DNA of 64,000 nucleotides from an uncultured Candidatus Poseidoniales archaeon (GTDB lineage: Archaea; Thermoplasmatota; Poseidoniia; Poseidoniales; Thalassarchaeaceae). This document shows, one piece after another, positions 1-64,000 of this stretch. The notes under the pieces were generated by a model that was not told where the DNA came from, did not search any database, and worked only from the letters and a program-made list of their open reading frames with translations. The translations under genes and the position numbers were made by a program. Each line of letters starts with the position of its first letter. Position 1 is the first letter of the stretch. Where the stretch lies: NCBI GenBank assembly GCA_964401115.1, contig CAYNXD010000052.1, positions 14 to 64,013 of the forward strand, read 5' to 3'.

Positions 1-2316
1 CCTCGTGGATTAGCTGCACTTCGCAAACTATCCAGCAAAGTTAGAGAAAGTGCACCCTGTCTTATTTTTGTTAATTCTAGAAATGCTGCAGAAACTGTGG
101 CTCAGAGATTATCTAAATTAGATTCGAATCTAAATATAGGGGTTCATCATGGCTCTCTGGCTGCAGAAACGCGACATGAAATGGAGGCAGCGCTTCAGGA
201 TGGGGCCCTTCATGCACTAGTTTGTACATCAAGCCTAGAATTAGGAATTGATATAGGGACAATAAAGCAAGTTCACCAAATTCAATCTCCACGCGCTGTT
301 GATAGATTGCTACAAAGAGTTGGGCGTTCAGAACATATTCTAGGTGGAACTTCTCGTGGAATGCTACTCTGTTGGGAAGTTGATGATATCGCAGAGGGCG
401 CGGTAATTGCTCGGCGTGCTATGGCAAACGAACTGGAAGGAATTGAATGGCGAAGAAAGCCTCTTTCAGTTGTAGCAAATCAATTAGTCTTAACCTCTAT
501 TTCTGAAAAAATAATACCTCTTGATTCAGGTGCCACCCTAATACAACGGGCAACATTATTTACAGAAACTGATGAAAATGAGGTTCTAGAAATATTACGA
601 ATCCTTGACGACAGAAGATTAGTTCGTCTTGTAGAAAAGCCACGTGATACTGATCCATTAACTTGGCCGCCAATATTATGGGAGAAGGCTGCACAGAATT
701 GTTCGGATTTACCTGATAAAAGGCCAACCGTTGAAGAATTCGAAAAAATTACTGACAAGCAGTTGGCAATTTGGTCTAAATCACTGCGAGCATCACTCCC
801 CGATAATCTACAAAATGGTTGGTTCAGTTCCGGTTCTAGAAGTAGAAACTACATGCTAAATCATCTCAGTATGATTGCTGATGAAACTAGGTATTCAGTG
901 AGAGACGCTGTGACCCGTAAGGCACTTGGAAATGTCGATGAAACATTTGTCCTTTCACTCGATTCATCGGGGGGTGAAGAAGATGGAAATCCTAGAAGGT
1001 TCGTAATGGCAGGAAGAACTTGGGAAATTGTAGATGCTGATCCTGAGAAAAGCGAGCTGCTCGTAAGTCCAATCTCAGATCAGAGTTCAGCTCCAGTTTG
1101 GGCTGGTGAATTACCCCCAGTACCCGGAGAAGTAGCCAGAGAAGTGGGGAACCTAAGAAGAGCCATTGCTGACGAGCACGGTTGGATAATTGGAGAACAA
1201 AAAAATGAAGATTGGGGGGCAAAAGTTAACGCCTGGGTTTCTAGATTACCCCCCCAAAAGCCTGTTTCTGATTATCCACTTTCAGAAAATTCGTTGGGAG
1301 CCCTTTCCCAAAGTGTAGCAGAACACTTGGATGCTACTGGTTCAATACCTGATGCAAGATTATTGACTATTGAATCTAGACGTGATGCTTTGGTACTAAA
1401 TTGCTGCCATGGAAGTAAAGTTAACTCTGCCTTGGCTCATTTTATTCAGGCAATGGCTTCGACAATTGATGGGAAAAGTGGTAGAGTAATAGTTGACCCA
1501 TATAGAATTACATTCCAAGTCCCTGCTCTGACTGCAGATGGAATTGTAAAATGGATGACTGACACTCCACCTGAAGCCCTGCGAGATGTAATGTGGATGA
1601 CAATTCCAAACGGTAGGCAACTTAGAGCAAGGTTAGTACAGGTCTGCAAAACCTTTGGAATTCTTCATCGAGGAATTGACCCTCGTAGGGTAAATTTACA
1701 GGGAATTATCAACAGATATCGAGGAACTGTTGTTCTAGATGAAGCGTTGGATAAATTATTCCACGATCGAATGGATGTTGATGGCACCATATCCCTACTA
1801 GAAGCAATTCAAGCAGGAGCTGTGAGAATCGAACAAACTGCCTCGGGAGCGCTTGGGATTTCGCCAAAAAGTGAGCGGGACCTGCTTTTACCTAATTGGT
1901 CTGATGCCGAGGTAAAACTTAGACTTGAAGAGAGATTGATGAATGAAAGAGCTGTTCTAATTTGCCTTGCTTGTCATTCTCGTATGAGGACACGTGTAGC
2001 CATGTATGGAATCAAGCACCATCACTGTGAATGTGGAGGTACAATGTTAGCAGCAGCACGAGAAGGTCTGGAAGAGCGTCTGAGTGAATGGGTTGCATCT
2101 GAAGATAATACTGTTCAATCAAGGATGGAACGAAATGCCCAACTAGTTCGTCAAAGGGGAATAGAGGCTCTAATTTGCCTAATGGCGAGAGGAATCGGAG
2201 AAGAGACTGCTACCCGAATCTTGAGAAAGGTACCAAAAGGAGAACGAGAATTAATGATGCGAATAATCCATGAGGCTGAACTTAATTATGCTAGAACTAG
2301 GCGATTTTGGGGTTAA
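1..2316 (+). CDS. lhr: Lhr-type ATP-dependent helicase (DEAD/DEAH superfamily 2), 5' partial; C-terminal domain with Cys/His zinc-finger
   Basis: Reading frame is open from base 1 (no stop before the listed GTG at 97), so the gene starts upstream of the window. Helicase C-terminal motif HHGSLAAETRHEMEAAL...LVCTSSLELGIDIGTI...LQRVGRSEH (motifs IV-VI). C-terminal CLACHSRMRTRV...HHHCECGG zinc-finger-like cluster. Confidence 0.75.
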   Translation, partial: PRGLAALRKLSSKVRESAPCLIFVNSRNAAETVAQRLSKLDSNLNIGVHHGSLAAETRHEMEAALQDGALHALVCTSSLELGIDIGTIKQVHQIQSPRAVDRLLQRVGRSEHILGGTSRGMLLCWEVDDIAEGAVIARRAMANELEGIEWRRKPLSVVANQLVLTSISEKIIPLDSGATLIQRATLFTETDENEVLEILRILDDRRLVRLVEKPRDTDPLTWPPILWEKAAQNCSDLPDKRPTVEEFEKITDKQLAIWSKSLRASLPDNLQNGWFSSGSRSRNYMLNHLSMIADETRYSVRDAVTRKALGNVDETFVLSLDSSGGEEDGNPRRFVMAGRTWEIVDADPEKSELLVSPISDQSSAPVWAGELPPVPGEVAREVGNLRRAIADEHGWIIGEQKNEDWGAKVNAWVSRLPPQKPVSDYPLSENSLGALSQSVAEHLDATGSIPDARLLTIESRRDALVLNCCHGSKVNSALAHFIQAMASTIDGKSGRVIVDPYRITFQVPALTADGIVKWMTDTPPEALRDVMWMTIPNGRQLRARLVQVCKTFGILHRGIDPRRVNLQGIINRYRGTVVLDEALDKLFHDRMDVDGTISLLEAIQAGAVRIEQTASGALGISPKSERDLLLPNWSDAEVKLRLEERLMNERAVLICLACHSRMRTRVAMYGIKHHHCECGGTMLAAAREGLEERLSEWVASEDNTVQSRMERNAQLVRQRGIEALICLMARGIGEETATRILRKVPKGERELMMRIIHEAELNYARTRRFWG

Positions 2317-2365
2317 TATTGCTACAATAATAGGCATTTCTTTGAACCAACCACCCCTCCCTTAG

Positions 2366-2914
2366 TTGATGTTGGTGGGATTAACCGGCCGTAATGCCTC
2401 AGGGAAAACAACCGTAATCGAGTGGTTCAAATCAAGAGGGTTTGGTGTCAACTCATGTTCAGATTCAATTCGCCACTGGCTACGGTCAAACGAACTTGAG
2501 GTTACTAGAGACAATCTAATCGAGGGGGGTAGAAAACTCAGAGCAATGGGTGGCCCAGGAGTTCTAGCGGAAATGCTACTTGATTTAATTGATGAAGAAA
2601 GTAACCATGCAGTGGATAGTATTCGAACTCCTGCTGAAGTAGAGGCTCTTCGTAAAAGAGATGAGTTCGTATTGTTAGAAATTAGAGCACCTCGAGAACT
2701 CCGTTGGGAACGATTGCTAGAGCGTGGGCGTACTGGCGATGCCGAGACCTTCGAGCAATTTTCTATGCAAGAAGAATCAGAGCTTGTTGCCCATGATGAG
2801 AGTGGTCAAGCCCTAATTGCAACAGGGAAAATGGCTGATGTAGTAATAAACAATAATGGCAATGTCGATGATTTGTACAAACAACTAGAGGACTTTATGG
2901 AAGAATATTCTTGA
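2366..2914 (+). CDS. P-loop nucleotide/nucleoside kinase (dephospho-CoA kinase / archaeal UPF0200-like)
   Basis: Walker A GLTGRNASGKTTV at N-terminus, ~180 aa, overall layout like the CoaE/dNMP kinase family; exact substrate not determinable from sequence. Confidence 0.5.
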   Translation: MMLVGLTGRNASGKTTVIEWFKSRGFGVNSCSDSIRHWLRSNELEVTRDNLIEGGRKLRAMGGPGVLAEMLLDLIDEESNHAVDSIRTPAEVEALRKRDEFVLLEIRAPRELRWERLLERGRTGDAETFEQFSMQEESELVAHDESGQALIATGKMADVVINNNGNVDDLYKQLEDFMEEYS

Positions 2915-2973
2915 TTGACCTTATCTGTTTCAGTAAGGCCTTGGCAGATTTAGTATCTAATCTTTGAATCGAT

Positions 2974-3450
2974 TCAAGATAATCGCATCATCATTGTCAC
3001 AGATTTACTTTCGTGATGAAGTACCCCAATTTCATTGAAACCATTTCTTTCATGAAATCTCAATGAGGCGGGATTCGGTGGTTTCAAACTAACTTCAGCA
3101 GCAATAGGGTAGTTATTTTGTTCAGCATGAGAGATTACCTCTTTGTATAATTTAGTTCCAATTTTACAGTTTCGGTGATTTTCAGATACGGCTATTCTGT
3201 CAACATAGAGGAACTCTTCGTACCTTTTATTGAACCAAGCATAGTTTAGACTTCCATATCTCGTCTTAGGTGGAAGGCAGAGAACAAATCCAACTAATTC
3301 ATTTTCTTCATAAGCTCCTAGTGCAAGTTCAGATATTGAGAGTAAATCTGCAATTTCTTTTTCAGATATTTTCCCTGTTCCCGGTAGCCCTTCTTGATTA
3401 ATTAGCCAAATGGATGGGATGTCATTGTTTTGTAATTCATGTAATTCCAT
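2974..3450 (-). CDS. GNAT family N-acetyltransferase
   Basis: Acetyl-CoA binding signature RIAVSENHRNCKIGTKLYKEV (R/Q-x-x-G-x-G/A type) and overall 158-aa GNAT size. Confidence 0.7.
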   Translation of the reverse strand: MELHELQNNDIPSIWLINQEGLPGTGKISEKEIADLLSISELALGAYEENELVGFVLCLPPKTRYGSLNYAWFNKRYEEFLYVDRIAVSENHRNCKIGTKLYKEVISHAEQNNYPIAAEVSLKPPNPASLRFHERNGFNEIGVLHHESKSVTMMMRLS

Positions 3451-3510
3451 TACGAAGCCTCAAATTGTTTTCCGATATCCTAGGTGCTTTTTCTTCAAGA
3501 CATGCTATGC

Positions 3511-3999
3511 TTACTTCAAATCACCACGTGGATCTTTGGGCCCTTCAGTTGTTTGAACCGTCACACCATGAGATTCAAGGTAGTCTACACCATTTGCACC
3601 ACCAAATCCACCATCTACAACAATTACTTTTGACACACCTGAATGATGGATTAACTTGGCGCACATCATGCATGGCTCGCCAGTGACAATCATCCATGCT
3701 CCTTTTGTGGGTACCCCATTTGCAGCCGCATTACAAATTACGTTCATTTCTGCGTGATGACAACCCACCTCAACGCGTGTTCCAGAAATTACTTGCTCAG
3801 AATCTCTCAAACAAATGTCTCCGCCACACAAATTTCCACCACCCCTAGGGCCACCATTGTATCCATCCATTAGAATTACATTACGTTCAGGATCAACTAA
3901 TAATGAGCCAAATTTTGCTCTAGGGCAGTTACTAGCCTTGGCAAGAGCAAGGCATTGTTCAATGCGGATTCTTAGATGCTTCTCCTTCACCATAACCAC
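3511..3999 (-). CDS. dCMP/cytidine deaminase family zinc-dependent deaminase
   Basis: Zinc-binding motifs HAEMNVI (H-A-E) and PCMMCAKLI (P-C-x-x-C). Confidence 0.8.
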   Translation of the reverse strand: MVMVKEKHLRIRIEQCLALAKASNCPRAKFGSLLVDPERNVILMDGYNGGPRGGGNLCGGDICLRDSEQVISGTRVEVGCHHAEMNVICNAAANGVPTKGAWMIVTGEPCMMCAKLIHHSGVSKVIVVDGGFGGANGVDYLESHGVTVQTTEGPKDPRGDLK

Positions 4000-4040
4000 C
4001 GATATCGTTAGCGTGTCGGGGCTAACATATCATGGTGTCG

Positions 4041-5405
4041 TCAAGTCCAGTATTTTTTTTCTGGAGCTGGGCGCAATACTGTCATAGACTCAACATCATT
4101 CAAACCCATCACTTCAAGTAAATTACCTACAAGATATAGACTACCAAACGCCAATATGGGTTGAGATGGGTCACTTTTAGCAATCTCCAAGGCTCTAGTG
4201 AGTGCATCTTCTGGTAATGGGTGTTGCTCAATTTTTGATAGGACACCCTGCGCTTGTAATTCTGACACAATTTCTGCTGAAGGTATTGCATCCCTACGTC
4301 CCTTTTGAGGTTCTGTAACTATGATATGTTCCACCTGACCTTCTACGATTAATTCAATTAATGGATTTAGAAATTCTACAATATCATTTTGTGGAGTACT
4401 GCCAATAATTATTATTCCCGGAGTTGGATGAATATCACCTTCCATCTGAACTCTCAATTGTTCGCAGACTTTCTCCATTCCAGATGGATTGTGCGCTGCA
4501 TCAAGAAGTATAGGCACACCTTCGTATTCTAACCACTGCATTCGCCCAGGCCATACTGTATGCATTACTGCACTGGAAACCATTTCTTTCGGTTCAGCAT
4601 TTGTCATAGGTGATGAAAAGTATCTAAGTGTTATTGCAGCTAATCTAGCAGCATCCTGTTGAAAGGATGACCAACCATCGAATCCCTCGATATCAGGGAC
4701 TGGGCGATGGCTCTCATCGGCTCTAGTGAATGGCACGGTCATTGCTCGATCATACCTCCACCAACAAGCATTCGCGGGGATCTGTACTGCATCTTCAATG
4801 GCCTTTCTTACAGATGCGTCGTAGTTCCATCTTGCAATGAAAAGGCCCGATGGGCGTGCAATAGCAGCCTTTTCTGCTGCTATTTCTCCCAAAGTTTCAC
4901 CTAAAACATCAGTGTGCTCTAGGGCAATTTCAGTCAAAACACAACAATCTGCTTGACATAAACGAGTTGCATCTAACCTACCACCTAAACCCGTTTCAAT
5001 AACTGCTCTATCGATTCCTGCATCTGCAAAAGCAACCATAGCTACAAGAAAAGTGGCCTCGTAATAGGATGGTAACGTAACTGGTTCAATTTCAGCAGCA
5101 TCTTTTACCTTGGATAAGACTCTATCAAAATTGTCTGAAGAAATTGGAACACCGTCGATTCTAACCCTTTCCTCAACAAAGCAGAGATGTGGTGAAGTGA
5201 ATAAACCACAACTTACTCCTGAGAGGGAAAATGAATTTGAAAGAATTACACAAAGGGAACCTTTACCGTTACTACCTGCAACATGAATACAGGGGAATTT
5301 CATTTGAGGCATTCCCAATCTAGAAAGAAGAATTGAAGTTACTTCCAAGCCCGGGCGCATTCCTAAACTACGCAATCCTTCGAGCCATTCTCTAATTTCG
5401 GTCAC
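4041..5405 (-). CDS. folC: folylpolyglutamate synthase / dihydrofolate synthase (Mur ligase family)
   Basis: P-loop HVAGSNGKGS followed by GLFTSPHL, characteristic of FolC/Mur ligases. Confidence 0.8.
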   Translation of the reverse strand: MTEIREWLEGLRSLGMRPGLEVTSILLSRLGMPQMKFPCIHVAGSNGKGSLCVILSNSFSLSGVSCGLFTSPHLCFVEERVRIDGVPISSDNFDRVLSKVKDAAEIEPVTLPSYYEATFLVAMVAFADAGIDRAVIETGLGGRLDATRLCQADCCVLTEIALEHTDVLGETLGEIAAEKAAIARPSGLFIARWNYDASVRKAIEDAVQIPANACWWRYDRAMTVPFTRADESHRPVPDIEGFDGWSSFQQDAARLAAITLRYFSSPMTNAEPKEMVSSAVMHTVWPGRMQWLEYEGVPILLDAAHNPSGMEKVCEQLRVQMEGDIHPTPGIIIIGSTPQNDIVEFLNPLIELIVEGQVEHIIVTEPQKGRRDAIPSAEIVSELQAQGVLSKIEQHPLPEDALTRALEIAKSDPSQPILAFGSLYLVGNLLEVMGLNDVESMTVLRPAPEKKYWT

Positions 5406-5471
5406 TGATAGCCCCTCTAACTGTCTCTTGGGACCCTCTCTTTCAAATGGGTTTTACGGCTCGCGCCATAC

Positions 5472-7643
5472 ATGACCGGTGAAGGTCGAATGGCTCTGCT
5501 CAAAGATGCGATGGTCGGACAATGGCGTTCGATGGGGGGTATGGCAGGTATGTTCATTGGTACAATTTTGCTTGCAATTTACATTCAACCATTTTGGGAT
5601 CGGCCCGAATCTAGGGCTTTTGGGGAAGCGGGAACAACAAAAGTAGGGTTGATTGGATTAGAGTTTCTTCTTATTCTAATTTTTACTGGTGTGATTATCT
5701 GGCTTGCTAAACGGGGATTGCAGGTAATTATCAAATGGGCAGTGTTAATCATTCTATGGATTTCACTATCTTATTGTCTAATTCCACTATCTTCCTACGC
5801 TCTTGACACCCCCCAACCGACTGTAGAATTCAGAACTGAAGAACATTCCAGCTATGATTTCCACTTTACAGACTTAGATGCTAGTAGTTTCATTGTTGAT
5901 AACCAAACGCACTTGATTAAGTATAGCGAAGCAAGTGGAATTGATAGTGGCGTACAAGCAAACCAAATTTGGTCATGGCCTCTTGATATGGGCAATCAAT
6001 CATTCTCGGCACACCCAATTACTATTGTTGATAATATTGATTCTTACATATATTGTGACCAAGTTCGTTGGGTGAAATTAGATAAAAATGATGGAAGCGT
6101 CATTTCAACTCACGATGTAAATTGTAATGCAGGTTTTTCTACTAGTGAATATGACTGGGGAATAATTGATACTCTGCTTCAAAAAATTGATCCATTCCAC
6201 CCAGATGTTCCAAATCACTCATGGACATACAAACTTCCTGAAGAATTTCTTGGAAAAGATTTCTTGAGAGGTGTTCTACTCAGTGATGAGGAAATGTTGC
6301 TTGTTTCAGATGATTGGGCTGGTATCATCGAAATACCTGATGGACCACACAACCTAGATCGAGGTGATACAGTAAATGTAACTGTAAAGTGGGAAGTAAT
6401 TCCTCCAAATGGAGAGTTATTCTCTACATCAGCATGGGGATATTCGCCTTGGAGTAATCAAAATTGGTTGTCAGAAAACCCACCAAGTGAAAGGCTATTG
6501 ATGCTAGGTACCACAAATGGGGACCTCAATGGCTATCTTTGGGATGGAAATGAAATGGAGGAGGAAGTTCGTATCAAATTCAATGAGAGAGATGCATTTG
6601 ATGCGGAAATACAAGGGATTCTATTAGCCGATGATCAGAGAGATGGTCGTGTAGATTTATGGGTTGCTTCCGGAGGAACAACAAGGATGTTTTCGGGTTG
6701 GACTATGGTTGAGTCTCTAAGTATTGAAGGACCTTTTGATACCGGCCCAATAAACATGGTACTACATACAATAGATGCACCGAATTGGGATGAGTTGGGA
6801 ATAGAAGATGGGGTCCTAACCTCCTATAGCATTAATTCATCTCAGAGTGCAATAATTGCAACTCCAGTCAATGAACCAGCATATATTCTACAAGATTCAA
6901 CAGGATATTGGATACCTATTTACTGGTCACAGATTATTGCGATGATTGCAGCTACCGGGTTGATGGTTGCTCTAACAATTAGGCCTGAATGGTATGTAGT
7001 AAATACTACTGGAATACTCACAGGAGCCGGAGTAATTACAATTATTGGGGTAAGTTTTGTCCCAACTTTGATGATAATTTTCATGGTAATAACCGCATTC
7101 TATGATTGGTATGCGGTTTACAAATCAAAACATATGCTAGATCTGGCTGATACTATGATTGGATTAAAACTCCCCATTCTTTTAGTTGCACCACAAGATA
7201 AAGAATACTCGTTCCTAGAGGAAGGAAATGATACAATGAGTAGGATGGATGATGCACCAGTTGTACTTTCAGAATCTAGCCAAGGCGACTCATCCGAGAT
7301 ATCTGTCGCAGCCCCACCTCCACACATACCAAAGAAAAGTGGAGGGGATGCCCTTTTCATGGGACTTGGAGACGTAATCTTCCCTGGAATGTTGGTAATT
7401 TCAGCTCTAACTTTCTTACCAGGGGATGGAACAATATTAGGAATTAGTGACCCTATGTTTGTTGCAATCGGGACACTAATTGGTGGTTTAATGGGGTATA
7501 CAATTCTAATGAGTTATGTTGCTATGGGGAAACCTCAAGCAGGATTACCACTACTCAATGGAGGTAGTATTCTAGGGTACTTAATTTCCGGAATAATAGC
7601 AGTTGGTTCTGCTGCTATTTCATTTGGAATAACTATTTTTTGA
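5472..7643 (+). CDS. presenilin / signal-peptide-peptidase-like (A22) intramembrane aspartyl protease with large N-terminal ectodomain insertion
   Basis: YD motif in TM (ITAFYDWYAVYKSKHML), long acidic cytoplasmic loop, then GxGD motif FMGLGDVIFPGMLV (SPP-like GLGDIV.PG), then QAGLPLL in the PAL position. N-terminal 3-4 TM helices plus ~330-aa hydrophilic insert. Confidence 0.65.
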   Translation: MTGEGRMALLKDAMVGQWRSMGGMAGMFIGTILLAIYIQPFWDRPESRAFGEAGTTKVGLIGLEFLLILIFTGVIIWLAKRGLQVIIKWAVLIILWISLSYCLIPLSSYALDTPQPTVEFRTEEHSSYDFHFTDLDASSFIVDNQTHLIKYSEASGIDSGVQANQIWSWPLDMGNQSFSAHPITIVDNIDSYIYCDQVRWVKLDKNDGSVISTHDVNCNAGFSTSEYDWGIIDTLLQKIDPFHPDVPNHSWTYKLPEEFLGKDFLRGVLLSDEEMLLVSDDWAGIIEIPDGPHNLDRGDTVNVTVKWEVIPPNGELFSTSAWGYSPWSNQNWLSENPPSERLLMLGTTNGDLNGYLWDGNEMEEEVRIKFNERDAFDAEIQGILLADDQRDGRVDLWVASGGTTRMFSGWTMVESLSIEGPFDTGPINMVLHTIDAPNWDELGIEDGVLTSYSINSSQSAIIATPVNEPAYILQDSTGYWIPIYWSQIIAMIAATGLMVALTIRPEWYVVNTTGILTGAGVITIIGVSFVPTLMIIFMVITAFYDWYAVYKSKHMLDLADTMIGLKLPILLVAPQDKEYSFLEEGNDTMSRMDDAPVVLSESSQGDSSEISVAAPPPHIPKKSGGDALFMGLGDVIFPGMLVISALTFLPGDGTILGISDPMFVAIGTLIGGLMGYTILMSYVAMGKPQAGLPLLNGGSILGYLISGIIAVGSAAISFGITIF

Positions 7644-7686
7644 TAATTGATGATTCAGTAAAAGGGAATAAAGGAGGTGATGGGAA

Positions 7687-8970
7687 ATGTTAGGCATCAA
7701 TATGTTCAGAGAGCACGCAGATATCATCCGTGCTGATCACGATAAACGTGGGCTACCTCATGACCAAATTGAAGAAGTGATTAGTCTAGATAATGATTGG
7801 AAAAAGGCCCGCTACGATGCAGACCAATTAAGAAGAGTAAGAAATAAGGCGGCAAGGGGAATTGCGGATGCAAAGAAGGCTGGAAATGATGAAAAAATGC
7901 GAGACATACTAGCAGAAGTTGCATCCCTTGGAGAGCAAATAGATGCCCTTGGAGTCGATGCAGATAATTTAGAGAGAAGTAGGGATGCATTGAGAATGAA
8001 AATACCGAATATTCTTCACGAAAGTGTTCCTATAGGTGATAATGATGAGGGAAATACCTTACACAGCAAACATGGGAACAAAAGGGACTATACTTTCGAA
8101 CCAAAGACACACAATCAATTAATTGATGAAAACAAATGGGTAGACTTACCAAGAGCTGCTAAGATTGCTGGTAGTCGGTTCTATTTTCTGAAAGGGGATT
8201 TAGCTAGAATGGAATTGGCATTACAACAGTATGCAGTTGATTTCTTGACTGATAGAGGATATACCTTCGTTCAACCACCTGTAATGATGAATCGCACTGC
8301 ATACGAAGGTGTAACCGATTTAGCCGATTTTGAGACCGTCATGTATAATGTTCAACCTGAAGGATTCTACACAATCGCAACCAGCGAGCACCCCCTGACT
8401 GCTATGTTCATGGACGAAGTCATGGAACCATCGATGTTACCAATGAAGATGGTAGGGGTTTCACCGTGTTTCAGAAGAGAAGTTGGAGCACATGGTCAAT
8501 CTGATAAAGGAATATGGCGAGTTCACCAATTCACCAAGATCGAACAAATAATTATCAGCAAACCCGAAGACTCTTGGGAATTACATGAAGAGTTGTTATC
8601 AAATTGCATTGAGTTATGGAACTCACTGGATCTTCATTATGAAGTTGTTAATATCTGTACAGGTGATATGGGCACTGTCGCATCAAAAAAGTATGACTTA
8701 GAGGCATGGTTACCTGGTGTAGGTACCTACAAGGAAGTCGTGTCTTGTTCAAATTGCACCGATTATCAAGCTAATAGACTAAAAATGAGATTTCGTACCT
8801 CTGATGGAAATGAATCTGTTCACACTCTGAATTCTACTGCCGTCGCTACTAGTAGAGCATTGGTGGCAATTATTGAACAGAATCAAACAGAAAATGGAGA
8901 AGTGGAAATTCCTCAGGTATTACAAACCTACATGCAGGGGCAAAAAACATTGCAATCTTGCAATTGGTAA
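7687..8970 (+). CDS. serS: seryl-tRNA synthetase
   Basis: N-terminal coiled-coil arm typical of SerRS; class II motifs FRREVGAHGQSDKGIWRVHQF; SD-like GGAGGTGA 7 nt upstream of ATG. Confidence 0.85.
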   Translation: MLGINMFREHADIIRADHDKRGLPHDQIEEVISLDNDWKKARYDADQLRRVRNKAARGIADAKKAGNDEKMRDILAEVASLGEQIDALGVDADNLERSRDALRMKIPNILHESVPIGDNDEGNTLHSKHGNKRDYTFEPKTHNQLIDENKWVDLPRAAKIAGSRFYFLKGDLARMELALQQYAVDFLTDRGYTFVQPPVMMNRTAYEGVTDLADFETVMYNVQPEGFYTIATSEHPLTAMFMDEVMEPSMLPMKMVGVSPCFRREVGAHGQSDKGIWRVHQFTKIEQIIISKPEDSWELHEELLSNCIELWNSLDLHYEVVNICTGDMGTVASKKYDLEAWLPGVGTYKEVVSCSNCTDYQANRLKMRFRTSDGNESVHTLNSTAVATSRALVAIIEQNQTENGEVEIPQVLQTYMQGQKTLQSCNW

Positions 8971-8987
8971 ATTAATTTTTCAATTGC

Positions 8988-9497
8988 TTATTCTGACTCT
9001 TCTATTTCAATCAAAATTGCTCCCTGATTCACTTGAGTTCCTACCTCGCAGTGAATTGTAGTTACAACCCCATCCACTGGAGAGCAAATTCTATTCTCCA
9101 TTTTCATAGCCTCAAGAATTAGTAGAGTTTGTCCTGCATTAACTGATTCTCCAACTGAAGATAATAGTGATAGAATCTTACCTGGCATTGGTGAGGTTAA
9201 TCCACCTGATTGTTCAAATGTACTTTGTGCGCCAGCTTCCACAACTGATACTCTTGATGTATGTCCGTTGTGATGAATCCACCATACATCGCCAACTTTT
9301 ACGAGAACTATATTTTCATCCCCTTCTCCTCTGTTGAGAGTTATTTCCTCATTTATGCCAGTAGTAGAGATGTTCCACTCTTCTACATTAACTGGCTCTC
9401 CATCAACAGAAACTCGCAAAGCAGTATATCCAACATCTGATTGTACTGCAGCAACCGTCCATTTAGAATCATCTTGATGATTAATGAAATCCTTCAT
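8988..9497 (-). CDS. biotin carboxyl carrier protein (biotinyl domain) of acyl-CoA carboxylase
   Basis: Biotin attachment motif EAMKMEN near C-terminus. Confidence 0.8.
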   Translation of the reverse strand: MKDFINHQDDSKWTVAAVQSDVGYTALRVSVDGEPVNVEEWNISTTGINEEITLNRGEGDENIVLVKVGDVWWIHHNGHTSRVSVVEAGAQSTFEQSGGLTSPMPGKILSLLSSVGESVNAGQTLLILEAMKMENRICSPVDGVVTTIHCEVGTQVNQGAILIEIEESE

Positions 9498-9506
9498 ATT
9501 AACACC

Positions 9507-11048
9507 TCATGGAAAACTACGACTAATTGATAAAAATGGATTATATGGATCAAAAGAATCTGATTGAGAAATTGAATGAGCTGTTAAATGCAGACCTGCT
9601 TTTTCGCCAACCGCTGCTGCAATCACAGCCACCTTTTCATCACCACATGAAGACCATCCGTCGGGCCATTCCCTCTCAATAAAATCGGTGGTTGTTGCAC
9701 CAGATGCAAATTGCGGATTGGTTATCACATCCTTAAGGAATTCAATGTTAGTAGTGACCCCTAGAACTATGAAATCACTCAAGGCACGACGCATTCTTTC
9801 AATTGCGGAATCTCTATCAGATGCATGAACTATCAATTTTGCCAGCATTGGGTCGAATTCAATTCCTGCTTTATCCCCCTCCCTAACACCGGAGTCAAGA
9901 CGAATTCCTGGACCTTCAGGTGGCCTCCAAATTCTCAGCGGGCCCGTTGCAGGCAGGAAACCATTAGCTGCATCCTCGGAGTAAATTCTCGCCTCAATCG
10001 CCCACCCCCTAGGGGTAACTTGCTCTTGAGAAATGCTCAAGGGCAGGCCTGCGGCTATTCTCAATTGCTCTTGAACTAAATCAACTCCTGTAATGAATTC
10101 AGTTACAGGGTGTTCCACCTGTAGCCTAGTATTCATCTCCAGGAAGAAAAATTCATTGCCCGATTGAAGAAATTCAACTGTACCTGCACCGACATAGTTA
10201 ACTGCTCTTGCAGCGCTTATCGCCGCCTCCCCCATAGCATTACGTAATTCAGGAGTTATTGCAACGCTTGGTGCTTCTTCTATTACCTTCTGATGCCTTC
10301 GCTGAATACTACACTCACGCTCAAGAAGGTGTATTGCGCCTCCATGAGTGTCGCAGAGGAGTTGGATCTCAATATGACGCGGCGCAACGATTCTTCTCTC
10401 AATGTATACAGTATCATCACCAAATGAAGACAGTGCTTCTCGCTGTGCTGCGAGATATGATGACTCTAATTGTCCTGGAGAATCGACTTCCCTCATCCCT
10501 TTACCACCCCCTCCTGCAGAGGCCTTTAACAAAACAGGATAACCAATATCACCAGCCAACTGATGAAGTTCATTCACGGTCTCGGAGAGTGAGTTTCCTG
10601 ACGCCAACTCTGCGCCAGGAACGAGAGGCACTTCTGCATCAAGCATTAGACGTCGAGAACGAACTTTATCTCCCATGGAATCTATCGCCTTTGCAGGTGG
10701 CCCTATCCAAATTATGCCATTTGCCCCGACTAATTCAGCAAAATCAGACCTTTCAGAAAGAAATCCGTACCCTGGATGAAGCGCATCTGCACCAGACGAA
10801 ATACATGCATTGATAATCGCAGTATGTGAAAGATAAGTGGATGAAAGATCGGTCCCCTCAAGATGAACTGAATCATCAGCTAAATCTACATGCATTGCAT
10901 CTATATCTGAATCATTGAAAATTGCAACAGTAGCAAGACCCATTTCCTTACATCCTCGAATTATTCGACATGCAATTTCACCCCTGTTAGCAATCAACAC
11001 CTTACTGAACTTGAATGGAGCTTCAGAAATCCATACAGGGAGAGTCAT
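9507..11048 (-). CDS. accC: biotin carboxylase subunit of acyl-CoA carboxylase
   Basis: N-terminal KVLIANRGEIACRIIR, ATP-grasp core, length 513 aa. Confidence 0.85.
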   Translation of the reverse strand: MTLPVWISEAPFKFSKVLIANRGEIACRIIRGCKEMGLATVAIFNDSDIDAMHVDLADDSVHLEGTDLSSTYLSHTAIINACISSGADALHPGYGFLSERSDFAELVGANGIIWIGPPAKAIDSMGDKVRSRRLMLDAEVPLVPGAELASGNSLSETVNELHQLAGDIGYPVLLKASAGGGGKGMREVDSPGQLESSYLAAQREALSSFGDDTVYIERRIVAPRHIEIQLLCDTHGGAIHLLERECSIQRRHQKVIEEAPSVAITPELRNAMGEAAISAARAVNYVGAGTVEFLQSGNEFFFLEMNTRLQVEHPVTEFITGVDLVQEQLRIAAGLPLSISQEQVTPRGWAIEARIYSEDAANGFLPATGPLRIWRPPEGPGIRLDSGVREGDKAGIEFDPMLAKLIVHASDRDSAIERMRRALSDFIVLGVTTNIEFLKDVITNPQFASGATTTDFIEREWPDGWSSCGDEKVAVIAAAVGEKAGLHLTAHSISQSDSFDPYNPFLSISRSFP

Positions 11049-11053
11049 TTATT

Positions 11054-11953
11054 TCACTCCTCATTCCAATTTGGCGAGCGCTTCTCTAGGAACGAGGCAA
11101 GGCCTTCTTGACCCTCTTCAGAACCACGCATCGCGCTTGTCTTGTCAAGAGTCCATGTCCGCAACTCTTCGTCAGTACCGGACCACCTGTCAAATGTGAG
11201 TGTTAGTTTCTTAGCCTCTGCAACCGCCATTGGTCCAGTCGTCAATACTTCATCAATTACCTTTTGGATTTCTCCTTCACTTACAGGGAAGGGCCTGTCA
11301 TCTTCCACCCAATAGGAATTGATGAGACCAACATGCTTTGCCTCAGCCTCACCTATTCGGCCTGCTAACATTGAAAGACGACGAAATTCGGCACTACCAA
11401 CTTTCCTGTAAACGTAAGGCCCAATGACTGCAGGTAAGATACCTAACTTTCCTTCAGACAATGCTATTTTGATATGTTGTCCTGAACCAATAACGTGATC
11501 GAGGCAGGCAATAAGACCAACCCCCCCTCCGAGAGCAACCCCCTGAACCTTGCCTATTGTGAAACATGGGTGGGACCAGAGGCTGCTGAACAACCTATCA
11601 AGTCTTTCCGAATCAGCACGGTTCTCTTCCGGACTCTTTGCACCGGCATCCCGCATCATATTGATGTCCGCGCCTGCACAGAAATGTTTGCCTGCCCCCC
11701 TCAATACTATGACCCTGAAATAAGGTTGTCCAGATGCATCTTTGAGATTTCCACGCTCACCAACTGAACGCTCTCTAGTCCAATCCAATATAGAGATGAT
11801 TTCACTAATGAGTTGAATATTTAGTGCATTATACACATCTTCACGCTTTAGTGTCAAGTGACCAATTGGCCCCTCAATTCTAAGAGAGCAAAGACTCGTT
11901 TCTGGCTTCGAATCTCCAATTGCATAATTTGACATCTCAATTGCTCCTTTCAC
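11054..11953 (-). CDS. enoyl-CoA hydratase/isomerase (crotonase) family, possibly methylglutaconyl-CoA hydratase
   Basis: Crotonase oxyanion-hole motif [17 protein letters not shown]; 4-bp overlap with upstream carboxyltransferase suggests co-translation. Confidence 0.7.
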
Positions 11954-13611
11954 ATTCTGAAAATTCCATATTCTGTATCTGGTAGTGGTGCATTTAATGC
12001 TGCTGAAATACTCAAACCTAACACATCACGTGTATCCCTAGGATCAATGATACCATCATCCCAAATTCTAGCAGTAGCATAGTATGGAGATCCTTCGGTA
12101 TCATATTTTTCAAGAATTGGCCTCTGGAACTCATCCAATTCTTCACCTTCCATAGGTGACTTTCCTTCCCTTGCCCTCTGATCCTGTTTTACAGTAGTCA
12201 AAACACTAGATGCCTGAGGGCCACCCATTACTGAAATTCTAGAGTTCGGCCACATGAATAGGAACCGAGGGTCGTACCCCCTACCACACATAGCATAGTT
12301 CCCGGCACCGTGAGAACCACCGATAATTACTGTGAATTTCGGTACTGGGGCACAAGCTACCGCTGTAACCATCTTTGCACCGTCTTTAGCAATCCCACCT
12401 GCTTCATATTCACTACCTACCATAAATCCAGTAATATTCTGTAAGAAGATTAGTGGGGTTCCTCTCTGACCACATAACTCAACAAAATGTGCTGCCTTCA
12501 ATGCGGATTCACTAAACAGAATTCCATTATTTGCAATGATTCCAACAGGGTATCCATGAATTCTTGCAAATCCACAAACTATTGTTGTCCCGTAACGTGA
12601 CTTGAATTCATGGAAGCGAGAACCATCTACAATCCTTGCTATTACTTCCCTAACATCGTACGGCATACGGTTGTCATTTGGAATAATTCCCAACAATTCT
12701 TCAGAATCATAATGAGGAGGTTCGGGGGTGGTAATATCTAGTGCAACTTTGTATGGAGGCGGGAGGTTCTCGACAATATTTCTTACAATTCTAAGTGCTT
12801 CTTCTTCGTCTTCGGCAAAATGATCTGCAACACCTGACTTAACTGTATGAATCTCTGCACCACCAAGTTCCTCAGCAGTCACCTCTTCCCCTGTTGCAGC
12901 TTTGACCAATGGGGGGCCACCTAGGAAAATTGTACCATTACCCTTCACAATGATTGATTCATCACTCATAGCAGGCACATAAGCACCCCCTGCGGTGCAT
13001 GAACCCAAAACTGCGGATATTTGTGGAATGCCTTTCCCACTCATTACTGCTTGATTGAAGAATATCCTTCCGAAGTGCTCCCTGTCTGGAAAAACTTCAT
13101 CCTGCATAGGTAGGAATGCGCCGCCTGAATCAACCAAATATATGCACGGCAGATGGTTCTGCTCGGCTATTTTCTGAGCCCTGATATGTTTTTTTACAGT
13201 TGTTGGGTAGTAAGACCCCCCTTTGATTGTGGCATCGTTAGCAACAAACATACATTCTCTACCATGGACCATTCCAATCCCTGTAATTACTCCAGCACTA
13301 TGCGCATTCCCATCATAGAGCCCGTTTGCTGCAAGTGTGCTCAACTCAAGAAATGCCGTCCCAGCGTCACAAATGGCAGATATTCTCTCTCTAGCCAACA
13401 TTTTTCCGCGACTGCGGTGGCGCGCAACGTATTTGCCACCGCCACCCTGCTGAACCGTCTCTATTCGGCCCTTCAGCGCTGCAATTAGCGCCTTGTTTTC
13501 CTCTAGATTAGCATCATATTGTTCATCGCCAGAACGCACCGAAGTAGGTAGTCTATCCATGTCGACCCATAGGGTCGAAAACAAACAGGTGCTTGAACGG
13601 TGCGGCTTCAA
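11950..13611 (-). CDS. acyl-CoA carboxylase carboxyltransferase (beta) subunit, methylcrotonyl-/propionyl-CoA carboxylase type
   Basis: N-terminal segment [36 protein letters not shown] matches the carboxyltransferase beta-subunit signature. True start may be the internal Met (MDRLPTS, ~13560). Confidence 0.8.
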
Positions 13612-14933
13612 ACACCCAACATTAGCCTTCCTAAGTCCCTTAAGCCTGGAGCCAAACCAACTGTTAGTAAACCAAGAACAACAAGTAGTCGCAAGTGAGA
13701 TTGTCGTTGTTCAAATCTCCATTCTGCAAAGAATAATACAATTACAAATGCCAAAAACATCTTCACAACTAAAAATCCCCAACCACCTCCGGCACCACTC
13801 TCAGTACCTCCTGCTAATTCCATTACAAAGGCTGAAAGAACATGCTTCTCGGAATATCCGAAAACATCAACCCCCACCCAAGAGGCAAAACCATCTACAA
13901 GTTGTCCATAAACCGCAAGCAAAACTATTGGTGTTGAAAAGGCAGCACTACGAACCAATTTCTCATAATCTTCATGTTCATCGCCCTCAAAACTCTCCCA
14001 CTGCTCTAAAGTTACCCCTTCATCAAGAATTCCTGGGATCTGCCCTTTTTCAGTTAAGAAAGAATATGCTTCCTTTCCACGATGATGTAGCATGGAAACA
14101 AACAAAATTGGAAAGGCAAGGACGACCAATGCCGGCCATAATACCAATTCATCCGTACTGGATTGTATTTCGGCAAATTGTAGCAATTTTGCTGTGACTA
14201 AAAGACATGCACCAATACCAGACAAAAGTATGCTGAGCTCCAACACCCCCCAGTCTGCAATTTTTTGTTTCAAAGTTAAAACATCTGATTCAAATAAGAA
14301 ATAGCAAATTAGTGGAACCATCACAAATAACCCCACATTTTGAGCTGAGGTGAATTCGTAAAACAAAAATAAATGGCTGGAAATAATGATTACTAGAGTG
14401 AGTAATGGAACTAGCAATTTATTTTCCGGGCCTCGACCCCAATTTTTCATTAAATAAACAATAATCCCCGACAACACGATCCAACCTGCTGTTTGAAAAT
14501 GGATTAATGGTGATACAAATAAGGAATCAACATCCGATGGGAAAAGTCGAGCGTCCTCAGCTACTTCCACCAATACTGCCCAAAGTACCCAAGGCAATAA
14601 TGAGTAAAGCATTCTTTCATTGTCCGAAACCCCCAACTCCCGCAACCACGCAGAAAGTGAGACAATGAAAGCAACGAGAAGTATGGAGTAAGCGGCAGTA
14701 TCTACTGGATTGTAACTTGAATCACCACCACCCTCGCCTAGAATTGGCTCTACAAAGTTCAAATCGACTATGTCCCAAATAAACCAAAAGTCCGCATAAA
14801 GACCCAAAAGATATCCAATTCCCGGTAAAGAAAGACCTATACCTATAATTGTAAAAGCCACTAATTCATAATTAGCAAAATTACCGAGTGAATAATTCTT
14901 AGGTGGAGATTCGCCATCGGACATTTCCATCAA
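13608..14933 (-). CDS. polytopic membrane protein of unknown function
   Basis: Multiple hydrophobic segments; no recognisable catalytic motif. Confidence 0.4.
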
Positions 14934-14961
14934 ATCACCAAGGATATTCTAGCTAAAGAAT

Positions 14962-15684
14962 TCACTCCTCTTCACTAGATTCTTCGTCATCCTCTTCATT
15001 TGCTTCACGGAAGGGATGTACATCTCTGAATGTAATTGTTCTAGCACCCACACTATCACGTAGAGAACGAATGAGTTGGAACTTTGCCATACCCCATGAT
15101 TGATCGTATCCTATAAATTCTGGTACTTTAATATCTACATCATCTCCATCAAATGAAACTTCAAAATCATCTGAGCCGGTCGTCATTTTTAGAAGAGTTG
15201 TTACCATTTCTTCCCTATCCTCAACCACCTTAGTGATTCTGTAATTATAACGAAGAGTTTTGCCGGCCAACTCATGGTTGAAATCGATACGAGCACGCCC
15301 AGCACGGAACATCACGAGAGTACCCTTACGATCACCTATTTGCACTGAGCCACCAACTTGAAGATTGTCAGGATCACGTACTTGACGTGCCAATTGCTGC
15401 GGCCCAAAATATTCTACAAGATTTGCATCACGTAATCCGTAACCCTGTTCTGGAGGAATATCGATGTCATAATCTGTATCTACTTCTGCTTCGGCTAAAC
15501 TATCTTCAAAACCTGCAATTAGCCGACCTTCGCCAATAGTGACGCATAATGGTTCGTAATTCCGATCCTCGACATGTGAGTCATTTGACTTGGCAATTTC
15601 CTCACGCGTGGTTTCGATTAAATCTCCAGATTCAGCATCAAACAGGTCGTAATCAATGTAGACAATTGTTCCTTCTTCCATCAT
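14962..15684 (-). CDS. FKBP-type peptidyl-prolyl cis-trans isomerase (SlyD-like long archaeal FKBP) with acidic C-terminal tail
   Basis: VTIGEGRLIAGFEDSLAEAEV and YNYRITKV segments typical of archaeal FKBP with IF insert; DEE-rich C-terminus. Confidence 0.65.
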   Translation of the reverse strand: MMEEGTIVYIDYDLFDAESGDLIETTREEIAKSNDSHVEDRNYEPLCVTIGEGRLIAGFEDSLAEAEVDTDYDIDIPPEQGYGLRDANLVEYFGPQQLARQVRDPDNLQVGGSVQIGDRKGTLVMFRAGRARIDFNHELAGKTLRYNYRITKVVEDREEMVTTLLKMTTGSDDFEVSFDGDDVDIKVPEFIGYDQSWGMAKFQLIRSLRDSVGARTITFRDVHPFREANEEDDEESSEEE

Positions 15685-15758
15685 TTACCACTCCACGCCC
15701 CTACGGGGCGAGCCGCCGACCGACTCTCCCTTTATCAGTGAGCCGGTAATTGTTAGAT

Positions 15759-18320
15759 TTACGTTGAAGGGGTTTTGCTATCCTTTTCCTTTGAGTATGA
15801 AGTAATCCAAATAGTGAATGATGAGAGTATTATCATAAGCCAGCCGGCCCAAACAAGATGACTACCGGGCAAGTGGTATACTGTTAGCCGGACTCTATCA
15901 AGTTCGACATCACCTGAAGACATATCAATTGAATCTGATGCGTTACCTAACTCTTGAGTTTGTGACCAATCAAATATGAATATTGTATCCCCGGTTAATG
16001 ATGAATAACGCGCCACCTCACTTCTTGGGAATCCATTAGAATCATCGAATCTGAGCATGCCTGGATTGACCACTTCAAGCAGATTACCCGCGCCGTCCCT
16101 AACTTCGATTTCCGCACCTAGAAAGCCGTCACCAACTTTGAATCGATCTACGAATGCCTCGTCGCTGGATGATAGCACGGTCCATTCAGTGAAGGTCAAA
16201 TGGAGGCCTTCATGAGATAATTCGTCTCCTTTTACCAGCACTACTTGATGACTAGGATCAGTTCTATCAACTAGAGTTGTTGTGAAGATATGTCCCACTA
16301 GCAGTAACATAATTCCGACATGAGCTGTGTGTGAAAGAGCACTGCGTAACTTAGCATTAGAATAGCCATCAATTGTTTTTCTAGTTAGGTCATATGCTAA
16401 TCTAATTAGAGAAGGTATTGCAACCACAATTAAAGGTAGCATTAGCCAAGCCACATCTCCACGAACAATTATTTCACTGAATTCAGAATTACTATCGCCA
16501 GCCAATGGAATATTGAGAACCGCACCTAAGGTGACACCAAGTAAAATGAATCCAGCTAAGAGGAAAGGTACGAACCTAGGTGGAACTGTTCCTTTCCAAG
16601 AATAAGTTGCAAGTCCTGCAGCCACAATCAGAATTAAGGGGCTACCGAACATCTCATGCATGCCTAATGATGCTCCATCAATGCTAGCCAGCATCAACAT
16701 CCAAGTCAGGGTAAGAAAAATCGCGCCTATGACCACTGGTGTATAGCGAGCAAGACGTAACTGGACTTTTCTAGTAGTAAATTTAGAAAGACGCTCCAAT
16801 AGTGGTTGTTCTTCTTCATCAGAACCCTGAGTTAATACTGGCCAAAGGAATATGAGCATAGCAATCCCTGCAATGCTAACTTCAATTAGGAAGGCATAGG
16901 TAGCCGTTAAAATAATTGTAATCCCAGTAATAGTCCAGACATTATCTGAATCATTTCTCACACTAGCCTTCAATAGCATCACGACACATAGAAGAAAACC
17001 CACCACATAATCCTCAATGAAATATGATAACAACAATATCGCAACCATTGAAAGTGACTTTTGGGTGTTGTCAAATAATTCTGGTAGGGTGTTTTTAGGT
17101 GGCCATAATAATACAATTAATGAGGTAGATGCAAATAATAGGATTGCTGCTGGAGGTAACAACTCTACCCAATTTTTCTCAGAACCCAATAAATCTATGG
17201 AAATGAAGCGGGATAAAGGGATTAATGGAAGCATGAATAAAGAATATTGGCTAATCTTGCGCCATCTTTTTTGATCACCAATATCACTTTGAGCAATTAT
17301 CAACCAAGCAACTGTGATAGATAATATGACAACCAAAGAGGCAAGATAAGTGGTTACTTCAGTACCAGCAATTCCTTGTCCTTGAAGTTCAATTAATCGG
17401 CCAATTGCGGAATCGCTTCTTCCATCTGTCTCATCACCAATAAACGCATGAACTGAAGCCCAAACTCCGTTTGCTCTTGTGACCATTGTCGCATGAATGG
17501 AAAACCAACCAGGAAGGATAGCTAGAGGGACTGCCCATTTTGAGGTGTCTTTAGCAGGATTAACTCGTAAGTGAAGAAGAAGAAGAAGACTGAGCCAAGG
17601 TAAAAGTGATGCCGTCTCGACAGGATCCCAAGCCCAGTACCCCCCCCAATCGAGGACTGTGTATGCCCATAAACCACCTAACCCAATACCAAGAGTACCT
17701 ACTGCAAACGCTGCCCTCGCTGATGGGAGAACATATTCTCGAACTTTCGTTCTCTCAGAAACTCCTTCTGTTAGGATAAATGCCAACGCCTTCAGCGTGA
17801 CTACCATACAAAGTGAATAATACAGAAAAACCAATGGTGGATGAATTACCATTAAATCGGTTTGTAACAAGGGATTCAATTCCCCACCCCAACTACTTTG
17901 TGCAAGCCTAAATGGGCGCATGATTAGCGCCAAAAGAAAGAGAGTTGAAATCACCCCATTGATTATTTTTCCGAATGTAATATCAGTTTCCTCATTTCCT
18001 TTATTTTGGAAAAATAATCCGCACAAGGCTAGAAAACCCGCCCATAGCAATGTGGGTCCTTCTCTACCACCCCATACTGCACTTATCCTATACAGTAGAG
18101 GCATTTCTCCACCACCATACAACCTAACAATATCAAAAGAAGTGGAATCTGATACAAAGAGAAATGTTAGAACAATAAAAGGTTGAATCTGAAGAATTAC
18201 TATGGCACGCTTGAGCCATTTTTTCAAGTCATTTGAAAGCTCCCCCCATGGTATGAAAAGGAATGCTATTGAAGATGCCAACGCAACCCAAAGGACCCAC
18301 TGCATGAAGTGCGCGAACAA
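15759..18320 (-). CDS. ccmF: CcmF-like cytochrome c-type biogenesis / heme-handling protein (WWD domain)
   Basis: WWD motif DWGGYWAWDPVET; >12 predicted TM helices; hydrophilic C-terminal extracytoplasmic domain. Confidence 0.6.
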   Translation of the reverse strand: MFAHFMQWVLWVALASSIAFLFIPWGELSNDLKKWLKRAIVILQIQPFIVLTFLFVSDSTSFDIVRLYGGGEMPLLYRISAVWGGREGPTLLWAGFLALCGLFFQNKGNEETDITFGKIINGVISTLFLLALIMRPFRLAQSSWGGELNPLLQTDLMVIHPPLVFLYYSLCMVVTLKALAFILTEGVSERTKVREYVLPSARAAFAVGTLGIGLGGLWAYTVLDWGGYWAWDPVETASLLPWLSLLLLLHLRVNPAKDTSKWAVPLAILPGWFSIHATMVTRANGVWASVHAFIGDETDGRSDSAIGRLIELQGQGIAGTEVTTYLASLVVILSITVAWLIIAQSDIGDQKRWRKISQYSLFMLPLIPLSRFISIDLLGSEKNWVELLPPAAILLFASTSLIVLLWPPKNTLPELFDNTQKSLSMVAILLLSYFIEDYVVGFLLCVVMLLKASVRNDSDNVWTITGITIILTATYAFLIEVSIAGIAMLIFLWPVLTQGSDEEEQPLLERLSKFTTRKVQLRLARYTPVVIGAIFLTLTWMLMLASIDGASLGMHEMFGSPLILIVAAGLATYSWKGTVPPRFVPFLLAGFILLGVTLGAVLNIPLAGDSNSEFSEIIVRGDVAWLMLPLIVVAIPSLIRLAYDLTRKTIDGYSNAKLRSALSHTAHVGIMLLLVGHIFTTTLVDRTDPSHQVVLVKGDELSHEGLHLTFTEWTVLSSSDEAFVDRFKVGDGFLGAEIEVRDGAGNLLEVVNPGMLRFDDSNGFPRSEVARYSSLTGDTIFIFDWSQTQELGNASDSIDMSSGDVELDRVRLTVYHLPGSHLVWAGWLMIILSSFTIWITSYSKEKDSKTPST

Positions 18321-18369
18321 GGGCTAGGGGATTGGGATTTCGGCGCGAAAATAGGTTGGCGGATTTACT

Positions 18370-19605
18370 TTACCAACCGTAATGTTTGGCGCGGCTATAA
18401 CCAAATGCAAGCATCGCTGGAATTATTCGTTTGAAATAGAGGCTCGGCCTACGAAATAAAAGACGGACCCCCACCATAGCCTTACCTGAAATACCCATTT
18501 CAGACATCTCTTCGGGGAAGCAACCACCCATTGCAGACATGTCATCATCACTGAGTGAATAAAGAGCCGTCTTCCCACGCAATATTTTCTCATAAGGAGG
18601 GAATTCATTCTTCCAGCGAGTATGGTATATCGCTAAATTATCGGCGGAAGTGTCTCCTGATTCAATTGCTTCAGCAGCGGTCTGAGCTGCAAAGGATGCT
18701 GATTTCAATGCTAAATGAGACCCCCCTTCGAATAGAGGAGACGTGAAACCAGCAGCATCACCAACTAACATAATGCCATCAGCGTGAGTTACCTCATGTG
18801 GCCCAGAAATAGGGATTGTACCTCCAAATGCCGGGTTCCCCTTCTCCTTCCATGGGGGGAGAACCTGATCAAGTTCCTTGAAGTCTGTATTGTCAATGAA
18901 CTCGTCTAAGGCCTTCTTAGCCCTAGTTCTGTCCTCGGTAACAAGCCCTACGTTGGCACGTCCATCGCACTTTGGAATCATCCACAAGTACCCCTTCTCG
19001 GCGTACTCTGGCCAAATGTAGAAGTCTAGATATCCATCCGTGGGGACTTGTAGCAGTTCATACTGCATTCCTGCAATTACTTTGGGTCTTGGGTTAAGGT
19101 CAAGTAATTTAGAACACACTCCAGCAACACCCGATGCATCGATGACTATCTTTGTTTCAAATGGAAACATGTCTCCTTTTCCTTCACAACGCCATCCCAT
19201 GAATTTTCCATCAACATCTATTCGTTCCATCCCAGTGAGTTTGTGAGACAGATGGAGTGCCGCACCATTAGCAACGGCTTCTTCTGCAAGCCATTGTTCA
19301 AACAGATGTTTTTCCAACACATAACCTGGCTCACTGAGTTTCTTGGCAGTACCGTCTGGAAATAGAACTCTAATCCCATCAACATGGCGGGAAATCACCT
19401 CATCTGGTAACTCAAGATTCAGATTATTGACCGCTATATCTGAAATGCATTCACCACAATGTACTGGGGTACCTATTTCATCGTGATCTTCGATAATCGC
19501 CACTTTAAGACCACGACGAGCAGCGTGTAGGGCTGCGGAACCGCCACCGGGTCCAGCACCTATGACGAGAACATCGCATTCTGTCGCCCCTGCTTCCATA
19601 ACCAT
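18370..19605 (-). CDS. geranylgeranyl reductase family FAD-dependent oxidoreductase (archaeal lipid saturation)
   Basis: FAD-binding VLVIGAGPGGGSAALHAARRGLKVAIIE and downstream GGR-family layout, 411 aa. Confidence 0.75.
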   Translation of the reverse strand: MVMEAGATECDVLVIGAGPGGGSAALHAARRGLKVAIIEDHDEIGTPVHCGECISDIAVNNLNLELPDEVISRHVDGIRVLFPDGTAKKLSEPGYVLEKHLFEQWLAEEAVANGAALHLSHKLTGMERIDVDGKFMGWRCEGKGDMFPFETKIVIDASGVAGVCSKLLDLNPRPKVIAGMQYELLQVPTDGYLDFYIWPEYAEKGYLWMIPKCDGRANVGLVTEDRTRAKKALDEFIDNTDFKELDQVLPPWKEKGNPAFGGTIPISGPHEVTHADGIMLVGDAAGFTSPLFEGGSHLALKSASFAAQTAAEAIESGDTSADNLAIYHTRWKNEFPPYEKILRGKTALYSLSDDDMSAMGGCFPEEMSEMGISGKAMVGVRLLFRRPSLYFKRIIPAMLAFGYSRAKHYGW

Positions 19606-19676
19606 AGGTGGGACGGGGCCCGCTTCATGAATAACTCGGTTAATTTGAGAACACCGTCTTCCTTGATATTTGATAT

Positions 19677-21740
19677 GTGAGAGCCCTTCGGAGGGGCATG
19701 GGATGGCGGAATCTGCAGCAATTCGTGGCCGCTCTTGAGGACGGCAATGAAGTTCTTAGAATCAAGCGTCCTGTTGATGTCGAATTGGAAGCAGGATGCA
19801 TTGCAGATAGAATTGTCAAAATAGGCGGTAAAGCCGTAATCTTTGAACAGCCAAAGCTCCCAAACGGAGAAATTTCTAAAATTCCGTTGGTGATGAATCT
19901 CTTTGGTAGTCACGATAGGGTCAAATTAGCACTGGGTGTCGAAAGGTTGTCAGAAATAGGAGACCGTTTGGTTGGAATGATGAAGCCTGACGTAAACGCC
20001 ATAGCAAAGAAACCATGGAAAGGTATCTCTCTAGCTAGACAAGGTTTGAGAATGGCGCCAAAGCGTGTCAAGAAAGGCGCTTGTCAAGAAATAGTAATGG
20101 AAACGCCCGATTTGACTACACTACCAATTCCGAAAACATGGCCTAATGATGGGGGGCAATTCATTACCCTTCCACTTGTAATTACAAAGGACCCCGTTTC
20201 AGGAGAACAAAATCTTGGAATGTATCGTTCCCAAATTTATGGCCCGACAGAATGTGGACTACATTGGCAAATGCATAAACATGGTGCTGATCATGCTGAT
20301 TCTAGCAAAGAAAATTCTGAACAAATCCCCGTTGCTATTTGTTTAGGTGGGCCGCCTGAATTAATTTTCAGTGCTATTTCTCCACTTCCAGACAATCTTT
20401 CAGAATTTATGTTTGCTTCATTTCTTGGAAATCAAAGAATACACATGGTGAAAGCCAAGACTCAGGACCTAATGGTACCAGCAGAGGCTGAAATTGTAAT
20501 CGAGGGCTACTGCATCCCTGGTGAAACTAGAACTGAAGGTCCATTTGGCGATCACTTTGGTTTGTATAGTCTCGAAGGGGATTATCCGGTAATGCACGTA
20601 ACTGCCATTACCCATCGTTCTGAACCCATGGTACCAATGACCATTGTAGGATTGCCCCCCATGGAAGATGGATATCTAGGAGAGGGGATTGCTGATGCAT
20701 TCCTGCCAGTATTAAATTTTCAGCACCGTGACGTTGTGGATTTATTTACCCCACTTGGAACAGGATTTCATAACTTAGCAATTATCTCATCAAAACAACG
20801 CTATCCTAGACAAGCACGGAAAACATGTCTAGGGCTTTTGGGGGCCGGGCAGTTAATGTTCTCAAAAATCTCAGTTGCTGTTGATCCAGATCATCCAGTG
20901 AAAGATTTGAATGCACTCCTTGATTCGCTACATGAAAAAGTTGATCCTGCCTCAGATTTAATTTCAATTCCTGGTTTAGTTGCCGATACATTAGATTCAT
21001 CATCCCCTTGGGAAAATGTGCATGACAAACTTCTAATTGATGCAACAACCATACCCATAGCAGATCCTCGTAAAGGTGGTGTTGGGCTCCCACGTGGTAC
21101 TAGTTATGACAGTACTCCTGATTGGAGGAGAGGATTAATTGAAGCGCCAGGAGTTTCAGTTGATTTCTGTGCTAGAGTTAGAGCATTAGATTCTGTCTCT
21201 GAAGTTCTCCAACTCAGACCATCTATGCTAGTAATTACTACTAAAATTGATGATTCGCCCAGCCCAATTACTGGAATGGAAGCAATTCTTGACCCTTCTT
21301 CATGGGCTATTCAAGTTGAGGCAAGTCGGGCGCAGAGACAGAAAATTTTTCAATTGATGAATTCAATTTGGCAATTGGAAGAATCCGAGAACTTAAGATG
21401 GCTATTTATTACTGATGATGATGTAAAACTGCATTCTGCAGGAGTAAATAGAAAACTGCTCTGGCAACTGACTGTAAGATTTGACGTTGGGAGAGATCTC
21501 CACTTTGATTCAGAGAGAAAGAGAATATGTTGGGACGCCACCACCCCTATACCCCACCCAGGGCGCCGCGCATTGGAAGAGGCTGGGCAACAAATTTCTG
21601 CACTTGACCCAATTTATCCAATAAGAAGTTGGCCTGCGCTAACATTACACAACGCAGCCACCCTTACCAAGGTAACCAATATGGCTGGTTATGATGGATA
21701 TGAGCAAAGGGCTTGGGAACCTAATGTCACAAGGTGGTAA
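19677..21740 (+). CDS. UbiD-family (prFMN-dependent) decarboxylase with ~200-aa C-terminal extension
   Basis: N-terminal LRIKRPVDVELEAGCIADRIVKIGGKAVIFEQPK resembles the UbiD signature; protein is 687 aa versus ~490 for canonical UbiD. Confidence 0.6.
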   Translation: MRALRRGMGWRNLQQFVAALEDGNEVLRIKRPVDVELEAGCIADRIVKIGGKAVIFEQPKLPNGEISKIPLVMNLFGSHDRVKLALGVERLSEIGDRLVGMMKPDVNAIAKKPWKGISLARQGLRMAPKRVKKGACQEIVMETPDLTTLPIPKTWPNDGGQFITLPLVITKDPVSGEQNLGMYRSQIYGPTECGLHWQMHKHGADHADSSKENSEQIPVAICLGGPPELIFSAISPLPDNLSEFMFASFLGNQRIHMVKAKTQDLMVPAEAEIVIEGYCIPGETRTEGPFGDHFGLYSLEGDYPVMHVTAITHRSEPMVPMTIVGLPPMEDGYLGEGIADAFLPVLNFQHRDVVDLFTPLGTGFHNLAIISSKQRYPRQARKTCLGLLGAGQLMFSKISVAVDPDHPVKDLNALLDSLHEKVDPASDLISIPGLVADTLDSSSPWENVHDKLLIDATTIPIADPRKGGVGLPRGTSYDSTPDWRRGLIEAPGVSVDFCARVRALDSVSEVLQLRPSMLVITTKIDDSPSPITGMEAILDPSSWAIQVEASRAQRQKIFQLMNSIWQLEESENLRWLFITDDDVKLHSAGVNRKLLWQLTVRFDVGRDLHFDSERKRICWDATTPIPHPGRRALEEAGQQISALDPIYPIRSWPALTLHNAATLTKVTNMAGYDGYEQRAWEPNVTRW

Positions 21741-21741
21741 T

Positions 21742-22680
21742 ATGGGCGTCAAGAAAATACTTGAGTTTGTTAAGATTGAACACACCCTTTTCTCCCTACC
21801 CTTTGTGCTAATTGGATATATCCTTGCCCACAATCAATTCATTGATGATATCCCTGTTAGTGATTTGGGGTGGTTAAGAATGGATTTATTTTGGATTCTA
21901 ATCGCTGCAGTAGGGGCTCGTGGCCTTGCCATGTCTCTAAATCGCATCATTGATCGAGATGTTGATGCTGCCAACCCTAGAACTGCAAACAGACATTTAG
22001 TATCGGGAGATATGTCGATGCAAACTGCTTGGACTCTATCTGCAATATTCCTTGGTATGCTACTTTTGGGTGCTTGGCAACTCAACCAAGTTGCGCTGAT
22101 GATGGCTTGGCTTCCTGTTTTGGTATTCATTATCTACCCATATACAAAACGTTACACTTGGCTATGCCACTTGTGGCTAGGACTATGTCTAGGTCTTGCA
22201 CCAGCTGGAGCGTGGGTTGCTGTGGCAGCAGACGTCCATGGGTGGGCCGCAATTACCGGGATACACGACACATCTACCGACCTGCTTTGGTATCCAACCA
22301 TTTTCTTTATCTCTCTAGGAGTAGCACTATGGATAACCACCTTCGATATCAACTATGCACGTATGGATGTAGAGAGTGATCGAGAAAATGGAATTCATTC
22401 TTTCCCTTCTCGATTCTCAGAGGAAACAACTACTAGAACATCTGTACAACTAACTCTGTTATGGTTCGCATGTTTCGCGATATCTAATCCCATGGATGAA
22501 ATTTGGTTCCTAGGGGCTGCGGGTCTGATGGCAATTGTGAATATAGCTGTCATACTGGGCAGGGAGAAATTTGCTGATTTCCAAACTATACTATTCCGCG
22601 TTTCCATGCTGACTGGATGGATTCTTCTAGTGGCAATTATATTAATGGAACCGGATAAAGGACTAATGCTAGAGGACTGA
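21742..22680 (+). CDS. UbiA-family aromatic/polyprenyl prenyltransferase
   Basis: Motif NRIIDRDVDAANPRTANRHL (NxxxDxxxD) and 8-9 TM helices. Start chosen at the internal Met (MGVKK) that abuts the upstream stop; the listed frame begins at 21691. Confidence 0.7.
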   Translation: MGVKKILEFVKIEHTLFSLPFVLIGYILAHNQFIDDIPVSDLGWLRMDLFWILIAAVGARGLAMSLNRIIDRDVDAANPRTANRHLVSGDMSMQTAWTLSAIFLGMLLLGAWQLNQVALMMAWLPVLVFIIYPYTKRYTWLCHLWLGLCLGLAPAGAWVAVAADVHGWAAITGIHDTSTDLLWYPTIFFISLGVALWITTFDINYARMDVESDRENGIHSFPSRFSEETTTRTSVQLTLLWFACFAISNPMDEIWFLGAAGLMAIVNIAVILGREKFADFQTILFRVSMLTGWILLVAIILMEPDKGLMLED

Positions 22681-22689
22681 GGTGATGAA

Positions 22690-23418
22690 ATGGTGAAATT
22701 AGCAGTAATCACCGGTGGAAGTAGAGGTATTGGAGCCGCCACATCTAGGCGTCTAGCTGCTGAGGGCTACAGACTAATTATCACATATCATACAGATTCT
22801 CAATCTGCTGAAAATGTCATATCAGATGTAAGAGATTTTGGGTGTGATTGTGTCGCAGTAAAAGTAGACTGCTCTGATACTGGCGAGGTGATGATTCTTG
22901 CAGATCACCCATGGGTGCGTGAAGGTGTTGACGCACTGGTATTGAATCATGCAATGTACGAACGAGTGAAGGCCGAGGAGCTGACTCATGAAGCACTTGA
23001 AAAAACAATGAATGTCAATTTTACTGGCTCTTTTTTGGTTTGGAAAGCGCTTTCACCATTCCTTTCGAAATCTGCAGGCATAGTAGTTTTGGGAAGTCAA
23101 TTGGGATTGAAAGGCACAGCAACTGGAGCAGATTATTCTGCCTCAAAAGGTGCCCTGCACGCTTGGGCAAGATCATTGGCAATTGATGTCGCTGAAATAG
23201 GACAGAGAGTAAATGTAATTGCACCAGGAACAATCGATACAGATCTTGTTGCAGAAGATACCCCCATTAAAAGAAACCAGAGAGAATTGGGAATCCCAAT
23301 GAGGAGATTGGGTCAGCCAGAGGAAATTGCCAGTGTAGTTTCATTCCTCTTGTCAGAAGACTCTAGTTACATAACTGGGGCCGTACTACACGTGAATGGT
23401 GGCCTATACCGGCCATAA
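22690..23418 (+). CDS. short-chain dehydrogenase/reductase (FabG-like)
   Basis: TGGSRGIGAA cofactor motif and YSASKGAL catalytic Tyr-x3-Lys. Confidence 0.8.
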   Translation: MVKLAVITGGSRGIGAATSRRLAAEGYRLIITYHTDSQSAENVISDVRDFGCDCVAVKVDCSDTGEVMILADHPWVREGVDALVLNHAMYERVKAEELTHEALEKTMNVNFTGSFLVWKALSPFLSKSAGIVVLGSQLGLKGTATGADYSASKGALHAWARSLAIDVAEIGQRVNVIAPGTIDTDLVAEDTPIKRNQRELGIPMRRLGQPEEIASVVSFLLSEDSSYITGAVLHVNGGLYRP

Positions 23419-23446
23419 TCAAGGACAATGAATTCAAGGGGATTTC

Positions 23447-25846
23447 ATGGCTGATGATACGATTGACCCTTTTGATCTATCCAAAGCGATATCTGGCGCC
23501 GCTATTGGAAGGTTAGACCCCACCATTTCTTGTTTCCGTTTGAACGCCGATTATGCCCCTGCTGGTGACCAAAATCAAGCAATTGAAAAAATAATTTCTC
23601 AATTGCAAAATTCACAAGAACGTGCAGTATTGTTAGGAGTAACAGGTTCAGGTAAAACATTCGCCATGGCCCATGTTATTGAGCAACTAAACATCCCCAC
23701 TCTAATTCTTAGCCATAACAAAACATTAGCTAGGCAATTGTGGCAAGAAATGTCTTCACTTTTTCCAGAAAATGCTGTTGAATATTTCGTTAGTCATTAC
23801 GATTACTATCAACCAGAAGCATACCTCCCTAAACGCGATTTGTACATTGATAAAGAGATGCAAATGAATGAAAGAATCGAGCAAGAAAGATTTGCTACTG
23901 TTGCATCGCTCGTCTCTCGACCCGATGTAATAGCAGTCGGAACCGTTTCATCAATATATGGTTTAAATCCACCAGAAACTTTTCTCAAACAGCATGCAAG
24001 AGTGCATGTTGGTCAAGCTATAGAACCATTGGATTTAGTTAAACAACTTGTTGAACTTCAATACCAAAGAGTGACGGGCGAAATTGGTCGTGGCGAAATA
24101 CGTTGTAGAGGTGAAGTTGTTGATGTTTGGATGCCAAGCAGAGATGATCCACTTAGGATTTGTTTTGACTTTGATGGAATTACTAGAATAGATGTATGTG
24201 AAGCAGTGTCATGGGAAACGATAGACGAATTAGACGAGGCATGGATCCACCCTAAAGAATTCTTTATGACCAGCCCAGAACGATTTCGTCAAGCGATGGA
24301 AGATATTGCATTTGAATTGAGTGAAAGAACACATGTACTCGAAAGTGAAGGAAAGGAAATGGAAGCACATAGATTAGAAACCCGCACAAATTTTGATTTA
24401 GAAATGCTATCTGAAACTGGCCATTGCAAAGCAATAGAAAATTATTCTATGCATTTTGACGGGAGAACATATGGAGAGCGCCCCTTCTGCCTTCTAGATT
24501 TCTTAGCTGCTTCAGCAAAGCAATTTCATGGAGATGAAAAGAAATTCCTTGTCATCATGGATGAAAGCCATGTTACATTACCTCAACTAAAAGGGATGTA
24601 TGCCGGAGATAAAGCTCGTAAAGACTCGTTAATTGAACACGGTTTTAGGCTACCTTCGGCAGCCGATAATAGGCCATTAATCATCAATGAATTTCAGAAA
24701 TTGGTACCTCAGATGATATATGTTTCAGCAACACCGGGTGAGAGAGAACTGCGTCATCTTGCAGAGGTAACTGAACAAGAAATACCTAGGGAATTGTTGC
24801 ATGTTCCAGGCGGTGGTGGAGTATATGAGCCCGAGTTATTGAAACCTAAACGCTCTCCTAGTTTGCTAAATACATTGCAAAAAATCAAGGGGGTTGTGAG
24901 AATGGAAATACGACCCACCGGCTTACTAGACCCAAAACTAGAGGTTCGTCCAACTGAGGGACAAGTTCAAGATTTGCTAGATGAAATCAACGAATGTGTC
25001 AAAAATAATGAGAGGGTTTTGGTTACTGTCCTTACAATTAAATTCGCAGAAGAGGTATCTGAATATTTACAACGTACTGGAGTTAAATCCCATTATTTAC
25101 ACTCAGAAATTGATACCATTGAGAGATCTGAAATTATCAAGGCCTTGCGACTTGGCCATATAGATGTCATCGTAGGAATAAATTTGTTAAGAGAAGGACT
25201 TGATATCCCAGAGGTCTCTCTTGTTGCTATTTTTGATGCTGATAGACAAGGATTTTTGAGGAACGAACGTTCTTTACTGCAAACTATTGGAAGAGCATCA
25301 CGTAATGAAAATGGACGTGTTCTGATGTATGCCGATTCCATTTCAGATGCCATGAAATCTGCGATAACTCAAACAGTTGAAAGACGTGAAAGGCAACAAG
25401 ATTTCAATGTCAAAAATCAAATAACACCAAAAACTATCCAAAAAGCACTCCCAGTTATGGGAATTGAAACCGAACAATTGCTTTCGGGAACTTCTGGAAA
25501 GGGGAGCTCTGGTGGGAAAAGATTCGTTGGTGGTGCTTCAGGACAAATTGGAAAAATTAGAGATGAACTAGACATTGCCAAGAAATTTAATCTCGGGTCA
25601 GATGGTTGGGAATCAATTGATAACACCCTCTCTAGAGTGAGTCAGCCAGCGTGGGCTGAAGTTTCAGAATCCCATCTTTCACCTAATACGAATGATGATC
25701 TCAATACTGAACCAAATGTGGAACTAGATAGATTAGTCGTGAGGCTTCAAAAGGAAATGAAAATAGCTGCAAGCAGACTTGAGTTTGAGAAGGCTGCCCA
25801 ATTGAGAGATCGAATTTTCCAATTGGAAAATGCGGGAATGACCTAA
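23447..25846 (+). CDS. uvrB: excinuclease ABC subunit B
   Basis: GVTGSGKTF Walker A, YDYYQPEAY beta-hairpin region, helicase motifs, C-terminal UVR domain LQKEMKIAASRLEFEKAAQLRDRI; 799 aa, longer than typical. Confidence 0.9.
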   Translation: MADDTIDPFDLSKAISGAAIGRLDPTISCFRLNADYAPAGDQNQAIEKIISQLQNSQERAVLLGVTGSGKTFAMAHVIEQLNIPTLILSHNKTLARQLWQEMSSLFPENAVEYFVSHYDYYQPEAYLPKRDLYIDKEMQMNERIEQERFATVASLVSRPDVIAVGTVSSIYGLNPPETFLKQHARVHVGQAIEPLDLVKQLVELQYQRVTGEIGRGEIRCRGEVVDVWMPSRDDPLRICFDFDGITRIDVCEAVSWETIDELDEAWIHPKEFFMTSPERFRQAMEDIAFELSERTHVLESEGKEMEAHRLETRTNFDLEMLSETGHCKAIENYSMHFDGRTYGERPFCLLDFLAASAKQFHGDEKKFLVIMDESHVTLPQLKGMYAGDKARKDSLIEHGFRLPSAADNRPLIINEFQKLVPQMIYVSATPGERELRHLAEVTEQEIPRELLHVPGGGGVYEPELLKPKRSPSLLNTLQKIKGVVRMEIRPTGLLDPKLEVRPTEGQVQDLLDEINECVKNNERVLVTVLTIKFAEEVSEYLQRTGVKSHYLHSEIDTIERSEIIKALRLGHIDVIVGINLLREGLDIPEVSLVAIFDADRQGFLRNERSLLQTIGRASRNENGRVLMYADSISDAMKSAITQTVERRERQQDFNVKNQITPKTIQKALPVMGIETEQLLSGTSGKGSSGGKRFVGGASGQIGKIRDELDIAKKFNLGSDGWESIDNTLSRVSQPAWAEVSESHLSPNTNDDLNTEPNVELDRLVVRLQKEMKIAASRLEFEKAAQLRDRIFQLENAGMT

Positions 25847-25855
25847 ACTGATTAA

Positions 25856-26776
25856 TTGAAATCTGCGACCCATGTGAGGCAATACATGGGGAAGCGTCTT
25901 GAGATTGTAATAATGACTCGCGGCCCAGAGTTATACAGTACTACTAGATTAGCCGCAGCAACTCGCAGAGCTGGCCATGGAGTAAGTTATCTTAATCCAA
26001 CTAGGTGTACTATTGATCTTTCACCAGATGGCGCAACTGTACTATACAATGGAGAGAAGATTGTTCAACCAATGGACTGCATTGTTCCAAGAATTGGGGC
26101 TTCAATAACTCGTCATGGATTAACAATATTAAGACAGTTCCAAGCTGCTGGCATAACAACACTAAACCACAGTAACGGAATAGGTGCTAGCCGAGACAAA
26201 TTAAGAGCATTACAACGGTTTGCATCATCTGAATTACCAATTCCAAGAACTGCTTACGCTAGAGGCGCTGCCGATTTACACCATTGTATAGAGACGGTTG
26301 GTGGCACCCCTGTTGTTCTAAAATTATTAGAGGGCACCCAAGGAGTTGGGGTAATGCGTTGTGACACTGTTGCGAGTGCTGAATCTGTGATTGATGTATT
26401 GGCTAGATTGCATCAACCAATTATTGTTCAGGAATACATTGCTGAATCAAAAGGTTCCGACATCAGAGCTATTGTAGTTGGTGATAAAGTAGTTGCTGCT
26501 ATGCGCAGAACCGGAAAAAGTGAAGATTTTCGAAGTAATATCCACAGAGGGGGGACTGGCGAGAAGGTCGAGTTAGAGCCGGAAATAGAAAAAATCTGTA
26601 TCGATGCTTGTAAAGTTCTTCGACTACGGTTTGCAGGAGTGGATTTATTGGAGTCTAATCGTGGCCCACTACTAATGGAGGTTAATTCATCCCCTGGCCT
26701 AGAGGGGATTGAAAGGGCAACTGGAGTAGATATCGCAAATGAAGTGATTACTGAAATTGAACGGATGTGTTCCTGA
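25856..26776 (+). CDS. RimK-like ATP-grasp alpha-L-glutamate ligase
   Basis: RimK-like N-terminal RLEIVIMTRGPELYSTTRL and ATP-grasp core; possible alternative start at 25886 (MGKRLEIV). Confidence 0.6.
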   Translation: MKSATHVRQYMGKRLEIVIMTRGPELYSTTRLAAATRRAGHGVSYLNPTRCTIDLSPDGATVLYNGEKIVQPMDCIVPRIGASITRHGLTILRQFQAAGITTLNHSNGIGASRDKLRALQRFASSELPIPRTAYARGAADLHHCIETVGGTPVVLKLLEGTQGVGVMRCDTVASAESVIDVLARLHQPIIVQEYIAESKGSDIRAIVVGDKVVAAMRRTGKSEDFRSNIHRGGTGEKVELEPEIEKICIDACKVLRLRFAGVDLLESNRGPLLMEVNSSPGLEGIERATGVDIANEVITEIERMCS

Positions 26777-26815
26777 CCGTTGCTTTCATGATTAATTGGC
26801 TATTCGGGTGTAATC

Positions 26816-27817
26816 ATGGTAGAGCCGAACGACTTCGATCTTCCCGTGGAAGATTACAAATTCTCTAGCATAACTAGCCCATCTACTCTGATAGACCAAA
26901 TGGCAAAGGCCGGTGGATTCACTGCAACGAAACTAGCCACCGCTAGAGACGTACTGATTTCAATGTTTAAAGGACTAGACGATTCCAATAATTCGAACGA
27001 GAAAAACAGTCACCTAAATTGGCTATCTTTTCCAGCTTGTCTTTGCGCAACTGGGACTAGAGGATTCTTTGTTGAATCTATAAAAAGAAGTCGATTTAAC
27101 GTAATTGTAACAACGTGTGGAACGCTTGATCATGATATTGCCCGAACTTTTAGAGACTACTACCACGGAGCATTTGAACTCGATGACATTGAGCTTGGAG
27201 AAGACGGATTGAACCGGCTTGGAAATGTAATTGTGCCCAACGCAAGTTATGGTGATATCATAGAAGAAATCTTGATGCCAATGCTACAAGAAATTGATGA
27301 GGAGCGGAGAAAAGAAAATCCAGAAAATCCTTGGGCTGGTTTTGGTAGTGTGGAACTTTGTTGGGCAATTGGTGACAGAATAGAAAATGAAAATAGCCTA
27401 CTACACTGGGCAGCTAGGAATCGAATACCAATTGTAATCCCTGGTATTTACGATGGTTCTGTAGGGGCACAACTATTCATGCATCGACAAAGAGCTGGTG
27501 ATTTTAATTTGGATCTTCTAGCAGATCAGCAACTACTCTCAGACATGGTTTGGACTGCAGATTCTTCACACGCGTTGATGATTGGTGGAGGGATTTCGAA
27601 ACATCATGTCATTTGGTGGAATCAGTATCGTGGTGGGTTAGATTCTGCAGTACAAATCACTACAGCACCCGAGCATGATGGTTCGTTATCTGGGGCCCGG
27701 TTACGCGAAGCAATTAGTTGGGGGAAAGTTCGAGCTGACGCAGCCCAAATTGTAGTTGAAGGAGATGCTTCCTTGCTGTTACCACTGTTAGGTGCTAGCC
27801 TCTTTGCAGAGGAATAA
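26816..27817 (+). CDS. dys: deoxyhypusine synthase
   Basis: C-terminal GARLREAISWGKVR matches the conserved DHS EAVSWGKI segment; GGGISKHH region; length 333 aa. Confidence 0.7.
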   Translation: MVEPNDFDLPVEDYKFSSITSPSTLIDQMAKAGGFTATKLATARDVLISMFKGLDDSNNSNEKNSHLNWLSFPACLCATGTRGFFVESIKRSRFNVIVTTCGTLDHDIARTFRDYYHGAFELDDIELGEDGLNRLGNVIVPNASYGDIIEEILMPMLQEIDEERRKENPENPWAGFGSVELCWAIGDRIENENSLLHWAARNRIPIVIPGIYDGSVGAQLFMHRQRAGDFNLDLLADQQLLSDMVWTADSSHALMIGGGISKHHVIWWNQYRGGLDSAVQITTAPEHDGSLSGARLREAISWGKVRADAAQIVVEGDASLLLPLLGASLFAEE

Positions 27818-27832
27818 ACCTACTAAATAGCA

Positions 27833-28522
27833 CTACGGTAATTGATGAGCAATGCTTTCCATCAAACCGATTCTAAATGGAACCACAGGGTGCCATCCGT
27901 TTAATCCAGCCTTTTGGCAAGCGGTATGAAGTGGGCCAAGGTTAGGCCTAGGTGGTGAAACTATTGGCTCGATATTAGGTTCAAAAATTTTCAAATTATC
28001 TAATTGAAAAGTCTTTGATTCCGCTGCTTTCACTCTTTTGAAAAGCATCTCTAATTCACTTGACATCGCTTCATGGCTCCAGCAACGCCTGCCACTAACA
28101 TCAATCACGCCATTCGGTAGATTAGCAAATAACACCGAAATCATATCTACTACATCGCGGACATGAATCCAGTACCTTGCATCACCTTGAGGTCTTTCCC
28201 CAATAGGGTTATTCAACCACAAAATTTGGTGTTCTATTTCCTTTGGCCCCCACCCCCCAGAACCACTAGGAATGTACAAGTCATGCAACACCAATTCACA
28301 ATGAACCTCACAAGGGTATGGATTACTTGTTGAGGGGCGGTTTACTAATTCACATTCTACTGCTGGACCTGAATGCCAGCAGACGATGTGGACGCCATCG
28401 GGCGAATCTGTATTGATTTCTATTCTCTCAAGTCTCTCTTTTAATGACAAAAAGAAACCATCTTCTTCTCCTTGAAGGGTTACCATATTTGGCATCGTCC
28501 CACCTCCCATGTACTTTGACAT
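27833..28522 (-). CDS. NAD-dependent epimerase/dehydratase-like protein lacking the N-terminal Rossmann motif (possibly degenerate)
   Basis: Segment GDARYWIHVRDVVDMI resembles the RDFIHVDDVV segment of extended SDR epimerases; no GxxGxxG upstream; tightly packed between neighbours. Confidence 0.4.
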   Translation of the reverse strand: MSKYMGGGTMPNMVTLQGEEDGFFLSLKERLERIEINTDSPDGVHIVCWHSGPAVECELVNRPSTSNPYPCEVHCELVLHDLYIPSGSGGWGPKEIEHQILWLNNPIGERPQGDARYWIHVRDVVDMISVLFANLPNGVIDVSGRRCWSHEAMSSELEMLFKRVKAAESKTFQLDNLKIFEPNIEPIVSPPRPNLGPLHTACQKAGLNGWHPVVPFRIGLMESIAHQLP

Positions 28523-28536
28523 ATTAATTTACAATA

Positions 28537-30084
28537 TTATTGAGGATTTGGACCCCTACGTTCAGGAGAACCCATGTAGCCCACAGTATATTCAATCAAA
28601 CAACACCTAACTAAGTCAATTACCAAATCTATCTCATCGGAAGTTATACCAAAATGAGGTGTGAAACGTAGTGCATTCTTTCCTCCATGAATTACTCCTA
28701 ATCCATTCAATCTGCACCACTCTTCAACACAAACAAAGCCAAATTCATTCGCTGGAGCCACAACTGGTAGAGTTTTGGGGTCCAGTTCTATGCAGAGAAG
28801 TAAACCTGAACCCTGAACTAAAGTGATTTCATTAGGGAATTCTTTCTGTAATTTTTCAAGCTTTGAGAGAAATTCTTCACCTTTTCCAATAATGTTAGCA
28901 CGTAATTCAGGGGTTACCTTGCTGAGTACTTCTATTGCTGTTTCAAGCGCCCGAGGGTTAGTAGTCATGGTATTCCCATAAATTCCAACAACATACAATT
29001 CCGCAGCACGTTCTGATAATCCTACAACAGAAAGTGGATATTGTCCTGCATTGAGTGCTTTTGACCAAGTCTCTAAGTCAGGTACATCGGCGGATTGAAA
29101 TCCAGGATAATCAACAATTGAAAGGCACCCTTTACCACGAAACCCAGCCTGTATGGAATCAACTAACAGCATACTTCCATGTTCAGAAGTTAACCGTCTC
29201 GCTTCATCATAAAATGCTCGAGTTACAGATTGACCAGGAGACCCTTCCCCTTGTACTGGCTCTATGGCGACTAATTCAATGAAAAAGTTCTCTTCCTCTG
29301 CTCTTGAAAATGCCGACTGCAAATCTCCAACATTGTTGGGTTCAACGATAATGATGTTATCACGCTCACGGAAAGTTGCAAGATTATCTATGTATCCCTT
29401 TTTACAAGAATCTGAGATTGATGCTGGTCGTTGTGTTCTTCCATGAAATCCTTGCTTAAGCGCAATTATCTTTATCGGTTTTCCTTCATGACGGCCACCT
29501 GGACCAGTCATATTATTGGAATTTACATCAGCAATTCGCATACCTAATGTTACTGATTCAGATCCACTATTTACGCAAATGAATTTTGAAAAAGGGCAAG
29601 CACCGCGAGAATGGCCGACCTCCCTACGCAATGCATCTGCTAACTTTTTCTGGCTAAATGAAGCCGTCATCACATTTGCCATTACCCAATTTTTTGACAT
29701 TGCATTAATTACATTATCAGGACCATGTCCGCTTCCAAGCATCCCGTACCCTCCATTGTCGTGCAGAACTGCCCCGTGAGAAGTGATTATCCAAGGGCCA
29801 CGAGCAGCTATTGCAACATATGGATTAACGGTTGCAGCTGGATAGAAATTAATGAAATCAGATTGTAATGTTCGAATTAGTTCTGATTCATCCATCATTA
29901 ATAATTCAGGACCTAACTGCGCTGAATATTCTTTATGATTTTTTGATGCTTCTGAAATGGCGTCTACTAGATTCTGATCTGATGCTACAAAACGAGTGAT
30001 AACTACGTCCATTAAACCAATGGTTTGTCGTGGCCCTGAATTCATCCGAATTTCAAATAACAAATCCAACAACGGGTCTTGCAT
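28537..30084 (-). CDS. class III pyridoxal-phosphate-dependent aminotransferase with N-terminal extension
   Basis: GFHGRT motif and LLVDSIQAGFRGKG (cf. DEVQTGFGRTG) typical of class III aminotransferases; 515 aa. Confidence 0.65.
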   Translation of the reverse strand: MQDPLLDLLFEIRMNSGPRQTIGLMDVVITRFVASDQNLVDAISEASKNHKEYSAQLGPELLMMDESELIRTLQSDFINFYPAATVNPYVAIAARGPWIITSHGAVLHDNGGYGMLGSGHGPDNVINAMSKNWVMANVMTASFSQKKLADALRREVGHSRGACPFSKFICVNSGSESVTLGMRIADVNSNNMTGPGGRHEGKPIKIIALKQGFHGRTQRPASISDSCKKGYIDNLATFRERDNIIIVEPNNVGDLQSAFSRAEEENFFIELVAIEPVQGEGSPGQSVTRAFYDEARRLTSEHGSMLLVDSIQAGFRGKGCLSIVDYPGFQSADVPDLETWSKALNAGQYPLSVVGLSERAAELYVVGIYGNTMTTNPRALETAIEVLSKVTPELRANIIGKGEEFLSKLEKLQKEFPNEITLVQGSGLLLCIELDPKTLPVVAPANEFGFVCVEEWCRLNGLGVIHGGKNALRFTPHFGITSDEIDLVIDLVRCCLIEYTVGYMGSPERRGPNPQ

Positions 30085-30641
30085 ATCTTCGGGAGGAGGA
30101 ATACACTCATCAATTTATGCCGTAACTACGCCTGTATTTTTGTTTCCAAAACAAGGCCCTAATCACAGAATAAATCAATTGAAAAATTAAATTTTCAATT
30201 GGAATATTATCATATCTATCTGTATATCAATCATCAATCCATAAAGATCTGATTGTTGAGTTAGCTGAATAATTCCAGCGAGAATATTTTAAGTTGTAAA
30301 ATAAGGATATATGAACAAATTGTAATCGAAAAAGATTGTTCGGCGAAATTCAAACTGTAATCTAAATATTATCCGTCATTCCAATTGAAATGTAATTACG
30401 GATAATCTGAGAAATTTAGATTTATATTGAAACATAATTCATATCTGGCGTTTGATTTCAATTGAAAAACGATTATTTTAGTAATTCCATATTTTTCACC
30501 ATGCAATTGAATAATCAGCGATTATCCGTCTTTTTCAATTGAACTTTAACACATTGAATTTTACATATAGTTAATATACTGACTTGTGACGTAGTCCGAT
30601 GACCGAGTTATGGGATGCACGGGAATAGAGAGGGATAAAAA
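30085..30641. promoter_or_regulatory. 555-bp AT-rich divergent intergenic region with six CAATTG palindromes and two composite ATTATCCGTC-N4/5-CAATTG elements plus an inverted CGGATAAT arm
   Basis: CAATTG at 30176, 30196, 30382, 30459, 30504, 30536; ATTATCCGTC at 30368-30377 and 30521-30530; CGGATAAT at 30399-30406. Largest non-coding stretch in the window. Confidence 0.6.
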
Positions 30642-31253
30642 ATGGCAGATGATTCATTCATGATACAAGAGTTACTACAGCGCGAGGTGTTCGTTAAACA
30701 AACGCGCGTAGGTGTGATAGTAGGGGAGAGATTTCACCCCAACGAAGAACGAGTACAATCTCTGAGGCTACAAGTAGATTCAGAAATAGCTGACGAGTTC
30801 ATGAGAAAACCGGCCGAATTTGCGCCTTTGTCAAAAGAACTCCTGCACAGTATTCAAGCTGATGGAACTATCAAATTATCAAAATCTATGCGTGAGTTGC
30901 AACGCAGGTGGCGCAACACTGTCAGAATAGATGAGAAGTTATACGCACCAGATGAGTTACTAGATCGGGCAGTACTCGACACCCAAGGAGAAGATCTTGG
31001 GGAGGTTGTTGGCTTGGTGAAAATTAAGAGGACTTATCGAGGGATTGAAGTCAAAGCAAGATCAATGCTCCGACGAAGATATCGTTTGGAAAATGAAACA
31101 ATCAATATTCCAGTTCAGTTTCTCGCGAGAACTAGCCCACGCCTTGATGAGATAATCCTCTCACGGACGTTTGAGAAGTTAATGGGGCTACCATCATACT
31201 TGAAATTAAATTCTGGTGAAATACTAGAAGATGATTTTGAAGAAGAAGAATGA
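30642..31253 (+). CDS. hypothetical protein, possibly tandem PRC-barrel-like, acidic C-terminus
   Basis: Two segments with PRC-barrel-like pattern (VGVIVGERF...; DTQGEDLGEVVGLVKI); weak assignment. Confidence 0.3.
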   Translation: MADDSFMIQELLQREVFVKQTRVGVIVGERFHPNEERVQSLRLQVDSEIADEFMRKPAEFAPLSKELLHSIQADGTIKLSKSMRELQRRWRNTVRIDEKLYAPDELLDRAVLDTQGEDLGEVVGLVKIKRTYRGIEVKARSMLRRRYRLENETINIPVQFLARTSPRLDEIILSRTFEKLMGLPSYLKLNSGEILEDDFEEEE

Positions 31254-31305
31254 GACTCTCAATCGGAATCGTTTAATCCACCCCCTCGGTGGCGTTGCTC
31301 GCTCT

Positions 31306-31380
31306 GGGCGTGTAGCTTAGCTTGGTTGGAGCACCCGGCTGATAACCGGGGGGCCACCGGTTCAAATCCGGTCTCGCCCA
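31306..31380 (+). tRNA. tRNA-Ile (anticodon GAU)
   Basis: Cloverleaf folds manually: anticodon stem CCCGG/CCGGG with loop CTGATAA, T-arm ACCGG-TTCAAAT-CCGGT, acceptor GGGCGTG/CTCGCCC with one U-U mismatch at 6:67; CCA not encoded. Confidence 0.7.
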
Positions 31381-31465
31381 CTTGAGTATATATCTCATAG
31401 TTCGAATGAATAAAAGATGAGCAAATCAAGCACCATGCATAGCAATTGACTCGTAAAAGACATGA

Positions 31466-32446
31466 ATGGGGTCTCTCTCCGACAGTACGGGGAGAAGACC
31501 GTTGCCAGTAGTATCAGGGAGTATTGATGGTGATTTGGCTACTTCACTAGCCAGGGAATTAGATTGGGACCACCATGCACTTGTTGCTAGGCGCTTTCCG
31601 GACTCTGAAGCATACGTCCGCGTCCCTGTAGATAGTATCGATGCTGTTAGATCAGAACCCGTGATTATAGTTGCTACCACATTCCCAGATGAAGGAATTG
31701 TAGAGGCCCTGTTGATGCTCGAAGCCATTCACGATGTTAGATCTGGTAATCTTCAGAATCTGAAAGGTGAAGGTCCCGAGAAACTTGATGATGTAGGCCC
31801 TGGAATTTTCCTCGCCATCCCTTACTTTGGATATAGCAGGCAAGATAAACGGTTTCAGAAAGGCGAAGTTGTGTCTGCATCACTCATTGTGAGATTACTA
31901 GCGCGCCATATTGACGGCTTAATTGTCTTAGATTTACATGCGCCTTCTGTTTTAGATGACCTAGAAAAACCTGTAGAATTCGTTAGTGCAATGCCAGAGG
32001 TTGCTGAACATTTGAAGTCAAATGTAAATCCTGATTTTATCCTCAGCCCAGATAAAGGCGCCATAGATAGAGCATCCCATGTAGCCAATTTAATTAATTG
32101 CAAATTCTCCTATTTGGAGAAAACAAGAATTGATGCGCATACAATTGAGCACAAACCTAAGGATTTGGATGTTAAGGGCGCAGTAGTAGCTATTGTTGAT
32201 GACATGATTAGCACAGGTGGAACAATCTGTAAGGCCAGTGATGCTTTACTAAGCCAAGGTGCGAAGGAAGTTCACGCTGCTTGTACGCACGGACTTTTCA
32301 CTGGTGGAGCGATTACTCGTCTTGACGAACATGTCAGCGGCGTCCATGCGACAGATTCTATCGCAAGTAACCCGCGCGCTCTGGTATCCTCTGCTCCTGC
32401 TCTTGCTAGAGGTGTCAAAAACCTCCTAAAGATGCTAAATCTTTGA
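31466..32446 (+). CDS. prs: ribose-phosphate pyrophosphokinase (PRPP synthetase)
   Basis: PRPP-binding loop VAIVDDMISTGGTI and overall Prs layout. Confidence 0.8.
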   Translation: MGSLSDSTGRRPLPVVSGSIDGDLATSLARELDWDHHALVARRFPDSEAYVRVPVDSIDAVRSEPVIIVATTFPDEGIVEALLMLEAIHDVRSGNLQNLKGEGPEKLDDVGPGIFLAIPYFGYSRQDKRFQKGEVVSASLIVRLLARHIDGLIVLDLHAPSVLDDLEKPVEFVSAMPEVAEHLKSNVNPDFILSPDKGAIDRASHVANLINCKFSYLEKTRIDAHTIEHKPKDLDVKGAVVAIVDDMISTGGTICKASDALLSQGAKEVHAACTHGLFTGGAITRLDEHVSGVHATDSIASNPRALVSSAPALARGVKNLLKMLNL

Positions 32447-32535
32447 GTTCTGGGGCTTAATCGCTAGGTTAATCAATCCGGTGCGTTTATACAGACCACG
32501 CCCTCGCCGTGACACCTACAGGAGGATATAATCCT

Positions 32536-32916
32536 ATGAGCGTACATGTTGATTTTGAGACACCTGCTGATGTGCAGGAGAAAGTCTATGAGTTTGTGAA
32601 AAAGATTGGAAAGGATGGAAGTGGTCGTTTCAAGAAAGGAATGAATGAGGTCATCAAGGTTTGTGAGCGAGGTGCTGCAAAACTAGTAGTGATGGCTGAA
32701 AATGTTAATCCTGGTGAGATGATGATGCCAATTCCTCTCATCTGTAAAGAGCGTGGGATTCCCTATATCTATGTGGAAGATCAAGGTTACCTTGGTGATG
32801 CTGCAGGATTACCAGAGGGAAGACCCACTTCCGCAATCGCCATCACCGAATTAGAGGGATCTGCTGATGATTTTAATGGCATATTGGAATCCGCAAATAA
32901 ACTAGCGGAAAACTGA
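32536..32916 (+). CDS. rpl7ae: 50S ribosomal protein L7Ae
   Basis: KGMNEVIKVCERGAAKLVVMAENVNPGEMMMPIPLICKERGIPYIYV matches the L7Ae/L30e family; the listed frame begins at 32509, start chosen at the internal Met. Confidence 0.85.
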   Translation: MSVHVDFETPADVQEKVYEFVKKIGKDGSGRFKKGMNEVIKVCERGAAKLVVMAENVNPGEMMMPIPLICKERGIPYIYVEDQGYLGDAAGLPEGRPTSAIAITELEGSADDFNGILESANKLAEN

Positions 32917-32927
32917 GGTGATTTGAA

Positions 32928-33143
32928 GTGACTGACGGTTGGCCAGCAGAGGTCGTTGAAATTGTCGGCCGCACAGGTATGACTGGTGAAGCCACACAGG
33001 TGAAGGTTCGTGTTAATGATGCCCCTAATCCTAGAGATGTTGGACGAATTATAACAAGAAATGTTCTCGGCCCAATTAGAATAGGTGACATCCTAATGTT
33101 GAAAGATACAGGCCGTGAAGCACGGAAGTTAGGGGGTCGCTGA
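32928..33143 (+). CDS. rps28e: 30S ribosomal protein S28e
   Basis: [21 protein letters not shown]...[17 protein letters not shown] is the S28e signature. Confidence 0.9.
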
Positions 33144-33144
33144 A

Positions 33145-33336
33145 ATGCCTGAGCGTAGAGTTTGTTCATTCAGTGGCGAGGAAATTGAGCCAGGTACTGG
33201 AATGATGTTTGTTCGAAAAGATGGTACTGTTCTTTGGTTTAAGAATAGTAAAGCACGCAAAAATATGGTAAATCTGAAGAGAAATGCACGCAAAGTAAAG
33301 TGGACTCGACACTATGTCAAGGGCGGCATTCAGTAA
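33145..33336 (+). CDS. rpl24e: 50S ribosomal protein L24e
   Basis: [28 protein letters not shown] matches L24e, although the second Cys pair of the zinc ribbon is replaced. Confidence 0.8.
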
Positions 33337-33403
33337 TCATCTGAGTTTTATCGGAGCGTTTTGCTTAAACAGGAGTGGCTTCACGGCCGCTTCAGTGAGA
33401 TGC

Positions 33404-33850
33404 ATGCAGACGACTTTCGTAATGGTGAAACCTGATGGAGTTCAAAGAGGATTAGTTGGAGAAATCATAAACCGTTTTGAGGAGAAAGGTCTCCGTTTAG
33501 TTGGTTTGAAACAACTTATCCCATCACAGGAGCTGGCTGCTAGCCATTATTCCGTACATTCTGAACGTCCTTTTTATGATAGCCTACTAAAATTCATCAC
33601 ATCAGGCCCTGTTGTTGCTATGGCTTGGAGCGGCATTGATGCTATTGCTGTTGCAAGGAACATCATTGGGCCAACTAACGGCAGAGAGGCAAATCCTGGC
33701 ACCATCCGTGGAGATTATGCTATGGATATAGGCCATAACATAATTCATGGTAGTGATGCCGAGGAAACCGCTGAGTACGAACTAGGACTATGGTTTCCCG
33801 ATGGATTAGTTGAATGGATTCGTTCTTCAGAAGATTGGATTTACGAGTGA
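33404..33850 (+). CDS. ndk: nucleoside diphosphate kinase
   Basis: [19 protein letters not shown] and active-site NIIHGSD. The long listed frame (from 33314) overlaps L24e; start chosen at the internal Met, giving ~149 aa. Confidence 0.85.
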
Positions 33851-33899
33851 GAATCTATAAAATTTGAGAATTAGAATAATCAAGGAGAAGGTGGCATGC

Positions 33900-35705
33900 A
33901 TGACAGAACAGAGACAACCAATCGTAGCTGTTCTCGGACATGTTGACCACGGCAAAACTAGTCTGCTTGATCATATCCGCTCACTAGGCATCGAAAAACA
34001 GTCATCAATTATGGCTAGGGAAGCGGGCGGGATTACTCAACACATAGGAGCTACCGAAGTCCCAGCAGAAATTCTCAACCAACTATGTTCTCCATTAATG
34101 GGTGGCAAGAACTTCGATTCTCCTGGATTACTGTTTATAGACACCCCAGGCCACCATTCTTTCTCCACGTTAAGAACACGTGGAGGTTCATTAGCAGATA
34201 TTGCCATACTTGTGATTGATTTAATTGATGGATGCAAACCACAAACCCTTGAATCATTGCGAATCCTACGACAAGCTAAGACTCCTTTTGTTGTAGCTTG
34301 TAATAAGGTTGATAGAATCCATGGTTGGAAATCTGAAAATGGTCGTTCAATGGCAAAATCCATGAAGAGTCAAAGTAAAGATACTATTGCTCTTTTTGAA
34401 CAAAAATATTGGCAACTAGTAGGACAATTCGCTGAACATTCATTTAATTTGGAAAGATACGACCAAATTTCCGATTTTACGAAAAGCATCGCTATGGTTC
34501 CTTGCTCTGCAAAGGAAGGGGAGGGGGTTCAAGATTTACTGACTGTAACGATTGGGCTTGCCGAGAAATTTCTTGCTGAACAATTGGGGGATATTGGTGG
34601 TGAAGCCGAAGCAACTGTTTTAGAAATGAAAGAGGAGAGGGGTCTTGGAAAGACTCTAGACATTATCCTACATAGAGGGACCCTAAACAAAGGAGATGAA
34701 ATTGCTGTCGCCACACCAAATGGCCCTTTGGTTACTAGAATTAAAGGGATGTTCTCTCCGAGAGGTATGTCAGAAATGAGAGATGCTGGCGATAGATGGG
34801 ATTCTGTCGACTCTGTTACTGCTGCTGCTGGTTTAAAATTGAGCGCCCCTGATATAGAAGAAATACTTGCAGGAACTACCCTAAGAGGAATTGCTAATCA
34901 AGAAGAAAAAAATAGAATCGTGGCATTAACTGAGGAAGAATGCAATATTTCTATTGATCTGGATGAGGAAGGAGTCGCAATCAAGGCAGACACCTTGGGC
35001 GGCCTAGAGGCATTGGCATTTGAATTACGAAATATGAAGGACTCTACAGGAGAGTCAAGAGAAATTAACATTCGTTCAGCGACAATTGGGCATATCACTA
35101 GAAAGGATATCAGATCTGCAGCTGTTTCTGAAAACCCCTATGAAAGAATAATTTTGTCATTCAGTTCAGGCATACTTCCTGAAGCCCAATCAGAACTTGA
35201 AAAAGATGATTGTGAAGTAGTACATATTGGCTCTGACATCATCTACCATATTCTTGACGGATACGAAGAATGGATAGAAGACACAAAAAAGAAAATGGAA
35301 GAAGAAAGTCGAGAAAATGTCATTCATCCCGGAAGAATTTTGATTCTAGCAGACCATATTTTCCGGCGTTCTGGCCCAGCAGTTGTTGGAGTCAGGGTGC
35401 TAGGGGGCAGAGTTCAGGTTGGACAACGACTTCTAACCATTCAAGGCGAAAGGGCTGGAAGAATCAAGTCAATACGCGATGGCGATCATGTTTTGACCGA
35501 GGCAAAACAAGGGGACGAGTTGGCTATTGCAATTGAAGGTGTTACCATTGGGCGTGGTGTCGATGAAGAGGATGTGCTTTTAGTAGATGTACCAAAGTCT
35601 CATGTGAGAAAATTGCGAAAACTGAATATTTCTCCAATTGAAGAGGAAATACTAGGTGAAATAATCGCTATTCATCGTCGTGATGACCACTTTTGGGGAA
35701 GATAA
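33900..35705 (+). CDS. infB: translation initiation factor aIF5B (IF2 homolog)
   Basis: G-domain VAVLGHVDHGKTSLLD, DTPGH, NKVD motifs; ~600 aa. Confidence 0.85.
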   Translation: MTEQRQPIVAVLGHVDHGKTSLLDHIRSLGIEKQSSIMAREAGGITQHIGATEVPAEILNQLCSPLMGGKNFDSPGLLFIDTPGHHSFSTLRTRGGSLADIAILVIDLIDGCKPQTLESLRILRQAKTPFVVACNKVDRIHGWKSENGRSMAKSMKSQSKDTIALFEQKYWQLVGQFAEHSFNLERYDQISDFTKSIAMVPCSAKEGEGVQDLLTVTIGLAEKFLAEQLGDIGGEAEATVLEMKEERGLGKTLDIILHRGTLNKGDEIAVATPNGPLVTRIKGMFSPRGMSEMRDAGDRWDSVDSVTAAAGLKLSAPDIEEILAGTTLRGIANQEEKNRIVALTEEECNISIDLDEEGVAIKADTLGGLEALAFELRNMKDSTGESREINIRSATIGHITRKDIRSAAVSENPYERIILSFSSGILPEAQSELEKDDCEVVHIGSDIIYHILDGYEEWIEDTKKKMEEESRENVIHPGRILILADHIFRRSGPAVVGVRVLGGRVQVGQRLLTIQGERAGRIKSIRDGDHVLTEAKQGDELAIAIEGVTIGRGVDEEDVLLVDVPKSHVRKLRKLNISPIEEEILGEIIAIHRRDDHFWGR

Positions 35706-35789
35706 TGAGTGAATTATCTATGACTGATAAACCCCCAACCCTTTAGTATGAATCGGGTCGGTCGGCAACTGTAGAGCGGAGAGTTCACC

Positions 35790-36782
35790 ATGCAAACGAC
35801 AATGGGAGGGGACGGAAGGACTCGTGATTTGATTGCTACAGTCAGTGCAATTTCAAATGGTTTGATGAATGAAGTATCAAAAGTCATCATTGGAAAACAA
35901 GAAAATTTGAGGAAAGTAAGCATTGGAATTCTATCAAACGGAAACATGTTGCTGGAGGATTTCCCCGGTCTAGCAAAGACCCTGCTAGCCAACACTTTTG
36001 CTAGAGCGCTGGGGTGTAAATTCAAGCGTGTTCAATTTACCCCTGACTTGCTACCTTCCGATATTATGGGGACCTATATGTATGACCAAAAGGCTGGAGA
36101 ATTCAAACTTCGACCAGGACCTCTTTTCTCCAATATTCTACTTGCTGATGAAATAAATCGTGCTCCTCCAAAGACTCAAGCTGCTCTGCTTGAGGCTATG
36201 GAAGAAAAACAAGTTACAATTGAAGGTATTACTCACAAGTTACCGGCGCCGTTCGTGGTGCTTGCAACACAGAACCCAATTGAGCAAGAAGGTACCTATC
36301 CACTACCTGAAGCACAAATGGACCGATTCCTGATGAAGATGTCGATGGGGTATCCTGATCGCTCAGAAGAAAAGGCTATCCTTGCTCGAAGGAAGTTACG
36401 AGGGAAGGATGACCATGATGTGCAGCAAATTACATCGCCCAAGAAAGTAGTCGCTATGCAGAAGGCTCTAGAGACAGTACATATTGATCCAGCAATTCTT
36501 TCCTATATCGTTGAAGTCGTTCAGCGCACTCGTGAAGATCATAGAGTAATCACTGGAGCATCACCTCGTGCAAGCCAGTCATTGTTCAAGACTGGGCGAG
36601 CCTCAGCAGCAATTGATGGCCGAGATTATGTAATTCCAGATGACATTAAAGGTGTGGCTATACAGATTATCAGCCATAGAATTGTACTCAAGCCTGAAGC
36701 TAAGATACGAGGTATTACAGGAATGCACATTACTAGGAAAATCCTCTCAGAGGTACCTGTTCCAGTAATACAAACCGCTTGA
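35790..36782 (+). CDS. MoxR-like AAA+ ATPase
   Basis: Walker A/B region and conserved MoxR (AAA_3) segment GLAKTLLANTFARALGCKFKRVQFTPDLLPSDIMGT. Confidence 0.8.
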   Translation: MQTTMGGDGRTRDLIATVSAISNGLMNEVSKVIIGKQENLRKVSIGILSNGNMLLEDFPGLAKTLLANTFARALGCKFKRVQFTPDLLPSDIMGTYMYDQKAGEFKLRPGPLFSNILLADEINRAPPKTQAALLEAMEEKQVTIEGITHKLPAPFVVLATQNPIEQEGTYPLPEAQMDRFLMKMSMGYPDRSEEKAILARRKLRGKDDHDVQQITSPKKVVAMQKALETVHIDPAILSYIVEVVQRTREDHRVITGASPRASQSLFKTGRASAAIDGRDYVIPDDIKGVAIQIISHRIVLKPEAKIRGITGMHITRKILSEVPVPVIQTA

Positions 36783-36882
36783 TTCCAACGGCGTTATAGC
36801 ACCGCTCATTGGAGCACAAATTATCGCGGTACTGATTAAGGTTCAAAGCAGAGGCGACATTCACGAGAGGTGGCGGACTGGT

Positions 36883-37887
36883 ATGGACCCGTACAAAATG
36901 GTAATTTCATGCACCAACCAAAAGGGTGGATGTGCAAAAACTACCACTGCAGTTAACGTGGCCACTGCATTGGCAGAAGGTGATCCCTCAAGGGGCATTG
37001 AACCTTCCAAAGTACTGCTGGTTGATCTGGATCCACAAGGGAGTGCATCAACCTCATTTGGAATAAACAAAAGCAAACTAGAACGTACCGTGTATGATTT
37101 ACTGATGAACGACCTAGGTGAAGAATTACCAATTATCAAAGATTATCTAATAGGGCCAGAAATAATTACAGATTCAATGAGAGAAACTTGGATGAAGGCA
37201 AATGATGGAAAGAAACTCTCTAAGGCAAGGAAAAAATCATTGAAAGTTGAAAACCTGTGGCTTCTACCATCAAACATCCAATTATCAGGGGCTGAAATCG
37301 AATTAGCTACCAGAATTGGACGAGAAACTAGATTGAAAGAAGGTCTAGCATCTGCAATAAACGAGTTCGACTATATCATTATCGACACACCTCCGAGTTT
37401 GGGGTTGCTGACTATCAACGCACTAGCTGCATCTAATTGGGTTATGATTCCAGTTCAGACCGAATGGTATGCATTGGAGGGGATGAGTCAATTGATTAAT
37501 TCAATAAAGTTGGTTCAGATGAGAATAAACCCTAATCTCAAATTATTCGGTATCGCTTTGACGATGTATCAGCTGAGGAATAATCTAAGCAAAATAGTTT
37601 CCAAAGAAGTACGTGGATCAGCTTTCCATAAGGAAGTCTTTAGCACCATGATCCCTAGAAATTCTGACATCGCAGAAGCACCAATGGAAGGTGCTCCGGT
37701 CGTTTTGTTAAAAAAAGGAAATAGAACAAATAAAGGATCTCAAGCCTATTGGTCATTAGCCAAAGAAGTTTCTGATAGAGTAAAGAAAATGAGACATAAG
37801 TATGGAGTTTATGAAAAAAATCATTTAAAAATCCACAAATTAAACCAATCTAACGAAGACGATGCTTTGTCCGAACAACTAGAATAA
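36883..37887 (+). CDS. ParA/Soj-family partition ATPase (deviant Walker A) with internal insertion
   Basis: Deviant Walker A NQKGGCAKTTTAVNVATALA, LLVDLDPQGSAS, IIIDTPPSLG; ~50-aa insert relative to canonical Soj. Confidence 0.75.
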   Translation: MDPYKMVISCTNQKGGCAKTTTAVNVATALAEGDPSRGIEPSKVLLVDLDPQGSASTSFGINKSKLERTVYDLLMNDLGEELPIIKDYLIGPEIITDSMRETWMKANDGKKLSKARKKSLKVENLWLLPSNIQLSGAEIELATRIGRETRLKEGLASAINEFDYIIIDTPPSLGLLTINALAASNWVMIPVQTEWYALEGMSQLINSIKLVQMRINPNLKLFGIALTMYQLRNNLSKIVSKEVRGSAFHKEVFSTMIPRNSDIAEAPMEGAPVVLLKKGNRTNKGSQAYWSLAKEVSDRVKKMRHKYGVYEKNHLKIHKLNQSNEDDALSEQLE

Positions 37888-37900
37888 TCATACTAATGAG

Positions 37901-38203
37901 TTGTCAACTCACCGTCAAACTTCTATAGATGTCCTAAACCAACAGGGTTTAGGTGAGTTAATGGGTTCTCCAGATATGACATCAGTTAGTGTGAGTTTTG
38001 AAGTACGAAGGCAGTTAAATTCTATGCGGGCATTAGAAAATTACCAAAGCGTAGATGATCTTCTTCAACATCTTTTGAAGACCTATAGATTGAATAAACT
38101 CAACAGAGACAGTGAATCTCTTCAGGATTCCTTGAAATCGTTAAATGACGTGGATGTTAATGTTCTAATCTCTAAACTCGACCTATCGCCCTTCAAGGAG
38201 TGA
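37901..38203 (+). CDS. small ribbon-helix-helix (CopG/Arc-like) protein, candidate ParA partner
   Basis: Predicted beta-strand VSVSFEV followed by two helices (RRQLNSMRAL; SVDDLLQHLL); immediately downstream of parA and overlapping the next small ORF by 4 nt. Confidence 0.4.
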   Translation: MSTHRQTSIDVLNQQGLGELMGSPDMTSVSVSFEVRRQLNSMRALENYQSVDDLLQHLLKTYRLNKLNRDSESLQDSLKSLNDVDVNVLISKLDLSPFKE

Positions 38204-38460
38204 ATCAAATGAAGGGACAAGCGCCGTCATACTGGATTACTGCTGAGAACCTCGTTCGTGGCTTATTTGATGACATGAGTGATGAGCAGACCCTACTCAA
38301 ATTAGCATCTTGTAACGTAATAGAATTGCATGCGGGGAATAAAGTTTGGAATTCTTTTCTGTGGTTGCTTGTCAACCATATGAAGAGAGAAGGCGTACCT
38401 ATTCTTTCTGGTAAAGATTTGGGCGATTTACGAAGTCGCCTACCGATAGTTTTCCATTGA
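38200..38460 (+). CDS. hypothetical small protein (GTG start) co-transcribed with ParA/RHH pair
   Basis: Overlapping stop/start with the upstream ORF; no recognisable motif. Confidence 0.3.
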   Translation: MNQMKGQAPSYWITAENLVRGLFDDMSDEQTLLKLASCNVIELHAGNKVWNSFLWLLVNHMKREGVPILSGKDLGDLRSRLPIVFH

Positions 38461-38463
38461 AAA

Positions 38464-41022
38464 TTATTCTTTGTTATTGGCTTCCCACCACTGATGTCCG
38501 TAGTATACCCATTGCTCCATAGTCCAACCCATGGGCAACCCCCCTTCTGGTAGTTCAGGTGCCCCAGCTGGTAATTCGGTTGTAGTTGTCGCTGGTGTTG
38601 GTTGTTCCTCTACGGCAATGGGTTCTGGTTCTGGTTCTGGTTCAGGGGCTGTTGGGGATGATCCCTCGGTCAATCTCTGGATTAAGTCTGCCTTCTTACC
38701 AGATACTGGAAGACCTGCAGCCTTCAGTTGCTCTTTGAGTTGGGCCACTGTCATTGATTCGAAATCTGGAGTCCCGGAGTCAGGAACTACCGAACCATCA
38801 TCACTTTCTTCGAAGGAACTAGCATCGGGAACGACGCTAGGTTTGGATGCGGTATCATCATCAATATCCCAAAGTTGGTCTTCAGTAACACCATCACCTA
38901 GTTTTTCACCTTCCCATCCTTTCTCATCAGTAATACCACCTCGTGATTCGAATTCTTCACCCTCTTCCCATGCTTGCAATTCTTTTGTGGCATCCTGATG
39001 AGTATATTGTGCATCTGTGGCTCGCTTCGACACTGAAGTTCTTATCAGTCCAATTAATCCCCACATCGCAAGAATACCTGCAATAAGAGCAATACCAATT
39101 CCTCCACCATAAATTAGAAAATCTTTGATTAATTTATTCCTTTTTTCACTAGAAGATAACTCGCTATTGTCATTGTTGCTATCATCTAGTACATATTCTA
39201 CTTCACAATTATTGATATCATCTGAATATTTGTTACAATATTGATCTAACGTCCATACAGAAGGGTCGAGATCGTCCCAATCAGCATTATCTCCAACTCC
39301 GTCCCTGTCACTATCCACCCATTCAGATTTATTTGATGACCAATCCTGAGGTGGGTTTTCTGTTCTTTCACCACTATCTTCATACCCATCGCCATCTGAA
39401 TCAATACAACCAAATCTCTGAATTGTGACATACTTGTTCTGCTCAAAATCAAAGACAATCCCTCTAGTGCTATTGCCCCATTCATTAGGGCACCAATCTG
39501 GATTATTTCCATTCAGATTGTCACCATAGTTGTCATCATCTGTATCACACCATTGTGTATCATCTTGGGGATATTTGTCTGGGCCATTTGGATTAATTTC
39601 GGTGCATGGTATTTCGCCTTGTCTTGGGTTACTATATCCATCGCTATCTGAATCTGGACAGCCATTCCGGTCCTTGTTCGAATTACCAGGTGAATCTACA
39701 CAATCGTCAGGATTGGTACCATTGGGATTGTCCCCCAATCCATCACCATCACTGTCAGACCATTGTGATGAATCATTCGGGAAAGTATCGCCATCATAGC
39801 CGAGTGTATTATCGCCGTAGCCGTCACCATCACTGTCAATATACTGGTCCGCATTATTAGGGAAGGCATCTCCGTTTGTACCTCCGGGATTATCGCCCTT
39901 GCCATCGCCATCCGAATCTAGCCATTGACTAGGATCTTCGGGGAACCTATCTGGATTATTACCATTGGAATTGTCACCATATCCATCGCCGTCTTGATCT
40001 GTCTGTTGAGTTGAATCATGAGGAAAAGCATCAACTACATCTACTACTCCATCACCATCATTATCTGTATCAAACATCAAAATATCTGATTTGTCTGAGA
40101 ATGATGCTAGAACAAAGAATGAAGACCCTAGCCCTGACTTAATTCCAACTACATCGCCAAGTGAAGAGAACGACTCAATTTCTGACAAACTGCTACCATT
40201 GAGTATTGTCAAGTGGCCGTTGTGTGCTCCAACTAACAAATCACCGTTATCAGATTGTATTACTGTACGAATAATTCCTCCAGTTGAAAGTGTAATATCA
40301 CCAGTTTTTTGCCAATCTGTCGTAGAATATTTCAGTATTTGGCCGTCAACTGATGTTGCCAATAGGCTAGCCCCGTCATCGATAAGATATAGGCCTGAAA
40401 CCTCACCTTGAATATGCATCAAATCAGTATTTTTTGTCCCATTGCTTCCATAAGAGACACGGACAATTGAGTCCCTACCACCAGTAATAACAGAGCCATC
40501 TGAAAGACAAATTATGTTTGTGAGTTTAATTGAATGTTGTTGGGTGGTGACTTGAGATTCTGTTGTATCTTCAAACTTCATTGCAAAACCATATGCTCTA
40601 TCACTAACCCAAAGTTCCCCTTGACTACCCCAACTAACTGCATCAACACCACTTGAAACTGGAATAGTGTATAACATTGAATGGAGTTCAGTAGAAATTA
40701 CTCTTACCCCATTATCAGTACTCAGTGCCAAGCGATGTTGGACATTATCGATAGCCCCACTATTTATTGCAACACCAAGAGAGAGGTTCCATACTTTAGT
40801 TAATGCCCCACTCGCCTCAAAATCATAAGCTGCTATTTCTCCTGTGTTATTTGCAATTATTGTTAGCCCATCGTAGGATTCCCACCACCCCAACGTACTA
40901 TCCTCAAATTCAGTAATTGAGCCAGCGTTACCAAGGCTAGAAGCGGATGCAGGAGTTGATGCCATTAATGGTAATAAAATCGCAAGAATCAAAATTATAG
41001 TCAGTCCAAACTGGCGACGCAT
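38464..41022 (-). CDS. type-I membrane surface protein: signal peptide, beta-propeller-like domain, thrombospondin type-3 calcium-binding repeats, single TM, cytoplasmic acidic tail with SAP/HeH motif
   Basis: N-terminal signal MRRQFGLTIILILAILLPLMASTPASA; >10 DxDxDGxGD repeats (DSDGDGYGDN etc.); TM LIYGGGIGIALIAGILAMWGLIGLI followed by R/K; cytoplasmic MTVAQLKEQLKAAGLPVSGKKADLIQRL matches SAP/Rho-N HeH consensus; PEPEPEPEP linker and Trp-rich C-terminus. Confidence 0.7.
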   Translation of the reverse strand: MRRQFGLTIILILAILLPLMASTPASASSLGNAGSITEFEDSTLGWWESYDGLTIIANNTGEIAAYDFEASGALTKVWNLSLGVAINSGAIDNVQHRLALSTDNGVRVISTELHSMLYTIPVSSGVDAVSWGSQGELWVSDRAYGFAMKFEDTTESQVTTQQHSIKLTNIICLSDGSVITGGRDSIVRVSYGSNGTKNTDLMHIQGEVSGLYLIDDGASLLATSVDGQILKYSTTDWQKTGDITLSTGGIIRTVIQSDNGDLLVGAHNGHLTILNGSSLSEIESFSSLGDVVGIKSGLGSSFFVLASFSDKSDILMFDTDNDGDGVVDVVDAFPHDSTQQTDQDGDGYGDNSNGNNPDRFPEDPSQWLDSDGDGKGDNPGGTNGDAFPNNADQYIDSDGDGYGDNTLGYDGDTFPNDSSQWSDSDGDGLGDNPNGTNPDDCVDSPGNSNKDRNGCPDSDSDGYSNPRQGEIPCTEINPNGPDKYPQDDTQWCDTDDDNYGDNLNGNNPDWCPNEWGNSTRGIVFDFEQNKYVTIQRFGCIDSDGDGYEDSGERTENPPQDWSSNKSEWVDSDRDGVGDNADWDDLDPSVWTLDQYCNKYSDDINNCEVEYVLDDSNNDNSELSSSEKRNKLIKDFLIYGGGIGIALIAGILAMWGLIGLIRTSVSKRATDAQYTHQDATKELQAWEEGEEFESRGGITDEKGWEGEKLGDGVTEDQLWDIDDDTASKPSVVPDASSFEESDDGSVVPDSGTPDFESMTVAQLKEQLKAAGLPVSGKKADLIQRLTEGSSPTAPEPEPEPEPIAVEEQPTPATTTTELPAGAPELPEGGLPMGWTMEQWVYYGHQWWEANNKE

Positions 41023-41104
41023 AGAACCTTGAAACGTGTTTTACCTTTCAATGCGGCGATTACCCGATTATCCAAGAAATTGGCAATCTGATACCATTTT
41101 TGAC

Positions 41105-43657
41105 TCATTCTTCCTCTTGTTCTTCTGACTCAACCGGGGTAAGAGTTGGCGTAACTGGAGTTAATTTTGCAACCTCTGATGGAGTCAGTATCTTACCACT
41201 GGTTTGTACAGGGCGCAAGGTAGCCGCTTCGCCTGTTTTAGGTTGTAATACCGGCCTGCTAACTGGTTTTAGAACATCTACTTTAGGTGATGCAGTGTCT
41301 TGTTTTGGACTTCTATCTAAATCTAGAATTGACGACTCCTCGTCTCTGATTAATCGTCCGCCACCTGGTGGCCCACGCTTTGGTTTATCAAGTGATGGCG
41401 CATCTTCTTGTGGAGGAGTCCTAACTAAGGCACCTCCACCTGGTGGCCCTCTAGATACCTTTTCTAGTATTGATGATGTGTCTTCTTCATCATCCCAATC
41501 ATCCTCTTCGACAATCTCAGGTGTTGTTGAAGGCAACTCCCCTCCAAGAGGTTTATGATCGACTATTTCACCTTGAGACGAAATCTCTTCCTTAGCAATA
41601 TCACTTAGAGACCGCTCGGGTTTATCAGGTGCGGCATCAATCTTGACTGGTGGCCTTACTGGAGATAGTCTGTCTGCTGAGGTAGAACCTATTGTAGGCC
41701 TAGGAATTGATGTTGCTGGCGTCACATCTTGCTTTTGACCGATAGGCGCACGGGCTGGAGCCAAACGCCCACCACCTTCGGGCTTGAGTGGTGTGCGTGT
41801 TTGAGCAGGGGCGCCCGTACCTAAACGAGCGGCGCTGGGTTGCCCCAGACGAGCGCCACCAAGTAAGCCACCGGCATCCCCTCCGGTTGCTGTCTCAGGC
41901 ATCTGTCCTTGAGCACCTTGTAATGCACCAATCCATCGCTCCCTTCGGGCGAGGACACCATCTTGAGACTCAAGATTTTCAACCTCTTCTTCCATCTGCT
42001 TGAGTCGAACTTCTTCTTCCAAATCTTCCTCGGATACTAGATTTCGTTCAAGTTGCCCTCTAATTTTCTCTTCGGCGACTTGCTTAAATTCTTCAGAACG
42101 TTGTTCTAGTGTGGCTAGACGCTCACGAATCTCTGTTCTCTTGACTGAAAGTTGCGCTTCAATTTCTGCCCTAATCTCTGCTTCCCTTCTTCGGACTTCA
42201 ATTAGTGCCTTGTTACGCATGATTTCTTCTCTCTTTGCCAATTGTCTCTCTAATTGATCTGTGACCTCATCTTCCTTACGGCTACGGAATTCCCTCAAAC
42301 GGGCCTCCATTTCAACTTCAAGTTCCATAGAAGTTTCCTGCTTTAACAAATCGAGTGATGTTTCTTGAGAAATTTTCTCATTTCTCACACGAGCATCAAT
42401 CTCAGCCATGATTTGACGTTGGACCGCTGTTTCTTTTGCTCTAAACTCCTGCTCCAATTGATCAATCCACTCTTGTTTTCGAGATTCAAATGAAGATGAC
42501 AGTTGCTCCCGTAATTCAATTTCTCTATCATGTCGGAATCTAGATAATCTGCTAGAAATTTCTGACTCGCGTGTCCTGCGATAAGCCTCAAAATCATTTG
42601 ACATTTGAACATCTAGATTATCTTCAATTTCAAGACTCAAGGCGTGCTCAATTTCATCGATTGACTGGCTGAAAGTCAAATCATACTTCTCACGCAGACG
42701 CTGTTTCCGTTCAGCTATGCGTTCCCCATATTGTTTCTGGAGTTCTGTCAAAATCGATGACCTTACTTCGTCCCTCTTTCTGGCCACAGCTAACTCAAGA
42801 TCCTGTTGCATTCTCTCTTCAAGTTTTTCAGTTTCAGATGTTAGCCTCTGTTCAAGTTCATCCTGGAGATCCTTTGCAATCTCTTCTTCAAGACGATGTG
42901 CCCTGTGTTCATATTCGCTCCTCAAACGAGCTTCACGTGCGCGCAGGCGTCCGCGCAGTTGCTGCTCTAGACGCCGTCGAATTCCATCACGCAACTGTAT
43001 TTCTCTTTCAGCAAGACGTGCTTGTTGTTCAGATTCTATAGTTTCAGATTGAATTTCCTCTTCAGATTTGAGTTGATTTTCCATTTCATCCTTCAATTCT
43101 GATTCAAGATTACTCAATTGTTCTTGAAGGGCTTGATTGGCCTCGATTTCCATCTTCTCTTGAAGGAAGGCGCGCCGACGTTCGAACTCTTGATCCATTT
43201 CATCAGAGAGTTGAGTTTGAATTTGGTCTCTACTTGCTGAAAGACGACGTTCTCTTTCCACTTCCAGTTGTTCTTTGAGGGATATCTCCTCCCTCTCTAA
43301 TCGCATATCTAATTCTTCACGAAGTATCTCTTCTTCTCTGCCGAGAGTTTCTTTCTCAAGTCTGGAAAGTTCTGATTCCATCTCCTCTCTCATTTCCGAT
43401 TCTAGATTTGTGAGAATTGATTCGTGCTCTAATTGCAGAGCCCTACCCATTGCACCTTTTGCAGTGCTGATTCTTTCAGCCTGCTCTTTAATCCTGAGTC
43501 TGCGCTCTCTTGTAAGATTTCTACGAAGTGATTCTTCTTCGTTTAGATTTGCAGAAATCTGACCTGCCCTATCTGCTGACGGAGATCCTGACCCTGTAAT
43601 TTGATGGCGTAATTCTGCGAGTGATTGATTGTCGCCAGCAACTACACTCTTCTTCAA
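41105..43657 (-). CDS. 850-aa Glu/Arg/Leu-rich long coiled-coil protein with Pro/Gly-rich C-terminal tail containing RGPPGGG repeats
   Basis: ~600 residues of uninterrupted E/R/L/Q heptad-like sequence without Walker or catalytic motifs; C-terminal low-complexity tail with two RGPPGGG copies; no TM. Confidence 0.6.
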   Translation of the reverse strand: MKKSVVAGDNQSLAELRHQITGSGSPSADRAGQISANLNEEESLRRNLTRERRLRIKEQAERISTAKGAMGRALQLEHESILTNLESEMREEMESELSRLEKETLGREEEILREELDMRLEREEISLKEQLEVERERRLSASRDQIQTQLSDEMDQEFERRRAFLQEKMEIEANQALQEQLSNLESELKDEMENQLKSEEEIQSETIESEQQARLAEREIQLRDGIRRRLEQQLRGRLRAREARLRSEYEHRAHRLEEEIAKDLQDELEQRLTSETEKLEERMQQDLELAVARKRDEVRSSILTELQKQYGERIAERKQRLREKYDLTFSQSIDEIEHALSLEIEDNLDVQMSNDFEAYRRTRESEISSRLSRFRHDREIELREQLSSSFESRKQEWIDQLEQEFRAKETAVQRQIMAEIDARVRNEKISQETSLDLLKQETSMELEVEMEARLREFRSRKEDEVTDQLERQLAKREEIMRNKALIEVRRREAEIRAEIEAQLSVKRTEIRERLATLEQRSEEFKQVAEEKIRGQLERNLVSEEDLEEEVRLKQMEEEVENLESQDGVLARRERWIGALQGAQGQMPETATGGDAGGLLGGARLGQPSAARLGTGAPAQTRTPLKPEGGGRLAPARAPIGQKQDVTPATSIPRPTIGSTSADRLSPVRPPVKIDAAPDKPERSLSDIAKEEISSQGEIVDHKPLGGELPSTTPEIVEEDDWDDEEDTSSILEKVSRGPPGGGALVRTPPQEDAPSLDKPKRGPPGGGRLIRDEESSILDLDRSPKQDTASPKVDVLKPVSRPVLQPKTGEAATLRPVQTSGKILTPSEVAKLTPVTPTLTPVESEEQEEE

Positions 43658-43835
43658 TTCTGCTAATTTCGATTCTGTCTCAGTCAGGGTCCCATCCCCT
43701 TGGAGCGCATCGCTCCTATTTCGTTACTGCAACTCTCTTCCTATTTGAGTGGGCAGGGTGGCATTATCCGTCAAACGTCCATTATTACACCCCTAGGGTG
43801 ATTCCCCAGAACTCTAGTTTGAAAGATGATATAAA

Positions 43836-44252
43836 TCAAAATGTAACTTTGAATGACTCTTCGCAGGCAGGGCATGAAATTTCTCTTGAACCCGGCCTTG
43901 GCCTTAGTCTAAGCCTACGTTCGCAAGCAGGGCATGATATCTCTACCTTAACCACCTTCGAAATTATTGTAAATTGATTTGCACAGGATGAACAAGCCAC
44001 TTTCGCAGGTCGATCATCAACCCCAGATACCAATACTTTGGAACAAGATGGGCAAGCAACTCTCTCTTCAGCCCATTCTTTTCTAGTTTCTTCATGCTCA
44101 ATGCGTGACACTGCGCCACATAATGTACAGGTCTTTTCGCCGAGACCTAGGGGTAGCAATCCATCGCAATTTGGACAATTAATTAGAGGGGGCGCTATTG
44201 TTGATTCAACTTCCAATGATTCTGGCGCATCGCCTATGCCATCATCACTCAA
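43836..44252 (-). CDS. multi-zinc-ribbon protein (four CxxC...CxxC modules)
   Basis: CPNCDG...CTLCGA; CPSCSK...CSSCAN; ISCPACERRL; ISCPACEESF; the last two modules are a recent tandem duplication visible at nucleotide level (43855-43945). Confidence 0.55.
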   Translation of the reverse strand: MSDDGIGDAPESLEVESTIAPPLINCPNCDGLLPLGLGEKTCTLCGAVSRIEHEETRKEWAEERVACPSCSKVLVSGVDDRPAKVACSSCANQFTIISKVVKVEISCPACERRLRLRPRPGSREISCPACEESFKVTF

Positions 44253-44261
44253 TTTAACACC

Positions 44262-44741
44262 TCATTTCCTTGATTTACCAATTACTAGAATACCACTTGG
44301 AGTGAATGTGAATGGTAAATCTAGTTCTACACCCCACTCATCTGCAGCAGATTCTAACATCTTTTTTGCTGCTATTGCATCCCTAGCTGAACCTGGAATT
44401 TCTATCCAATGAACATTTGCTCCTTTTCTGATAAGTGAAGCAACCTCATCCGGGAAATCACCCAAATCTGGCTGAGATGTACTTTCCTTATCTTCAAGAT
44501 TAATTGGACCCGTAAGTCGCCACCAACGTGCCCTACCCTGATCTCTATGATTCTCAACAATGCCTGCCTTTGTCAATTGTTGTAAATGATGATAAAGATG
44601 ATATCTAGTTACATTCAGTGCCTCTTGAATTTGAACTGTTGATTTTTCTTCCACATCTTGTAATGTTTCAACTATACCCCTTCTCGTCTCGTGAGCCAAG
44701 GCTACTTGACGAGGGTCTCCACGAATCTTTGCCATTGCCAT
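44262..44741 (-). CDS. ArsR-like winged helix-turn-helix transcriptional regulator with C-terminal unknown domain
   Basis: RRGIVETLQDVEEKSTVQIQEALNVTRYHLYHHLQQLTKAGIV is a typical ArsR/SmtB-type wHTH; located directly downstream of a metal ATPase. Confidence 0.65.
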   Translation of the reverse strand: MAMAKIRGDPRQVALAHETRRGIVETLQDVEEKSTVQIQEALNVTRYHLYHHLQQLTKAGIVENHRDQGRARWWRLTGPINLEDKESTSQPDLGDFPDEVASLIRKGANVHWIEIPGSARDAIAAKKMLESAADEWGVELDLPFTFTPSGILVIGKSRK

Positions 44742-44793
44742 TCCTCCGGTTGTTACATTTCAATCTGTACTATGCTATAACAAGTTGCTTCAA

Positions 44794-47502
44794 TTAACTA
44801 CTTCCAATCATTACTGACTTAAGAGTCTTCCAAGAATCGATAAAATCTTCACCAAGTTGTTTGAATAAGGAACTCAACAAACCGAAACGGCTCATTCCTT
44901 GATCAGCTAACCAAATCCCATTTAGGAGAATTATCAAAGCGCTGGCTTCGTGTATAAAGACACCCAATGTTAGACTAGAATGCCATTGATCAACAACTGA
45001 AATAACTAACAAAATAGTAACCAAAAACGAAATTAGAAGATTAATTTGGACTATTTTTTTAGCTCTTCTTGAAAGTCTGATTAGACGTGAAAGGATTTGT
45101 GGGTCTTGGCTAGGTATCAATACATCAGCAGCCTCTAGATTAACGCTTTCACCACTTCCAACTGCTACCCCTACATCCGCAGAAGCCAGTGCCGCAGCAT
45201 CGTTGAAGCCATCTCCAGCCATCATTGTGCAAAGCGCCTGACTACGCCTTTGCACCCATATCGCTTTCCCATCTGGATCTATTTCTCCACGGCAAAACTT
45301 GGATTCAATACCCAACACATCTCCCAAAGACTCTACTGCATTTTGAGAATCTCCTGAAAGTAATTCTACCGATACGCCCATATCTTTCAAATCTGATACT
45401 AGATTTGTCGCACCATTCCGTAAATCGTCATTATTGAATACGAATAAAGCGATTGCTGTTTTGCTTTTTGAAAGTAAGGATATACCAAATCCATTGTTAC
45501 GAGCATCTTCAGCCGCTTTAGCAAGGGGTTTGGGAATTGTTACCCCTTCATCTAGTAACCAATTTTCAGTGCCGAACCTGACTTTTGACCTGCCAACTTT
45601 ACCACTAACTCCAGCAACTTCGTCAGAAATTGAAAGTACCTTAGTAGGTATCGCGCCTTGACTATCAGCAGCCACTAAAATAGTAGCAGCATAGGGGTGA
45701 TTACTACGTTGTTCTAATCCCGATGCTAAAGAAAGTGCATCTTCCATTCCTGTGCCGTCAGACAAAACTACTGAATCTAGGCAAGGTTGGCCACTTGTCA
45801 GAGTCCCAGTCTTATCTAAGAGAGCCAAATCGACTCTCGCAGTTCGTTCAAGCACGTCCCCGCCACGAGCGATGATACCGTAATGTGCAGCATTTGAAAG
45901 CGCAGCAGCGTGAGGGATTGGGGCGGCCAAAAGTAAAGCGCATGGACAAGCAACTACCCATAACAACAACATCATCATGACATCCCCTAACAAAATGCCT
46001 GCTAACCCACCTCCAATTATCACAGTGGGAACCCAAAATTTGGTGAAATTTTCTACAGATGATTGTAAGCGAGGTGGTTGGTCACGATAAGTATGAACTC
46101 TTTCAATTAATCCCGATAACTTGGTATCTTCTCCAACTGCTGAAACTTCTATGATTACTGGACCGCGGATTAAAACGAGGCCCGCTTCAACAAAATTGCC
46201 AATTTCTACTCTTATAGGGGTACTTTCTCCAGTCATTGGGGCTCTATCTATCTGCCCTAATCCTTCAACAATGAACCCATCAACTGGAATTAATTCCCCA
46301 CTCCTAACTTCAACAATATCACCAATTTGAACTATATCAATTGGTACCTTAATAGGCTCAGGATGGGATGGGGAAAGAGATGAAATTGGTGATTGGCTTA
46401 TGCTGAATGTAGTAGATGATACATCGAGTTTATTGGGTTCTTGAGAAGATATTACGCGCGCTTGTTGGGGCAAACGATCGAGCCCCCCTTGCATCGCATC
46501 TCTTGCTCTAAGTAGAGCAGATGATTCAAGATGCCCGCTTATTGATTCAAGTAAAACCACCATTAATGCTTCAGGCCAATGTTGAAGAATAGCTGCACCG
46601 ATTACTGCCATTGTTGTCAAAATTTGGAACCCCAATACTCTATTCCGAATACTTGCAACGGCTTCTCTGAACATCCTAAAGCCACCAACAATAACACCTG
46701 AGAATCCTAATAGAGTAATTAGAGCAAGTGGAGCTGCTGCTGCTTGAAGAATCATAACCACTGGAAGAATAAATAGGGCAAGTGATGCTCCAATCAGGCG
46801 CTGATCAGATATCGATAAACCTGGAGCCACACCCTCAATTAGTTTAAGTTCAGTTCCAGTAATCCTCTCCAATGATAGTTTTAATTCATTACGCGAAAAG
46901 GCATCTAGGGATTCTGGGGTTTGTATAAGTATTTGAGAACCATTAAATTTAACATCAAGAATTCCTATTGTAGATTGGATTAATCTCTTGATGGCTTTTT
47001 TATCACATCTTTGTCTTTCCAATACTGATTCTAGTTTCACACCTTGAATCCTCATCCACGGCAGATCTGGCTCATATCCCAAACTACAGAGAACGTGATT
47101 TACTTTATACAAATCACCTTTACCCAAGTCAACGCTTACCCGTACAACACCTTCGGCATGAGAAATTCGAGAAGAAGTCACGCCCAAATTCTTGTTAATC
47201 GCCGAGGTGGCTTTCATTGCACAATCTGGGCAATCCATACCAGTTATTGGCCAGTCAAAATCATGAATCCCATCCGTGACAATTTCCGCCTCAAAGTACC
47301 CCTCATCAATTATTGGAGATTTGCTTTTTTGAGGTTTTTTTGAAGTAGAGGTATTTGCAATTACTGAGAGGGGGGATGTTTCTTCTTCATCGGCACAACA
47401 ATCAGCAGTTGCGCATGCATCTTCAACTTCTTCTACAACGGATGTGTCCTTTGAATCATCCAGAAAGATGAATTCATTTGATTCATCATCCCTCTTGCGC
47501 AT
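44794..47502 (-). CDS. heavy-metal translocating P1B-type ATPase with N-terminal metal-binding domain
   Basis: HMA motif GMDCPDC, TGES, CPC (VVACPCALLLAAP), DKTGTLT, HP (SNHPYA) motifs. Confidence 0.85.
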   Translation of the reverse strand: MRKRDDESNEFIFLDDSKDTSVVEEVEDACATADCCADEEETSPLSVIANTSTSKKPQKSKSPIIDEGYFEAEIVTDGIHDFDWPITGMDCPDCAMKATSAINKNLGVTSSRISHAEGVVRVSVDLGKGDLYKVNHVLCSLGYEPDLPWMRIQGVKLESVLERQRCDKKAIKRLIQSTIGILDVKFNGSQILIQTPESLDAFSRNELKLSLERITGTELKLIEGVAPGLSISDQRLIGASLALFILPVVMILQAAAAPLALITLLGFSGVIVGGFRMFREAVASIRNRVLGFQILTTMAVIGAAILQHWPEALMVVLLESISGHLESSALLRARDAMQGGLDRLPQQARVISSQEPNKLDVSSTTFSISQSPISSLSPSHPEPIKVPIDIVQIGDIVEVRSGELIPVDGFIVEGLGQIDRAPMTGESTPIRVEIGNFVEAGLVLIRGPVIIEVSAVGEDTKLSGLIERVHTYRDQPPRLQSSVENFTKFWVPTVIIGGGLAGILLGDVMMMLLLWVVACPCALLLAAPIPHAAALSNAAHYGIIARGGDVLERTARVDLALLDKTGTLTSGQPCLDSVVLSDGTGMEDALSLASGLEQRSNHPYAATILVAADSQGAIPTKVLSISDEVAGVSGKVGRSKVRFGTENWLLDEGVTIPKPLAKAAEDARNNGFGISLLSKSKTAIALFVFNNDDLRNGATNLVSDLKDMGVSVELLSGDSQNAVESLGDVLGIESKFCRGEIDPDGKAIWVQRRSQALCTMMAGDGFNDAAALASADVGVAVGSGESVNLEAADVLIPSQDPQILSRLIRLSRRAKKIVQINLLISFLVTILLVISVVDQWHSSLTLGVFIHEASALIILLNGIWLADQGMSRFGLLSSLFKQLGEDFIDSWKTLKSVMIGSS

Positions 47503-47642
47503 AATTTGACCTATTGCATAACCTGTTTGAATGTGACTGTCAAACGTGATTGCAATGAGGTTTTAATTTATCAATTGGAAAAACGATTTTTATATTGGAA
47601 AATTGAAAATATTCATTCATGATTTTACATTGACCGGATTAG

Positions 47643-47727
47643 TGGTGCAGGGGGCAGGATTCGAACCTGCGAAGCGCTAAGCAGTGGATCTTGAGCCCAC
47701 CCCCTTTGACCACTCGGGTACCCCTGC
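47643..47727 (-). tRNA. tRNA-Leu (anticodon CAA) with long variable arm; CCA encoded
   Basis: Reverse complement gives GCAGGGG-TA-CCC-GAGTGGTCAAA-GGG-G-GTGGG-CTCAAGA-TCCAC-(13-nt variable arm)-GCAGG-TTCGAAT-CCTGC-CCCCTGC-A-CCA; perfect 7-bp acceptor stem. Confidence 0.8.
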
Positions 47728-47755
47728 GATACTATTGGCTATACGCTACCCTTTG

Positions 47756-50700
47756 TCATTCTTCCTCATACAATGACGGTGTTGAAGTAATCACTTCGGG
47801 AGGGGGGCCTGCCCATTCAGGCCAATTATCCAGGCCCCAAGGTGGTGGTGGAGGCGTTTCTTCTATTTCCTCTTCATCATCTTCATCCCAATCCTCCTCA
47901 ACACGTTTTGAAATAGCAATTGCCATCACCATTACTGAAATGATTAAAATCAAAAATCCAAAGGCCATTGGAGTATTTATCGATGATAAAAAGGCCTCAC
48001 CTGTGGTTTGTTCTCGCACTAAACCAACAGGTACACTAGTCAAATTATTAGGATTATTATTTAGTACGATATAAAGTTGTAAATCACCAGCACTCCATGC
48101 CTCTACATTGAATGTGAATAGCGCGTGCTGCTGCGGCAATAATGAGATGTTTGTCTCATTAATAGTGATGTATCGGCCCCCATCGCCACTAGATTGCCAA
48201 GTCCACAAACCTACATTCGTCACACCCATATCATTACCTTCATTGTAAACTCGGCCATTGATAGTAAAAATCGTGTCCAGTGTTGGTTGATATGGATTTA
48301 CAGTCAAATCTGAAATAATAGGGTGGAAATAAATGACCCGCAGTTGTGGCATTCTTGGGTCATCTTCACTACCCACTCCAACGAATGAATGACCTGCTAA
48401 GTCTCTACCCTCTACCCACACTACCAAACTATCCCCGGGACTTAGTAACGTGTGATTAATATCGAAATCTATCCGAGTAGAATATGTCCAAATTCCATCA
48501 ATATTCGTTGCTAACGGTAGTTCGGCAACACCATGCATATCTAGAATTTCTACCCCATGCCTTCGGAAGGACCAATGCAAATTTAATGAATTATGATCCA
48601 TTCCACCAACTTCATGAATTTGAATTGTGACCAATTGCTGCGACATTTGATTAGAATTGATTGAACTCAAAGTAGCATTTGGAAAAGCAACTACTGGTGC
48701 GATGGAATCAATTACTAAATCTAGATTCATTGAACTAATTGGGACCGTCGAAACCCCTCCAGACAGCGTAGCAGTCACTTTTGCAACCCCATCATTCCAA
48801 CGAAACTGTGGAACTTGCGTTGTTGTTGTGAATATATGACCCGCACTGAGTTCTACGTCCCAAATCTCTGGTTCGTTTTGGCTATCATCCATACTAATGG
48901 TAACAACCCATTCCCCATCCAGTGTTACATTTTCTTGATTAGCCATATGAATCAGCCGACCTGAGAAATTGAAGCGGTCATCAGGTTGCAAATAGAGTGT
49001 TTGCTCTACTAAACCAACACCCGGAGGGGTGAGATCAAATGCCTGATCAAGAACTAAACCAGCCCTACCATCTGTTGTCCAAGCAAGATGGTTCAAAGTG
49101 CCACCCCCTAGCTCCAATAATTGACCATGTTCAACAATAGAAATACTCGGTGCTTGTGGAGTCAAATTCCATGATTGAGGGGCATCCGCCCCTATACGAA
49201 ATTGAATTGCCACATTGTACGAACCGCCTGCAAGTTCTGAGATCGTTACTCCAAGTGGAATTATTGGTGATGCTTCATTTACAGCAATTTCACCAGATAA
49301 CGGAGTAATCCAAATATCACCAAGAGGGTCCCCGGTTGCGAGATTTACGGAAATGTTGTCAAGTGAGATGATTCCATTACCATCTGATAATGAGAACGAA
49401 ATTTCATGTGTAGTCCCCACAAGCAGATTATCACCCCACCTATCTATTCGAATAGAGGGTAGTGAGAGTATTGTAGGGAGGTCCGCTTGCGTGGTGATCG
49501 TTGCCATATCATTATCTAAACCGGGTCCACCACCTTGCTCAACCGGATGGCCCGCTAAATCAGTCCCCGTCACATACAGAGATACCCTGCCCATCTCTCC
49601 ATTTCCAATTAAATCGATTGCAGGGAAATCTACTCTTACAGTACCCTGTGCCTTCATAGGAGTAATTTGTCTAGAAATTGAGTATTCCCAATCATCAGCC
49701 TCAGAGTCGCCATCGACATCATCAATCCCTTCCCTCCAAACACGGAGTTCCAATGGCCCTCCAAACGATTCGGTTTCAGTGACTTCTACAGAAATTGGTA
49801 ACAAACGATCTTCTGGCCAAACGTTTCCATCTGCTAATCTAACACCACTAGGGGTATGTACCATCAACGGAGATAGAATTGGTGGATTGGAATCTATCAT
49901 CAAAGTCACTGGCGTTCTATCTTTTGTTTCATCTGTTGCACCATTTAGAGAAACGCCGCTAGGACCTGGCCTAAGTATCCATGATGTTAGGTTAATTTCA
50001 CCACTGTTTTCATTGAGAGTTACTGTTGCATTCCAGTATCCATCTTCGCCACTCAAAGCTGCAACTTGGTAATCAGAAGATGCCCCCTCAATTTGAATTG
50101 TGACCAAGAAATTATCATTTGATGGCCGCATATTTGAATCTTCAAAACGGACCGTGCCCGATACTTTAACCAAAGAACCGGAGGCTATCTCAAATGGATA
50201 AGATGGAGATTGACGAGTAGAAAGAAGACGATTGTCAGCACCCCTGACTTCCCAAGAATCTATCTCCATGTCATTTTCAACCGCTTTGGAAACCGTTCCA
50301 ATTCTGACATTATCAGCAGGTAAATGTTCCCCATTAATCCCCCATGATTCTGCTGAGATATCTATCCAGTCAACATCATCCCAGCCCCATTCAGTTTGTA
50401 ATTCCCACTTAATTCGCCAGCCATTATCAATTTGCATAACTGAACTAGCTGTAGAATTTATTGAGATTTGGCCACCACCCCCATATTGGTAGAATACCCC
50501 CCCAGAATCTAGATTTTCTGCTTCAAAGGTGATCAAGAAACCTTCTTGGGTTAGGAGTGAAAGATTTGCGCGCACAAGTTCATCTGCTGAAAACAAATGT
50601 GTGTGCTCTGTAGTTATGATTGTCTTCCTATCAGGTAACCAAGTCTGGGGAACTGATACGACTTCATTGACGATTAGTGGTTCGTGCTCTACACCGCCCC

Positions 50701-53700
50701 ACAAAGAGACACCACCTGCTTCAGCAGTCACCGTTACCGGGATTTCATGCATACCATTTACTGCTGATGTAGAATTCATTGACGAAGAAATTGTTTGGCC
50801 GAGATTAGATATGTTCTCCTTCAAAATATAATTGATTCCGTAAATTATAATCTGTGTTGGGCCAGTTGAATCTAAGGAAATTGGAACTTGTTTCCAATCT
50901 CTTGAATCATTAGGCCATTGATTGGCAGCCAAATTGTTGATTGATTGAATTACTCCTGAATTAAGAGGGACCATTAATCCAATATCATTGGGTAACGTTT
51001 GTTGATTCAGAAGTAATGAACCACCAATTGAAAGGTTTAGAATCACAGATTGTTGATTGGTTTGAACCCCAACCAGACCCCCTGTAACAATTGCCCCCTC
51101 TGGAATTAGAAGGTGCGCGGGGTTCTGATTATTAGATTGGATATCTACTGTTGCCGCCCTTGAATTGGAATTCATCAGAGAATCCTGCCAACCTAGTTGG
51201 CCACGCCCATCATTTCCTTCAGAAAATGCCCATTCTATTGAGCCATCATTTCCAACATCAACAGAGACATTCAGCCCTGGTTGTAATAATCTCCCTTTGA
51301 CTTGGAGTGACTGTAGCCATGCTCCTGGTTGCAAGTTAATCTGAATTCTGTATGCAGTTAGTGGAGTGTTTCTCTGCACTGTTACGTTGCTCAATGCTCC
51401 ACTGTAAAATGGGACATCCCTCTCGTCTAGAAGTGTAACGATGGTTCCCAAACCGTAACCAGAGATATCGAAGGAACGTATTGGATTGTTGCCATAAATA
51501 AGTGGCCCTAAAATTGAACTTGTGGATAAACTAGGGTTCGTCAAATTACCAGATGATTTATTCAACTCTAATGATGGAGATACCGTCCAACCGTTAGTTG
51601 CATCTCTAGCTGAAAAAATGCCAACTGCACCAAGATATAATCCGTGAATCGTGGGTGTTAGTTGAGGGATGTCTGTGCCCATTTCTAATTTTATTCTCAT
51701 CTTAGAATCAAGCGCACCCGGTAATGGAATTACAGGGAAGCTTAGATTTTCCATCCCTGGTGCAACGGAACCATTTTCGTACAACAAAGTACAACGTATC
51801 CATGTCCCGTTTGGAACTGTTGCATCTACGTCGATTGCCCCCATACTACCCCTATTCGTGTCAATTGGATCGGATATCCAAGTACCATGCTCTTCAAACC
51901 AATCAACATAGAGACCTACGTCATCAAGATACCAACCGTCTGATTCCAAGAACTGATCTGTAAAGAATGAAAATCTAAGGCGAATACCTTGACCACTAAA
52001 TTGGGTTACATCTGCTTGTTTGGTTTCCCATGATTTGTTAACACCCGTACCTCTTTGACCATTACATGTGGGTACTGAATTGCTGCCATCAAAAGCCCAT
52101 AAATTGTATATCTCTGAGTATGGATTCATGGTTTGCCTAGAATCATAGAAATTTGGTTCATTAGCACCGTAAGGAATCCAATTGCGTCCGTCATCATTGG
52201 AAATGTACAGCACCCCCCCATCCCAATACTGCTCAGCACAAACAAATTGTTTGAAGGAAATTCTAGCATGACTATTTGCAGGAACGTTAAATGTTGGAGA
52301 GATTAGATGTGTCCAAGTGTCTGGACGATACAATCCCCCGAATTCAATTCCAGCATAATGCGAACCGTTCGCAGGAGCATCTGGGCCGTAATTCCATGTG
52401 TTATTATGTGAGCGGAATTCCCAACCTTCTCCCCTAATAGTATCTATTCTCCACCCTTCTGGTAAAAGTGGGGCATCTTCAAATGAATCTACTTGAAAAC
52501 TCGGTCCATTGATTCCGTAAAAAGGTAAATATTGCCACTCGTCATATCCATTCCCAATACTTCCATGGTATGCATTGCCATCATTAATATCTGAGAAATT
52601 TAGGTTTAGGTGAGTTGTCTGATTACCAGCTGTTCCAGAAGTCACGATTACATCATCTATGAACAACCCTTCAGGTGGGTTCATCGTTAATCCGCCATAA
52701 CCAGTTCCGGGAAAATTGTCGGTCTCAATATTTACCCTCAAGAATACTGATGAGTTCCCTGCTAGTGTTTGAGGAAGTGGATGAGAGAGGTGTCTCCAAC
52801 CATTTGAATCATCTACATATCTCACCCCACCGATAACAACTCCGAATCCAGGCATATCTGCAGAGAATGAATTCCAAGTGAAATTATTGATAGACCATTC
52901 CCATCGGAAATTGTCATAAATGTCCCCTTCCATGTCAAAATCTGCAGCATAATCTAACATTATTGGACCACTTGCATTTGAAAGATTAACTTCGAATGAA
53001 AGAAATGAAGAGGAGCCATCAAAATAAGGGCCGGTCAAATTACCATGAAACCATGCACCTGCATCAGCACCAGAATTTGTTAGATTTAGATTATCTATAA
53101 ACCAACCAGGGCGCTGTACCGTTGAGTTCAAATCAGTCCAAGCAACAAAACGGAAGCGAACTGTACTAGCATTTGCAATTCCTGGATAATTGTCGAGATG
53201 GAAAACTGCCTGTTGCCAGCCTGTTGCATTGGGTGAAGCCCACACTTCAAAATTTGAGCCCCCACTGCCATTGGGTGATGGGGCCGCTGAATTTATTCGA
53301 TTGTTGTATCCTCCTTCTGGAGTGATGTAACTCCATGATTGGCCTCCATCAGTACTCATCTCAACCCAAACCCCATCAGCATTACCTGAACCAATTGAAG
53401 GAGTATACATGTGATGCCAATGTGAAAATGTTAGATTGAAACCGTTAATGACTGGTGGAACGTAAAAATCTGGTGAATCTATCCAAGTGTGGACTCCATT
53501 GGGCAATGACTGATCTGCCATTGTGGCAATTATGTAGCGGCCGGTTACAGCACCAATAGGGATTAAACCCCCGCTAGATTCTCTTGCAGAACCATTCAAT
53601 TGACCAGGGATTCCGAGCATATCACTTACTTCCCAGACCCCTGGCGTACCCCCTGTGGTCCAATCTTGCAAAGTACGTGTTAGAGATTCAAAATCATTGA

Positions 53701-54115
53701 TTCTACCTACTGAATGATTCGAATCTAAACTCAATGCACCATCAAAAAATTCAGTTGTTGTAGAATTCCATAAACCCCAACTAAAATTCAGTTTGCCTTG
53801 TGCCCCTTCTTCCCAAACAATACCAGTACCTAAATCTGAATTACTTGCTTCACCAACTTCAAGCCAAGCATCCAAAATTGTTTCACCCTCTGGTATTGAA
53901 AAACCTGTTATTGTAGTATTCCCCCCATTACCACCCAGGTCTGCTACGATTGGCCCTGACCAATTAGATAGAGTAGATGAAGCAAAAGGTGTCATAGGTG
54001 TTAGAATGAAAATTAAGACGATGAAAAATGAGCGCCTCGACATCGAATTACGCAACATAGGTCTGCCTCCGCACAATCCTGTGTGCCCTTTCTTGGTTTG
54101 AATGCTATCCAACAA
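47756..54115 (-). CDS. giant (2119 aa) secreted, C-terminally TM-anchored surface protein with Asp-box/BNR repeats and many N-glycosylation sequons; candidate S-layer/adhesin
   Basis: Signal-like N-terminus RRSFFIVLIFILTPMTPFASS; Asp-box motifs MSTDGGQSWSY and SNDDGRNW; abundant NxS/T; C-terminal TM AFGFLILIISVMVMAIAI then KR and acidic/Pro/Trp tail. Confidence 0.6.
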   Translation of the reverse strand: MLDSIQTKKGHTGLCGGRPMLRNSMSRRSFFIVLIFILTPMTPFASSTLSNWSGPIVADLGGNGGNTTITGFSIPEGETILDAWLEVGEASNSDLGTGIVWEEGAQGKLNFSWGLWNSTTTEFFDGALSLDSNHSVGRINDFESLTRTLQDWTTGGTPGVWEVSDMLGIPGQLNGSARESSGGLIPIGAVTGRYIIATMADQSLPNGVHTWIDSPDFYVPPVINGFNLTFSHWHHMYTPSIGSGNADGVWVEMSTDGGQSWSYITPEGGYNNRINSAAPSPNGSGGSNFEVWASPNATGWQQAVFHLDNYPGIANASTVRFRFVAWTDLNSTVQRPGWFIDNLNLTNSGADAGAWFHGNLTGPYFDGSSSFLSFEVNLSNASGPIMLDYAADFDMEGDIYDNFRWEWSINNFTWNSFSADMPGFGVVIGGVRYVDDSNGWRHLSHPLPQTLAGNSSVFLRVNIETDNFPGTGYGGLTMNPPEGLFIDDVIVTSGTAGNQTTHLNLNFSDINDGNAYHGSIGNGYDEWQYLPFYGINGPSFQVDSFEDAPLLPEGWRIDTIRGEGWEFRSHNNTWNYGPDAPANGSHYAGIEFGGLYRPDTWTHLISPTFNVPANSHARISFKQFVCAEQYWDGGVLYISNDDGRNWIPYGANEPNFYDSRQTMNPYSEIYNLWAFDGSNSVPTCNGQRGTGVNKSWETKQADVTQFSGQGIRLRFSFFTDQFLESDGWYLDDVGLYVDWFEEHGTWISDPIDTNRGSMGAIDVDATVPNGTWIRCTLLYENGSVAPGMENLSFPVIPLPGALDSKMRIKLEMGTDIPQLTPTIHGLYLGAVGIFSARDATNGWTVSPSLELNKSSGNLTNPSLSTSSILGPLIYGNNPIRSFDISGYGLGTIVTLLDERDVPFYSGALSNVTVQRNTPLTAYRIQINLQPGAWLQSLQVKGRLLQPGLNVSVDVGNDGSIEWAFSEGNDGRGQLGWQDSLMNSNSRAATVDIQSNNQNPAHLLIPEGAIVTGGLVGVQTNQQSVILNLSIGGSLLLNQQTLPNDIGLMVPLNSGVIQSINNLAANQWPNDSRDWKQVPISLDSTGPTQIIIYGINYILKENISNLGQTISSSMNSTSAVNGMHEIPVTVTAEAGGVSLWGGVEHEPLIVNEVVSVPQTWLPDRKTIITTEHTHLFSADELVRANLSLLTQEGFLITFEAENLDSGGVFYQYGGGGQISINSTASSVMQIDNGWRIKWELQTEWGWDDVDWIDISAESWGINGEHLPADNVRIGTVSKAVENDMEIDSWEVRGADNRLLSTRQSPSYPFEIASGSLVKVSGTVRFEDSNMRPSNDNFLVTIQIEGASSDYQVAALSGEDGYWNATVTLNENSGEINLTSWILRPGPSGVSLNGATDETKDRTPVTLMIDSNPPILSPLMVHTPSGVRLADGNVWPEDRLLPISVEVTETESFGGPLELRVWREGIDDVDGDSEADDWEYSISRQITPMKAQGTVRVDFPAIDLIGNGEMGRVSLYVTGTDLAGHPVEQGGGPGLDNDMATITTQADLPTILSLPSIRIDRWGDNLLVGTTHEISFSLSDGNGIISLDNISVNLATGDPLGDIWITPLSGEIAVNEASPIIPLGVTISELAGGSYNVAIQFRIGADAPQSWNLTPQAPSISIVEHGQLLELGGGTLNHLAWTTDGRAGLVLDQAFDLTPPGVGLVEQTLYLQPDDRFNFSGRLIHMANQENVTLDGEWVVTISMDDSQNEPEIWDVELSAGHIFTTTTQVPQFRWNDGVAKVTATLSGGVSTVPISSMNLDLVIDSIAPVVAFPNATLSSINSNQMSQQLVTIQIHEVGGMDHNSLNLHWSFRRHGVEILDMHGVAELPLATNIDGIWTYSTRIDFDINHTLLSPGDSLVVWVEGRDLAGHSFVGVGSEDDPRMPQLRVIYFHPIISDLTVNPYQPTLDTIFTINGRVYNEGNDMGVTNVGLWTWQSSGDGGRYITINETNISLLPQQHALFTFNVEAWSAGDLQLYIVLNNNPNNLTSVPVGLVREQTTGEAFLSSINTPMAFGFLILIISVMVMAIAISKRVEEDWDEDDEEEIEETPPPPPWGLDNWPEWAGPPPEVITSTPSLYEEE

Positions 54116-54199
54116 CGGGCGAACTATTCGTCATAAACAAAGAATCGAAGTGAAGCATTCTTAGGATGTCCATTAGCAGGGGGGTTCCGGGCGACCTAA

Positions 54200-55126
54200 A
54201 TGGAGAGTGAGGCGGGTGATATCACGCGGGTTAGTGCTGCACAATTGCAAGCCATTGAAAACCAACTTTTCAGTTTAGTTAGGCAACAAGCAAAGCGCAA
54301 TCACCCAATTGAATTGCCACGCCCAGACTTTTGGACTCAAGTCTCAGTCCTACTTACCAGCATAGATACTGAACTTGCTGAAATTGGGAAAAATGAAGGT
54401 TGGAGTGTTAAGGCGGTCAATCTAAGCAGAAGACAAGGAAATGTCAGAAGAGCTGTTGCAGATCTCACACAACATCGACTAACATCATTTGTTAGGCACG
54501 CTTCAGCAGATAATCTGACTTTGGCACCTCTAGGTGATGCTCTAGGTGAAACAAAAAAGAATCTTGCACCACTTGATTGGCAGAGACATGATGTCTCGGA
54601 AAGAGCTTTTTACGAAGGATTGAATGAATTGATTGAGAAATATAAGCACCAAGTTTCATGGAATGTATTGCAGCAAGGACTTCTTGCAGAAGTAGAGAAT
54701 ACTCCTACAGTTAAGCCAGGAACTACTCAATTGGACTCATTTGTGGAACAAGATGGGGGTCTAACTGGACAAGGGCCACCTAAAATTAAGGTTGAAGAAT
54801 CCGAGAAGCCCCCGTATGACGATCCTGATGAAGATGAAGAAGATAGGATTGCTAGAATGAGCGCCTACCCTACATCAGGAATGTTGGCAAATGATCTTCC
54901 TTCCAATTCAGCGAGTGAAAGTACAACTACTTCTAGTGAAGAAAATGATGAACAAACTCAGAACAAGGATTTGATTCGAATCAAAATATTACAAGATCTC
55001 CCTGAGCCAATTATTGATGCTGAAGGAAATGAATTGGAATTGATGTCAGGAGATATTGAATTCTGCGATTCAGACTATGCTTCTGGACTAATTGCTGCAG
55101 GATTAGCAGAAAAGGCAAGCCTCTGA
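54200..55126 (+). CDS. GINS-like replication protein (Gins51-type A and B domains separated by long acidic/Ser-Thr linker), tentative
   Basis: N-terminal helical segment with LPRPDFWTQV (cf. GINS A-domain LPEDFYERV) and C-terminal IRIKILQDLPEPIIDAEGNELELMSGDIEFCDSDYASGLIAAGLAE resembling Gins51 B-domain; recalled from family knowledge, not searched. Confidence 0.4.
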   Translation: MESEAGDITRVSAAQLQAIENQLFSLVRQQAKRNHPIELPRPDFWTQVSVLLTSIDTELAEIGKNEGWSVKAVNLSRRQGNVRRAVADLTQHRLTSFVRHASADNLTLAPLGDALGETKKNLAPLDWQRHDVSERAFYEGLNELIEKYKHQVSWNVLQQGLLAEVENTPTVKPGTTQLDSFVEQDGGLTGQGPPKIKVEESEKPPYDDPDEDEEDRIARMSAYPTSGMLANDLPSNSASESTTTSSEENDEQTQNKDLIRIKILQDLPEPIIDAEGNELELMSGDIEFCDSDYASGLIAAGLAEKASL

Positions 55127-55156
55127 TTGAAAACAATCAATCATTAAGATTTGATT

Positions 55157-55489
55157 CTAAGTTACATTTCGTAATGTAATTTCAATCGTTACTGTATCAG
55201 GTATTTCCAACCCATGTACGACTCTTTGTAGCACAGCTTCGTCCTTAGCAGAATTAATCTCCAACTCAATTAGGCGCTTGTGTACTCTCATCTCCCAGTG
55301 GTCCCAAGTTTCACAACCCTCACCATCTGGACTTTTTCGGCACGGAACTACAAGACGTCGTGTAGGTAGAGGGATTGGACCCCTCATCGATACACCAGTC
55401 TGTTCTGAAATATTCTTAATTCCACTACAGAGTGAGTCAACATGCTCGTGATTTAGCCCTGTGACTTTGATAGCAGTGATGCTTGCCAT
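55157..55489 (-). CDS. rps10: 30S ribosomal protein S10
   Basis: TGVSMRGPIPLPTRRLVV...EMRVHKRLIELE is the S10 signature; immediately downstream of EF-1alpha as in most archaea. Confidence 0.85.
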   Translation of the reverse strand: MASITAIKVTGLNHEHVDSLCSGIKNISEQTGVSMRGPIPLPTRRLVVPCRKSPDGEGCETWDHWEMRVHKRLIELEINSAKDEAVLQRVVHGLEIPDTVTIEITLRNVT

Positions 55490-55530
55490 GAGGATACCCA
55501 ACCTGAATTGTTATCCTTTGCTATTTGCAA

Positions 55531-56820
55531 TCACTTCTTCTCAATCTTCATGCACACGCCGGCGGCCACGGTCTTACCCATGTCACGGATAGCGAATCGA
55601 GATAGTTCAGGGAACGTATCTGCCTGCTCAATCGCCATTGGCTTAGTTGGTGCAAAGCGAACTAGACATGCATCTCCGGTTACTAGGAAGTCAGGGTTAG
55701 CTGTCTTCTCACCTTTGGCTGTCTTCTCTAGCAACTCAGCAAAACGAACTGCAACTTGAGCTGTATGTGCGTGGAATACTGGTGTGTATCCAGCACCAAT
55801 CGCCTTTGGAATATCCATCAATTGAATTTGACCAATGAAGGTCTCGTCGTGACGAACATACATTGGAGGGTTGTCGGTGTAACCGGCAACGGCACCACGG
55901 CGAATATCAGTAGCTGATAGCCCACGAACGTTGAATCCAACGTTGTCACCTGGCTCTGCACGATCTACAACAGTGTGGTGCATCTCGATTGACTTAACTT
56001 CAGCAGACTCCTCGCTCGGATTGAACTGAACTGTCTTTCCTGAGTGTAGAATTCCAGTCTCAACCTTACCGACTGGAACTGTACCAATTCCGCCAATCTT
56101 GTATACGTCCTGAATAGGCAATCGTAGTGGTTTATCAACTGGCTTTGGAGGCATCTGAACTGCATCAATTGCTTCAAAGAGGGTCTTTCCACTATACCAA
56201 GACATGTTTTCAGTCTTGTTGAAGATGTTGTCTCCAGCAAGAGAACTGCCTGCAATGAAGGTAACCTTTGAAGGGTCAAATCCTGCCATCTTAAGCAAGT
56301 TACTTACTTCCTCAACAACCTCGTTGTAGCGCTTTTCTGAGTAATCTACACCAGAAATATCCATCTTATTGACATTAACGATTAGTTCCTTAACACCCAA
56401 TACACGAGCTAGGAAAGTGTGCTCCTTAGTCTGAGCATTTACACCATCGTTAGCTGCGACACAAAGAACTGCTGCGTCTGCTTGGCTAGTACCTGTAATC
56501 ATGTTCTTGACGAAATCTCGGTGACCTGGCGCATCAATGACGGTGAAGTAATAGTTAGGAGTGTAGAACTCCTTGTGAGCAACATCGATAGTAATTCCAC
56601 GTTCTCTCTCTTCCTTCAATCCATCCATTACGTAGGCGAATCCGAATCCTGCCTTTCCTCTCTCAGCTGCTTCCTTCTCGAACTTCTCAATTACGTGAGG
56701 TTCGATGTGTCCGCTGTCTAGCATTAAACGACCTACTGTGGTCGATTTGCCGTGGTCTACGTGACCTACGAACACGATATTCAGGTGCGGCTTACTCTTA
56801 TCTTCCCATTGTGAACTCAT
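55531..56820 (-). CDS. tuf: translation elongation factor aEF-1alpha
   Basis: KPHLNIVFVGHVDHGKSTTVGRLM G-domain; start set at ATG 56820 preceded by AGGAGTG (longer listed frame has non-conserved extension). Confidence 0.9.
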   Translation of the reverse strand: MSSQWEDKSKPHLNIVFVGHVDHGKSTTVGRLMLDSGHIEPHVIEKFEKEAAERGKAGFGFAYVMDGLKEERERGITIDVAHKEFYTPNYYFTVIDAPGHRDFVKNMITGTSQADAAVLCVAANDGVNAQTKEHTFLARVLGVKELIVNVNKMDISGVDYSEKRYNEVVEEVSNLLKMAGFDPSKVTFIAGSSLAGDNIFNKTENMSWYSGKTLFEAIDAVQMPPKPVDKPLRLPIQDVYKIGGIGTVPVGKVETGILHSGKTVQFNPSEESAEVKSIEMHHTVVDRAEPGDNVGFNVRGLSATDIRRGAVAGYTDNPPMYVRHDETFIGQIQLMDIPKAIGAGYTPVFHAHTAQVAVRFAELLEKTAKGEKTANPDFLVTGDACLVRFAPTKPMAIEQADTFPELSRFAIRDMGKTVAAGVCMKIEKK

Positions 56821-56932
56821 GGTTATACACTCCTTTGAGTGACTCGGCGAACGACCCCCCCTATTTGAACTACACGCCACCTAACGACCGTAAAAAGAGG
56901 TGTGAAAACGCATAACTGAAAGCCAAATCGCC

Positions 56933-58093
56933 TCATTTATACTTGAGTACAATCTGTAATTCAAGTATTTCTGCGTTGTGTTGTTCAGTATTGAAAACCT
57001 GTACCATCCATTGGCCATCCAAATAGGTGCGGAAATCCCCTGTGCCTGAAGTCATTGTAACACAGTAGTTGTCATCTGAACAATCTGAGTCGGTTTGTTG
57101 CTCATCTGAATTAGCACTGCTGTTACGTACCTCCTCGTCAGTTTGATTGTAGAAATATAGATCCATCCTGTTATCAAGTGGAATACCAAACCCAGCACCG
57201 GGGTCCTCTTTAGGATAGACAAGCCTCGCTTTGAATTGGTTCAACTTGAGCGAATTATCGAGATCATAAATTAGCGGTGCAGTGAATTCTTCCCGGGGAT
57301 TGTCTGCTGAATTATTGCGACCAATCTCAATATCACTCCATTTTGCTCGAGCGTTTACATACACCCATGTATCCTCAGAAGATGTTAATCCTTGATCATC
57401 AGTTACAGTCAATTGAATCTTCCATTCACCAGGAGATACATCCCATTGGTAAGTCTCCCCAGTTGCATCAACATCGTTTGTCTTGTCACCGTCACCATCT
57501 TCGTCTACGTTGATATTTAGATCCCATTTCCAACTGACTATCCAAGATTCTGCGCTTCCTGATTCGCTCTCGGTAGCATCTAGTGAAACAGTAGTTGATG
57601 GGTCCCAATCTCTTTCAGATTCATCCATCGCATCATCACAAATCCAAACGAGAATGTAAGTCCCTGAAGCTGGTGGCGGGTTGTCATCACAATCATCAGC
57701 CTTAGACGTGGCTATGGCCGCTGTAGGCTCTGCAGCATCTTCTGAAAATATCTTCAGAGTCTGTTCTTTTTTGGTCTCAAACTCGCCATCTGATACTGAA
57801 AGAACTACTGTGAAATCACCATCAGTATTGTATGTGTGTGAAGTTGTAAGTCCCGAGGCAGTGTTGGTATCTCCGAAATTCCAAGAATAGGTTAGAGAAT
57901 CACCTTCTGCGTCCGATGAACCTGTCGCATCAAAGTGAAGCAACATACCTACTTTGAGAGTGCCACTTTCCTGTATTGAAAAGGTCGCAGTAGGTGCAGA
58001 ATTTGAGTTAAATGTCTCTAGGCAGCCTGGTGAAATTAGCACGAAAACAAGTAGCATCACAAGAGCCGAGGGGCGCGTAATCAGTCTCTTCAT
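56933..58093 (-). CDS. secreted PKD-domain protein, possible lipoprotein
   Basis: PKD signature HFDATGSSDAEGDSLTYSWNFGDTNTASGLTTSHTYNTDGDFTVVLSVSDG; N-terminal signal with SPGC lipobox-like site. Confidence 0.65.
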   Translation of the reverse strand: MKRLITRPSALVMLLVFVLISPGCLETFNSNSAPTATFSIQESGTLKVGMLLHFDATGSSDAEGDSLTYSWNFGDTNTASGLTTSHTYNTDGDFTVVLSVSDGEFETKKEQTLKIFSEDAAEPTAAIATSKADDCDDNPPPASGTYILVWICDDAMDESERDWDPSTTVSLDATESESGSAESWIVSWKWDLNINVDEDGDGDKTNDVDATGETYQWDVSPGEWKIQLTVTDDQGLTSSEDTWVYVNARAKWSDIEIGRNNSADNPREEFTAPLIYDLDNSLKLNQFKARLVYPKEDPGAGFGIPLDNRMDLYFYNQTDEEVRNSSANSDEQQTDSDCSDDNYCVTMTSGTGDFRTYLDGQWMVQVFNTEQHNAEILELQIVLKYK

Positions 58094-58174
58094 GTCCTAC
58101 GACCACACATCGGTCTGTCATCAACCATTCGGCTAATTGGAAGGAAAGAATTGGTTTCTTTCGCCCGAAAATTA

Positions 58175-60877
58175 TCAGAAAGAGAAGAGAGTCGCCTGCC
58201 GATTTCCTTTGATGAGATCATCAGCTGACCAACCGAATGCTTCTGTAATTCTACCTAATGCTGTGGCTAATCTTTTGATATAGAATTCTGGATCATAATC
58301 TGTTTGAACTTCTCCAGTTTCATCTTCTAGCCATGCTGTAATTCCCATCGGACTTTTACTTGCATCAGTAACCAACCAGCCAACCTTCATTCCGGGAGTG
58401 AAAGCCAAACCAGCTGCTATTCGTTGCTTAGCCGCCCTAACATTAACCAATCTATCTGGGTTAGCATATACCGAAGTAAAATCAATTTCACCATTATTAC
58501 CTACCTTACCTTTGCACGATTTACTGATTACAAGATCCCTCGGACTTACATCTCCATTCCTGACTCTCTTGATTAAATCAATACAATGTTGCACTGCTTG
58601 GTCAGATTCACCACCAAGAATCATCTCAAAAAGTTGGGTCATAACATCGGTTAGTATGGTGAAAGAATCTGTTCTGCGCACCTCATAACCACGAATGAGT
58701 AATTTGGATTCTGGCCAAACCATCTGCCCAACATATCTTTTCTTTGCTCCATGGCTGAAAAATGATGAAAGTCCTGTTTCAAATTCAAGTTCAGCACCTT
58801 CTTTTGTGAAACGTTCAGCAATCTCTTGTCCGAATTTAACTAAGTCGTTAACTACTTCGTTCCAAGATTCCAAATCATCACCTTCCGTTGGCTCTTTGTC
58901 AGGCACCCCTTCCTTCACAGGCGCTTGAACAAAGACACTGTCAGTATCACTATACACTACGTGATGGTTTTCCTCTTCGAGTTGTTTAATGATGCTCTTA
59001 ATGTTAGAACGTGCCCAGGCTGTAATTGATGAACCAAGGTCTTCATGAGTAAAACGATAAAATTTGGAAGCGAATACGCCATAGAAAGAATTCATCAGAA
59101 TCTTCACCGCAAATTGCATTTCATAATGAAATTGTTCTGATGCGACATCACCTGATTCTTGAGCCTCTTTGAGAGCCGATTTATGGTGCGTCCTCAAATC
59201 CATTAAATCCTCTAACAAACGTGGAACTAAACCACGTCGTGTTTCTGCTGGAAGATACTTAGCACCATGAGGCGACTCGTGGAAACCGTCTTTTGGAACC
59301 TCGTCAGGTCTTGCCTTCTCATCTATTCTAGTTGTATAACATATGTTATTGGAAATCATAATTGCAGGATACATGGATTTGAAATCTAATACAGCAATCC
59401 AACGATGTACTCCTGCTTCCACCTCATGCACATATCCACCAACAATTTGGTCTCCACCACCGCCCCTATTAGTTCTTGGAACTGCAACATTCTCCCTATC
59501 CGCAAGTCGAATTACAAGACTATCAATCCACTGAGAAGTTGTTCCAGAAATTGCAATCTCCAGAGGCACCGCTGCTACCGAAGCCAAAGCCTCCTTACGT
59601 TTAACTGCTGAAATCTTTTTCAATATTCTAAGTGGAAGAATTGTATCTTGAACACAATATTTCATTACTACATCTGGACGTTCTGCCCATTCTTTGTCCA
59701 TCTTTGAAGCATCGACATCCATCTTGTGTAAATCCTCATCATCTGGCCAAAGTAGTCTGCACACATACTTCAGCGTCTCACGCTTTGGGCGTAACACCAT
59801 TCTTGCTTGCCACCAAGCATCTAGAACACAGCGACCATAGATGCGCCAAGTTCTGCGATTTGTCTCTCTGCCAGGAATTAATCTATCTCCTTCAGATTCG
59901 ATGATTGGAACTCTACCCCATCCAAACATATCAGCTGAAGCCGAAAAATCTCCTCTTTTGGCAAGCGCTCTAGCACGCATTTGTATTCTTGGTAAATCGA
60001 AGTTGTCAATATTGTATCCAGTAATTATGTCGGGATCTTTTTCTCTAACCAACCGAGAAATCCCTGAGAGAATGTCTGTTTCACTTCCTTTGAACTCGTA
60101 AATCTCTTCCCGCTCACCTTGTTGAATTACTACTGCAGCACAGAGAATTGTCTCTTCGACAATAGATGTCTCAAGATCAAATGACATCATTACAAATGGA
60201 GTTGGAAATGGTTCGCTTCTCTCAATATTAGAATAATCGCAAGTCACTATCAAATCAACCGGATACAGGCCAGAGCCACCTGCGGTTTTGATTCTCTGAG
60301 CCGCATCCATCCGGGATGATTCTCCTTTGTACGACTCTGGTAATTCTGCAAGCAATTCGGATGGCGCACCTTCTCCCGCCCACAATACTTCACAATCACT
60401 ACTGATATGTGGGCCAATGTCATTGTCCAAGAAAAGACGATTTACAAATGGGATATCGGCATTAGTTAGTTCCCAATCCTTCTCCAATTTATTCCGTATT
60501 TGATGACTGGTTCCTGTCATCATCCACGGCCTCTTAATTTCAACCTTCCAATGAGGTTTTACTCCAAGGCGAGACCACTTGTCAACTGGTTCGTGAATCT
60601 TTGTTACTCCCTTAATTGAACTGACTTGTTTTAGTAATGATTGCGCGTCTTGATTACCATTCGGCCTACCTGGTTGGCTAATCTCAAACCAAGGCTTCAT
60701 TCCTGATACAATGATTAGGACTGAATGACCCTCTCTCGCCCTGCACCACAACTCAATTACGGTATCGGAACGAGTTGGCGAGTCCATGATATACGAGGCT
60801 TGAACAACGCAACTCTGGACATTTGTTGTTGTCATTCGTTTCACCTCACTGCGGCCGTGTCCAATCAACCCTCGCAA
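58175..60877 (-). CDS. polB: family B DNA polymerase
   Basis: Exo I FDLET, motif A DFKSMYPAIM, motif B KILMNSFYG, motif C YSDTDSVFV. Confidence 0.9.
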   Translation of the reverse strand: MRGLIGHGRSEVKRMTTTNVQSCVVQASYIMDSPTRSDTVIELWCRAREGHSVLIIVSGMKPWFEISQPGRPNGNQDAQSLLKQVSSIKGVTKIHEPVDKWSRLGVKPHWKVEIKRPWMMTGTSHQIRNKLEKDWELTNADIPFVNRLFLDNDIGPHISSDCEVLWAGEGAPSELLAELPESYKGESSRMDAAQRIKTAGGSGLYPVDLIVTCDYSNIERSEPFPTPFVMMSFDLETSIVEETILCAAVVIQQGEREEIYEFKGSETDILSGISRLVREKDPDIITGYNIDNFDLPRIQMRARALAKRGDFSASADMFGWGRVPIIESEGDRLIPGRETNRRTWRIYGRCVLDAWWQARMVLRPKRETLKYVCRLLWPDDEDLHKMDVDASKMDKEWAERPDVVMKYCVQDTILPLRILKKISAVKRKEALASVAAVPLEIAISGTTSQWIDSLVIRLADRENVAVPRTNRGGGGDQIVGGYVHEVEAGVHRWIAVLDFKSMYPAIMISNNICYTTRIDEKARPDEVPKDGFHESPHGAKYLPAETRRGLVPRLLEDLMDLRTHHKSALKEAQESGDVASEQFHYEMQFAVKILMNSFYGVFASKFYRFTHEDLGSSITAWARSNIKSIIKQLEEENHHVVYSDTDSVFVQAPVKEGVPDKEPTEGDDLESWNEVVNDLVKFGQEIAERFTKEGAELEFETGLSSFFSHGAKKRYVGQMVWPESKLLIRGYEVRRTDSFTILTDVMTQLFEMILGGESDQAVQHCIDLIKRVRNGDVSPRDLVISKSCKGKVGNNGEIDFTSVYANPDRLVNVRAAKQRIAAGLAFTPGMKVGWLVTDASKSPMGITAWLEDETGEVQTDYDPEFYIKRLATALGRITEAFGWSADDLIKGNRQATLFSF

Positions 60878-60960
60878 TGCGGGAAGGGGTAACGGTTGAT
60901 AACCGAGGCCTCCTCTTGCGGGTTGACTGGACTAGCACGGTTCCGAGGGGGTGAGAGAAA

Positions 60961-62004
60961 ATGAGTGAGGATGTGTCAATTGATTGGGACTCCCTGACCT
61001 TCAGTTTTACACCAACCGACATGATGTATCGGGCAACCTGTAAACTAGGAGAAGAATGGCAGCCTGGGGAAATGATCCCTTACGGAGACATCACTATTTC
61101 GCCAGCTGCAGGAGTTCTAAATTACGGACAGGGATTATTTGAGGGAATGAAAGCTCAGAGAAGTGTTAACGGCGGAATTGTTCTATTCAGGCCTGAAAGA
61201 AATGCCATGAGGATGACTGATGGTGCCCGAAGGCTTGGTATGCCGGAAGTGCCAGTTGAAATGTTTCTAGATGCCGTTAATCAAGTAGTTGCGGCAAACG
61301 CTCGATGGGTCCCCCCAACTGGAAAGGGCGCTCTATACGTAAGACCAGTGCTCTGGGGTACTGGCGCCATTCTTGGTGTTGCTCCAGCACCAGAATATGT
61401 ATTCATGGTCTATGTTTGTCCTGTTGGGCCGTACTTCAAAGGGGGAATGCATCCTATTGCCCTCAAAGTCTCAGATGATCATCACCGTGCGGCGCCTGGC
61501 GGTTCAGGAGCAGTGAAGGCTATCGGGAACTATGCACCTGGAATGATGCCTAGCAAGAATGCAAAGAAGGATGGTTTCGCTGAAATTATTTATCTTGATT
61601 CGACGGAACATCGCTACATCGAAGAAGTAGGTGCTGCAAATTTCTTTTGTGTCAAAGATGGCGTCATATATACTCCGGAATTAACCGGAACAATACTACC
61701 AGGTATTACCCGAGCGAGCATCATAGAATTAGCTCGTAATAGAGGATATGACGTGATTGAAGAAAAGGTGGATATCAAATTCGTGCTTGAGGCTGACGAG
61801 TGTTTCTGTGCTGGTACTGCTGCAGTAATTTCACCAATTGGAGCAATATGTCAAGGAGATATATGCACTAGTTATTGCAATAACCAAGTTGGACCAGTAA
61901 CTCAGGAATTATATGACTCACTAACCTCAATTCAAACTCAAGCATCAACAGATGAATTTGGTTGGATAAAGGCCGTCCCGGTGCCTGAAATTACAGTTGA
62001 ATGA
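60961..62004 (+). CDS. ilvE: branched-chain amino acid aminotransferase (fold type IV)
   Basis: Fold-IV layout, EEVGAANFFCVKDG segment, 347 aa. Confidence 0.7.
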   Translation: MSEDVSIDWDSLTFSFTPTDMMYRATCKLGEEWQPGEMIPYGDITISPAAGVLNYGQGLFEGMKAQRSVNGGIVLFRPERNAMRMTDGARRLGMPEVPVEMFLDAVNQVVAANARWVPPTGKGALYVRPVLWGTGAILGVAPAPEYVFMVYVCPVGPYFKGGMHPIALKVSDDHHRAAPGGSGAVKAIGNYAPGMMPSKNAKKDGFAEIIYLDSTEHRYIEEVGAANFFCVKDGVIYTPELTGTILPGITRASIIELARNRGYDVIEEKVDIKFVLEADECFCAGTAAVISPIGAICQGDICTSYCNNQVGPVTQELYDSLTSIQTQASTDEFGWIKAVPVPEITVE

Positions 62005-62011
62005 AGTTGTA

Positions 62012-63319
62012 TCAATCTTCTGAATCGAATCTATCAAGGGTTGTACTCATAGCAGAAAGTTCATCTCGAATACGATCCTTGTCTTTGGAACTCAGAGATG
62101 TATCTGCAAGTTTCTTTTCCAAATTTTCAACGCTAGACTTCAGCGTGTCTCTTTCCTCAAGATAGAAATCCTCATCCTTAGACATCTGAGCACGTGCTTT
62201 CTTCTGACTAGCTCGCTTACGTTTCTTAGATGTTTCAGAACGATTTGCTGGTGACTCCTGAAGTTCTACTGAAGTAGGGAACGGAATTTCAATTCCTTCC
62301 TCATCAAACCGCTCAAAAACTCTCTGAAGAATCCAATCACGAGCGGGCCACTGGTCTGCATAATTATCAATCCATGCAAAAATTCTGAAAATTATTGAAT
62401 ACTGTCCAAGATCATTCATCAAAACCCGTGGGCTAGGATTATCCACTGTGTAGGGGCATTCCTTAGCCACATCAACAAGTACCTGTTTCACATGTGGAGG
62501 TTCTTCTCCATAAGAAACCCCTACGTCTATGAGAAGATTGATTCTACGTGGTTGCCCATCGCCACCACCTCGTGCCATGTTACGAATCTTATTCTGAACC
62601 AATGTGTTGTTAGGAATTACAACCAATTCTTCAGAATGAGTAAGAATCTTTGTTGATAGGATACCTGTCGATACTACTCTACCCTCAGTACCATCAACCT
62701 CAATACGATCACCTACATCGAACGGGCTATCCATGGCTAACATAAATGAGTTGAGAATATTACCAATCGTATGCTGTAGTGAGAGACCGATTATTAATGA
62801 AAATAGAGCGAAGGATGCTGCAATACCAGCCATCTCAATTTCAAGACCAATTAGAATGGAGTAAATACCTACGAACCACACAATCATTCTCGCAAAGATG
62901 CTAATGAAGTGATTTCCGCCAGTGACTGATACCCCTTGATTATCTGATTTTATCCAAGTCATTAATGGAGGAGTAATTACCTTAATCGAACTACTTAACA
63001 TACTAGTGAATATTAGAATAAATACGGAATTTATGAAAGGAAATATTGAATCAAGAAGTTCTGGGGAAAGCCAAGCTAGAGAGACGTTGAAACAAATTAC
63101 GAGAATGAATAACATCGACCGTGGTTCTAAAGCGCTATACAGATCGTTATCCCAACCAATCTCAGTATCATTAACAAAATCACTTAATTTCTTGAACAGA
63201 AAATATTTGATGATGGCTAGGAACATCAAGCTAGTTCCAACACAGAAGCCTATTTTCCCTAATGTTGGTAATGTTTCAAGCCAATCAATGAATTGTGTTA
63301 TCTCTTCAGGTATTTCCAT
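62012..63319 (-). CDS. MscS-family mechanosensitive channel with C-terminal extension
   Basis: MscS domain FDVGDRIEVDGTEGRVVSTGILSTKILTHSEELVVIPNNTL preceded by TM helices. Confidence 0.75.
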   Translation of the reverse strand: MEIPEEITQFIDWLETLPTLGKIGFCVGTSLMFLAIIKYFLFKKLSDFVNDTEIGWDNDLYSALEPRSMLFILVICFNVSLAWLSPELLDSIFPFINSVFILIFTSMLSSSIKVITPPLMTWIKSDNQGVSVTGGNHFISIFARMIVWFVGIYSILIGLEIEMAGIAASFALFSLIIGLSLQHTIGNILNSFMLAMDSPFDVGDRIEVDGTEGRVVSTGILSTKILTHSEELVVIPNNTLVQNKIRNMARGGGDGQPRRINLLIDVGVSYGEEPPHVKQVLVDVAKECPYTVDNPSPRVLMNDLGQYSIIFRIFAWIDNYADQWPARDWILQRVFERFDEEGIEIPFPTSVELQESPANRSETSKKRKRASQKKARAQMSKDEDFYLEERDTLKSSVENLEKKLADTSLSSKDKDRIRDELSAMSTTLDRFDSED

Positions 63320-63329
63320 TTATTTCACC

Positions 63330-64000
63330 TCAATTTTTCAATAATTCTCGAGCTTGATCGAAAACCTTCTCTCTAGACAGACGCCCAGGGAAATATCCAA
63401 TCGCTTCGTCAATCTGATTTTCTATTTCTGGAGTAACTTTCGATAATTGCTTCAACGTGAAAATTCCAGCATCGTTCAACTTACCTTGTAAGACTGGGCC
63501 GATTCCTTTGATCTTCGTGAGGTCATCTTTTTCCGAGGCGGTTGCGGTCCCTATGGTATCAAAATCAACCTTATTGGCAGCGGCGGCATTTAATGCATTA
63601 ATTTCAGCTTCCTTAGCAGCCAATTGTGCATCTAACTCAGCTAATTTGGCCTTCTTCTCTGAGATGGTTGCATCTTCATCTGATCCATAAATCTCATTAT
63701 ATTCCTCTTCCTTATTTTTGACTGATTGTTTTTTCAATTCATCATCTTCATCATCAAAAGCATCGTCGATTTCAAAGACCACAAATTGTTCATCTCGCTC
63801 ATCGTCGCTACGACGATATAGAAGAGCGAATATCAAAAGAAGCATTAACAGAAGAATACAGCAACTCCAAATGCTGAATATATTGAGATTCTCTGAATTC
63901 TCAATTATATCTTCTTCATTTTCTCCGTCACCACTTATTTCGGCTTTTGGATCTAGGATATCGCAAACTCCGTTGTCATCATCATCAACAGGAACATCTT
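63330..64000 (-). CDS. single-pass membrane protein, 5' partial, with acidic juxtamembrane segment, short coiled coil and C-terminal helix-hairpin-helix motif
   Basis: Frame stays open upstream of the listed Met to the window edge; TM IFSIWSCCILLLMLLLIFALLY followed by RR and an acidic run; HhH LTKIKGIGPVLQGKLNDAGIFTLKQL. Confidence 0.5.
   Translation of the reverse strand, partial: DVPVDDDDNGVCDILDPKAEISGDGENEEDIIENSENLNIFSIWSCCILLLMLLLIFALLYRRSDDERDEQFVVFEIDDAFDDEDDELKKQSVKNKEEEYNEIYGSDEDATISEKKAKLAELDAQLAAKEAEINALNAAAANKVDFDTIGTATASEKDDLTKIKGIGPVLQGKLNDAGIFTLKQLSKVTPEIENQIDEAIGYFPGRLSREKVFDQARELLKN

What the first reader, a model, noticed from the sequence alone, without database searches (positions are those of the whole stretch)
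5472..7643. Presenilin/SPP-like intramembrane protease carrying a ~330-aa inserted ectodomain
The YD motif, a long acidic cytoplasmic loop, the GLGD...PG motif and a PAL-position segment occur in the canonical order of A22 proteases. However, the protein is 723 aa, with a large hydrophilic domain inserted after the first TM helices. Archaeal presenilin homologs are normally ~300 aa, so this looks like a substrate-recruiting or regulatory ectodomain fused to the protease core.
Basis: partly seen in the sequence, partly recalled or inferred. Interest (0 to 1): 0.6.

Follow-up and report, generated by a model that had tools for sequence, protein, structure and literature searches.

The report
Archaeal presenilin with built-in propeller ectodomain
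This gene encodes an archaeal presenilin-type membrane-embedded protease with a ~370-residue seven-bladed β-propeller inserted into an outward-facing loop, an arrangement shared across Marine Group II archaea and lost in one subgroup, which probably acts as a built-in substrate gate or receptor.

Summary
ORF 5472..7643 (+) encodes a 723-aa PSH-family (MEROPS A22) intramembrane aspartyl protease. It scores 218.6 bits against NCBIfam NF041679 (cut-off 125). D545 and D634 align without gaps to the catalytic D162 and D220 of the solved M. marisnigri PSH.

An insert of ~370 aa (residues ~111-480) splits the fold between TM3 and TM4. With the insert removed in silico, the protein aligns end-to-end to the PSH model.

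AlphaFold models the insert confidently (pLDDT 88, pTM 0.88) as a seven-bladed β-propeller. It has no Pfam or PDB sequence relatives. In 1.84 billion representative proteins it occurs essentially only inside this protease.

Enriched N-glycosylation sequons, even cysteine counts and the presenilin topology all place it outside the cell.

The propeller form sits at one syntenic locus (FolC-like | PSH | SerRS) in at least 80 species-level Poseidoniales genomes of both families. One Thalassarchaeaceae subclade carries a short ortholog at the same locus, which is a secondary loss.

The function is inferred, not shown: a cis-encoded substrate gate or receptor, analogous to nicastrin, the RseP PDZ filter or the SPPL2 PA domain.

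Verdict: a new variant of a known kind, of moderate interest.

The parts
5472..7643 (+). Complete gene for the 723-aa PSH-family intramembrane aspartyl protease with an inserted propeller (stop codon included)
   Evidence: ORF list. PF06550 E=6.8e-46. NF041679 equivalog, 218.6 bits against a cut-off of 125. PDB 4hyc E=1.6e-30.
5472..5801 (+). Cytoplasmic N-terminal tail plus TM1-TM3 (aa 1-110), the N-terminal third of the protease fold
   Evidence: Three hydrophobic helices. On its own this fragment matches NF041679 positions 2-84 (E=6.7e-5). It aligns with the N-termini of the short orthologs.
5802..6911 (+). Inserted ectodomain (aa 111-480). A seven-bladed β-propeller (strands at aa ~121-462) with short linkers to TM3 and TM4
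   Evidence: AF2 models: pLDDT 85-94 in the full-length model; insert-only model pLDDT 88, pTM 0.88, with 27-28 strands. Foldseek matches propellers only. No Pfam or PDB sequence hit. Found only within PSH proteins. Sequons are enriched and cysteine counts are even.
6054..6056 (+). C195, the probable disulfide partner of C218
   Evidence: Invariant among the 20 closer relatives. Cysteine in 76 of 102 long forms. Cysteine counts per insert are even in 99 of 102.
6123..6125 (+). C218, an invariant cysteine of the propeller
   Evidence: Conserved in 102 of 102 long forms.
6624..6662 (+). Blade-6 loop LADDQRDGRVDLW. It contains the conserved D387 and G392 and looks FG-GAP-like by eye
   Evidence: D387 and G392 are conserved in at least 95% of 102 sequences. 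Variants in other lineages include ADCCxGGxxD and D-x-D-x-S-G-x-x-D-L-L. Pfam gives no support for FG-GAP.
6912..7160 (+). TM4-TM6 (aa 481-563), including the first catalytic motif
   Evidence: Helices in the AF2 model. Aligned to PSH residues 108-204.
7101..7106 (+). YD motif. D545 is the first catalytic aspartate
   Evidence: Aligns without gaps to D162 of M. marisnigri PSH, which mutagenesis shows to be catalytic (PMC2947513). Conserved in 102 of 102 long forms.
7194..7346 (+). Variable, acidic cytoplasmic loop between TM6 and TM7 (aa 575-625)
   Evidence: 10 D+E against 4 K+R. Low conservation (0.43) and variable length. pLDDT below 50.
7362..7388 (+). GLGDVIFPG motif. D634 is the second catalytic aspartate
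   Evidence: Aligns to GMGD220 of PSH. Conserved in 102 of 102 long forms.
7548..7556 (+). P693-L-L695, the PAL-position motif before TM9
   Evidence: Aligns to PPL in PSH within the conserved PQAGLP(L/P)LNGG block. Invariant in close relatives and at least 95% conserved in long forms.
4041..5405 (-). Divergently transcribed FolC/Mur-ligase-like gene, the conserved upstream syntenic neighbour
   Evidence: Mur_ligase_C hit. Present upstream in 71 of 71 loci that have room for it, and next to the short orthologs.
7687..8970 (+). Seryl-tRNA synthetase, the conserved downstream syntenic neighbour. Used here as a species-tree proxy
   Evidence: Pfam Seryl_tRNA_N plus tRNA-synt_2b. Present downstream in 71 of 72 loci. 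Tree.

Best explanation
Shown. The gene encodes an intact presenilin/PSH-type GxGD intramembrane aspartyl protease. Its nine-helix core is interrupted once, between TM3 and TM4, by a folded seven-bladed β-propeller. The first and last strands of the propeller share one blade, so the whole domain plugs into what is otherwise a loop of a few residues. The domain is an orphan at sequence level. It is restricted to the PSH orthologs of Poseidoniales (Marine Group II archaea), is ancestral there, and was excised secondarily in one Thalassarchaeaceae subclade.

Inferred from the presenilin topology, sequon enrichment and cysteine parity. The propeller faces the outside of the cell and is probably glycosylated and disulfide-bonded. 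Linkers of roughly 10 and 18 residues hold it directly over the extracellular face of the protease.

Inferred by analogy. The TM3-TM4 loop adjoins the TM2/TM3 region through which presenilin substrates are thought to enter. The propeller therefore most likely controls which single-pass (type I) membrane proteins reach the active site. It could exclude substrates that still carry a bulky ectodomain, or dock a specific juxtamembrane stub. Either way it would be a cis-encoded functional counterpart of nicastrin in γ-secretase, the PDZ tandem of RseP, or the PA domain of SPPL2. Catalysis itself does not need the propeller, because orthologs that lack it keep all the catalytic motifs.
For: Family and catalytic register: with D162/D220 mutagenesis in PMC2947513.

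Insert position and clean presence or absence.

Propeller fold.

Orphan status and restriction to PSH: there is no Pfam or PDB sequence hit. Only 31 representatives were found among 1.84 billion proteins, and all hits of at least 688 aa carry both halves of the PSH core.

Conservation: D545 and D634 are conserved in 102 of 102 long forms. The insert evolves faster than the core but keeps invariant W, G, C and D positions.

Extracytoplasmic location: sequons are 5.6 observed against 2.9 expected, with 97% of sequences above expectation. Cysteine counts are even in 99 of 102 inserts. Mean net charge is about -46.

Orthology and loss: the synteny is identical for long and short forms. No second copy occurs nearby. 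Short forms are monophyletic and nested among long-form lineages, in 100/100 and 99/100 bootstraps on the SerRS tree and also in the core tree.

Precedents for gating ectodomains: PMC7728848 and PMC12043953. Substrate routes near TMD2/3 and TMD2/6: PMC13507816.
Against: - No substrate, activity or structure has been determined for any member.
- The pose of the propeller relative to the core is unknown. The TM core had low pLDDT in the full-length model, and neither coordinates nor PAE could be inspected.
- The outward topology rests on homology, not measurement.
- The natural loss in an abundant subclade shows the domain is dispensable in at least some cellular contexts.
- The neighbouring genes are housekeeping genes and give no functional hint.
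- The propeller surface evolves quickly (24-27% identity between the two families). That fits a co-evolving ligand but also fits a loosely constrained role.
Confidence: 0.5

Rival explanations
1. Anchoring or scaffolding module. The propeller binds the cell envelope (for example the S-layer or surface glycans) or a partner protein. It positions or stabilises the protease without selecting substrates.
For: β-propellers are generic protein-interaction platforms, and the best fold matches include scaffolds such as BamB, RACK1 and PROPPINs. The domain is dispensable in one subclade. The fast-evolving surface fits co-evolution with lineage-specific envelope components.
Against: The domain is inserted into the protease fold next to the proposed substrate entry helices. 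It is not appended at a terminus, where a simple anchor would be expected. It never occurs as a stand-alone protein or in any other architecture, which argues for a role tied to the protease.
Confidence: 0.2
2. Ligand-sensing regulatory switch. The propeller plugs or allosterically restrains the active site until an extracellular ligand or ion binds. That would turn the protease into a one-component receptor for regulated intramembrane proteolysis.
For: A conserved acidic loop in blade 6 (D387, G392; LADDQRDGRVDLW) resembles Ca2+-binding FG-GAP loops by eye. Short linkers hold the domain over the core. Negative regulation by extramembrane domains is known for RseP (PMC7728848).
Against: The FG-GAP resemblance has no statistical support. 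The loop is replaced by Cys-Cys or Ser-Gly variants in other lineages. No signalling partner or anti-sigma-like gene lies nearby.
Confidence: 0.15
3. The insert is cytoplasmic, because the protein has an SPP-like inverted topology. It would then act on the cytosolic side, for example by recruiting tail-anchored or type II substrates.
For: SPP has the opposite orientation to presenilin (PMC2947513). Pfam names the family 'SPP'. No topology experiment exists for this protein.
Against: The closest characterised relative is PSH, which has presenilin-like topology. The TM2-TM3 loop is net +3, consistent with a cytoplasmic location. N-glycosylation sequons are enriched 1.9-fold in the insert but not in the TM6-TM7 loop, and cysteine counts are even in 99 of 102 inserts. 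Both are signatures of extracytoplasmic domains.
Confidence: 0.05
4. The insert is an artefact or non-functional junk: a mis-assembly, a fusion of adjacent genes, or a decaying insertion.
For: None positive. The possibility arises only because the protein is 2.4 times the usual length.
Against: One uninterrupted ORF is found in more than 100 independent assemblies, at 35-90% identity and with conserved length. The fold is predicted confidently. Invariant residues persist across both families. The halves of the fold on either side of the insert are in frame and complete.
Confidence: 0.02

Closest known systems
PSH / MCMJR1 of Methanoculleus marisnigri (PDB 4HYC; NCBIfam NF041679; Pfam PF06550; MEROPS A22)
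   Same: Same family and the same nine-helix core. The YD and GxGD aspartates are in register with D162 and D220. It shares the PxL motif inside the conserved PQAGLPxLNGG block and the long TM6-TM7 loop. The core is about 34% identical.
   Different: PSH is 301 aa, with only a short TM3-TM4 loop. Here a ~370-aa β-propeller is inserted at that loop (profile position ~84/85), and the TM6-TM7 loop is longer and acidic.
Short PSH orthologs of a Thalassarchaeaceae subclade (for example P0160, 352 aa, GCA_045559735.1)
   Same: Positional orthologs, with the same flanking genes. They are 52-57% identical over 93-99% of the insert-deleted core and keep all the catalytic motifs.
   Different: They lack the propeller entirely and have 7-8 extra residues in the TM7-TM8 loop. 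They derive from a propeller-bearing ancestor by loss.
γ-Secretase (presenilin plus nicastrin)
   Same: A presenilin-type catalytic core combined with a large extracellular domain positioned over it. Nicastrin acts as a gatekeeper against substrates with large ectodomains (PMC7728848). This is the proposed functional analogy.
   Different: Nicastrin is a separate single-pass subunit with a different fold, and it works within a four-protein complex. Here the ectodomain is a β-propeller encoded in cis inside the protease chain. No homology to nicastrin was detected.
RseP (site-2 protease) with its periplasmic PDZ tandem
   Same: [quoted passage not shown]
   Different: An unrelated catalytic class (a zinc metalloprotease, M50) and an unrelated inserted fold (PDZ rather than propeller).
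SPPL2a/b/c with an N-terminal PA domain
   Same: Members of the A22 family that carry a luminal or extracellular domain influencing substrate recognition (PMC12043953).
   Different: The PA domain sits at the N-terminus, before TM1, and has a different fold. SPPLs have the inverted (SPP-type) topology and are eukaryotic.
Generic seven- and eight-bladed β-propellers (WD40/RACK1, PROPPIN/Atg18, BamB/PQQ-like)
   Same: The overall fold. Foldseek probability is 1.0, with TM-scores of 0.45-0.58.
   Different: Identity is only about 10% and rmsd is 6.5-10 Å. There is no significant Pfam or PDB sequence match, even with profiles. It cannot be assigned to any propeller family.

Membership tests
PSH / presenilin-SPP family (NF041679, PF06550, MEROPS A22) | Score above the curated family cut-offs | tested here: met
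   NF041679: 218.6 bits against a cut-off of 125, rising to 228.7 bits over profile positions 2-279 of 281 once the insert is removed. PF06550: 157.5 bits against 23.9, or 173.4 bits with the insert removed.
PSH / presenilin-SPP family (NF041679, PF06550, MEROPS A22) | YD and GxGD motifs with both catalytic aspartates in register | tested here: met
   D545 aligns to D162 and D634 to D220 of PSH without gaps. These residues are catalytic by mutagenesis (PMC2947513). Both are invariant in 102 long forms.
PSH / presenilin-SPP family (NF041679, PF06550, MEROPS A22) | PAL-type motif in the C-terminal region | tested here: met
   P693-L-L695 aligns with PPL of PSH inside PQAGLPxLNGG. It is conserved in relatives. 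The middle residue differs from the eukaryotic PAL, as it also does in PSH.
PSH / presenilin-SPP family (NF041679, PF06550, MEROPS A22) | Nine transmembrane helices, with the two aspartates on adjacent helices joined by a long loop | tested here: met
   Hydropathy and the AF2 helices give 3 + 6 helices. The aspartates lie on the sixth and seventh helices, separated by the aa 575-625 loop. The TM part of the model has low confidence.
PSH / presenilin-SPP family (NF041679, PF06550, MEROPS A22) | Intramembrane proteolytic activity | not testable with these tools
   This needs biochemistry. It is inferred only from the intact catalytic motifs.
γ-Secretase-type complex (nicastrin-like gatekeeper) | An ectodomain homologous to nicastrin, supplied as a separate subunit | tested here: not met
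   The insert is a β-propeller encoded in cis. It has no sequence or fold match to nicastrin. This is an analogy only.
SPPL2-type A22 proteases | An N-terminal PA (protease-associated) domain preceding TM1 | tested here: not met
   No PA-domain hit. The extra domain lies between TM3 and TM4 and is a propeller.
β-Propeller fold | Four-stranded blades arranged radially, with closure by the terminal strands | tested here: met
   The confident model has 27-28 strands in seven groups of four. The N-terminal strand completes the last blade. All top Foldseek hits are propellers.
Named propeller sequence families (WD40, PQQ/BamB, FG-GAP/VCBS, Kelch) | A significant match to the family's repeat profile | tested here: not met
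   The window insert has no Pfam family at E of 10 or less. For 22 diverse inserts the best E-value is 0.014, and no family is hit by more than 2 members. A profile search against PDB sequences found nothing.

The most novel reading that the evidence does not exclude
Poseidoniales archaea independently evolved a 'one-chain γ-secretase'. In this reading a presenilin homolog carries, fused in cis, an extracellular β-propeller that does the job nicastrin does in trans: it measures or docks the ectodomain stub of type I membrane proteins before intramembrane cleavage. The natural propeller-less orthologs in one Thalassarchaeaceae subclade would then be a ready-made evolutionary knockout. Their substrate repertoire, or their upstream sheddase, should differ.
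Probability: 0.35. Interest if true: 0.7.

Novelty: new variant of a known kind. Interest (0 to 1): 0.5.

Why it matters
Presenilin-type proteases are studied intensively because of γ-secretase and Alzheimer's disease. The archaeal PSH is the minimal model enzyme, yet the natural substrates and regulation of archaeal homologs are unknown.

A single-chain presenilin homolog that carries its own extracellular domain would be a simple system for studying how an ectodomain controls substrate access. It comes with natural orthologs lacking that domain, which serve as built-in controls.

It would also mark a conserved cell-surface feature of Marine Group II archaea. These are among the most abundant planktonic archaea, they have not been cultured, and their surface biology is largely unknown.

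Databases currently label these proteins simply as 'PSH'. That label hides half of the protein.

Tried and rejected
- **Paralogy.** I considered that the long and short forms might be paralogs in the same genomes. This is rejected. Both occupy the same syntenic slot, and no second copy lies in the window or in the flanks of any locus.
- **Recent gain.** I considered that the window's lineage gained the insert recently. This is rejected. The long form occurs in both families, and the short clade is nested among long forms.
- **FG-GAP/VCBS or another named propeller family.** The blade-6 loop looks FG-GAP-like by eye, but Pfam gives no support across 22 diverse inserts and the PDB profile search found nothing.
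- **Intein or mobile-element insert.** No such domains were found, and the insert is a propeller.
- **First tree attempt.** It was distorted by wrong ORF picks for L017-L019, and was redone.
- **First SerRS rooting.** It was ineffective, and was redone correctly.
- **Literature.** Four searches found no description of this architecture. The most relevant survey, Raut, Glass & Lieberman 2021 (Proteins 89:232), is not held and could not be checked.
- **P0041.** This weak non-PSH hit from the exhaustive search is a trypsin-like peptidase. It matches one generic blade motif repeatedly and says nothing about the origin of the domain.
Full report
**1. Observation**

The window contains one uninterrupted ORF at 5472..7643 on the + strand, 723 aa from ATG to TGA.

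- YD at aa 544-545.
- A variable acidic loop at aa 575-625, with 10 D+E against 4 K+R.
- GLGDVIFPG at aa 631-639.
- PLL at aa 693-695, inside the block PQAGLPLLNGG.

The statistical support is strong:
- Pfam PF06550, E=6.8e-46.
- NCBIfam equivalog NF041679 'presenilin family intramembrane aspartyl protease PSH', 218.6 bits against a curated cut-off of 125.
- The solved Methanoculleus marisnigri PSH (PDB 4HYC, 301 aa), E=1.6e-30.

In the gap-free alignment, D545 falls on D162 and D634 on D220. Alanine substitution of either residue abolishes MCMJR1 activity (PMC2947513).

**2. Anatomy**

Hydropathy and the AlphaFold secondary structure give three helices (aa ~20-110), a hydrophilic stretch (aa ~111-480), then six helices. 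The insert is therefore about 370 aa, not about 330, and lies between TM3 and TM4.

When I deleted it in silico, the remaining 357 aa aligned in one stretch to positions 2-279 of the 281-position PSH model, at 228.7 bits. A natural 352-aa ortholog gives virtually the same result (222.5 bits, positions 2-279). The N-terminal 112 aa alone match positions 2-84. So the insert splits one canonical protease fold at a single loop.

**3. The insert is a seven-bladed β-propeller with no sequence relatives**

The insert has no Pfam hit at E of 10 or less. A profile of 18 inserts found nothing among PDB sequences. Scanning 22 diverse inserts individually gave no significant family, with a best E-value of 0.014.

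AlphaFold nevertheless models it confidently. In the full-length model the insert has pLDDT 85-94, while the helices are poorly resolved because the alignment is shallow. An insert-only model from a more diverse alignment reaches mean pLDDT 88 and pTM 0.88. It has 27-28 β-strands in seven groups of four, and an N-terminal strand completes the last blade. The two ends of the domain are therefore adjacent, which is what insertion into a short loop requires.

Foldseek against the PDB returns only β-propellers: BamB, RACK1/WD40, PROPPINs, Gβ and DDB1-BPB. Probability is 1.0, but TM-scores are only 0.45-0.58, rmsd is 6.5-10 Å and identity is about 10%. This is a generic fold match with no close relative.

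A blade-6 loop (LADDQRDGRVDLW) resembles FG-GAP Ca2+ loops by eye, and reads D-x-D-x-S-G-x-x-D-L-L in other lineages. That resemblance has no statistical support.

**4. The domain exists only inside this protease**

An exhaustive HMMER scan of 1.84 billion representative proteins with the insert profile found 31 hits. Every hit of at least 688 aa carries both the N-terminal and the C-terminal halves of the PSH core. Those I scanned against Pfam are PF06550 proteins.

Most of the remaining hits are short proteins of 81-351 aa. One is a 556-aa protein and one a 351-aa protein that carry only the C-terminal half of the core. One weak hit is a trypsin-like peptidase that matches a single generic blade motif repeatedly.

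**5. Distribution and evolution**

Close homologs at 35-90% identity all cover the full 723 aa. Sources name them Candidatus Thalassarchaeaceae.

A scan of one genome per GTDB species found 473 related loci. The best 80 all encode the long form. They include named Thalassarchaeaceae (MGIIb) and Poseidoniaceae or Poseidonia (MGIIa).

In 102 distinct long forms, both catalytic aspartates and C218 are invariant. The insert evolves faster than the core, with a mean top-residue frequency of 0.41 against 0.72-0.76. It still keeps W167, G208, C218, P256, G323, G350, D387 and G392 in at least 95% of sequences.

Searching with the insert-deleted core revealed more than 100 short PSH proteins of 345-381 aa. 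They are 52-57% identical over 93-99% of the core and also come from Thalassarchaeaceae MAGs.

These short forms are not paralogs. They sit in the same gene order as the long form in the window: Lhr helicase, AAA kinase, dCMP deaminase, FolC-like, PSH, SerRS, then biotin carrier, biotin carboxylase, enoyl-CoA hydratase and carboxyltransferase. The FolC-like | PSH | SerRS arrangement holds in 71 of 71 and 71 of 72 loci with enough flank, MGIIa included. It also holds for the most divergent long form, which lies on a 3.0-Mb contig. No second copy lies in the window or in the flanks of any locus.

In the short orthologs, TM3 runs into TM4 through a few residues.

A core-only NJ tree rooted on M. 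marisnigri PSH places the short forms as one clade nested among long forms. A tree of the adjacent SerRS, rooted on named Poseidoniaceae, gives the same picture. The short-form loci are monophyletic in 100 of 100 bootstraps. They are nested at least three nodes deep among long-form lineages in 99 of 100.

The parsimonious history is one gain at or before the base of Poseidoniales and one clean loss in a Thalassarchaeaceae subclade. The trees are distance-based, and only four short-form loci (two lineages) were in the SerRS tree. The direction of change is well supported, but the exact sister group is not.

**6. Which side of the membrane**

No experiment exists for this protein. Three lines point outward:
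- **Presenilin/PSH topology (established knowledge).** The N-terminus and the TM6-TM7 loop are cytoplasmic, so the loops after TM1, TM3, TM5 and TM7 face outward. The TM2-TM3 loop is net +3, which agrees.
- **N-glycosylation sequons.** They are enriched in the insert, at 5.6 observed against 2.9 expected from composition-preserving shuffles. In 97% of 102 sequences the count exceeds expectation. The cytoplasmic loop shows no such enrichment.
- **Cysteine counts.** They are even (2, 4, 6 or 8) in 99 of 102 inserts, as expected for disulfides.

The domain is also strongly acidic, with a mean net charge of about -46.

**7. Mechanism (inferred)**

The propeller is tethered by linkers of roughly 10 and 18 residues. 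From general knowledge, a seven-bladed propeller is about as wide as a nine-helix bundle. It should therefore sit directly on the extracellular face of the protease.

The candidate substrate routes in presenilin run between TMD2/TMD3 or TMD2/TMD6 (PMC13507816). This is next to the anchor point of the insert.

Extramembrane domains that control access are documented in three other systems:
- Nicastrin acts as a gatekeeper against large ectodomains (both in PMC7728848).
- The PA domains of SPPL2 proteases influence substrate recognition (PMC12043953).

I therefore consider a cis-encoded substrate gate or docking platform the most likely function, at about 0.5. The rivals are:
- An envelope or partner anchor (0.2).
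- A ligand-controlled switch (0.15).
- An inverted topology with a cytoplasmic propeller (0.05).
- An artefact or junk sequence (0.02).

The neighbouring genes are housekeeping genes and do not help.

**8. Comparison and novelty**

Membership of the PSH/A22 family is met on every testable criterion. Databases already name these proteins PSH.

What appears to be undescribed is the architecture. Four full-text searches combined presenilin or intramembrane protease with Poseidoniales, Marine Group II, or β-propeller plus archaea. None found a paper describing this architecture. One relevant survey (Raut et al. 2021) could not be read.

The propeller is not homologous to nicastrin, PA or PDZ domains, so the resemblance to those systems is functional only. 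I rate this a new variant of a known kind, of moderate interest. It is not a new enzyme class. It is a conserved, order-wide, single-chain 'presenilin plus ectodomain' with natural propeller-less orthologs. That makes the long-standing question of how ectodomains gate presenilin-type proteases testable in a simple system.

Noticed in passing
L081 5001-6059; L082 5001-6146 (short orthologs), compared with window aa 648-662: The short, propeller-less PSH orthologs carry 7-8 extra residues in the outward-facing TM7-TM8 loop, for example PETGAEISTIWGIPMYGD against PGDGTILGISD. This may be a compensatory change after the propeller was lost.
   Followed up: no
window 6624-6662 and the equivalent position in P0021, P0022, P0023, P0024, P0025: The conserved blade-6 loop reads ADDQRDGRVD in the window's lineage. 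In several other lineages it is ADCCxGGxxD, with two adjacent cysteines. In MGIIa-like sequences it is D-x-D-x-S-G-x-x-D-L-L. These may be alternative ways of rigidifying one loop, by metal site or by vicinal disulfide.
   Followed up: partly
L085 (ENA ERZ26167216, contig of 3,002,195 bp): The most divergent propeller-bearing PSH (P0025, 779 aa) lies on a 3.0-Mb contig, which seems large to me for a Marine Group II genome. The gene order is the same, except that a TrmB/MarR regulator gene sits between SerRS and the biotin carrier gene.
   Followed up: no
window 8988-14933 (- strand): Immediately downstream of SerRS lies a cluster of biotin carrier protein, biotin carboxylase, enoyl-CoA hydratase and carboxyltransferase. 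It looks like a methylcrotonyl-CoA or acyl-CoA carboxylase set. The cluster is conserved next to PSH across the order.
   Followed up: no
L081 7387-7974; L082 7534-8085: Genomes with the short PSH have a DUF4126 membrane-protein gene between SerRS and the biotin carrier gene. In the window those two genes are only 17 bp apart.
   Followed up: no
window 97-2316 (+): An Lhr-type helicase gene (DEAD_assoc, Helicase_C, WH_Lhr). The listed ORF is 739 aa. Orthologs are 993-1100 aa, and the Helicase_C match begins at residue 7 of the ORF. The gene evidently starts upstream of the window, so only its C-terminal part is present.
   Followed up: no
window 4041-5405 (-): The divergently transcribed upstream neighbour matches only the Mur_ligase_C domain in Pfam (E=7e-10). 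It looks like a divergent FolC-type or Mur-type ligase of unclear specificity. It sits next to PSH in all 71 loci that have enough upstream sequence.
   Followed up: no
P0041 (628 aa, from the exhaustive search): This trypsin-like serine peptidase has a repeat region that matches one blade motif of the propeller profile six times (profile positions 224-258, E=6e-7). It was the only hit over 400 aa that lacked the PSH core.
   Followed up: partly

What the first reader, a model, noticed from the sequence alone, without database searches (positions are those of the whole stretch)
30085..30641. 555-bp non-coding region dense in CAATTG palindromes and a composite ATTATCCGTC-N4/5-CAATTG element
This is the largest intergenic stretch in an otherwise compact window. 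It holds six CAATTG copies within 366 bp, against an expectation of about 0.1-0.2 for this base composition. It also holds two direct copies of ATTATCCGTC, each followed 4-5 bp later by CAATTG, and an inverted CGGATAAT arm forming ATTATCCG-N21-CGGATAAT around the first copy. The pattern looks like an array of operator sites for a dimeric DNA-binding protein. Alternatively it could be a structured non-coding RNA or a replication or partition locus. It sits between the divergent aminotransferase gene and the hypothetical gene at 30642.
Basis: seen in the sequence. Interest (0 to 1): 0.7.

Follow-up and report, generated by a model that had tools for sequence, protein, structure and literature searches.

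The report
Conserved protein-binding array before archaeal division gene
This non-coding stretch, from an uncultured Marine Group II ocean archaeon, is a strongly conserved array of two palindromic DNA motifs locked in register with the promoter of a cell-division-type gene, so it is most likely a docking platform for an unknown transcription regulator rather than an RNA gene or a replication origin.

Summary
Six CAATTG copies lie in a 557-bp, 30%-GC spacer (0.31 expected by chance), with two ATTATCCGTC-N4/5-CAATTG composites. The inverted arm is spaced N23, not N21.

The window comes from a Marine Group II archaeon (Poseidoniales, MGIIb). CAATTG is the core of a 12-bp palindrome, TTYCAATTGRAA (A box). 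ATTATCCGTC belongs to a second palindromic motif, GATWATC plus flank (B box).

- **Conservation.** The array is kept across MGIIb. Non-coding identity is 72% where synonymous sites are saturated at 29%.
- **Spacing.** The two promoter-proximal A boxes are exactly 32 bp apart in 50 of 50 loci, and 32-37 bp from a TATA-like box.
- **Linkage.** The array stays with the downstream gene when the divergent neighbour changes.
- **The gene.** It encodes a tandem PRC-barrel protein whose closest solved structures are the cell-division proteins CdpB1/CdpB2.
- **Other sites.** A boxes and 20/21-bp CAATTG pairs also occur at other gene boundaries in the window.

Best reading (confidence 0.6): an upstream operator array for a dimeric, cooperatively binding regulator. 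I found no support for an origin, a centromere, a dif site or a structured RNA. The regulator itself is unknown.

The parts
30085..30641 (.). Whole divergent intergenic control region (557 bp, 30% GC).
   Evidence: The orthologous spacers measure 255-340 bp in most MGIIb clades and 557-615 bp in the window's clade.
28537..30084 (-). Class-III aminotransferase gene. It is the first gene of the divergent unit and is followed by the 229-aa gene at 27833-28522.
   Evidence: Pfam PF00202, E = 4.5e-37. NCBIfam matches to the acetylornithine/ornithine aminotransferase family are all below cutoff.
30106..30120 (-). Invariant block CTCATCAATTTATGC. It is inferred to be the TATA-like promoter element of the aminotransferase unit, whose transcript would then have little or no leader.
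   Evidence: The block is invariant in 8 of 8 sequences of the window clade. A related CATCAAYATTCTC block is conserved in other clades. The promoter role is inference.
30173..30204 (.). Distal pair of A boxes, AATCAATTGAAA (30173-30184) and TTTCAATTGGAA (30193-30204), with centres 20 bp apart. Together they form a roughly 30-bp extended palindrome.
   Evidence: I3; PWM scores 16.8 and 20.2 bits. The same 20-bp pair lies next to the divergent gene in the window clade and in the L232/L277/L292/L318 clade, where that gene is a different one.
30368..30406 (.). 39-bp imperfect palindrome: B box ATTATCCGTC (30368-30377), A box TTCCAATTGAAA (30379-30390) and inverted B arm CGGATAAT (30399-30406).
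   Evidence: I4, D7. The B arms are invariant or nearly so in the window clade. The A box lies about 260 nt upstream of the ATG, a position shared with the intermediate clade.
30421..30432 (.). Degenerate A-like box TTTATATTGAAA.
   Evidence: 2 mismatches. The core ATATTGR is conserved in the window clade.
30456..30467 (.). Perfect 12-bp palindrome TTTCAATTGAAA, an A box about 183 nt upstream of the ATG. It is followed by GATTAT at 30471-30476.
   Evidence: I18; 0 mismatches; invariant. It lies 45-47 bp from A1 in both the window and intermediate clades.
30501..30512 (.). A1, the distal member of the universal 32-bp pair (ATGCAATTGAAT).
   Evidence: The spacing from A1 to A2 is exactly 32 bp in 50 of 50 loci that have both copies intact.
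30511..30530 (.). B boxes between A1 and A2: ATAATCAG (30511-30518, inverted sense) and GATTATCCGTC (30520-30530).
   Evidence: The composite ATTATCMGYC-N4/5-CAATTG occurs in 20 loci, all of them in this spacer in the window and intermediate clades. In the compact clade the order is instead CAATTG-R-ATTATCAGTC. In the L232 clade the box reads ATTATACGACAT.
30533..30544 (.). A2, the promoter-proximal A box (TTTCAATTGAAC).
   Evidence: It starts 32 bp upstream of the TATA-like hexamer in 32 loci of the compact clade and 36-37 bp upstream in the window and intermediate clades.
30563..30582 (+). Invariant block CATATAGTTAATATACTGAC, inferred to be the BRE/TATA core promoter of the PRC-barrel gene. 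The predicted transcription start is near 30601.
   Evidence: The block is invariant in the window clade. The homologous block in other clades reads GRATAGTATAAGTGC. Both the promoter role and the start site are inference.
30601..30641 (+). Predicted 5' leader, with the near-invariant GGGATGC (30612-30618) and a Shine-Dalgarno-like GAGAGGGA (30628-30635).
   Evidence: Evidence for a hairpin is weak.
30642..31253 (+). Gene for a 203-aa tandem PRC-barrel protein (CdpB-like), the gene the array stays with.
   Evidence: Pfam PRC, E = 0.023. The AlphaFold2 model has mean pLDDT 86.5. The best Foldseek hits are CdpB1/CdpB2 in entry 8qzo, E about 6e-8. The family is narrow: 57 representative clusters.
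25799..25858 (.). A second A-box cluster outside the finding, at the UvrB 3' end just upstream of RimK. CAATTG is at 25799 and 25820 (21 bp apart). TAATTG is at about 25853 (33 bp further on, counted by hand from the sequence).
   Evidence: 20.9 bits. A CAATTG overlapping or adjoining the UvrB stop codon is kept in most clades.
8956..8991 (.). CAATTG-N14-CAATTG pair at the convergent ends of the seryl-tRNA synthetase and biotin-carrier genes. Its format matches the distal pair in the finding.
47567..47582 (.). A box TTTATCAATTGGAAAA with degenerate copies downstream of it, about 72 nt upstream of the P-type ATPase start codon.
   Evidence: 18.2 bits.
7616..7631 (.). A-like box TATTTCATTTGGAATA, about 63 nt upstream of the seryl-tRNA synthetase start codon.
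   Evidence: 15.4 bits.

Best explanation
The spacer is a conserved multi-site control region for the divergent promoters of a CdpB-like tandem PRC-barrel gene (30642, + strand) and the aminotransferase unit (30084, - strand).

**Shown.**
- There are two palindromic motif classes. The A box is TTYCAATTGRAA. The B box is GATWATC with a CMGYC flank.
- The array is conserved across Thalassarchaeaceae (MGIIb) far beyond the neutral expectation.
- Two A boxes are always exactly 32 bp apart and 32-37 bp from a TATA-like block.
- The array follows the PRC-barrel gene when the divergent neighbour changes.
- A boxes recur at other gene boundaries.

**Inferred.**
- A dimeric DNA-binding protein occupies each A box.
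- Neighbouring dimers, two or three helical turns apart (20-21 or 32-33 bp), lie on one face of the DNA and bind cooperatively.
- With centres about 62 and 94 nt upstream of the predicted transcription start, A2 and A1 would act as an upstream activating or regulatory sequence for TBP/TFB recruitment. The adjacent B box would be bound by a second factor, or by an extension of the same complex.
- The distal 20-bp pair would serve the divergent promoter in the same way.
- Because the controlled gene resembles the cell-division proteins CdpB1/CdpB2, the regulator may be a cell-cycle or growth regulator, analogous to CdrS in Haloferax. Its identity is unknown.
For: **Symmetry.** The A-box PWM from 49 non-identical spacers is a 12-bp dyad. 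One perfect copy is at 30456-30467.

**Conservation.** A and B boxes occur at 9.36 per kb in the spacer against 0.056 per kb in 554 kb of flanking DNA from 69 loci. The 133-bp core is 72% identical in locus pairs whose four-fold degenerate sites are saturated at 29%. The array persists in genomes from 35% to 60% GC.

**Geometry.** A1 to A2 is 32 bp in 50 of 50 loci. A2 to the TATA-like hexamer is 32 bp in 32 loci and 36-37 bp in 13. Further sites at +46 and +78 bp are shared by two clades.

**Linkage.**
- MGIIa loci keep the aminotransferase but have a different upstream gene and no array.
- In the L232/L277/L292/L318 clade the divergent neighbour is a homologue of the 229-aa gene instead. The whole array, including the distal 20-bp pair, is still there.
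- In a metagenome scan all 19 genuine hits sit directly upstream of the PRC-barrel gene.

**Regulon hint.**
- A-box PWM hits of at least 12 bits number 15, against 3.3 +/- 1.7 expected. Six of the 10 hits outside the spacer fall in the 8.5% of the window that is intergenic or within 30 bp of a gene end (P = 6e-5).
- CAATTG pairs 20 or 21 bp apart occur 6 times, against 0.15 expected. No other palindromic hexamer tested does this.
- A CAATTG at the UvrB stop codon, upstream of RimK, is conserved in most clades.

**Target gene.** The best structural matches are CdpB1/CdpB2. In Haloferax the RHH regulator CdrS binds a symmetric motif 41-110 nt upstream of transcription starts, including 72 nt upstream of the start of cdpB1, HVO_1691 (PMC8406309). 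The bioRxiv paper 10.1101/2023.03.28.534520 notes this link and reports that PRC-barrel genes are often near translation-system genes.
Against: - No cognate regulator is identified, and no transcription-factor gene is adjacent.
- The TATA box, transcription start and leader are predictions. No transcript data were available.
- Two A-box sites (8956/8976 and 38449) lie at convergent gene ends, where no promoter is expected. The binding protein may therefore be architectural or boundary-forming rather than a classical activator or repressor.
- Three of the six 20/21-bp pairs are in frame in coding sequence, so protein periodicity could contribute to them.
- Only 64 kb of one genome could be scanned for further sites.
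- Distant homologues of the PRC-barrel gene (L082/L083, L086) lack the array, so it is a lineage-specific addition.
Confidence: 0.6

Rival explanations
1. The array binds an architectural or nucleoid-associated protein that marks the boundaries of transcription units, acting as an insulator, a roadblock or a DNA-looping site. The A-box palindromes would be its genome-wide sites and this spacer its densest cluster. It would not be a gene-specific regulator.
For: - A-box hits are concentrated at gene boundaries of all kinds, including two convergent junctions that have no promoter (8956/8976 and 38449).
- A 26-bp paired format recurs: CAATTG-N14/15-CAATTG, 6 times against 0.15 expected.
- Spacings of 32, 46 and 78 bp in the array would allow wrapping or looping.
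Against: - The strict 32-bp register with the TATA-like block in every clade, and the fact that the array follows one gene, fit promoter-specific control better.
- B boxes are essentially confined to this spacer.
- Only two convergent-junction sites are known, and their conservation could not be tested.
Confidence: 0.13
2. It is a chromosomal replication origin. The A boxes would be diverged mini-ORB elements bound by Orc1/Cdc6, arranged as inverted copies around AT-rich DNA that unwinds.
For: - TTCCAATTGAAA (30379-30390, and on the opposite strand at 30193-30204) matches the ORB core TTCCAGTGGAAA at 10 of 12 positions. The ORB consensus is taken from PMC4153887.
- The spacer is long, 30% GC and very strongly conserved, as origins are.
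- MGII genomes do encode Cdc6/Orc1 (PMC3914693).
Against: - There is no G-string (GGGGT) next to any A box.
- No Orc1/Cdc6 gene lies in the 64-kb window.
- After correcting for gene strand, composition at four-fold sites does not switch at the locus (side coefficients 0.002 +/- 0.020 for GC and 0.017 +/- 0.012 for TA).
- In the window and intermediate clades the stretch between A1 and A2 holds a GC-containing B box rather than easily melted DNA.
- The sites are phase-locked to a TATA-like box.
- Equivalent sites occur at other gene boundaries.
- Thermoplasmatota relatives use canonical ORBs next to orc1.
Confidence: 0.07
3. It is a centromere-like partition site for the ParA-type ATPase encoded 6.2 kb downstream (36883-37887) and its two small partner proteins.
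For: - A ParA-family ATPase followed by two small ORFs of 100 and 86 aa is conserved in the same neighbourhood across clades.
- Partition centromeres are arrays of short repeats.
- One A-like box (38449-38464) overlaps the stop codon of the second small ORF.
Against: - The array is separated from parA by nine protein-coding genes and a tRNA-Ile gene, and it is locked to the promoter of a different gene.
- The small ORFs have no significant DNA-binding domain match.
- A boxes also occur at unrelated gene boundaries.
Confidence: 0.05
4. The conserved sequence is, or contains, a structured non-coding RNA or a cis-regulatory leader RNA.
For: The predicted leader has a near-invariant GGGATGC flanked by short, clade-specific complementary segments: GGAG/CTCC, GGAGAA/TTCTCC and CCG/CGG.
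Against: - There is no Rfam match at gathering threshold or at E up to 10.
- RNAalifold finds no consensus structure.
- Helices between a sequence's own two flanks are barely longer than helices between flanks taken from different sequences (4.46 against 4.03 pairs).
- The A/B array lies upstream of both predicted promoters. Its repeats are self-complementary palindromes, so they cannot separate RNA pairing from DNA dyad symmetry.
Confidence: 0.04

Closest known systems
CdrS (ribbon-helix-helix) binding sites upstream of cell-division genes in Haloferax volcanii (PMC8406309)
   Same: - A symmetric DNA motif lies 41-110 nt upstream of transcription starts at a small set of genes. One of them is the PRC-barrel cell-division gene cdpB1 (HVO_1691), where the motif is 72 nt upstream.
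- Here the predicted centres of A2, the B box and A1 lie about 62, 76 and 94 nt upstream of the start of a CdpB-like PRC-barrel gene. Further sites lie at other promoters.
   Different: - The Haloferax motif sequence could not be retrieved for comparison.
- No CdrS homologue was looked for or found here.
- Haloferax has single sites. This locus has six A boxes plus several B-box copies.
- The transcription start here is predicted, not mapped.
Multi-site operators of archaeal Lrp/AsnC-type (feast/famine) regulators such as FL11 or Ss-LrpB (recalled from memory, not tested)
   Same: Both are arrays of AT-rich palindromes built from TTTCA/TGAAA half-sites, spaced by whole helical turns. This lets an oligomer of dimers bind cooperatively and bend or wrap the promoter DNA. 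An amino-acid-metabolism gene (the aminotransferase) is transcribed divergently.
   Different: - The half-sites are abutted (TTTCA-AT-TGAAA) rather than separated as in TGAAA-WWW-TTTCA.
- No Lrp/AsnC gene is adjacent.
- The array follows the PRC-barrel gene, not the aminotransferase.
Archaeal oriC origin recognition boxes (ORB and mini-ORB)
   Same: Both show a dyad core in inverted copies within a long, AT-rich, highly conserved spacer. TTCCAATTGAAA matches TTCCAGTGGAAA at 10 of 12 positions.
   Different: - No G-string.
- No neighbouring orc1/cdc6.
- No compositional switch.
- The sites are perfect palindromes, so they lack polarity.
- Fixed register with a TATA-like box.
- Copies at other gene boundaries.
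Bacterial REP/BIME palindromic units at gene ends
   Same: Palindromic pairs of about 26 bp sit right at the 3' ends of genes, including at a convergent junction (8956-8991).
   Different: - The copies in this spacer are positionally conserved across an order and lie upstream of promoters.
- There is no sign of mobility or of a RAYT-type transposase.
- Several copies overlap coding sequence.

Membership tests
Transcription-factor operator / upstream regulatory array | Dyad-symmetric sites suited to a dimeric DNA-binding protein | tested here: met
   The A-box PWM is the 12-bp palindrome TTYCAATTGRAA, built from 49 non-identical spacers. A perfect copy lies at 30456-30467. The B-box core GATWATC is also palindromic.
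Transcription-factor operator / upstream regulatory array | Sites conserved in orthologous promoters beyond the neutral expectation | tested here: met
   The core is 72% identical where four-fold sites are 29% identical. Box density is 9.36 per kb in the spacer against 0.056 per kb outside it.
Transcription-factor operator / upstream regulatory array | Fixed position and helical phasing relative to the core promoter | tested here: met
   A1 to A2 is 32 bp in 50 of 50 loci. A2 to the TATA-like hexamer is 32 bp or 36-37 bp. That the block is a TATA box is itself inferred.
Transcription-factor operator / upstream regulatory array | Further sites at other promoters (a regulon) | tested here: inconclusive
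   There are 10 extra PWM hits in the window, 6 of them in gene-boundary zones (P = 6e-5). One of them, at the UvrB/RimK junction, is conserved across clades. However, only 64 kb could be scanned, and two sites lie at convergent gene ends.
Transcription-factor operator / upstream regulatory array | Specific binding by a cognate regulator, with an effect on transcription | not testable with these tools
   The organism is uncultured and no ChIP, DAP-seq or transcript data were available.
CdrS-type cell-division regulon | Target genes include a CdpB-type PRC-barrel cell-division gene | tested here: inconclusive
   Structural similarity to CdpB1/CdpB2 is strong by E-value and probability (E about 6e-8, probability 1.0). 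TM-scores are only 0.29-0.39, consistent with a different arrangement of the two domains. A role in cell division was not tested.
CdrS-type cell-division regulon | Motif matches the CdrS motif, and a CdrS homologue is present | not tested
   The motif sequence is absent from the text and supplements held. No search for a CdrS homologue was possible with the remaining caps.
Archaeal oriC | ORB elements: the dyad core plus a G-rich string (consensus CTTCCAGTGGAAACGAAAGGGGT) | tested here: not met
   The best matches have 2 mismatches in the core, and none has an adjacent GGGGT.
Archaeal oriC | Adjacency to an orc1/cdc6 gene (usual but not universal) | tested here: not met
   Pfam scans of the window's ORFs of at least 110 aa (all but the 2119-aa ORF and one overlapping ORF) found no Orc1/Cdc6-type protein.
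Archaeal oriC | Strand-composition switch at the origin | tested here: not met
   A regression of four-fold-site skew on gene strand and on side of the locus gives side coefficients of 0.002 +/- 0.020 (GC) and 0.017 +/- 0.012 (TA). This test is weak, because many archaea show little skew.
Archaeal oriC | Replication initiates there | not testable with these tools
   This needs marker-frequency analysis on a closed genome or on metagenome coverage.
ParABS / SegAB-type centromere | Repeat array next to the partition operon and bound by its DNA-binding partner | tested here: not met
   The ParA-like gene starts 6.2 kb away, beyond nine protein-coding genes and a tRNA gene. Its small partner proteins have no significant DNA-binding domain hit. 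Binding itself is not testable here.
Structured non-coding RNA / riboswitch | A match to a known family, or covariation supporting a fold | tested here: not met
   No Rfam hit. No RNAalifold consensus structure. The helix test within the same sequence against across different sequences gave 4.46 against 4.03 pairs.
Xer/dif recombination site | Two 11-nt inverted arms around a 6-nt spacer (Thermococcales consensus WTKDSMTATAA-N6-TTATATSHMAA) | tested here: not met
   In the window the B arms are 23 nt apart (30368-30406), or they are turned outward with a 3-nt gap (30511-30526). The dif consensus is from PMC4640148. No arrangement is shared by all clades.

The most novel reading that the evidence does not exclude
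The array is the replication origin, or one of the origins, of Marine Group II archaeal chromosomes. It would use diverged, fully palindromic mini-ORBs (TTYCAATTGRAA) without a G-string, would not be linked to orc1/cdc6, and would be physically coupled to a cell-division gene.
Probability: 0.07. Interest if true: 0.75.

Novelty: new member of a known kind. Interest (0 to 1): 0.45.

Why it matters
Marine Group II archaea are among the most abundant archaea in the surface ocean, yet none has been cultured. Almost nothing is known about how they regulate genes or time cell division.

This locus offers a concrete and testable handle:
- a precisely defined pair of DNA motifs;
- a rigid, order-wide promoter architecture in front of a CdpB-like division gene;
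- further candidate target sites.

Synthetic DNA carrying these motifs could be used to fish out the binding protein from expressed MGII regulators. The motif can also be scanned across MAGs to define a regulon, possibly a growth or cell-cycle regulon. If the minority reading were right and this is an origin, it would anchor coverage-based growth-rate estimates for this group.

Tried and rejected
- **Rfam.** A scan of the whole window at gathering threshold, and of the spacer at E up to 10, gave only the two tRNAs and three chance-level hits.
- **Sigma-70 promoter and intrinsic-terminator scan.** It is not meaningful for an archaeon and found no terminators.
- **GC and AT skew.** Raw skew simply follows gene strand. 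After correction using four-fold sites there is no switch at the locus.
- **Canonical ORB search.** Only 2-mismatch hits, no more than chance across the window (15 against 8.9 expected).
- **Viral contigs.** CAATTGRATTATCAG gave at least 120 single hits; the 80 held for inspection had no second box in a matching arrangement and none resembled the array. GATTATCMGYCTTTTTCAATTG gave none. The array is therefore not seen on viruses or mobile elements in that collection.
- **dif/Xer reading of the B-box palindromes.** Rejected on architecture.
- **Leader hairpin.** Covariation was not demonstrable.
- **Distant homologues of the PRC-barrel gene.** L082/L083 have a 123-bp spacer and L086 has a different gene context. 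Neither has the array, so they could not be used for footprinting.
- **CdrS motif sequence.** Not retrievable from the paper's text or supplements.
- **Literature.** Searches for CAATTG motifs in archaea and for MGII replication origins found nothing relevant.
Full report
**Source and setting.** The window is archaeal. It encodes deoxyhypusine synthase, L7Ae, S28e, L24e, aIF5B, aEF1A, a family-B DNA polymerase and UvrB. The aminotransferase protein is found exactly on one ENA metagenome scaffold of 190.7 kb. Its closest relatives in the genome collection are MAGs named Candidatus Thalassarchaeaceae or Poseidoniales, that is, Marine Group II (MGIIb). The finding is the spacer between a class-III aminotransferase gene (28537-30084, - strand) and a 203-aa gene (30642-31253, + strand). 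A tRNA-Ile gene and the PRPP-synthase, L7Ae, S28e, L24e, NDK and aIF5B genes follow.

**Checking the observation.** Dinucleotide-preserving shuffles of the 557-bp, 30%-GC spacer give a mean of 0.31 CAATTG, and none of 20,000 shuffles reached six. Two corrections apply:
- The inverted arm is ATTATCCG-N23-CGGATAAT, not N21.
- The window-wide excess of CAATTG (70 against 33 expected) is largely a codon effect. Nearly all coding copies read CAA-TTG or xCA-ATT-Gxx.

The claim that this is the largest non-coding stretch holds once the small genes in the other two long gaps are recognised.

**Anatomy.** The hexamer is the core of a 12-bp palindrome, TTYCAATTGRAA, which I call the A box. The window has one perfect copy (30456-30467) and three copies with one mismatch in the spacer. 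It has only one other copy with at most one mismatch in 64 kb. ATTATCCGTC belongs to a second motif, the B box. Its core GATWATC is itself a palindrome, and its flank reads CMGYC. The first B copy, an A box and an inverted B arm together form a 39-bp palindrome (30368-30406).

**Comparative evidence.** I fetched eighty loci through the aminotransferase.
- Sixty-nine of them keep the pairing of the aminotransferase with the 203-aa gene.
- In those, A and B boxes occur at 9.36 per kb inside the spacer against 0.056 per kb in 554 kb outside it.
- The array persists in genomes from 35% to 60% GC.
- Among locus pairs whose four-fold degenerate sites are saturated (29% identity), the 133-bp non-coding core is still 72% identical.
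- The two promoter-proximal CAATTG copies are exactly 32 bp apart in 50 of 50 loci where both are intact, about 105 and 137 nt upstream of the start codon.
- The proximal one starts 32 bp (compact clade) or 36-37 bp (window and intermediate clades) upstream of a conserved TATA-like hexamer.
- The window clade and an intermediate clade share two further A boxes, 46 and 78 bp further upstream. The window clade adds a pair 20 bp apart next to the aminotransferase promoter.
In the compact clade the order is reversed (CAATTG-R-ATTATCAGTC).

**Which gene owns the array.**
- MGIIa loci keep the aminotransferase but have a different upstream neighbour (a small RHH-like gene, by a weak Pfam hit, followed by an ORF I take from its translation to be a GTP cyclohydrolase I) and no array.
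- A metagenome scan for CAATTGRA-N21-TTYCAATTG returned 120 rows. Nineteen have the 203-aa gene, and in all nineteen the match lies directly upstream of it. The rest are unrelated chance matches.
- Four of the nineteen (L232, L277, L292, L318) represent a clade in which the divergent neighbour is not the aminotransferase. It is instead a homologue of the window's 229-aa gene. The complete array is nevertheless present, including the distal 20-bp pair and a B-box variant, ATTATACGACAT.
- L269, from the window clade, has a different aminotransferase paralogue and the same array.

The array therefore travels with the 203-aa gene. Very distant homologues of that gene lack the array, so it is an addition specific to this lineage.

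**The controlled gene.** The 203-aa protein has only a weak Pfam PRC-barrel hit, and its family is narrow, with 57 representative clusters. An AlphaFold2 model built from 31 sequences is confident (mean pLDDT 86.5) and shows two beta-barrel repeats. Its best Foldseek matches among solved structures are the Archaeoglobus cell-division proteins CdpB1/CdpB2 (8qzo, E about 6e-8), followed by single PRC barrels. The literature offers a functional parallel:
- In Haloferax the RHH regulator CdrS binds a symmetric motif 41-110 nt upstream of transcription starts at 18 sites. One of them lies 72 nt upstream of the start of the PRC-barrel gene HVO_1691, which is cdpB1 (PMC8406309).
- PRC-barrel genes are often found near translation-system genes (bioRxiv 10.1101/2023.03.28.534520), as this one is.

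**The motif elsewhere in the window.**
- CAATTG pairs 20 or 21 bp apart occur six times, against 0.15 expected under random placement. None of 18 other palindromic hexamers shows any such pair.
- An A-box PWM gives 15 hits of at least 12 bits, against 3.3 +/- 1.7 under a first-order Markov null. Ten lie outside the spacer. Six of those ten fall in the 8.5% of sequence that is intergenic or within 30 bp of a gene end (P = 6e-5).
- The boundary hits include sites about 63 nt upstream of the seryl-tRNA synthetase start and about 72 nt upstream of the P-type ATPase start.
- They also include a cluster at the UvrB 3' end upstream of RimK. There a CAATTG at or next to the stop codon is conserved in most clades.
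- A further pair lies at a convergent junction (8956-8991).
- Three of the pairs are in frame within coding sequence, so part of this signal may reflect protein periodicity.
- B boxes are nearly confined to the spacer. One further exact ATTATCCGTC lies at 43763.

**Mechanism.** The following is shown: palindromic sites, order-wide purifying selection, spacings of whole helical turns, register with a TATA-like block, linkage to one gene, and recurrence at gene boundaries. The rest is inferred. The inferred model is this:
- A dimeric protein binds each A box.
- Dimers two or three helical turns apart bind cooperatively on one face of the DNA.
- A2 and A1, centred about 62 and 94 nt upstream of the predicted transcription start (near 30601), work as an upstream regulatory sequence. 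In archaea, sites upstream of the BRE/TATA elements are usually activating; this point rests on established knowledge and was not tested here.
- The B box is read by a second factor or by an extension of the same complex.
- The distal 20-bp pair serves the divergent promoter.

I put this model at 0.6.

**Rivals.**
- *Architectural or boundary protein (0.13).* This explains the sites at convergent junctions, but explains the register with the TATA-like box less well.
- *Replication origin (0.07).* The A box matches the ORB core at 10 of 12 positions. Against this reading:
  - there is no G-string;
  - there is no orc1/cdc6 gene in 64 kb;
  - there is no switch in composition;
  - a GC-containing B box sits where the unwinding element would be;
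  - copies occur elsewhere in the window.
- *ParA-linked centromere (0.05).* It is unlikely, given the 6.2-kb separation.
- *Structured RNA (0.04).* There is no Rfam hit and no demonstrable covariation.
- *dif site.* Rejected on architecture.

**Verdict.** It is an undescribed member of a familiar kind, a cis-regulatory operator array, in an ecologically important uncultured lineage. Interest is moderate (0.45).

Noticed in passing
window 36883-38460: A ParA-family ATPase (334 aa, deviant Walker A motif) is followed by two small ORFs of unknown function (100 and 86 aa). This could be a chromosomal partition or positioning module. The gene order MoxR then ParA is conserved in L269, L227 and L285. 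The two small ORFs are confirmed only in L269; the other two loci end inside ParA.
   Followed up: partly
window 30601-30641 and orthologous leaders: The predicted 5' leader of the PRC-barrel gene carries a near-invariant GGGATGC (30612-30618), flanked by short complementary segments that differ between clades. In some clades an alternative helix would cover the Shine-Dalgarno-like sequence. Statistical support for a fold was weak.
   Followed up: partly
window 8956-8991, 11917-11943, 21351-21377, 23580-23605, 25799-25825: Five CAATTG-N14/15-CAATTG pairs lie outside the finding; with the pair inside it there are six, against 0.15 expected. Some overlap conserved coding motifs of UvrB. One spans the 17-bp gap between two convergent genes.
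   Followed up: partly
window 43763-43772: A third exact copy of ATTATCCGTC lies in the 178-bp spacer about 106 nt upstream of an 850-aa gene. That gene encodes a Glu/Arg-rich protein with no Pfam match and an apparently disordered tail, probably a coiled coil. No CAATTG is nearby.
   Followed up: no
window 47503-47642: The 29%-GC spacer upstream of the P-type ATPase / ArsR-type HTH / zinc-ribbon gene cluster holds a strong A box (47567-47582) and degenerate copies. It also holds a separate inverted repeat, GTTTGA-N9-TCAAAC, which could be the operator of the ArsR-type regulator.
   Followed up: no
window 47756-54115: A 2119-aa ORF on the - strand. It was not characterised.
   Followed up: no
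loci L058, L069, L070, L076, L079 (MGIIa), upstream of the aminotransferase: In most MGIIa loci (not L067) the aminotransferase is preceded by a small gene for a ribbon-helix-helix-like protein (weak Pfam hit only) beginning MPKISLDMPAEL. An ORF I take from its translation to be a GTP cyclohydrolase I follows it. The spacer there carries a different conserved palindrome, around GTATTACTC...GAATACTTA.
   Followed up: no
window 19677-21740: The UbiD-like ORF continues about 230 aa beyond the end of its last Pfam domain and overlaps the UbiA gene start. This tail contains one of the CAATTG pairs (21351/21372), so the gene model here may be wrong.
   Followed up: no
window 27833-28522 and L232 1546-2379: The 229-aa gene downstream of the aminotransferase has no family match. 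It has a 277-aa homologue (29% identity) that becomes the direct divergent neighbour of the PRC-barrel gene in another clade. It is therefore the constant partner in the divergent transcription unit.
   Followed up: partly

What the first reader, a model, noticed from the sequence alone, without database searches (positions are those of the whole stretch)
38464..44741. Co-directional block: ArsR-like regulator, multi-zinc-ribbon protein, 850-aa pure coiled-coil protein and a Ca-binding surface protein with a cytoplasmic SAP motif
Four tightly spaced minus-strand genes link a wHTH regulator and a zinc-ribbon protein to a long Glu/Arg-rich coiled-coil protein and a type-I membrane protein. The coiled-coil protein has a cytoskeleton-like character and no ATPase motifs. 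The membrane protein has a beta-propeller plus thrombospondin-3 ectodomain outside the cell and a SAP/HeH DNA-binding motif inside. The 82-bp gap between the coiled-coil and membrane genes suggests co-transcription. The architecture resembles a trans-envelope tether coupling a surface calcium-binding module to DNA or a filament in the cytoplasm. I do not recognise it as a described archaeal system.
Basis: partly seen in the sequence, partly recalled or inferred. Interest (0 to 1): 0.75.

Follow-up and report, generated by a model that had tools for sequence, protein, structure and literature searches.

The report
Marine archaeal rod and surface-protein pair
Uncultured marine Group II archaea keep a long rod-shaped orphan protein next to a calcium-binding surface protein with a conserved tail inside the cell; the pair may link the cell surface to an internal scaffold, but the proposed four-gene DNA-tethering operon is not supported.

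Summary
The four minus-strand genes and their domains are real, including a strong SAP hit in the tail inside the cell. They do not look like one operon.

- **Transcription units.** The ArsR-like gene and the zinc-ribbon gene sit 52 and 9 bp behind a heavy-metal P-type ATPase. The 850-aa protein and the membrane protein each follow a conserved promoter-like element.
- **The 850-aa protein.** It is not pure coiled coil. It has two ~240-residue helices with a 3.8-residue, non-heptad hydrophobic period, then ~300 disordered Pro/Gly-rich residues. It has no relatives outside this marine archaeal group.
- **Synteny.** Gene order is kept in about 45 loci, but so is the whole surrounding block, including translation genes. 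Synteny is therefore weak evidence of a functional link.
- **SAP.** It occurs in only 10 of 90 orthologues. The invariant tail feature is a C-terminal motif, PPLPxxGLPxGWTxxQWxWYGxxW, which also ends other surface proteins.
- **Sister lineage.** One lineage lacks the membrane protein, and its rod protein is short and tailless. This is a single evolutionary event.

Best reading, confidence about 0.4: a surface adhesin or envelope protein docks on the rod's proline-rich tail, and SAP is an optional add-on. No interaction or function was shown.

The parts
44262..44741 (-). ArsR/SmtB-type winged-helix regulator (159 aa) with an extra C-terminal ~80 aa. It has no Cys. It most likely belongs with the upstream P1B ATPase (44794-47502), not with the rod/surface pair.
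   Evidence: Pfam HTH_20 and HTH_5 score above their cut-offs. NCBIfam HTH_metalloreg scores 48.5 bits, below its cut-off of 55. The gene lies 52 bp after the ATPase. It is absent from the Poseidoniaceae-like and short-form loci.
43836..44252 (-). Triple zinc-ribbon protein (138 aa, six CxxC pairs). It is translationally coupled to the upstream gene. It is the only small gene that always precedes the rod gene, in the short-form lineages too.
   Evidence: It lies 9 bp after ArsR, with a GAGGTG Shine-Dalgarno-like box. In loci that lack ArsR it lies 12 bp after the ATPase. It is present in L048 and L050.
43740..43750 (-). TATA-like box ACTCAAATAGG upstream of the rod gene. It lies about 23 nt before the leader hairpin. 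The promoter role is inferred.
   Evidence: The box is conserved across the Thalassarchaeaceae-type loci.
43687..43716 (-). Conserved 5' leader of the rod gene. It consists of a hairpin (43702-43716, GGAGCG-AUG-CGCUCC) followed by the invariant GGGGATGGGACCC (43687-43699).
   Evidence: The 13-mer is invariant in 37 of 37 distinct loci. The hairpin is kept through compensatory changes: GGAGCA/TGCTCC, GGGAGG/CCTCCC and GAGAGG/CCTCTC.
41105..43687 (-). Rod protein gene. The listed ORF starts at TTG 43657 (850 aa). The true start is probably CTG 43687, ten codons upstream. Helix 1 is aa 37-281 (42815-43549). Helix 2 is aa 292-528 (42074-42784). The disordered acidic Pro/Gly-rich tail is aa 530-850 (41108-42070). 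It carries two RGPPGGG(R/A)L(V/I)R motifs, at 41435-41449 and 41360-41374.
   Evidence: AlphaFold2 model. Hydrophobic period of 3.79. Family alignments. Third-position variation upstream of the TTG. Motif scan. No family or structure match.
41044..41058 (-). Conserved promoter-like element CGCCGC-ATTGAAAGG in the 82-bp spacer. The 8-mer ends 22 nt before the membrane protein's ATG. That is where a TATA box sits for a leaderless archaeal mRNA. The role is inferred.
   Evidence: The motif (C)CGCCG-[AG]TT[CG]A[AT]AG is present in at least 31 of 34 loci. It lies at a fixed 22-23 nt from the Met that precedes the signal peptide.
38464..41022 (-). Type-I surface protein (852 aa). Signal peptide: aa 1-28. 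7-blade WD40-like propeller: aa 30-319 (40066-40935). Ten DxDxDG calcium-type repeats: aa 318-620 (39163-40071). TM helix: aa ~635-665 (39028-39120). The rest is an acidic disordered cytoplasmic tail.
   Evidence: About 90 full-length orthologues at 33-87% identity.
38662..38766 (-). SAP (helix-extended-helix) module in the cytoplasmic tail, aa 753-787. It is specific to some clades.
   Evidence: PF02037, E=2.4e-13. pLDDT about 90. It is present in 10 of 90 orthologues, in three separate clades, and the other orthologues score E>6.
38467..38559 (-). Invariant C-terminal tail motif (E/P)LPxGGLPxGWTMEQWxYYGxQWW, including a predicted helix at aa 835-848.
   Evidence: P825, G828, L829, P830, G832, W833, Q837, W838, Y841, G842 and W845 are invariant in 77 sequences. 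pLDDT is 74-80. The same motif ends unrelated surface proteins in L051 and L052.

Best explanation
**Genes and transcription units**
The block is not one system. It sits in a chromosomal region of a Thalassarchaeaceae (Marine Group IIb) archaeon whose gene order is conserved across the group.
- Unit 1 is a heavy-metal P1B ATPase with an ArsR-type regulator and a co-translated zinc-ribbon protein.
- Units 2 and 3 are separately promoted genes for two structural proteins.

**The two structural proteins**
- The membrane protein is a calcium-binding surface protein, an adhesin or envelope component. Outside the cell it has a propeller and TSP3-like repeats. One TM helix follows. Inside is an acidic disordered tail that ends in an invariant aromatic motif.
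- The rod protein has two ~240-residue helices, each about 35 nm long. It also has a ~300-residue proline-rich tail that carries conserved short motifs.

**Proposed mechanism (inferred, not shown)**
- The surface protein's C-terminal PPLP...GW...W-helix is a docking peptide for a partner under the membrane.
- That partner is most likely the Pro-rich tail of the neighbouring rod.
- This would couple surface proteins to an internal scaffold.
- The SAP module in this clade is an optional extra contact with nucleic acid. It is not the conserved function.
For: **Shown**
- Domain architecture and topology.
- The rod family is strongly conserved. It is 51-52% identical between the two MGII families, whereas the surface protein is 36-40% identical.
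- It is restricted to this group: 171 hits, almost all fragments, among 1.84 billion representative proteins.
- The rod gene is immediately followed by the surface-protein gene in every locus with enough sequence. These comprise 42 species-level genomes plus metagenome contigs.
- Insertions and deletions occur elsewhere in the block: ArsR is present or absent, and a CDP-alcohol phosphatidyltransferase sits between the zinc ribbon and the rod gene. None falls between the rod and surface-protein genes.
- The sister lineage (L048, L050) lacks the surface protein. There the rod is 348-365 aa with no disordered tail.
- The tail motif is invariant and portable between surface proteins. A docking peptide would behave this way.
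- Each gene has its own conserved promoter-like element.
- ArsR and the zinc ribbon are packed against the ATPase.
Against: - No interaction was tested.
- The whole region from the ATPase to PRPP synthase is syntenic, so adjacency is weak evidence.
- The short-form loci form one clade on a MoxR tree. The co-occurrence of rod tail and surface protein therefore rests on a single event, which also involves the two small ORFs.
- Distance-matrix correlation between rod and surface protein (partial r 0.83) is no higher than between either of them and the ATPase (0.76-0.88).
- The tail motif also occurs on proteins encoded elsewhere, so its partner need not be the neighbour.
- It was not determined whether the two helices pack as a hairpin.
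Confidence: 0.4

Rival explanations
1. The genes are neighbours only. The surface protein is one of many Marine Group II thrombospondin-like adhesins. Its tail motif is a generic sorting or anchoring signal read by something encoded elsewhere. The rod protein has an independent cytoplasmic role. Adjacency reflects a slowly rearranging chromosome block.
For: - Block-wide synteny includes aIF5B, NDK and the L24e/S28e/L7Ae genes.
- Promoter-like elements are separate.
- The tail motif occurs on other surface proteins in other contexts.
- There is no specific co-evolution signal.
- Rinke et al. 2019 treat thrombospondin genes as widespread adhesion genes in Poseidoniales (PMC6461757).
Against: - The two genes are never separated in about 45 loci, despite insertions and deletions elsewhere in the block.
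- The rod's tail and the surface protein are present or absent together.
Confidence: 0.33
2. It proposes a four-gene operon, controlled by the ArsR-like regulator, that builds a trans-envelope tether. The tether would connect a surface calcium-binding module to chromosomal DNA through SAP.
For: - SAP is real, confidently folded and cytoplasmic.
- Where present it is much better conserved (68-75% identity) than the rest of the protein (37-40%).
- Another surface protein, an S8 peptidase in L052, also ends in TM + SAP.
- A ParA-type ATPase lies convergently next door.
Against: - SAP is absent from 80 of 90 orthologues, including one 63% identical to the window protein.
- ArsR is missing in many lineages and sits with a metal ATPase.
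- Conserved promoter-like elements lie before the rod gene and the surface-protein gene.
- There is a 178-bp gap before the rod gene.
Confidence: 0.1
3. The ancestral partner of the rod is the convergent ParA/MoxR neighbourhood. The rod would be a scaffold for a ParA-type positioning or partition ATPase, as coiled-coil partners are for bacterial ParA proteins. The surface protein would be a later, unrelated insertion.
For: - Zinc ribbon, short rod and a convergent ParA-MoxR is the arrangement common to all lineages, including those without the surface protein.
- ParA matches the ParA_partition and AAA_31 models.
- The small ORF after ParA has a ribbon-helix-helix-like N-terminus.
Against: - The orientation is convergent and no shared regulation is seen.
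- The ParA hits are below NCBIfam cut-offs.
- The small ORFs have no detectable family.
- The same block-synteny caveat applies.
Confidence: 0.12

Closest known systems
Thrombospondin-type adhesion proteins of Ca. Poseidoniales (Rinke et al. 2019, PMC6461757)
   Same: - Both are large secreted or anchored proteins with Asp-rich DxDxDG calcium-type repeats.
- They are widespread in MGII.
- Relatives of the window protein are named this way by NCBI or hit PF02412.
   Different: - This is a single-copy orthologue at a fixed locus.
- It has a WD40-like propeller, one TM helix and a 140-200 aa cytoplasmic tail with invariant motifs.
- The window protein itself does not reach the Pfam TSP_3 model.
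Eukaryotic membrane proteins with SAP/HeH/LEM modules that hold chromatin at the inner nuclear membrane (Heh1/Src1, MAN1, LEM2). Cited from general knowledge.
   Same: Both are membrane-spanning proteins that present a helix-extended-helix module to the DNA-containing compartment.
   Different: - There is no homology beyond the ~35-aa module.
- Pfam HeH scores only 18.3 bits against a cut-off of 28.9.
- The module is optional in this family (10 of 90).
- The bulk of the protein is outside the cell.
- DNA binding is untested.
Adhesin-cytoskeleton couplings. Examples are the Mycoplasma attachment organelle (coiled-coil HMW2 with proline-rich adhesin tails) and dystroglycan-dystrophin (a PPxY tail bound by a rod protein). 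Cited from general knowledge as analogy only.
   Same: - A type-I surface protein has a proline-rich cytoplasmic tail.
- It sits next to a long alpha-helical rod protein with acidic, proline-rich regions.
- MGII belongs to Thermoplasmatota, some of which lack a cell wall.
   Different: - There is no sequence or fold relationship.
- The interaction is not shown.
- The rod has a 3.8-residue, non-heptad period.
ArsR/SmtB regulator paired with a P1B heavy-metal ATPase (CadC-CadA, ZiaR-ZiaA type). Cited from general knowledge.
   Same: An ArsR-type wHTH gene lies immediately beside an HMA-domain P1B ATPase.
   Different: - It has no Cys and no recognisable alpha-5 metal site.
- It has an extra C-terminal domain.
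- It lies downstream of the ATPase and is followed by a zinc-ribbon gene.

Membership tests
SAP domain (PF02037) | Profile match above the curated cut-off | tested here: met
   49.8 bits against a cut-off of 23.9, E=2.4e-13, residues 753-786. The isolated tail scores 52.2 bits.
SAP domain (PF02037) | Two helices separated by an extended Gly-containing loop | tested here: met
   AlphaFold2 gives helices 759-768 and 777-787 at pLDDT 88-94.
SAP domain (PF02037) | Binds DNA | not testable with these tools
   A gel-shift assay with the isolated module is needed.
ArsR/SmtB metalloregulators | Winged-helix profile match | tested here: met
   HTH_20 scores 38.7 against 27 and HTH_5 scores 29.2 against 22. 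NCBIfam HTH_metalloreg scores 48.5, below its cut-off of 55.
ArsR/SmtB metalloregulators | Metal-binding ligands (alpha-3N Cys or alpha-5 Asp/His/Glu site) | tested here: not met
   The protein has no Cys. Three of its six His residues (48, 51, 52) sit in the YHLYHHL recognition-helix stretch, and no alpha-5 site is recognisable.
Thrombospondin type 3 repeat (PF02412) | Profile match | tested here: not met
   The repeat region gives no hit even at E<=10. Some relatives do hit PF02412 (P0080, P0081, P0102).
Thrombospondin type 3 repeat (PF02412) | Tandem DxDxDG-type calcium-binding motifs | tested here: met
   Ten D.[DN].D[GN] motifs lie between residues 318 and 619. The region is modelled at pLDDT about 90.
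WD40-like seven-bladed beta-propeller | Fold | tested here: met
   Foldseek E~1e-14, with target-normalised TM 0.73-0.81 to WDR5, RACK1 and WDR61. Pfam propeller hits are far below their cut-offs.
Canonical heptad coiled coil / SMC-Rad50-like rods | 3.5-residue hydrophobic period | tested here: not met
   The best period is 3.79. Its power is 5.3, against a maximum of 2.1 in 500 shuffles. Power at 3.5 is 0.17.
Canonical heptad coiled coil / SMC-Rad50-like rods | ATPase head (Walker A/B) | tested here: not met
   No such motif is present. No Pfam, NCBIfam or PDB match was found.
Known anti-phage defence or phage families | Profile match of the rod or the surface protein | tested here: not met
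   PADLOC and PHROGs gave no hits for either protein.
Single operon of four genes | No internal promoters and tight spacing | tested here: inconclusive
   The gaps are 9, 178 and 82 bp. Conserved TATA-like boxes lie at a fixed distance before the rod and surface-protein genes. There is no transcript data, and no clear oligo-T terminator follows the rod gene.

The most novel reading that the evidence does not exclude
Marine Group II archaea may possess a cortex system not described before. Type-I surface proteins would carry interchangeable cytoplasmic tail modules: the PPLP-GW-W-helix motif, SAP, or WW-like hairpins. These modules would plug into a lineage-specific rod with non-heptad periodicity and, in some clades, into the nucleoid. 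This would be a prokaryotic functional analogue of dystroglycan-dystrophin or of the lamina/LEM connections. It would tie surface adhesion to internal architecture in what Rinke et al. (2019) call the most abundant planktonic archaea of ocean surface waters.
Probability: 0.15. Interest if true: 0.85.

Novelty: new variant of a known kind. Interest (0 to 1): 0.5.

Why it matters
Marine Group II archaea are reported as the most abundant planktonic archaea in ocean surface waters and have no cultured representative (Rinke et al. 2019). Their cell envelope and internal organisation are therefore essentially unknown.

- **A concrete candidate link.** A rod protein and a surface protein are conserved across the order. 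Each carries conserved short motifs in its disordered cytoplasmic region. Together they give a testable candidate for how these cells connect surface adhesion to the cell interior.
- **Possible tail code.** Portable tail modules on several surface proteins suggest a common docking or sorting code.
DNA tethering by SAP is an optional feature, not the core of the family. The regulator and the zinc-ribbon gene probably belong to a metal-efflux unit.

Tried and rejected
- **Profile search of the rod against PDB sequences.** No hits at E<=1.
- **Mirror-tree test of rod against surface protein.** Partial r was 0.83, but the ATPase control gave 0.76-0.88. The test is uninformative.
- **Database search with the 40-aa tail motif.** Results were flooded with 29-70 aa gene fragments. 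Only the contexts of two of them were useful.
- **The two small ORFs.** Pfam and PDB profile searches found nothing significant. The ribbon-helix-helix reading rests on sequence pattern only.
- **Rfam on the window.** Only two tRNAs were found. The rod-gene leader matches no known family.
- **Literature searches.** Searches for Poseidoniales with coiled-coil, and for SAP-bearing archaeal membrane proteins, found nothing relevant.
- **TATA-like box in the window.** The test for TT[CG]A[AT]A as a general promoter motif was suggestive, with 5 of 13 upstream hits in the -30 to -21 bin, but was not statistically assessed.
- **Rejected readings.** A defence system, an SMC/Rad50-like protein (no ATPase head) and a mobile element (the flanks are housekeeping genes).
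Full report
**Origin and observation**

- The best hits of the 852-aa protein are from Candidatus Thalassarchaeaceae and Poseidoniales MAGs, including a 100%-identical protein on a 190-kb contig. The window is therefore chromosomal DNA of a Marine Group IIb archaeon, with GC about 0.42.
The gaps between them are 9, 178 and 82 bp.
- Upstream on the same strand, 52 bp away, is an HMA-domain P1B heavy-metal ATPase at 44794-47502 (TIGR01525, 384 bits).
- Downstream and convergent are MoxR (35790-36782), a ParA-type ATPase (36883-37887) and two small overlapping ORFs (37961-38203 and 38200-38460).

**The individual proteins**

*Regulator and zinc ribbon*
- The 159-aa protein is an ArsR-type wHTH (HTH_20 at 38.7 bits, HTH_5 at 29.2 bits). 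It has no cysteine and carries an extra C-terminal ~80 residues.
- The 138-aa protein has six CxxC pairs, which make three zinc ribbons.

*Surface protein (852 aa)*
- It has a signal peptide, then a seven-bladed WD40-like propeller at residues 30-319. The propeller has pLDDT above 90 and Foldseek TM about 0.8 to WDR5.
- Ten DxDxDG-type repeats follow, at residues 318-620, modelled at pLDDT about 90.
- There is one TM helix, followed by RTSVSKR, and then a very acidic tail (pI 4.1) that is mostly disordered.
- The tail contains a SAP module (PF02037, E=2.4e-13) that folds as helix-extended-helix at pLDDT about 90.
- Pfam TSP_3 does not hit the repeats. The thrombospondin label is therefore based on the motif pattern.

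*Rod protein (850 aa)*
- It has no Pfam, NCBIfam, PDB-sequence, PADLOC or PHROG match and no P-loop.
- AlphaFold2 gives two long helices, 37-281 and 292-528, at pLDDT about 90. Everything after residue 530 is disordered.
- The disordered third is Pro/Gly/Ser/Thr-rich (40%). It carries conserved short motifs, including two copies of RGPPGGG(R/A)L(V/I)R.
- Conserved hydrophobic positions recur every 3.79 residues, not every 3.5. The power is 5.3, against a maximum of 2.1 in 500 shuffles. 'Pure coiled coil' is therefore inaccurate on two counts.

**Synteny**

- Contexts were read for five homologues from metagenomes and for 42 species-level genomes.
- Every locus with enough sequence has the zinc ribbon, then the rod, then the surface protein. 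The two small ORFs, ParA, MoxR, aIF5B, NDK, L24e, S28e, L7Ae and PRPP synthase follow convergently.
However, the whole block is syntenic, so the order says little about function.
- The changes that do occur are more informative:
  - ArsR is absent from the Poseidoniaceae-like loci.
  - One clade has a CDP-alcohol phosphatidyltransferase inserted between the zinc ribbon and the rod gene.
  - Nothing ever separates the rod gene from the surface-protein gene.

**Transcription units (inferred from sequence conservation)**

- The zinc-ribbon gene starts 9 bp after ArsR, behind a GAGGTG box. Where ArsR is missing it starts 12 bp after the ATPase. It therefore travels with the ATPase.
- The 82-bp spacer before the surface-protein gene contains (C)CGCCG-[AG]TT[CG]A[AT]AG in at least 31 of 34 loci. 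The motif always ends 22-23 nt before the Met that begins the signal peptide. In the window it lies at 41044-41058. A TATA box for a leaderless archaeal mRNA would sit at this position.
- Before the rod gene there is a TATA-like ACTCAAATAGG (43740-43750). About 23 nt downstream comes a hairpin kept by compensatory changes (43702-43716). An invariant 13-mer, GGGGATGGGANCC, follows and is present in 37 of 37 distinct loci.
- Third-position variation shows that translation begins upstream of the listed TTG, probably at CTG 43687. Relatives have ATG or TTG at or next to that position.
- No clear oligo-T terminator follows the rod gene, so read-through is not excluded.

**What is conserved in the tail**

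- SAP is present in 10 of 90 orthologues, in three separate clades. An HMM built from those ten finds nothing in the other 80 (E>6).
- Where present, SAP is 68-75% identical between clades whose proteins are otherwise 37-40% identical.
- The invariant features are a GGI...W patch near the membrane and the C-terminal PPLPxxGLPxGWTxxQWxWYGxxW motif. The motif includes a short predicted helix.
- The same C-terminal motif ends two unrelated large surface proteins in other genomic contexts (L051, L052). L052 also encodes an S8 peptidase with a TM helix and a C-terminal SAP.
- Other TSP3-rich proteins end in WW-like Trp/Tyr hairpin motifs.
- The tails of surface proteins in this group therefore carry interchangeable small modules.

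**Distribution of the rod**

- A word-indexed search found 71 homologues, all at E<1e-83.
- An exhaustive HMMER scan of 1.84 billion representative proteins found 171 hits. Only three are full-length clusters. The rest are almost all fragments, apart from two short forms of 348-365 aa.
- The short forms keep the N-terminal about 210 residues and the end of helix 2, and they lack the disordered tail.
- Their loci (L048, L050) read ATPase, zinc ribbon, short rod, then convergent ParA-MoxR-aIF5B. They have no surface-protein gene and no small ORFs.
- On a MoxR neighbour-joining tree the two short-form loci form one clade outside all loci that carry the surface protein. The rod tail, the surface protein and the small ORFs were therefore gained or lost together once. 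This is consistent with a functional link, but it is a single observation.

**Interpretation**

The best-supported account has three parts.
1. The ArsR-like gene and the zinc-ribbon gene belong with the metal ATPase.
2. The surface protein is a calcium-binding adhesin or envelope protein of the thrombospondin-like kind already noted in Poseidoniales (PMC6461757).
3. Its invariant cytoplasmic C-terminus is a docking peptide. Its most likely partner is the proline-rich tail of the neighbouring rod. SAP is an optional nucleic-acid contact.

Part 3 is inference, with confidence about 0.4. The main rival, at about 0.33, is that the two genes are merely neighbours and the tail motif is read by something else.

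**What failed**

- Fold searches with the rod model were uninformative.
- A mirror-tree test gave no signal above an ATPase control.
- The small ORFs have no detectable family.
- Literature searches found nothing on this pair.

**Novelty and score**

- The domains of the surface protein, the regulator and the zinc ribbon are ordinary.
- The rod is a family without detectable relatives outside this marine archaeal group and has unusual periodicity.
- The portable tail motif has no match in the Pfam or NCBIfam scans run here, and the paper searches found no description of it.
- Whether these parts form a system is unproven.
- I rate the finding as a new variant of a known kind: a surface protein plus a helical scaffold. 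Interest is 0.5.
- I put a 0.15 chance on a genuinely new surface-to-interior coupling system.

Noticed in passing
window 41044-41058 (minus strand): A conserved CGCCGC-ATTGAAAGG element lies in the spacer between the rod and surface-protein genes. It is present in at least 31 of 34 related loci, at a fixed 22-23 nt from the start codon. This is the position of a TATA box for a leaderless mRNA.
   Followed up: yes
window 43687-43750 (minus strand): The rod-gene leader contains a TATA-like ACTCAAATAGG, a hairpin with compensatory changes across clades, and a 13-mer GGGGATGGGANCC that is invariant in 37 of 37 loci. The 13-mer contains an out-of-frame ATG-GGA-CCC-TGA mini-ORF. The true start is probably CTG 43687. 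A -1 shift from the mini-ORF would give MGP-LTETE, which matches the in-frame MGPLSESRE of L002. It matches no Rfam family.
   Followed up: partly
window 36883-38460 (plus strand): A ParA-type ATPase is followed by an 80-aa ORF (37961-38203) with a ribbon-helix-helix-like N-terminus (MTSVSVSFEVRRQLN). An 86-aa ORF overlaps it by 4 nt. Both small ORFs are conserved across MGII and absent from the lineage that lacks the surface protein. Neither has a detectable family.
   Followed up: partly
L051:6103-8123 and L052:4721-8120: Unrelated large surface proteins, frameshifted in long-read assemblies, end in a TM helix plus the same PPLPxxGLPxGWTxxQWxxYGxxWL motif. The motif is therefore a portable cytoplasmic tail module.
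   Followed up: partly
L052:2-1642: A subtilisin-like (Peptidase_S8) surface protein has a TM helix and a SAP module at its extreme cytoplasmic C-terminus. SAP therefore recurs on tails of different surface proteins in this group.
   Followed up: no
proteins P0053, P0060-P0063, P0071, P0074, P0080, P0081: TSP3-rich proteins of 1350-1490 aa end, after their TM helix, in WW-like Trp/Tyr motifs (GYEWxxxxxGxxWYR and NGVHWxxxxxGxxxYYD).
   Followed up: no
window 42074-43549 (rod helices): The hydrophobic periodicity is 3.79 residues over about 500 residues, with spacing mostly 4-4-4-3. This is incompatible with a left-handed heptad coiled coil. It suggests right-handed or straight helix packing.
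   Followed up: partly
L048:10001-11098 and L050:10001-11047: Short forms of the rod protein (348-365 aa, no disordered tail) occur in a sister lineage. The gene abuts the convergent ParA gene with no surface-protein gene between them.
   Followed up: yes
L002:6212-7075 (also L027, L029, L032, L033): One clade has a CDP-alcohol phosphatidyltransferase gene inserted between the zinc-ribbon and rod genes.
   Followed up: no
window 47643-54115 (minus strand): A 2119-aa ORF lies upstream of the ATPase, with a tRNA-Leu(CAA) gene between them. Its counterpart in L001 and L002 has InhA-like MAM domain hits. It is present in Thalassarchaeaceae-type loci and replaced by other genes in Poseidoniaceae-like loci.
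   Followed up: no
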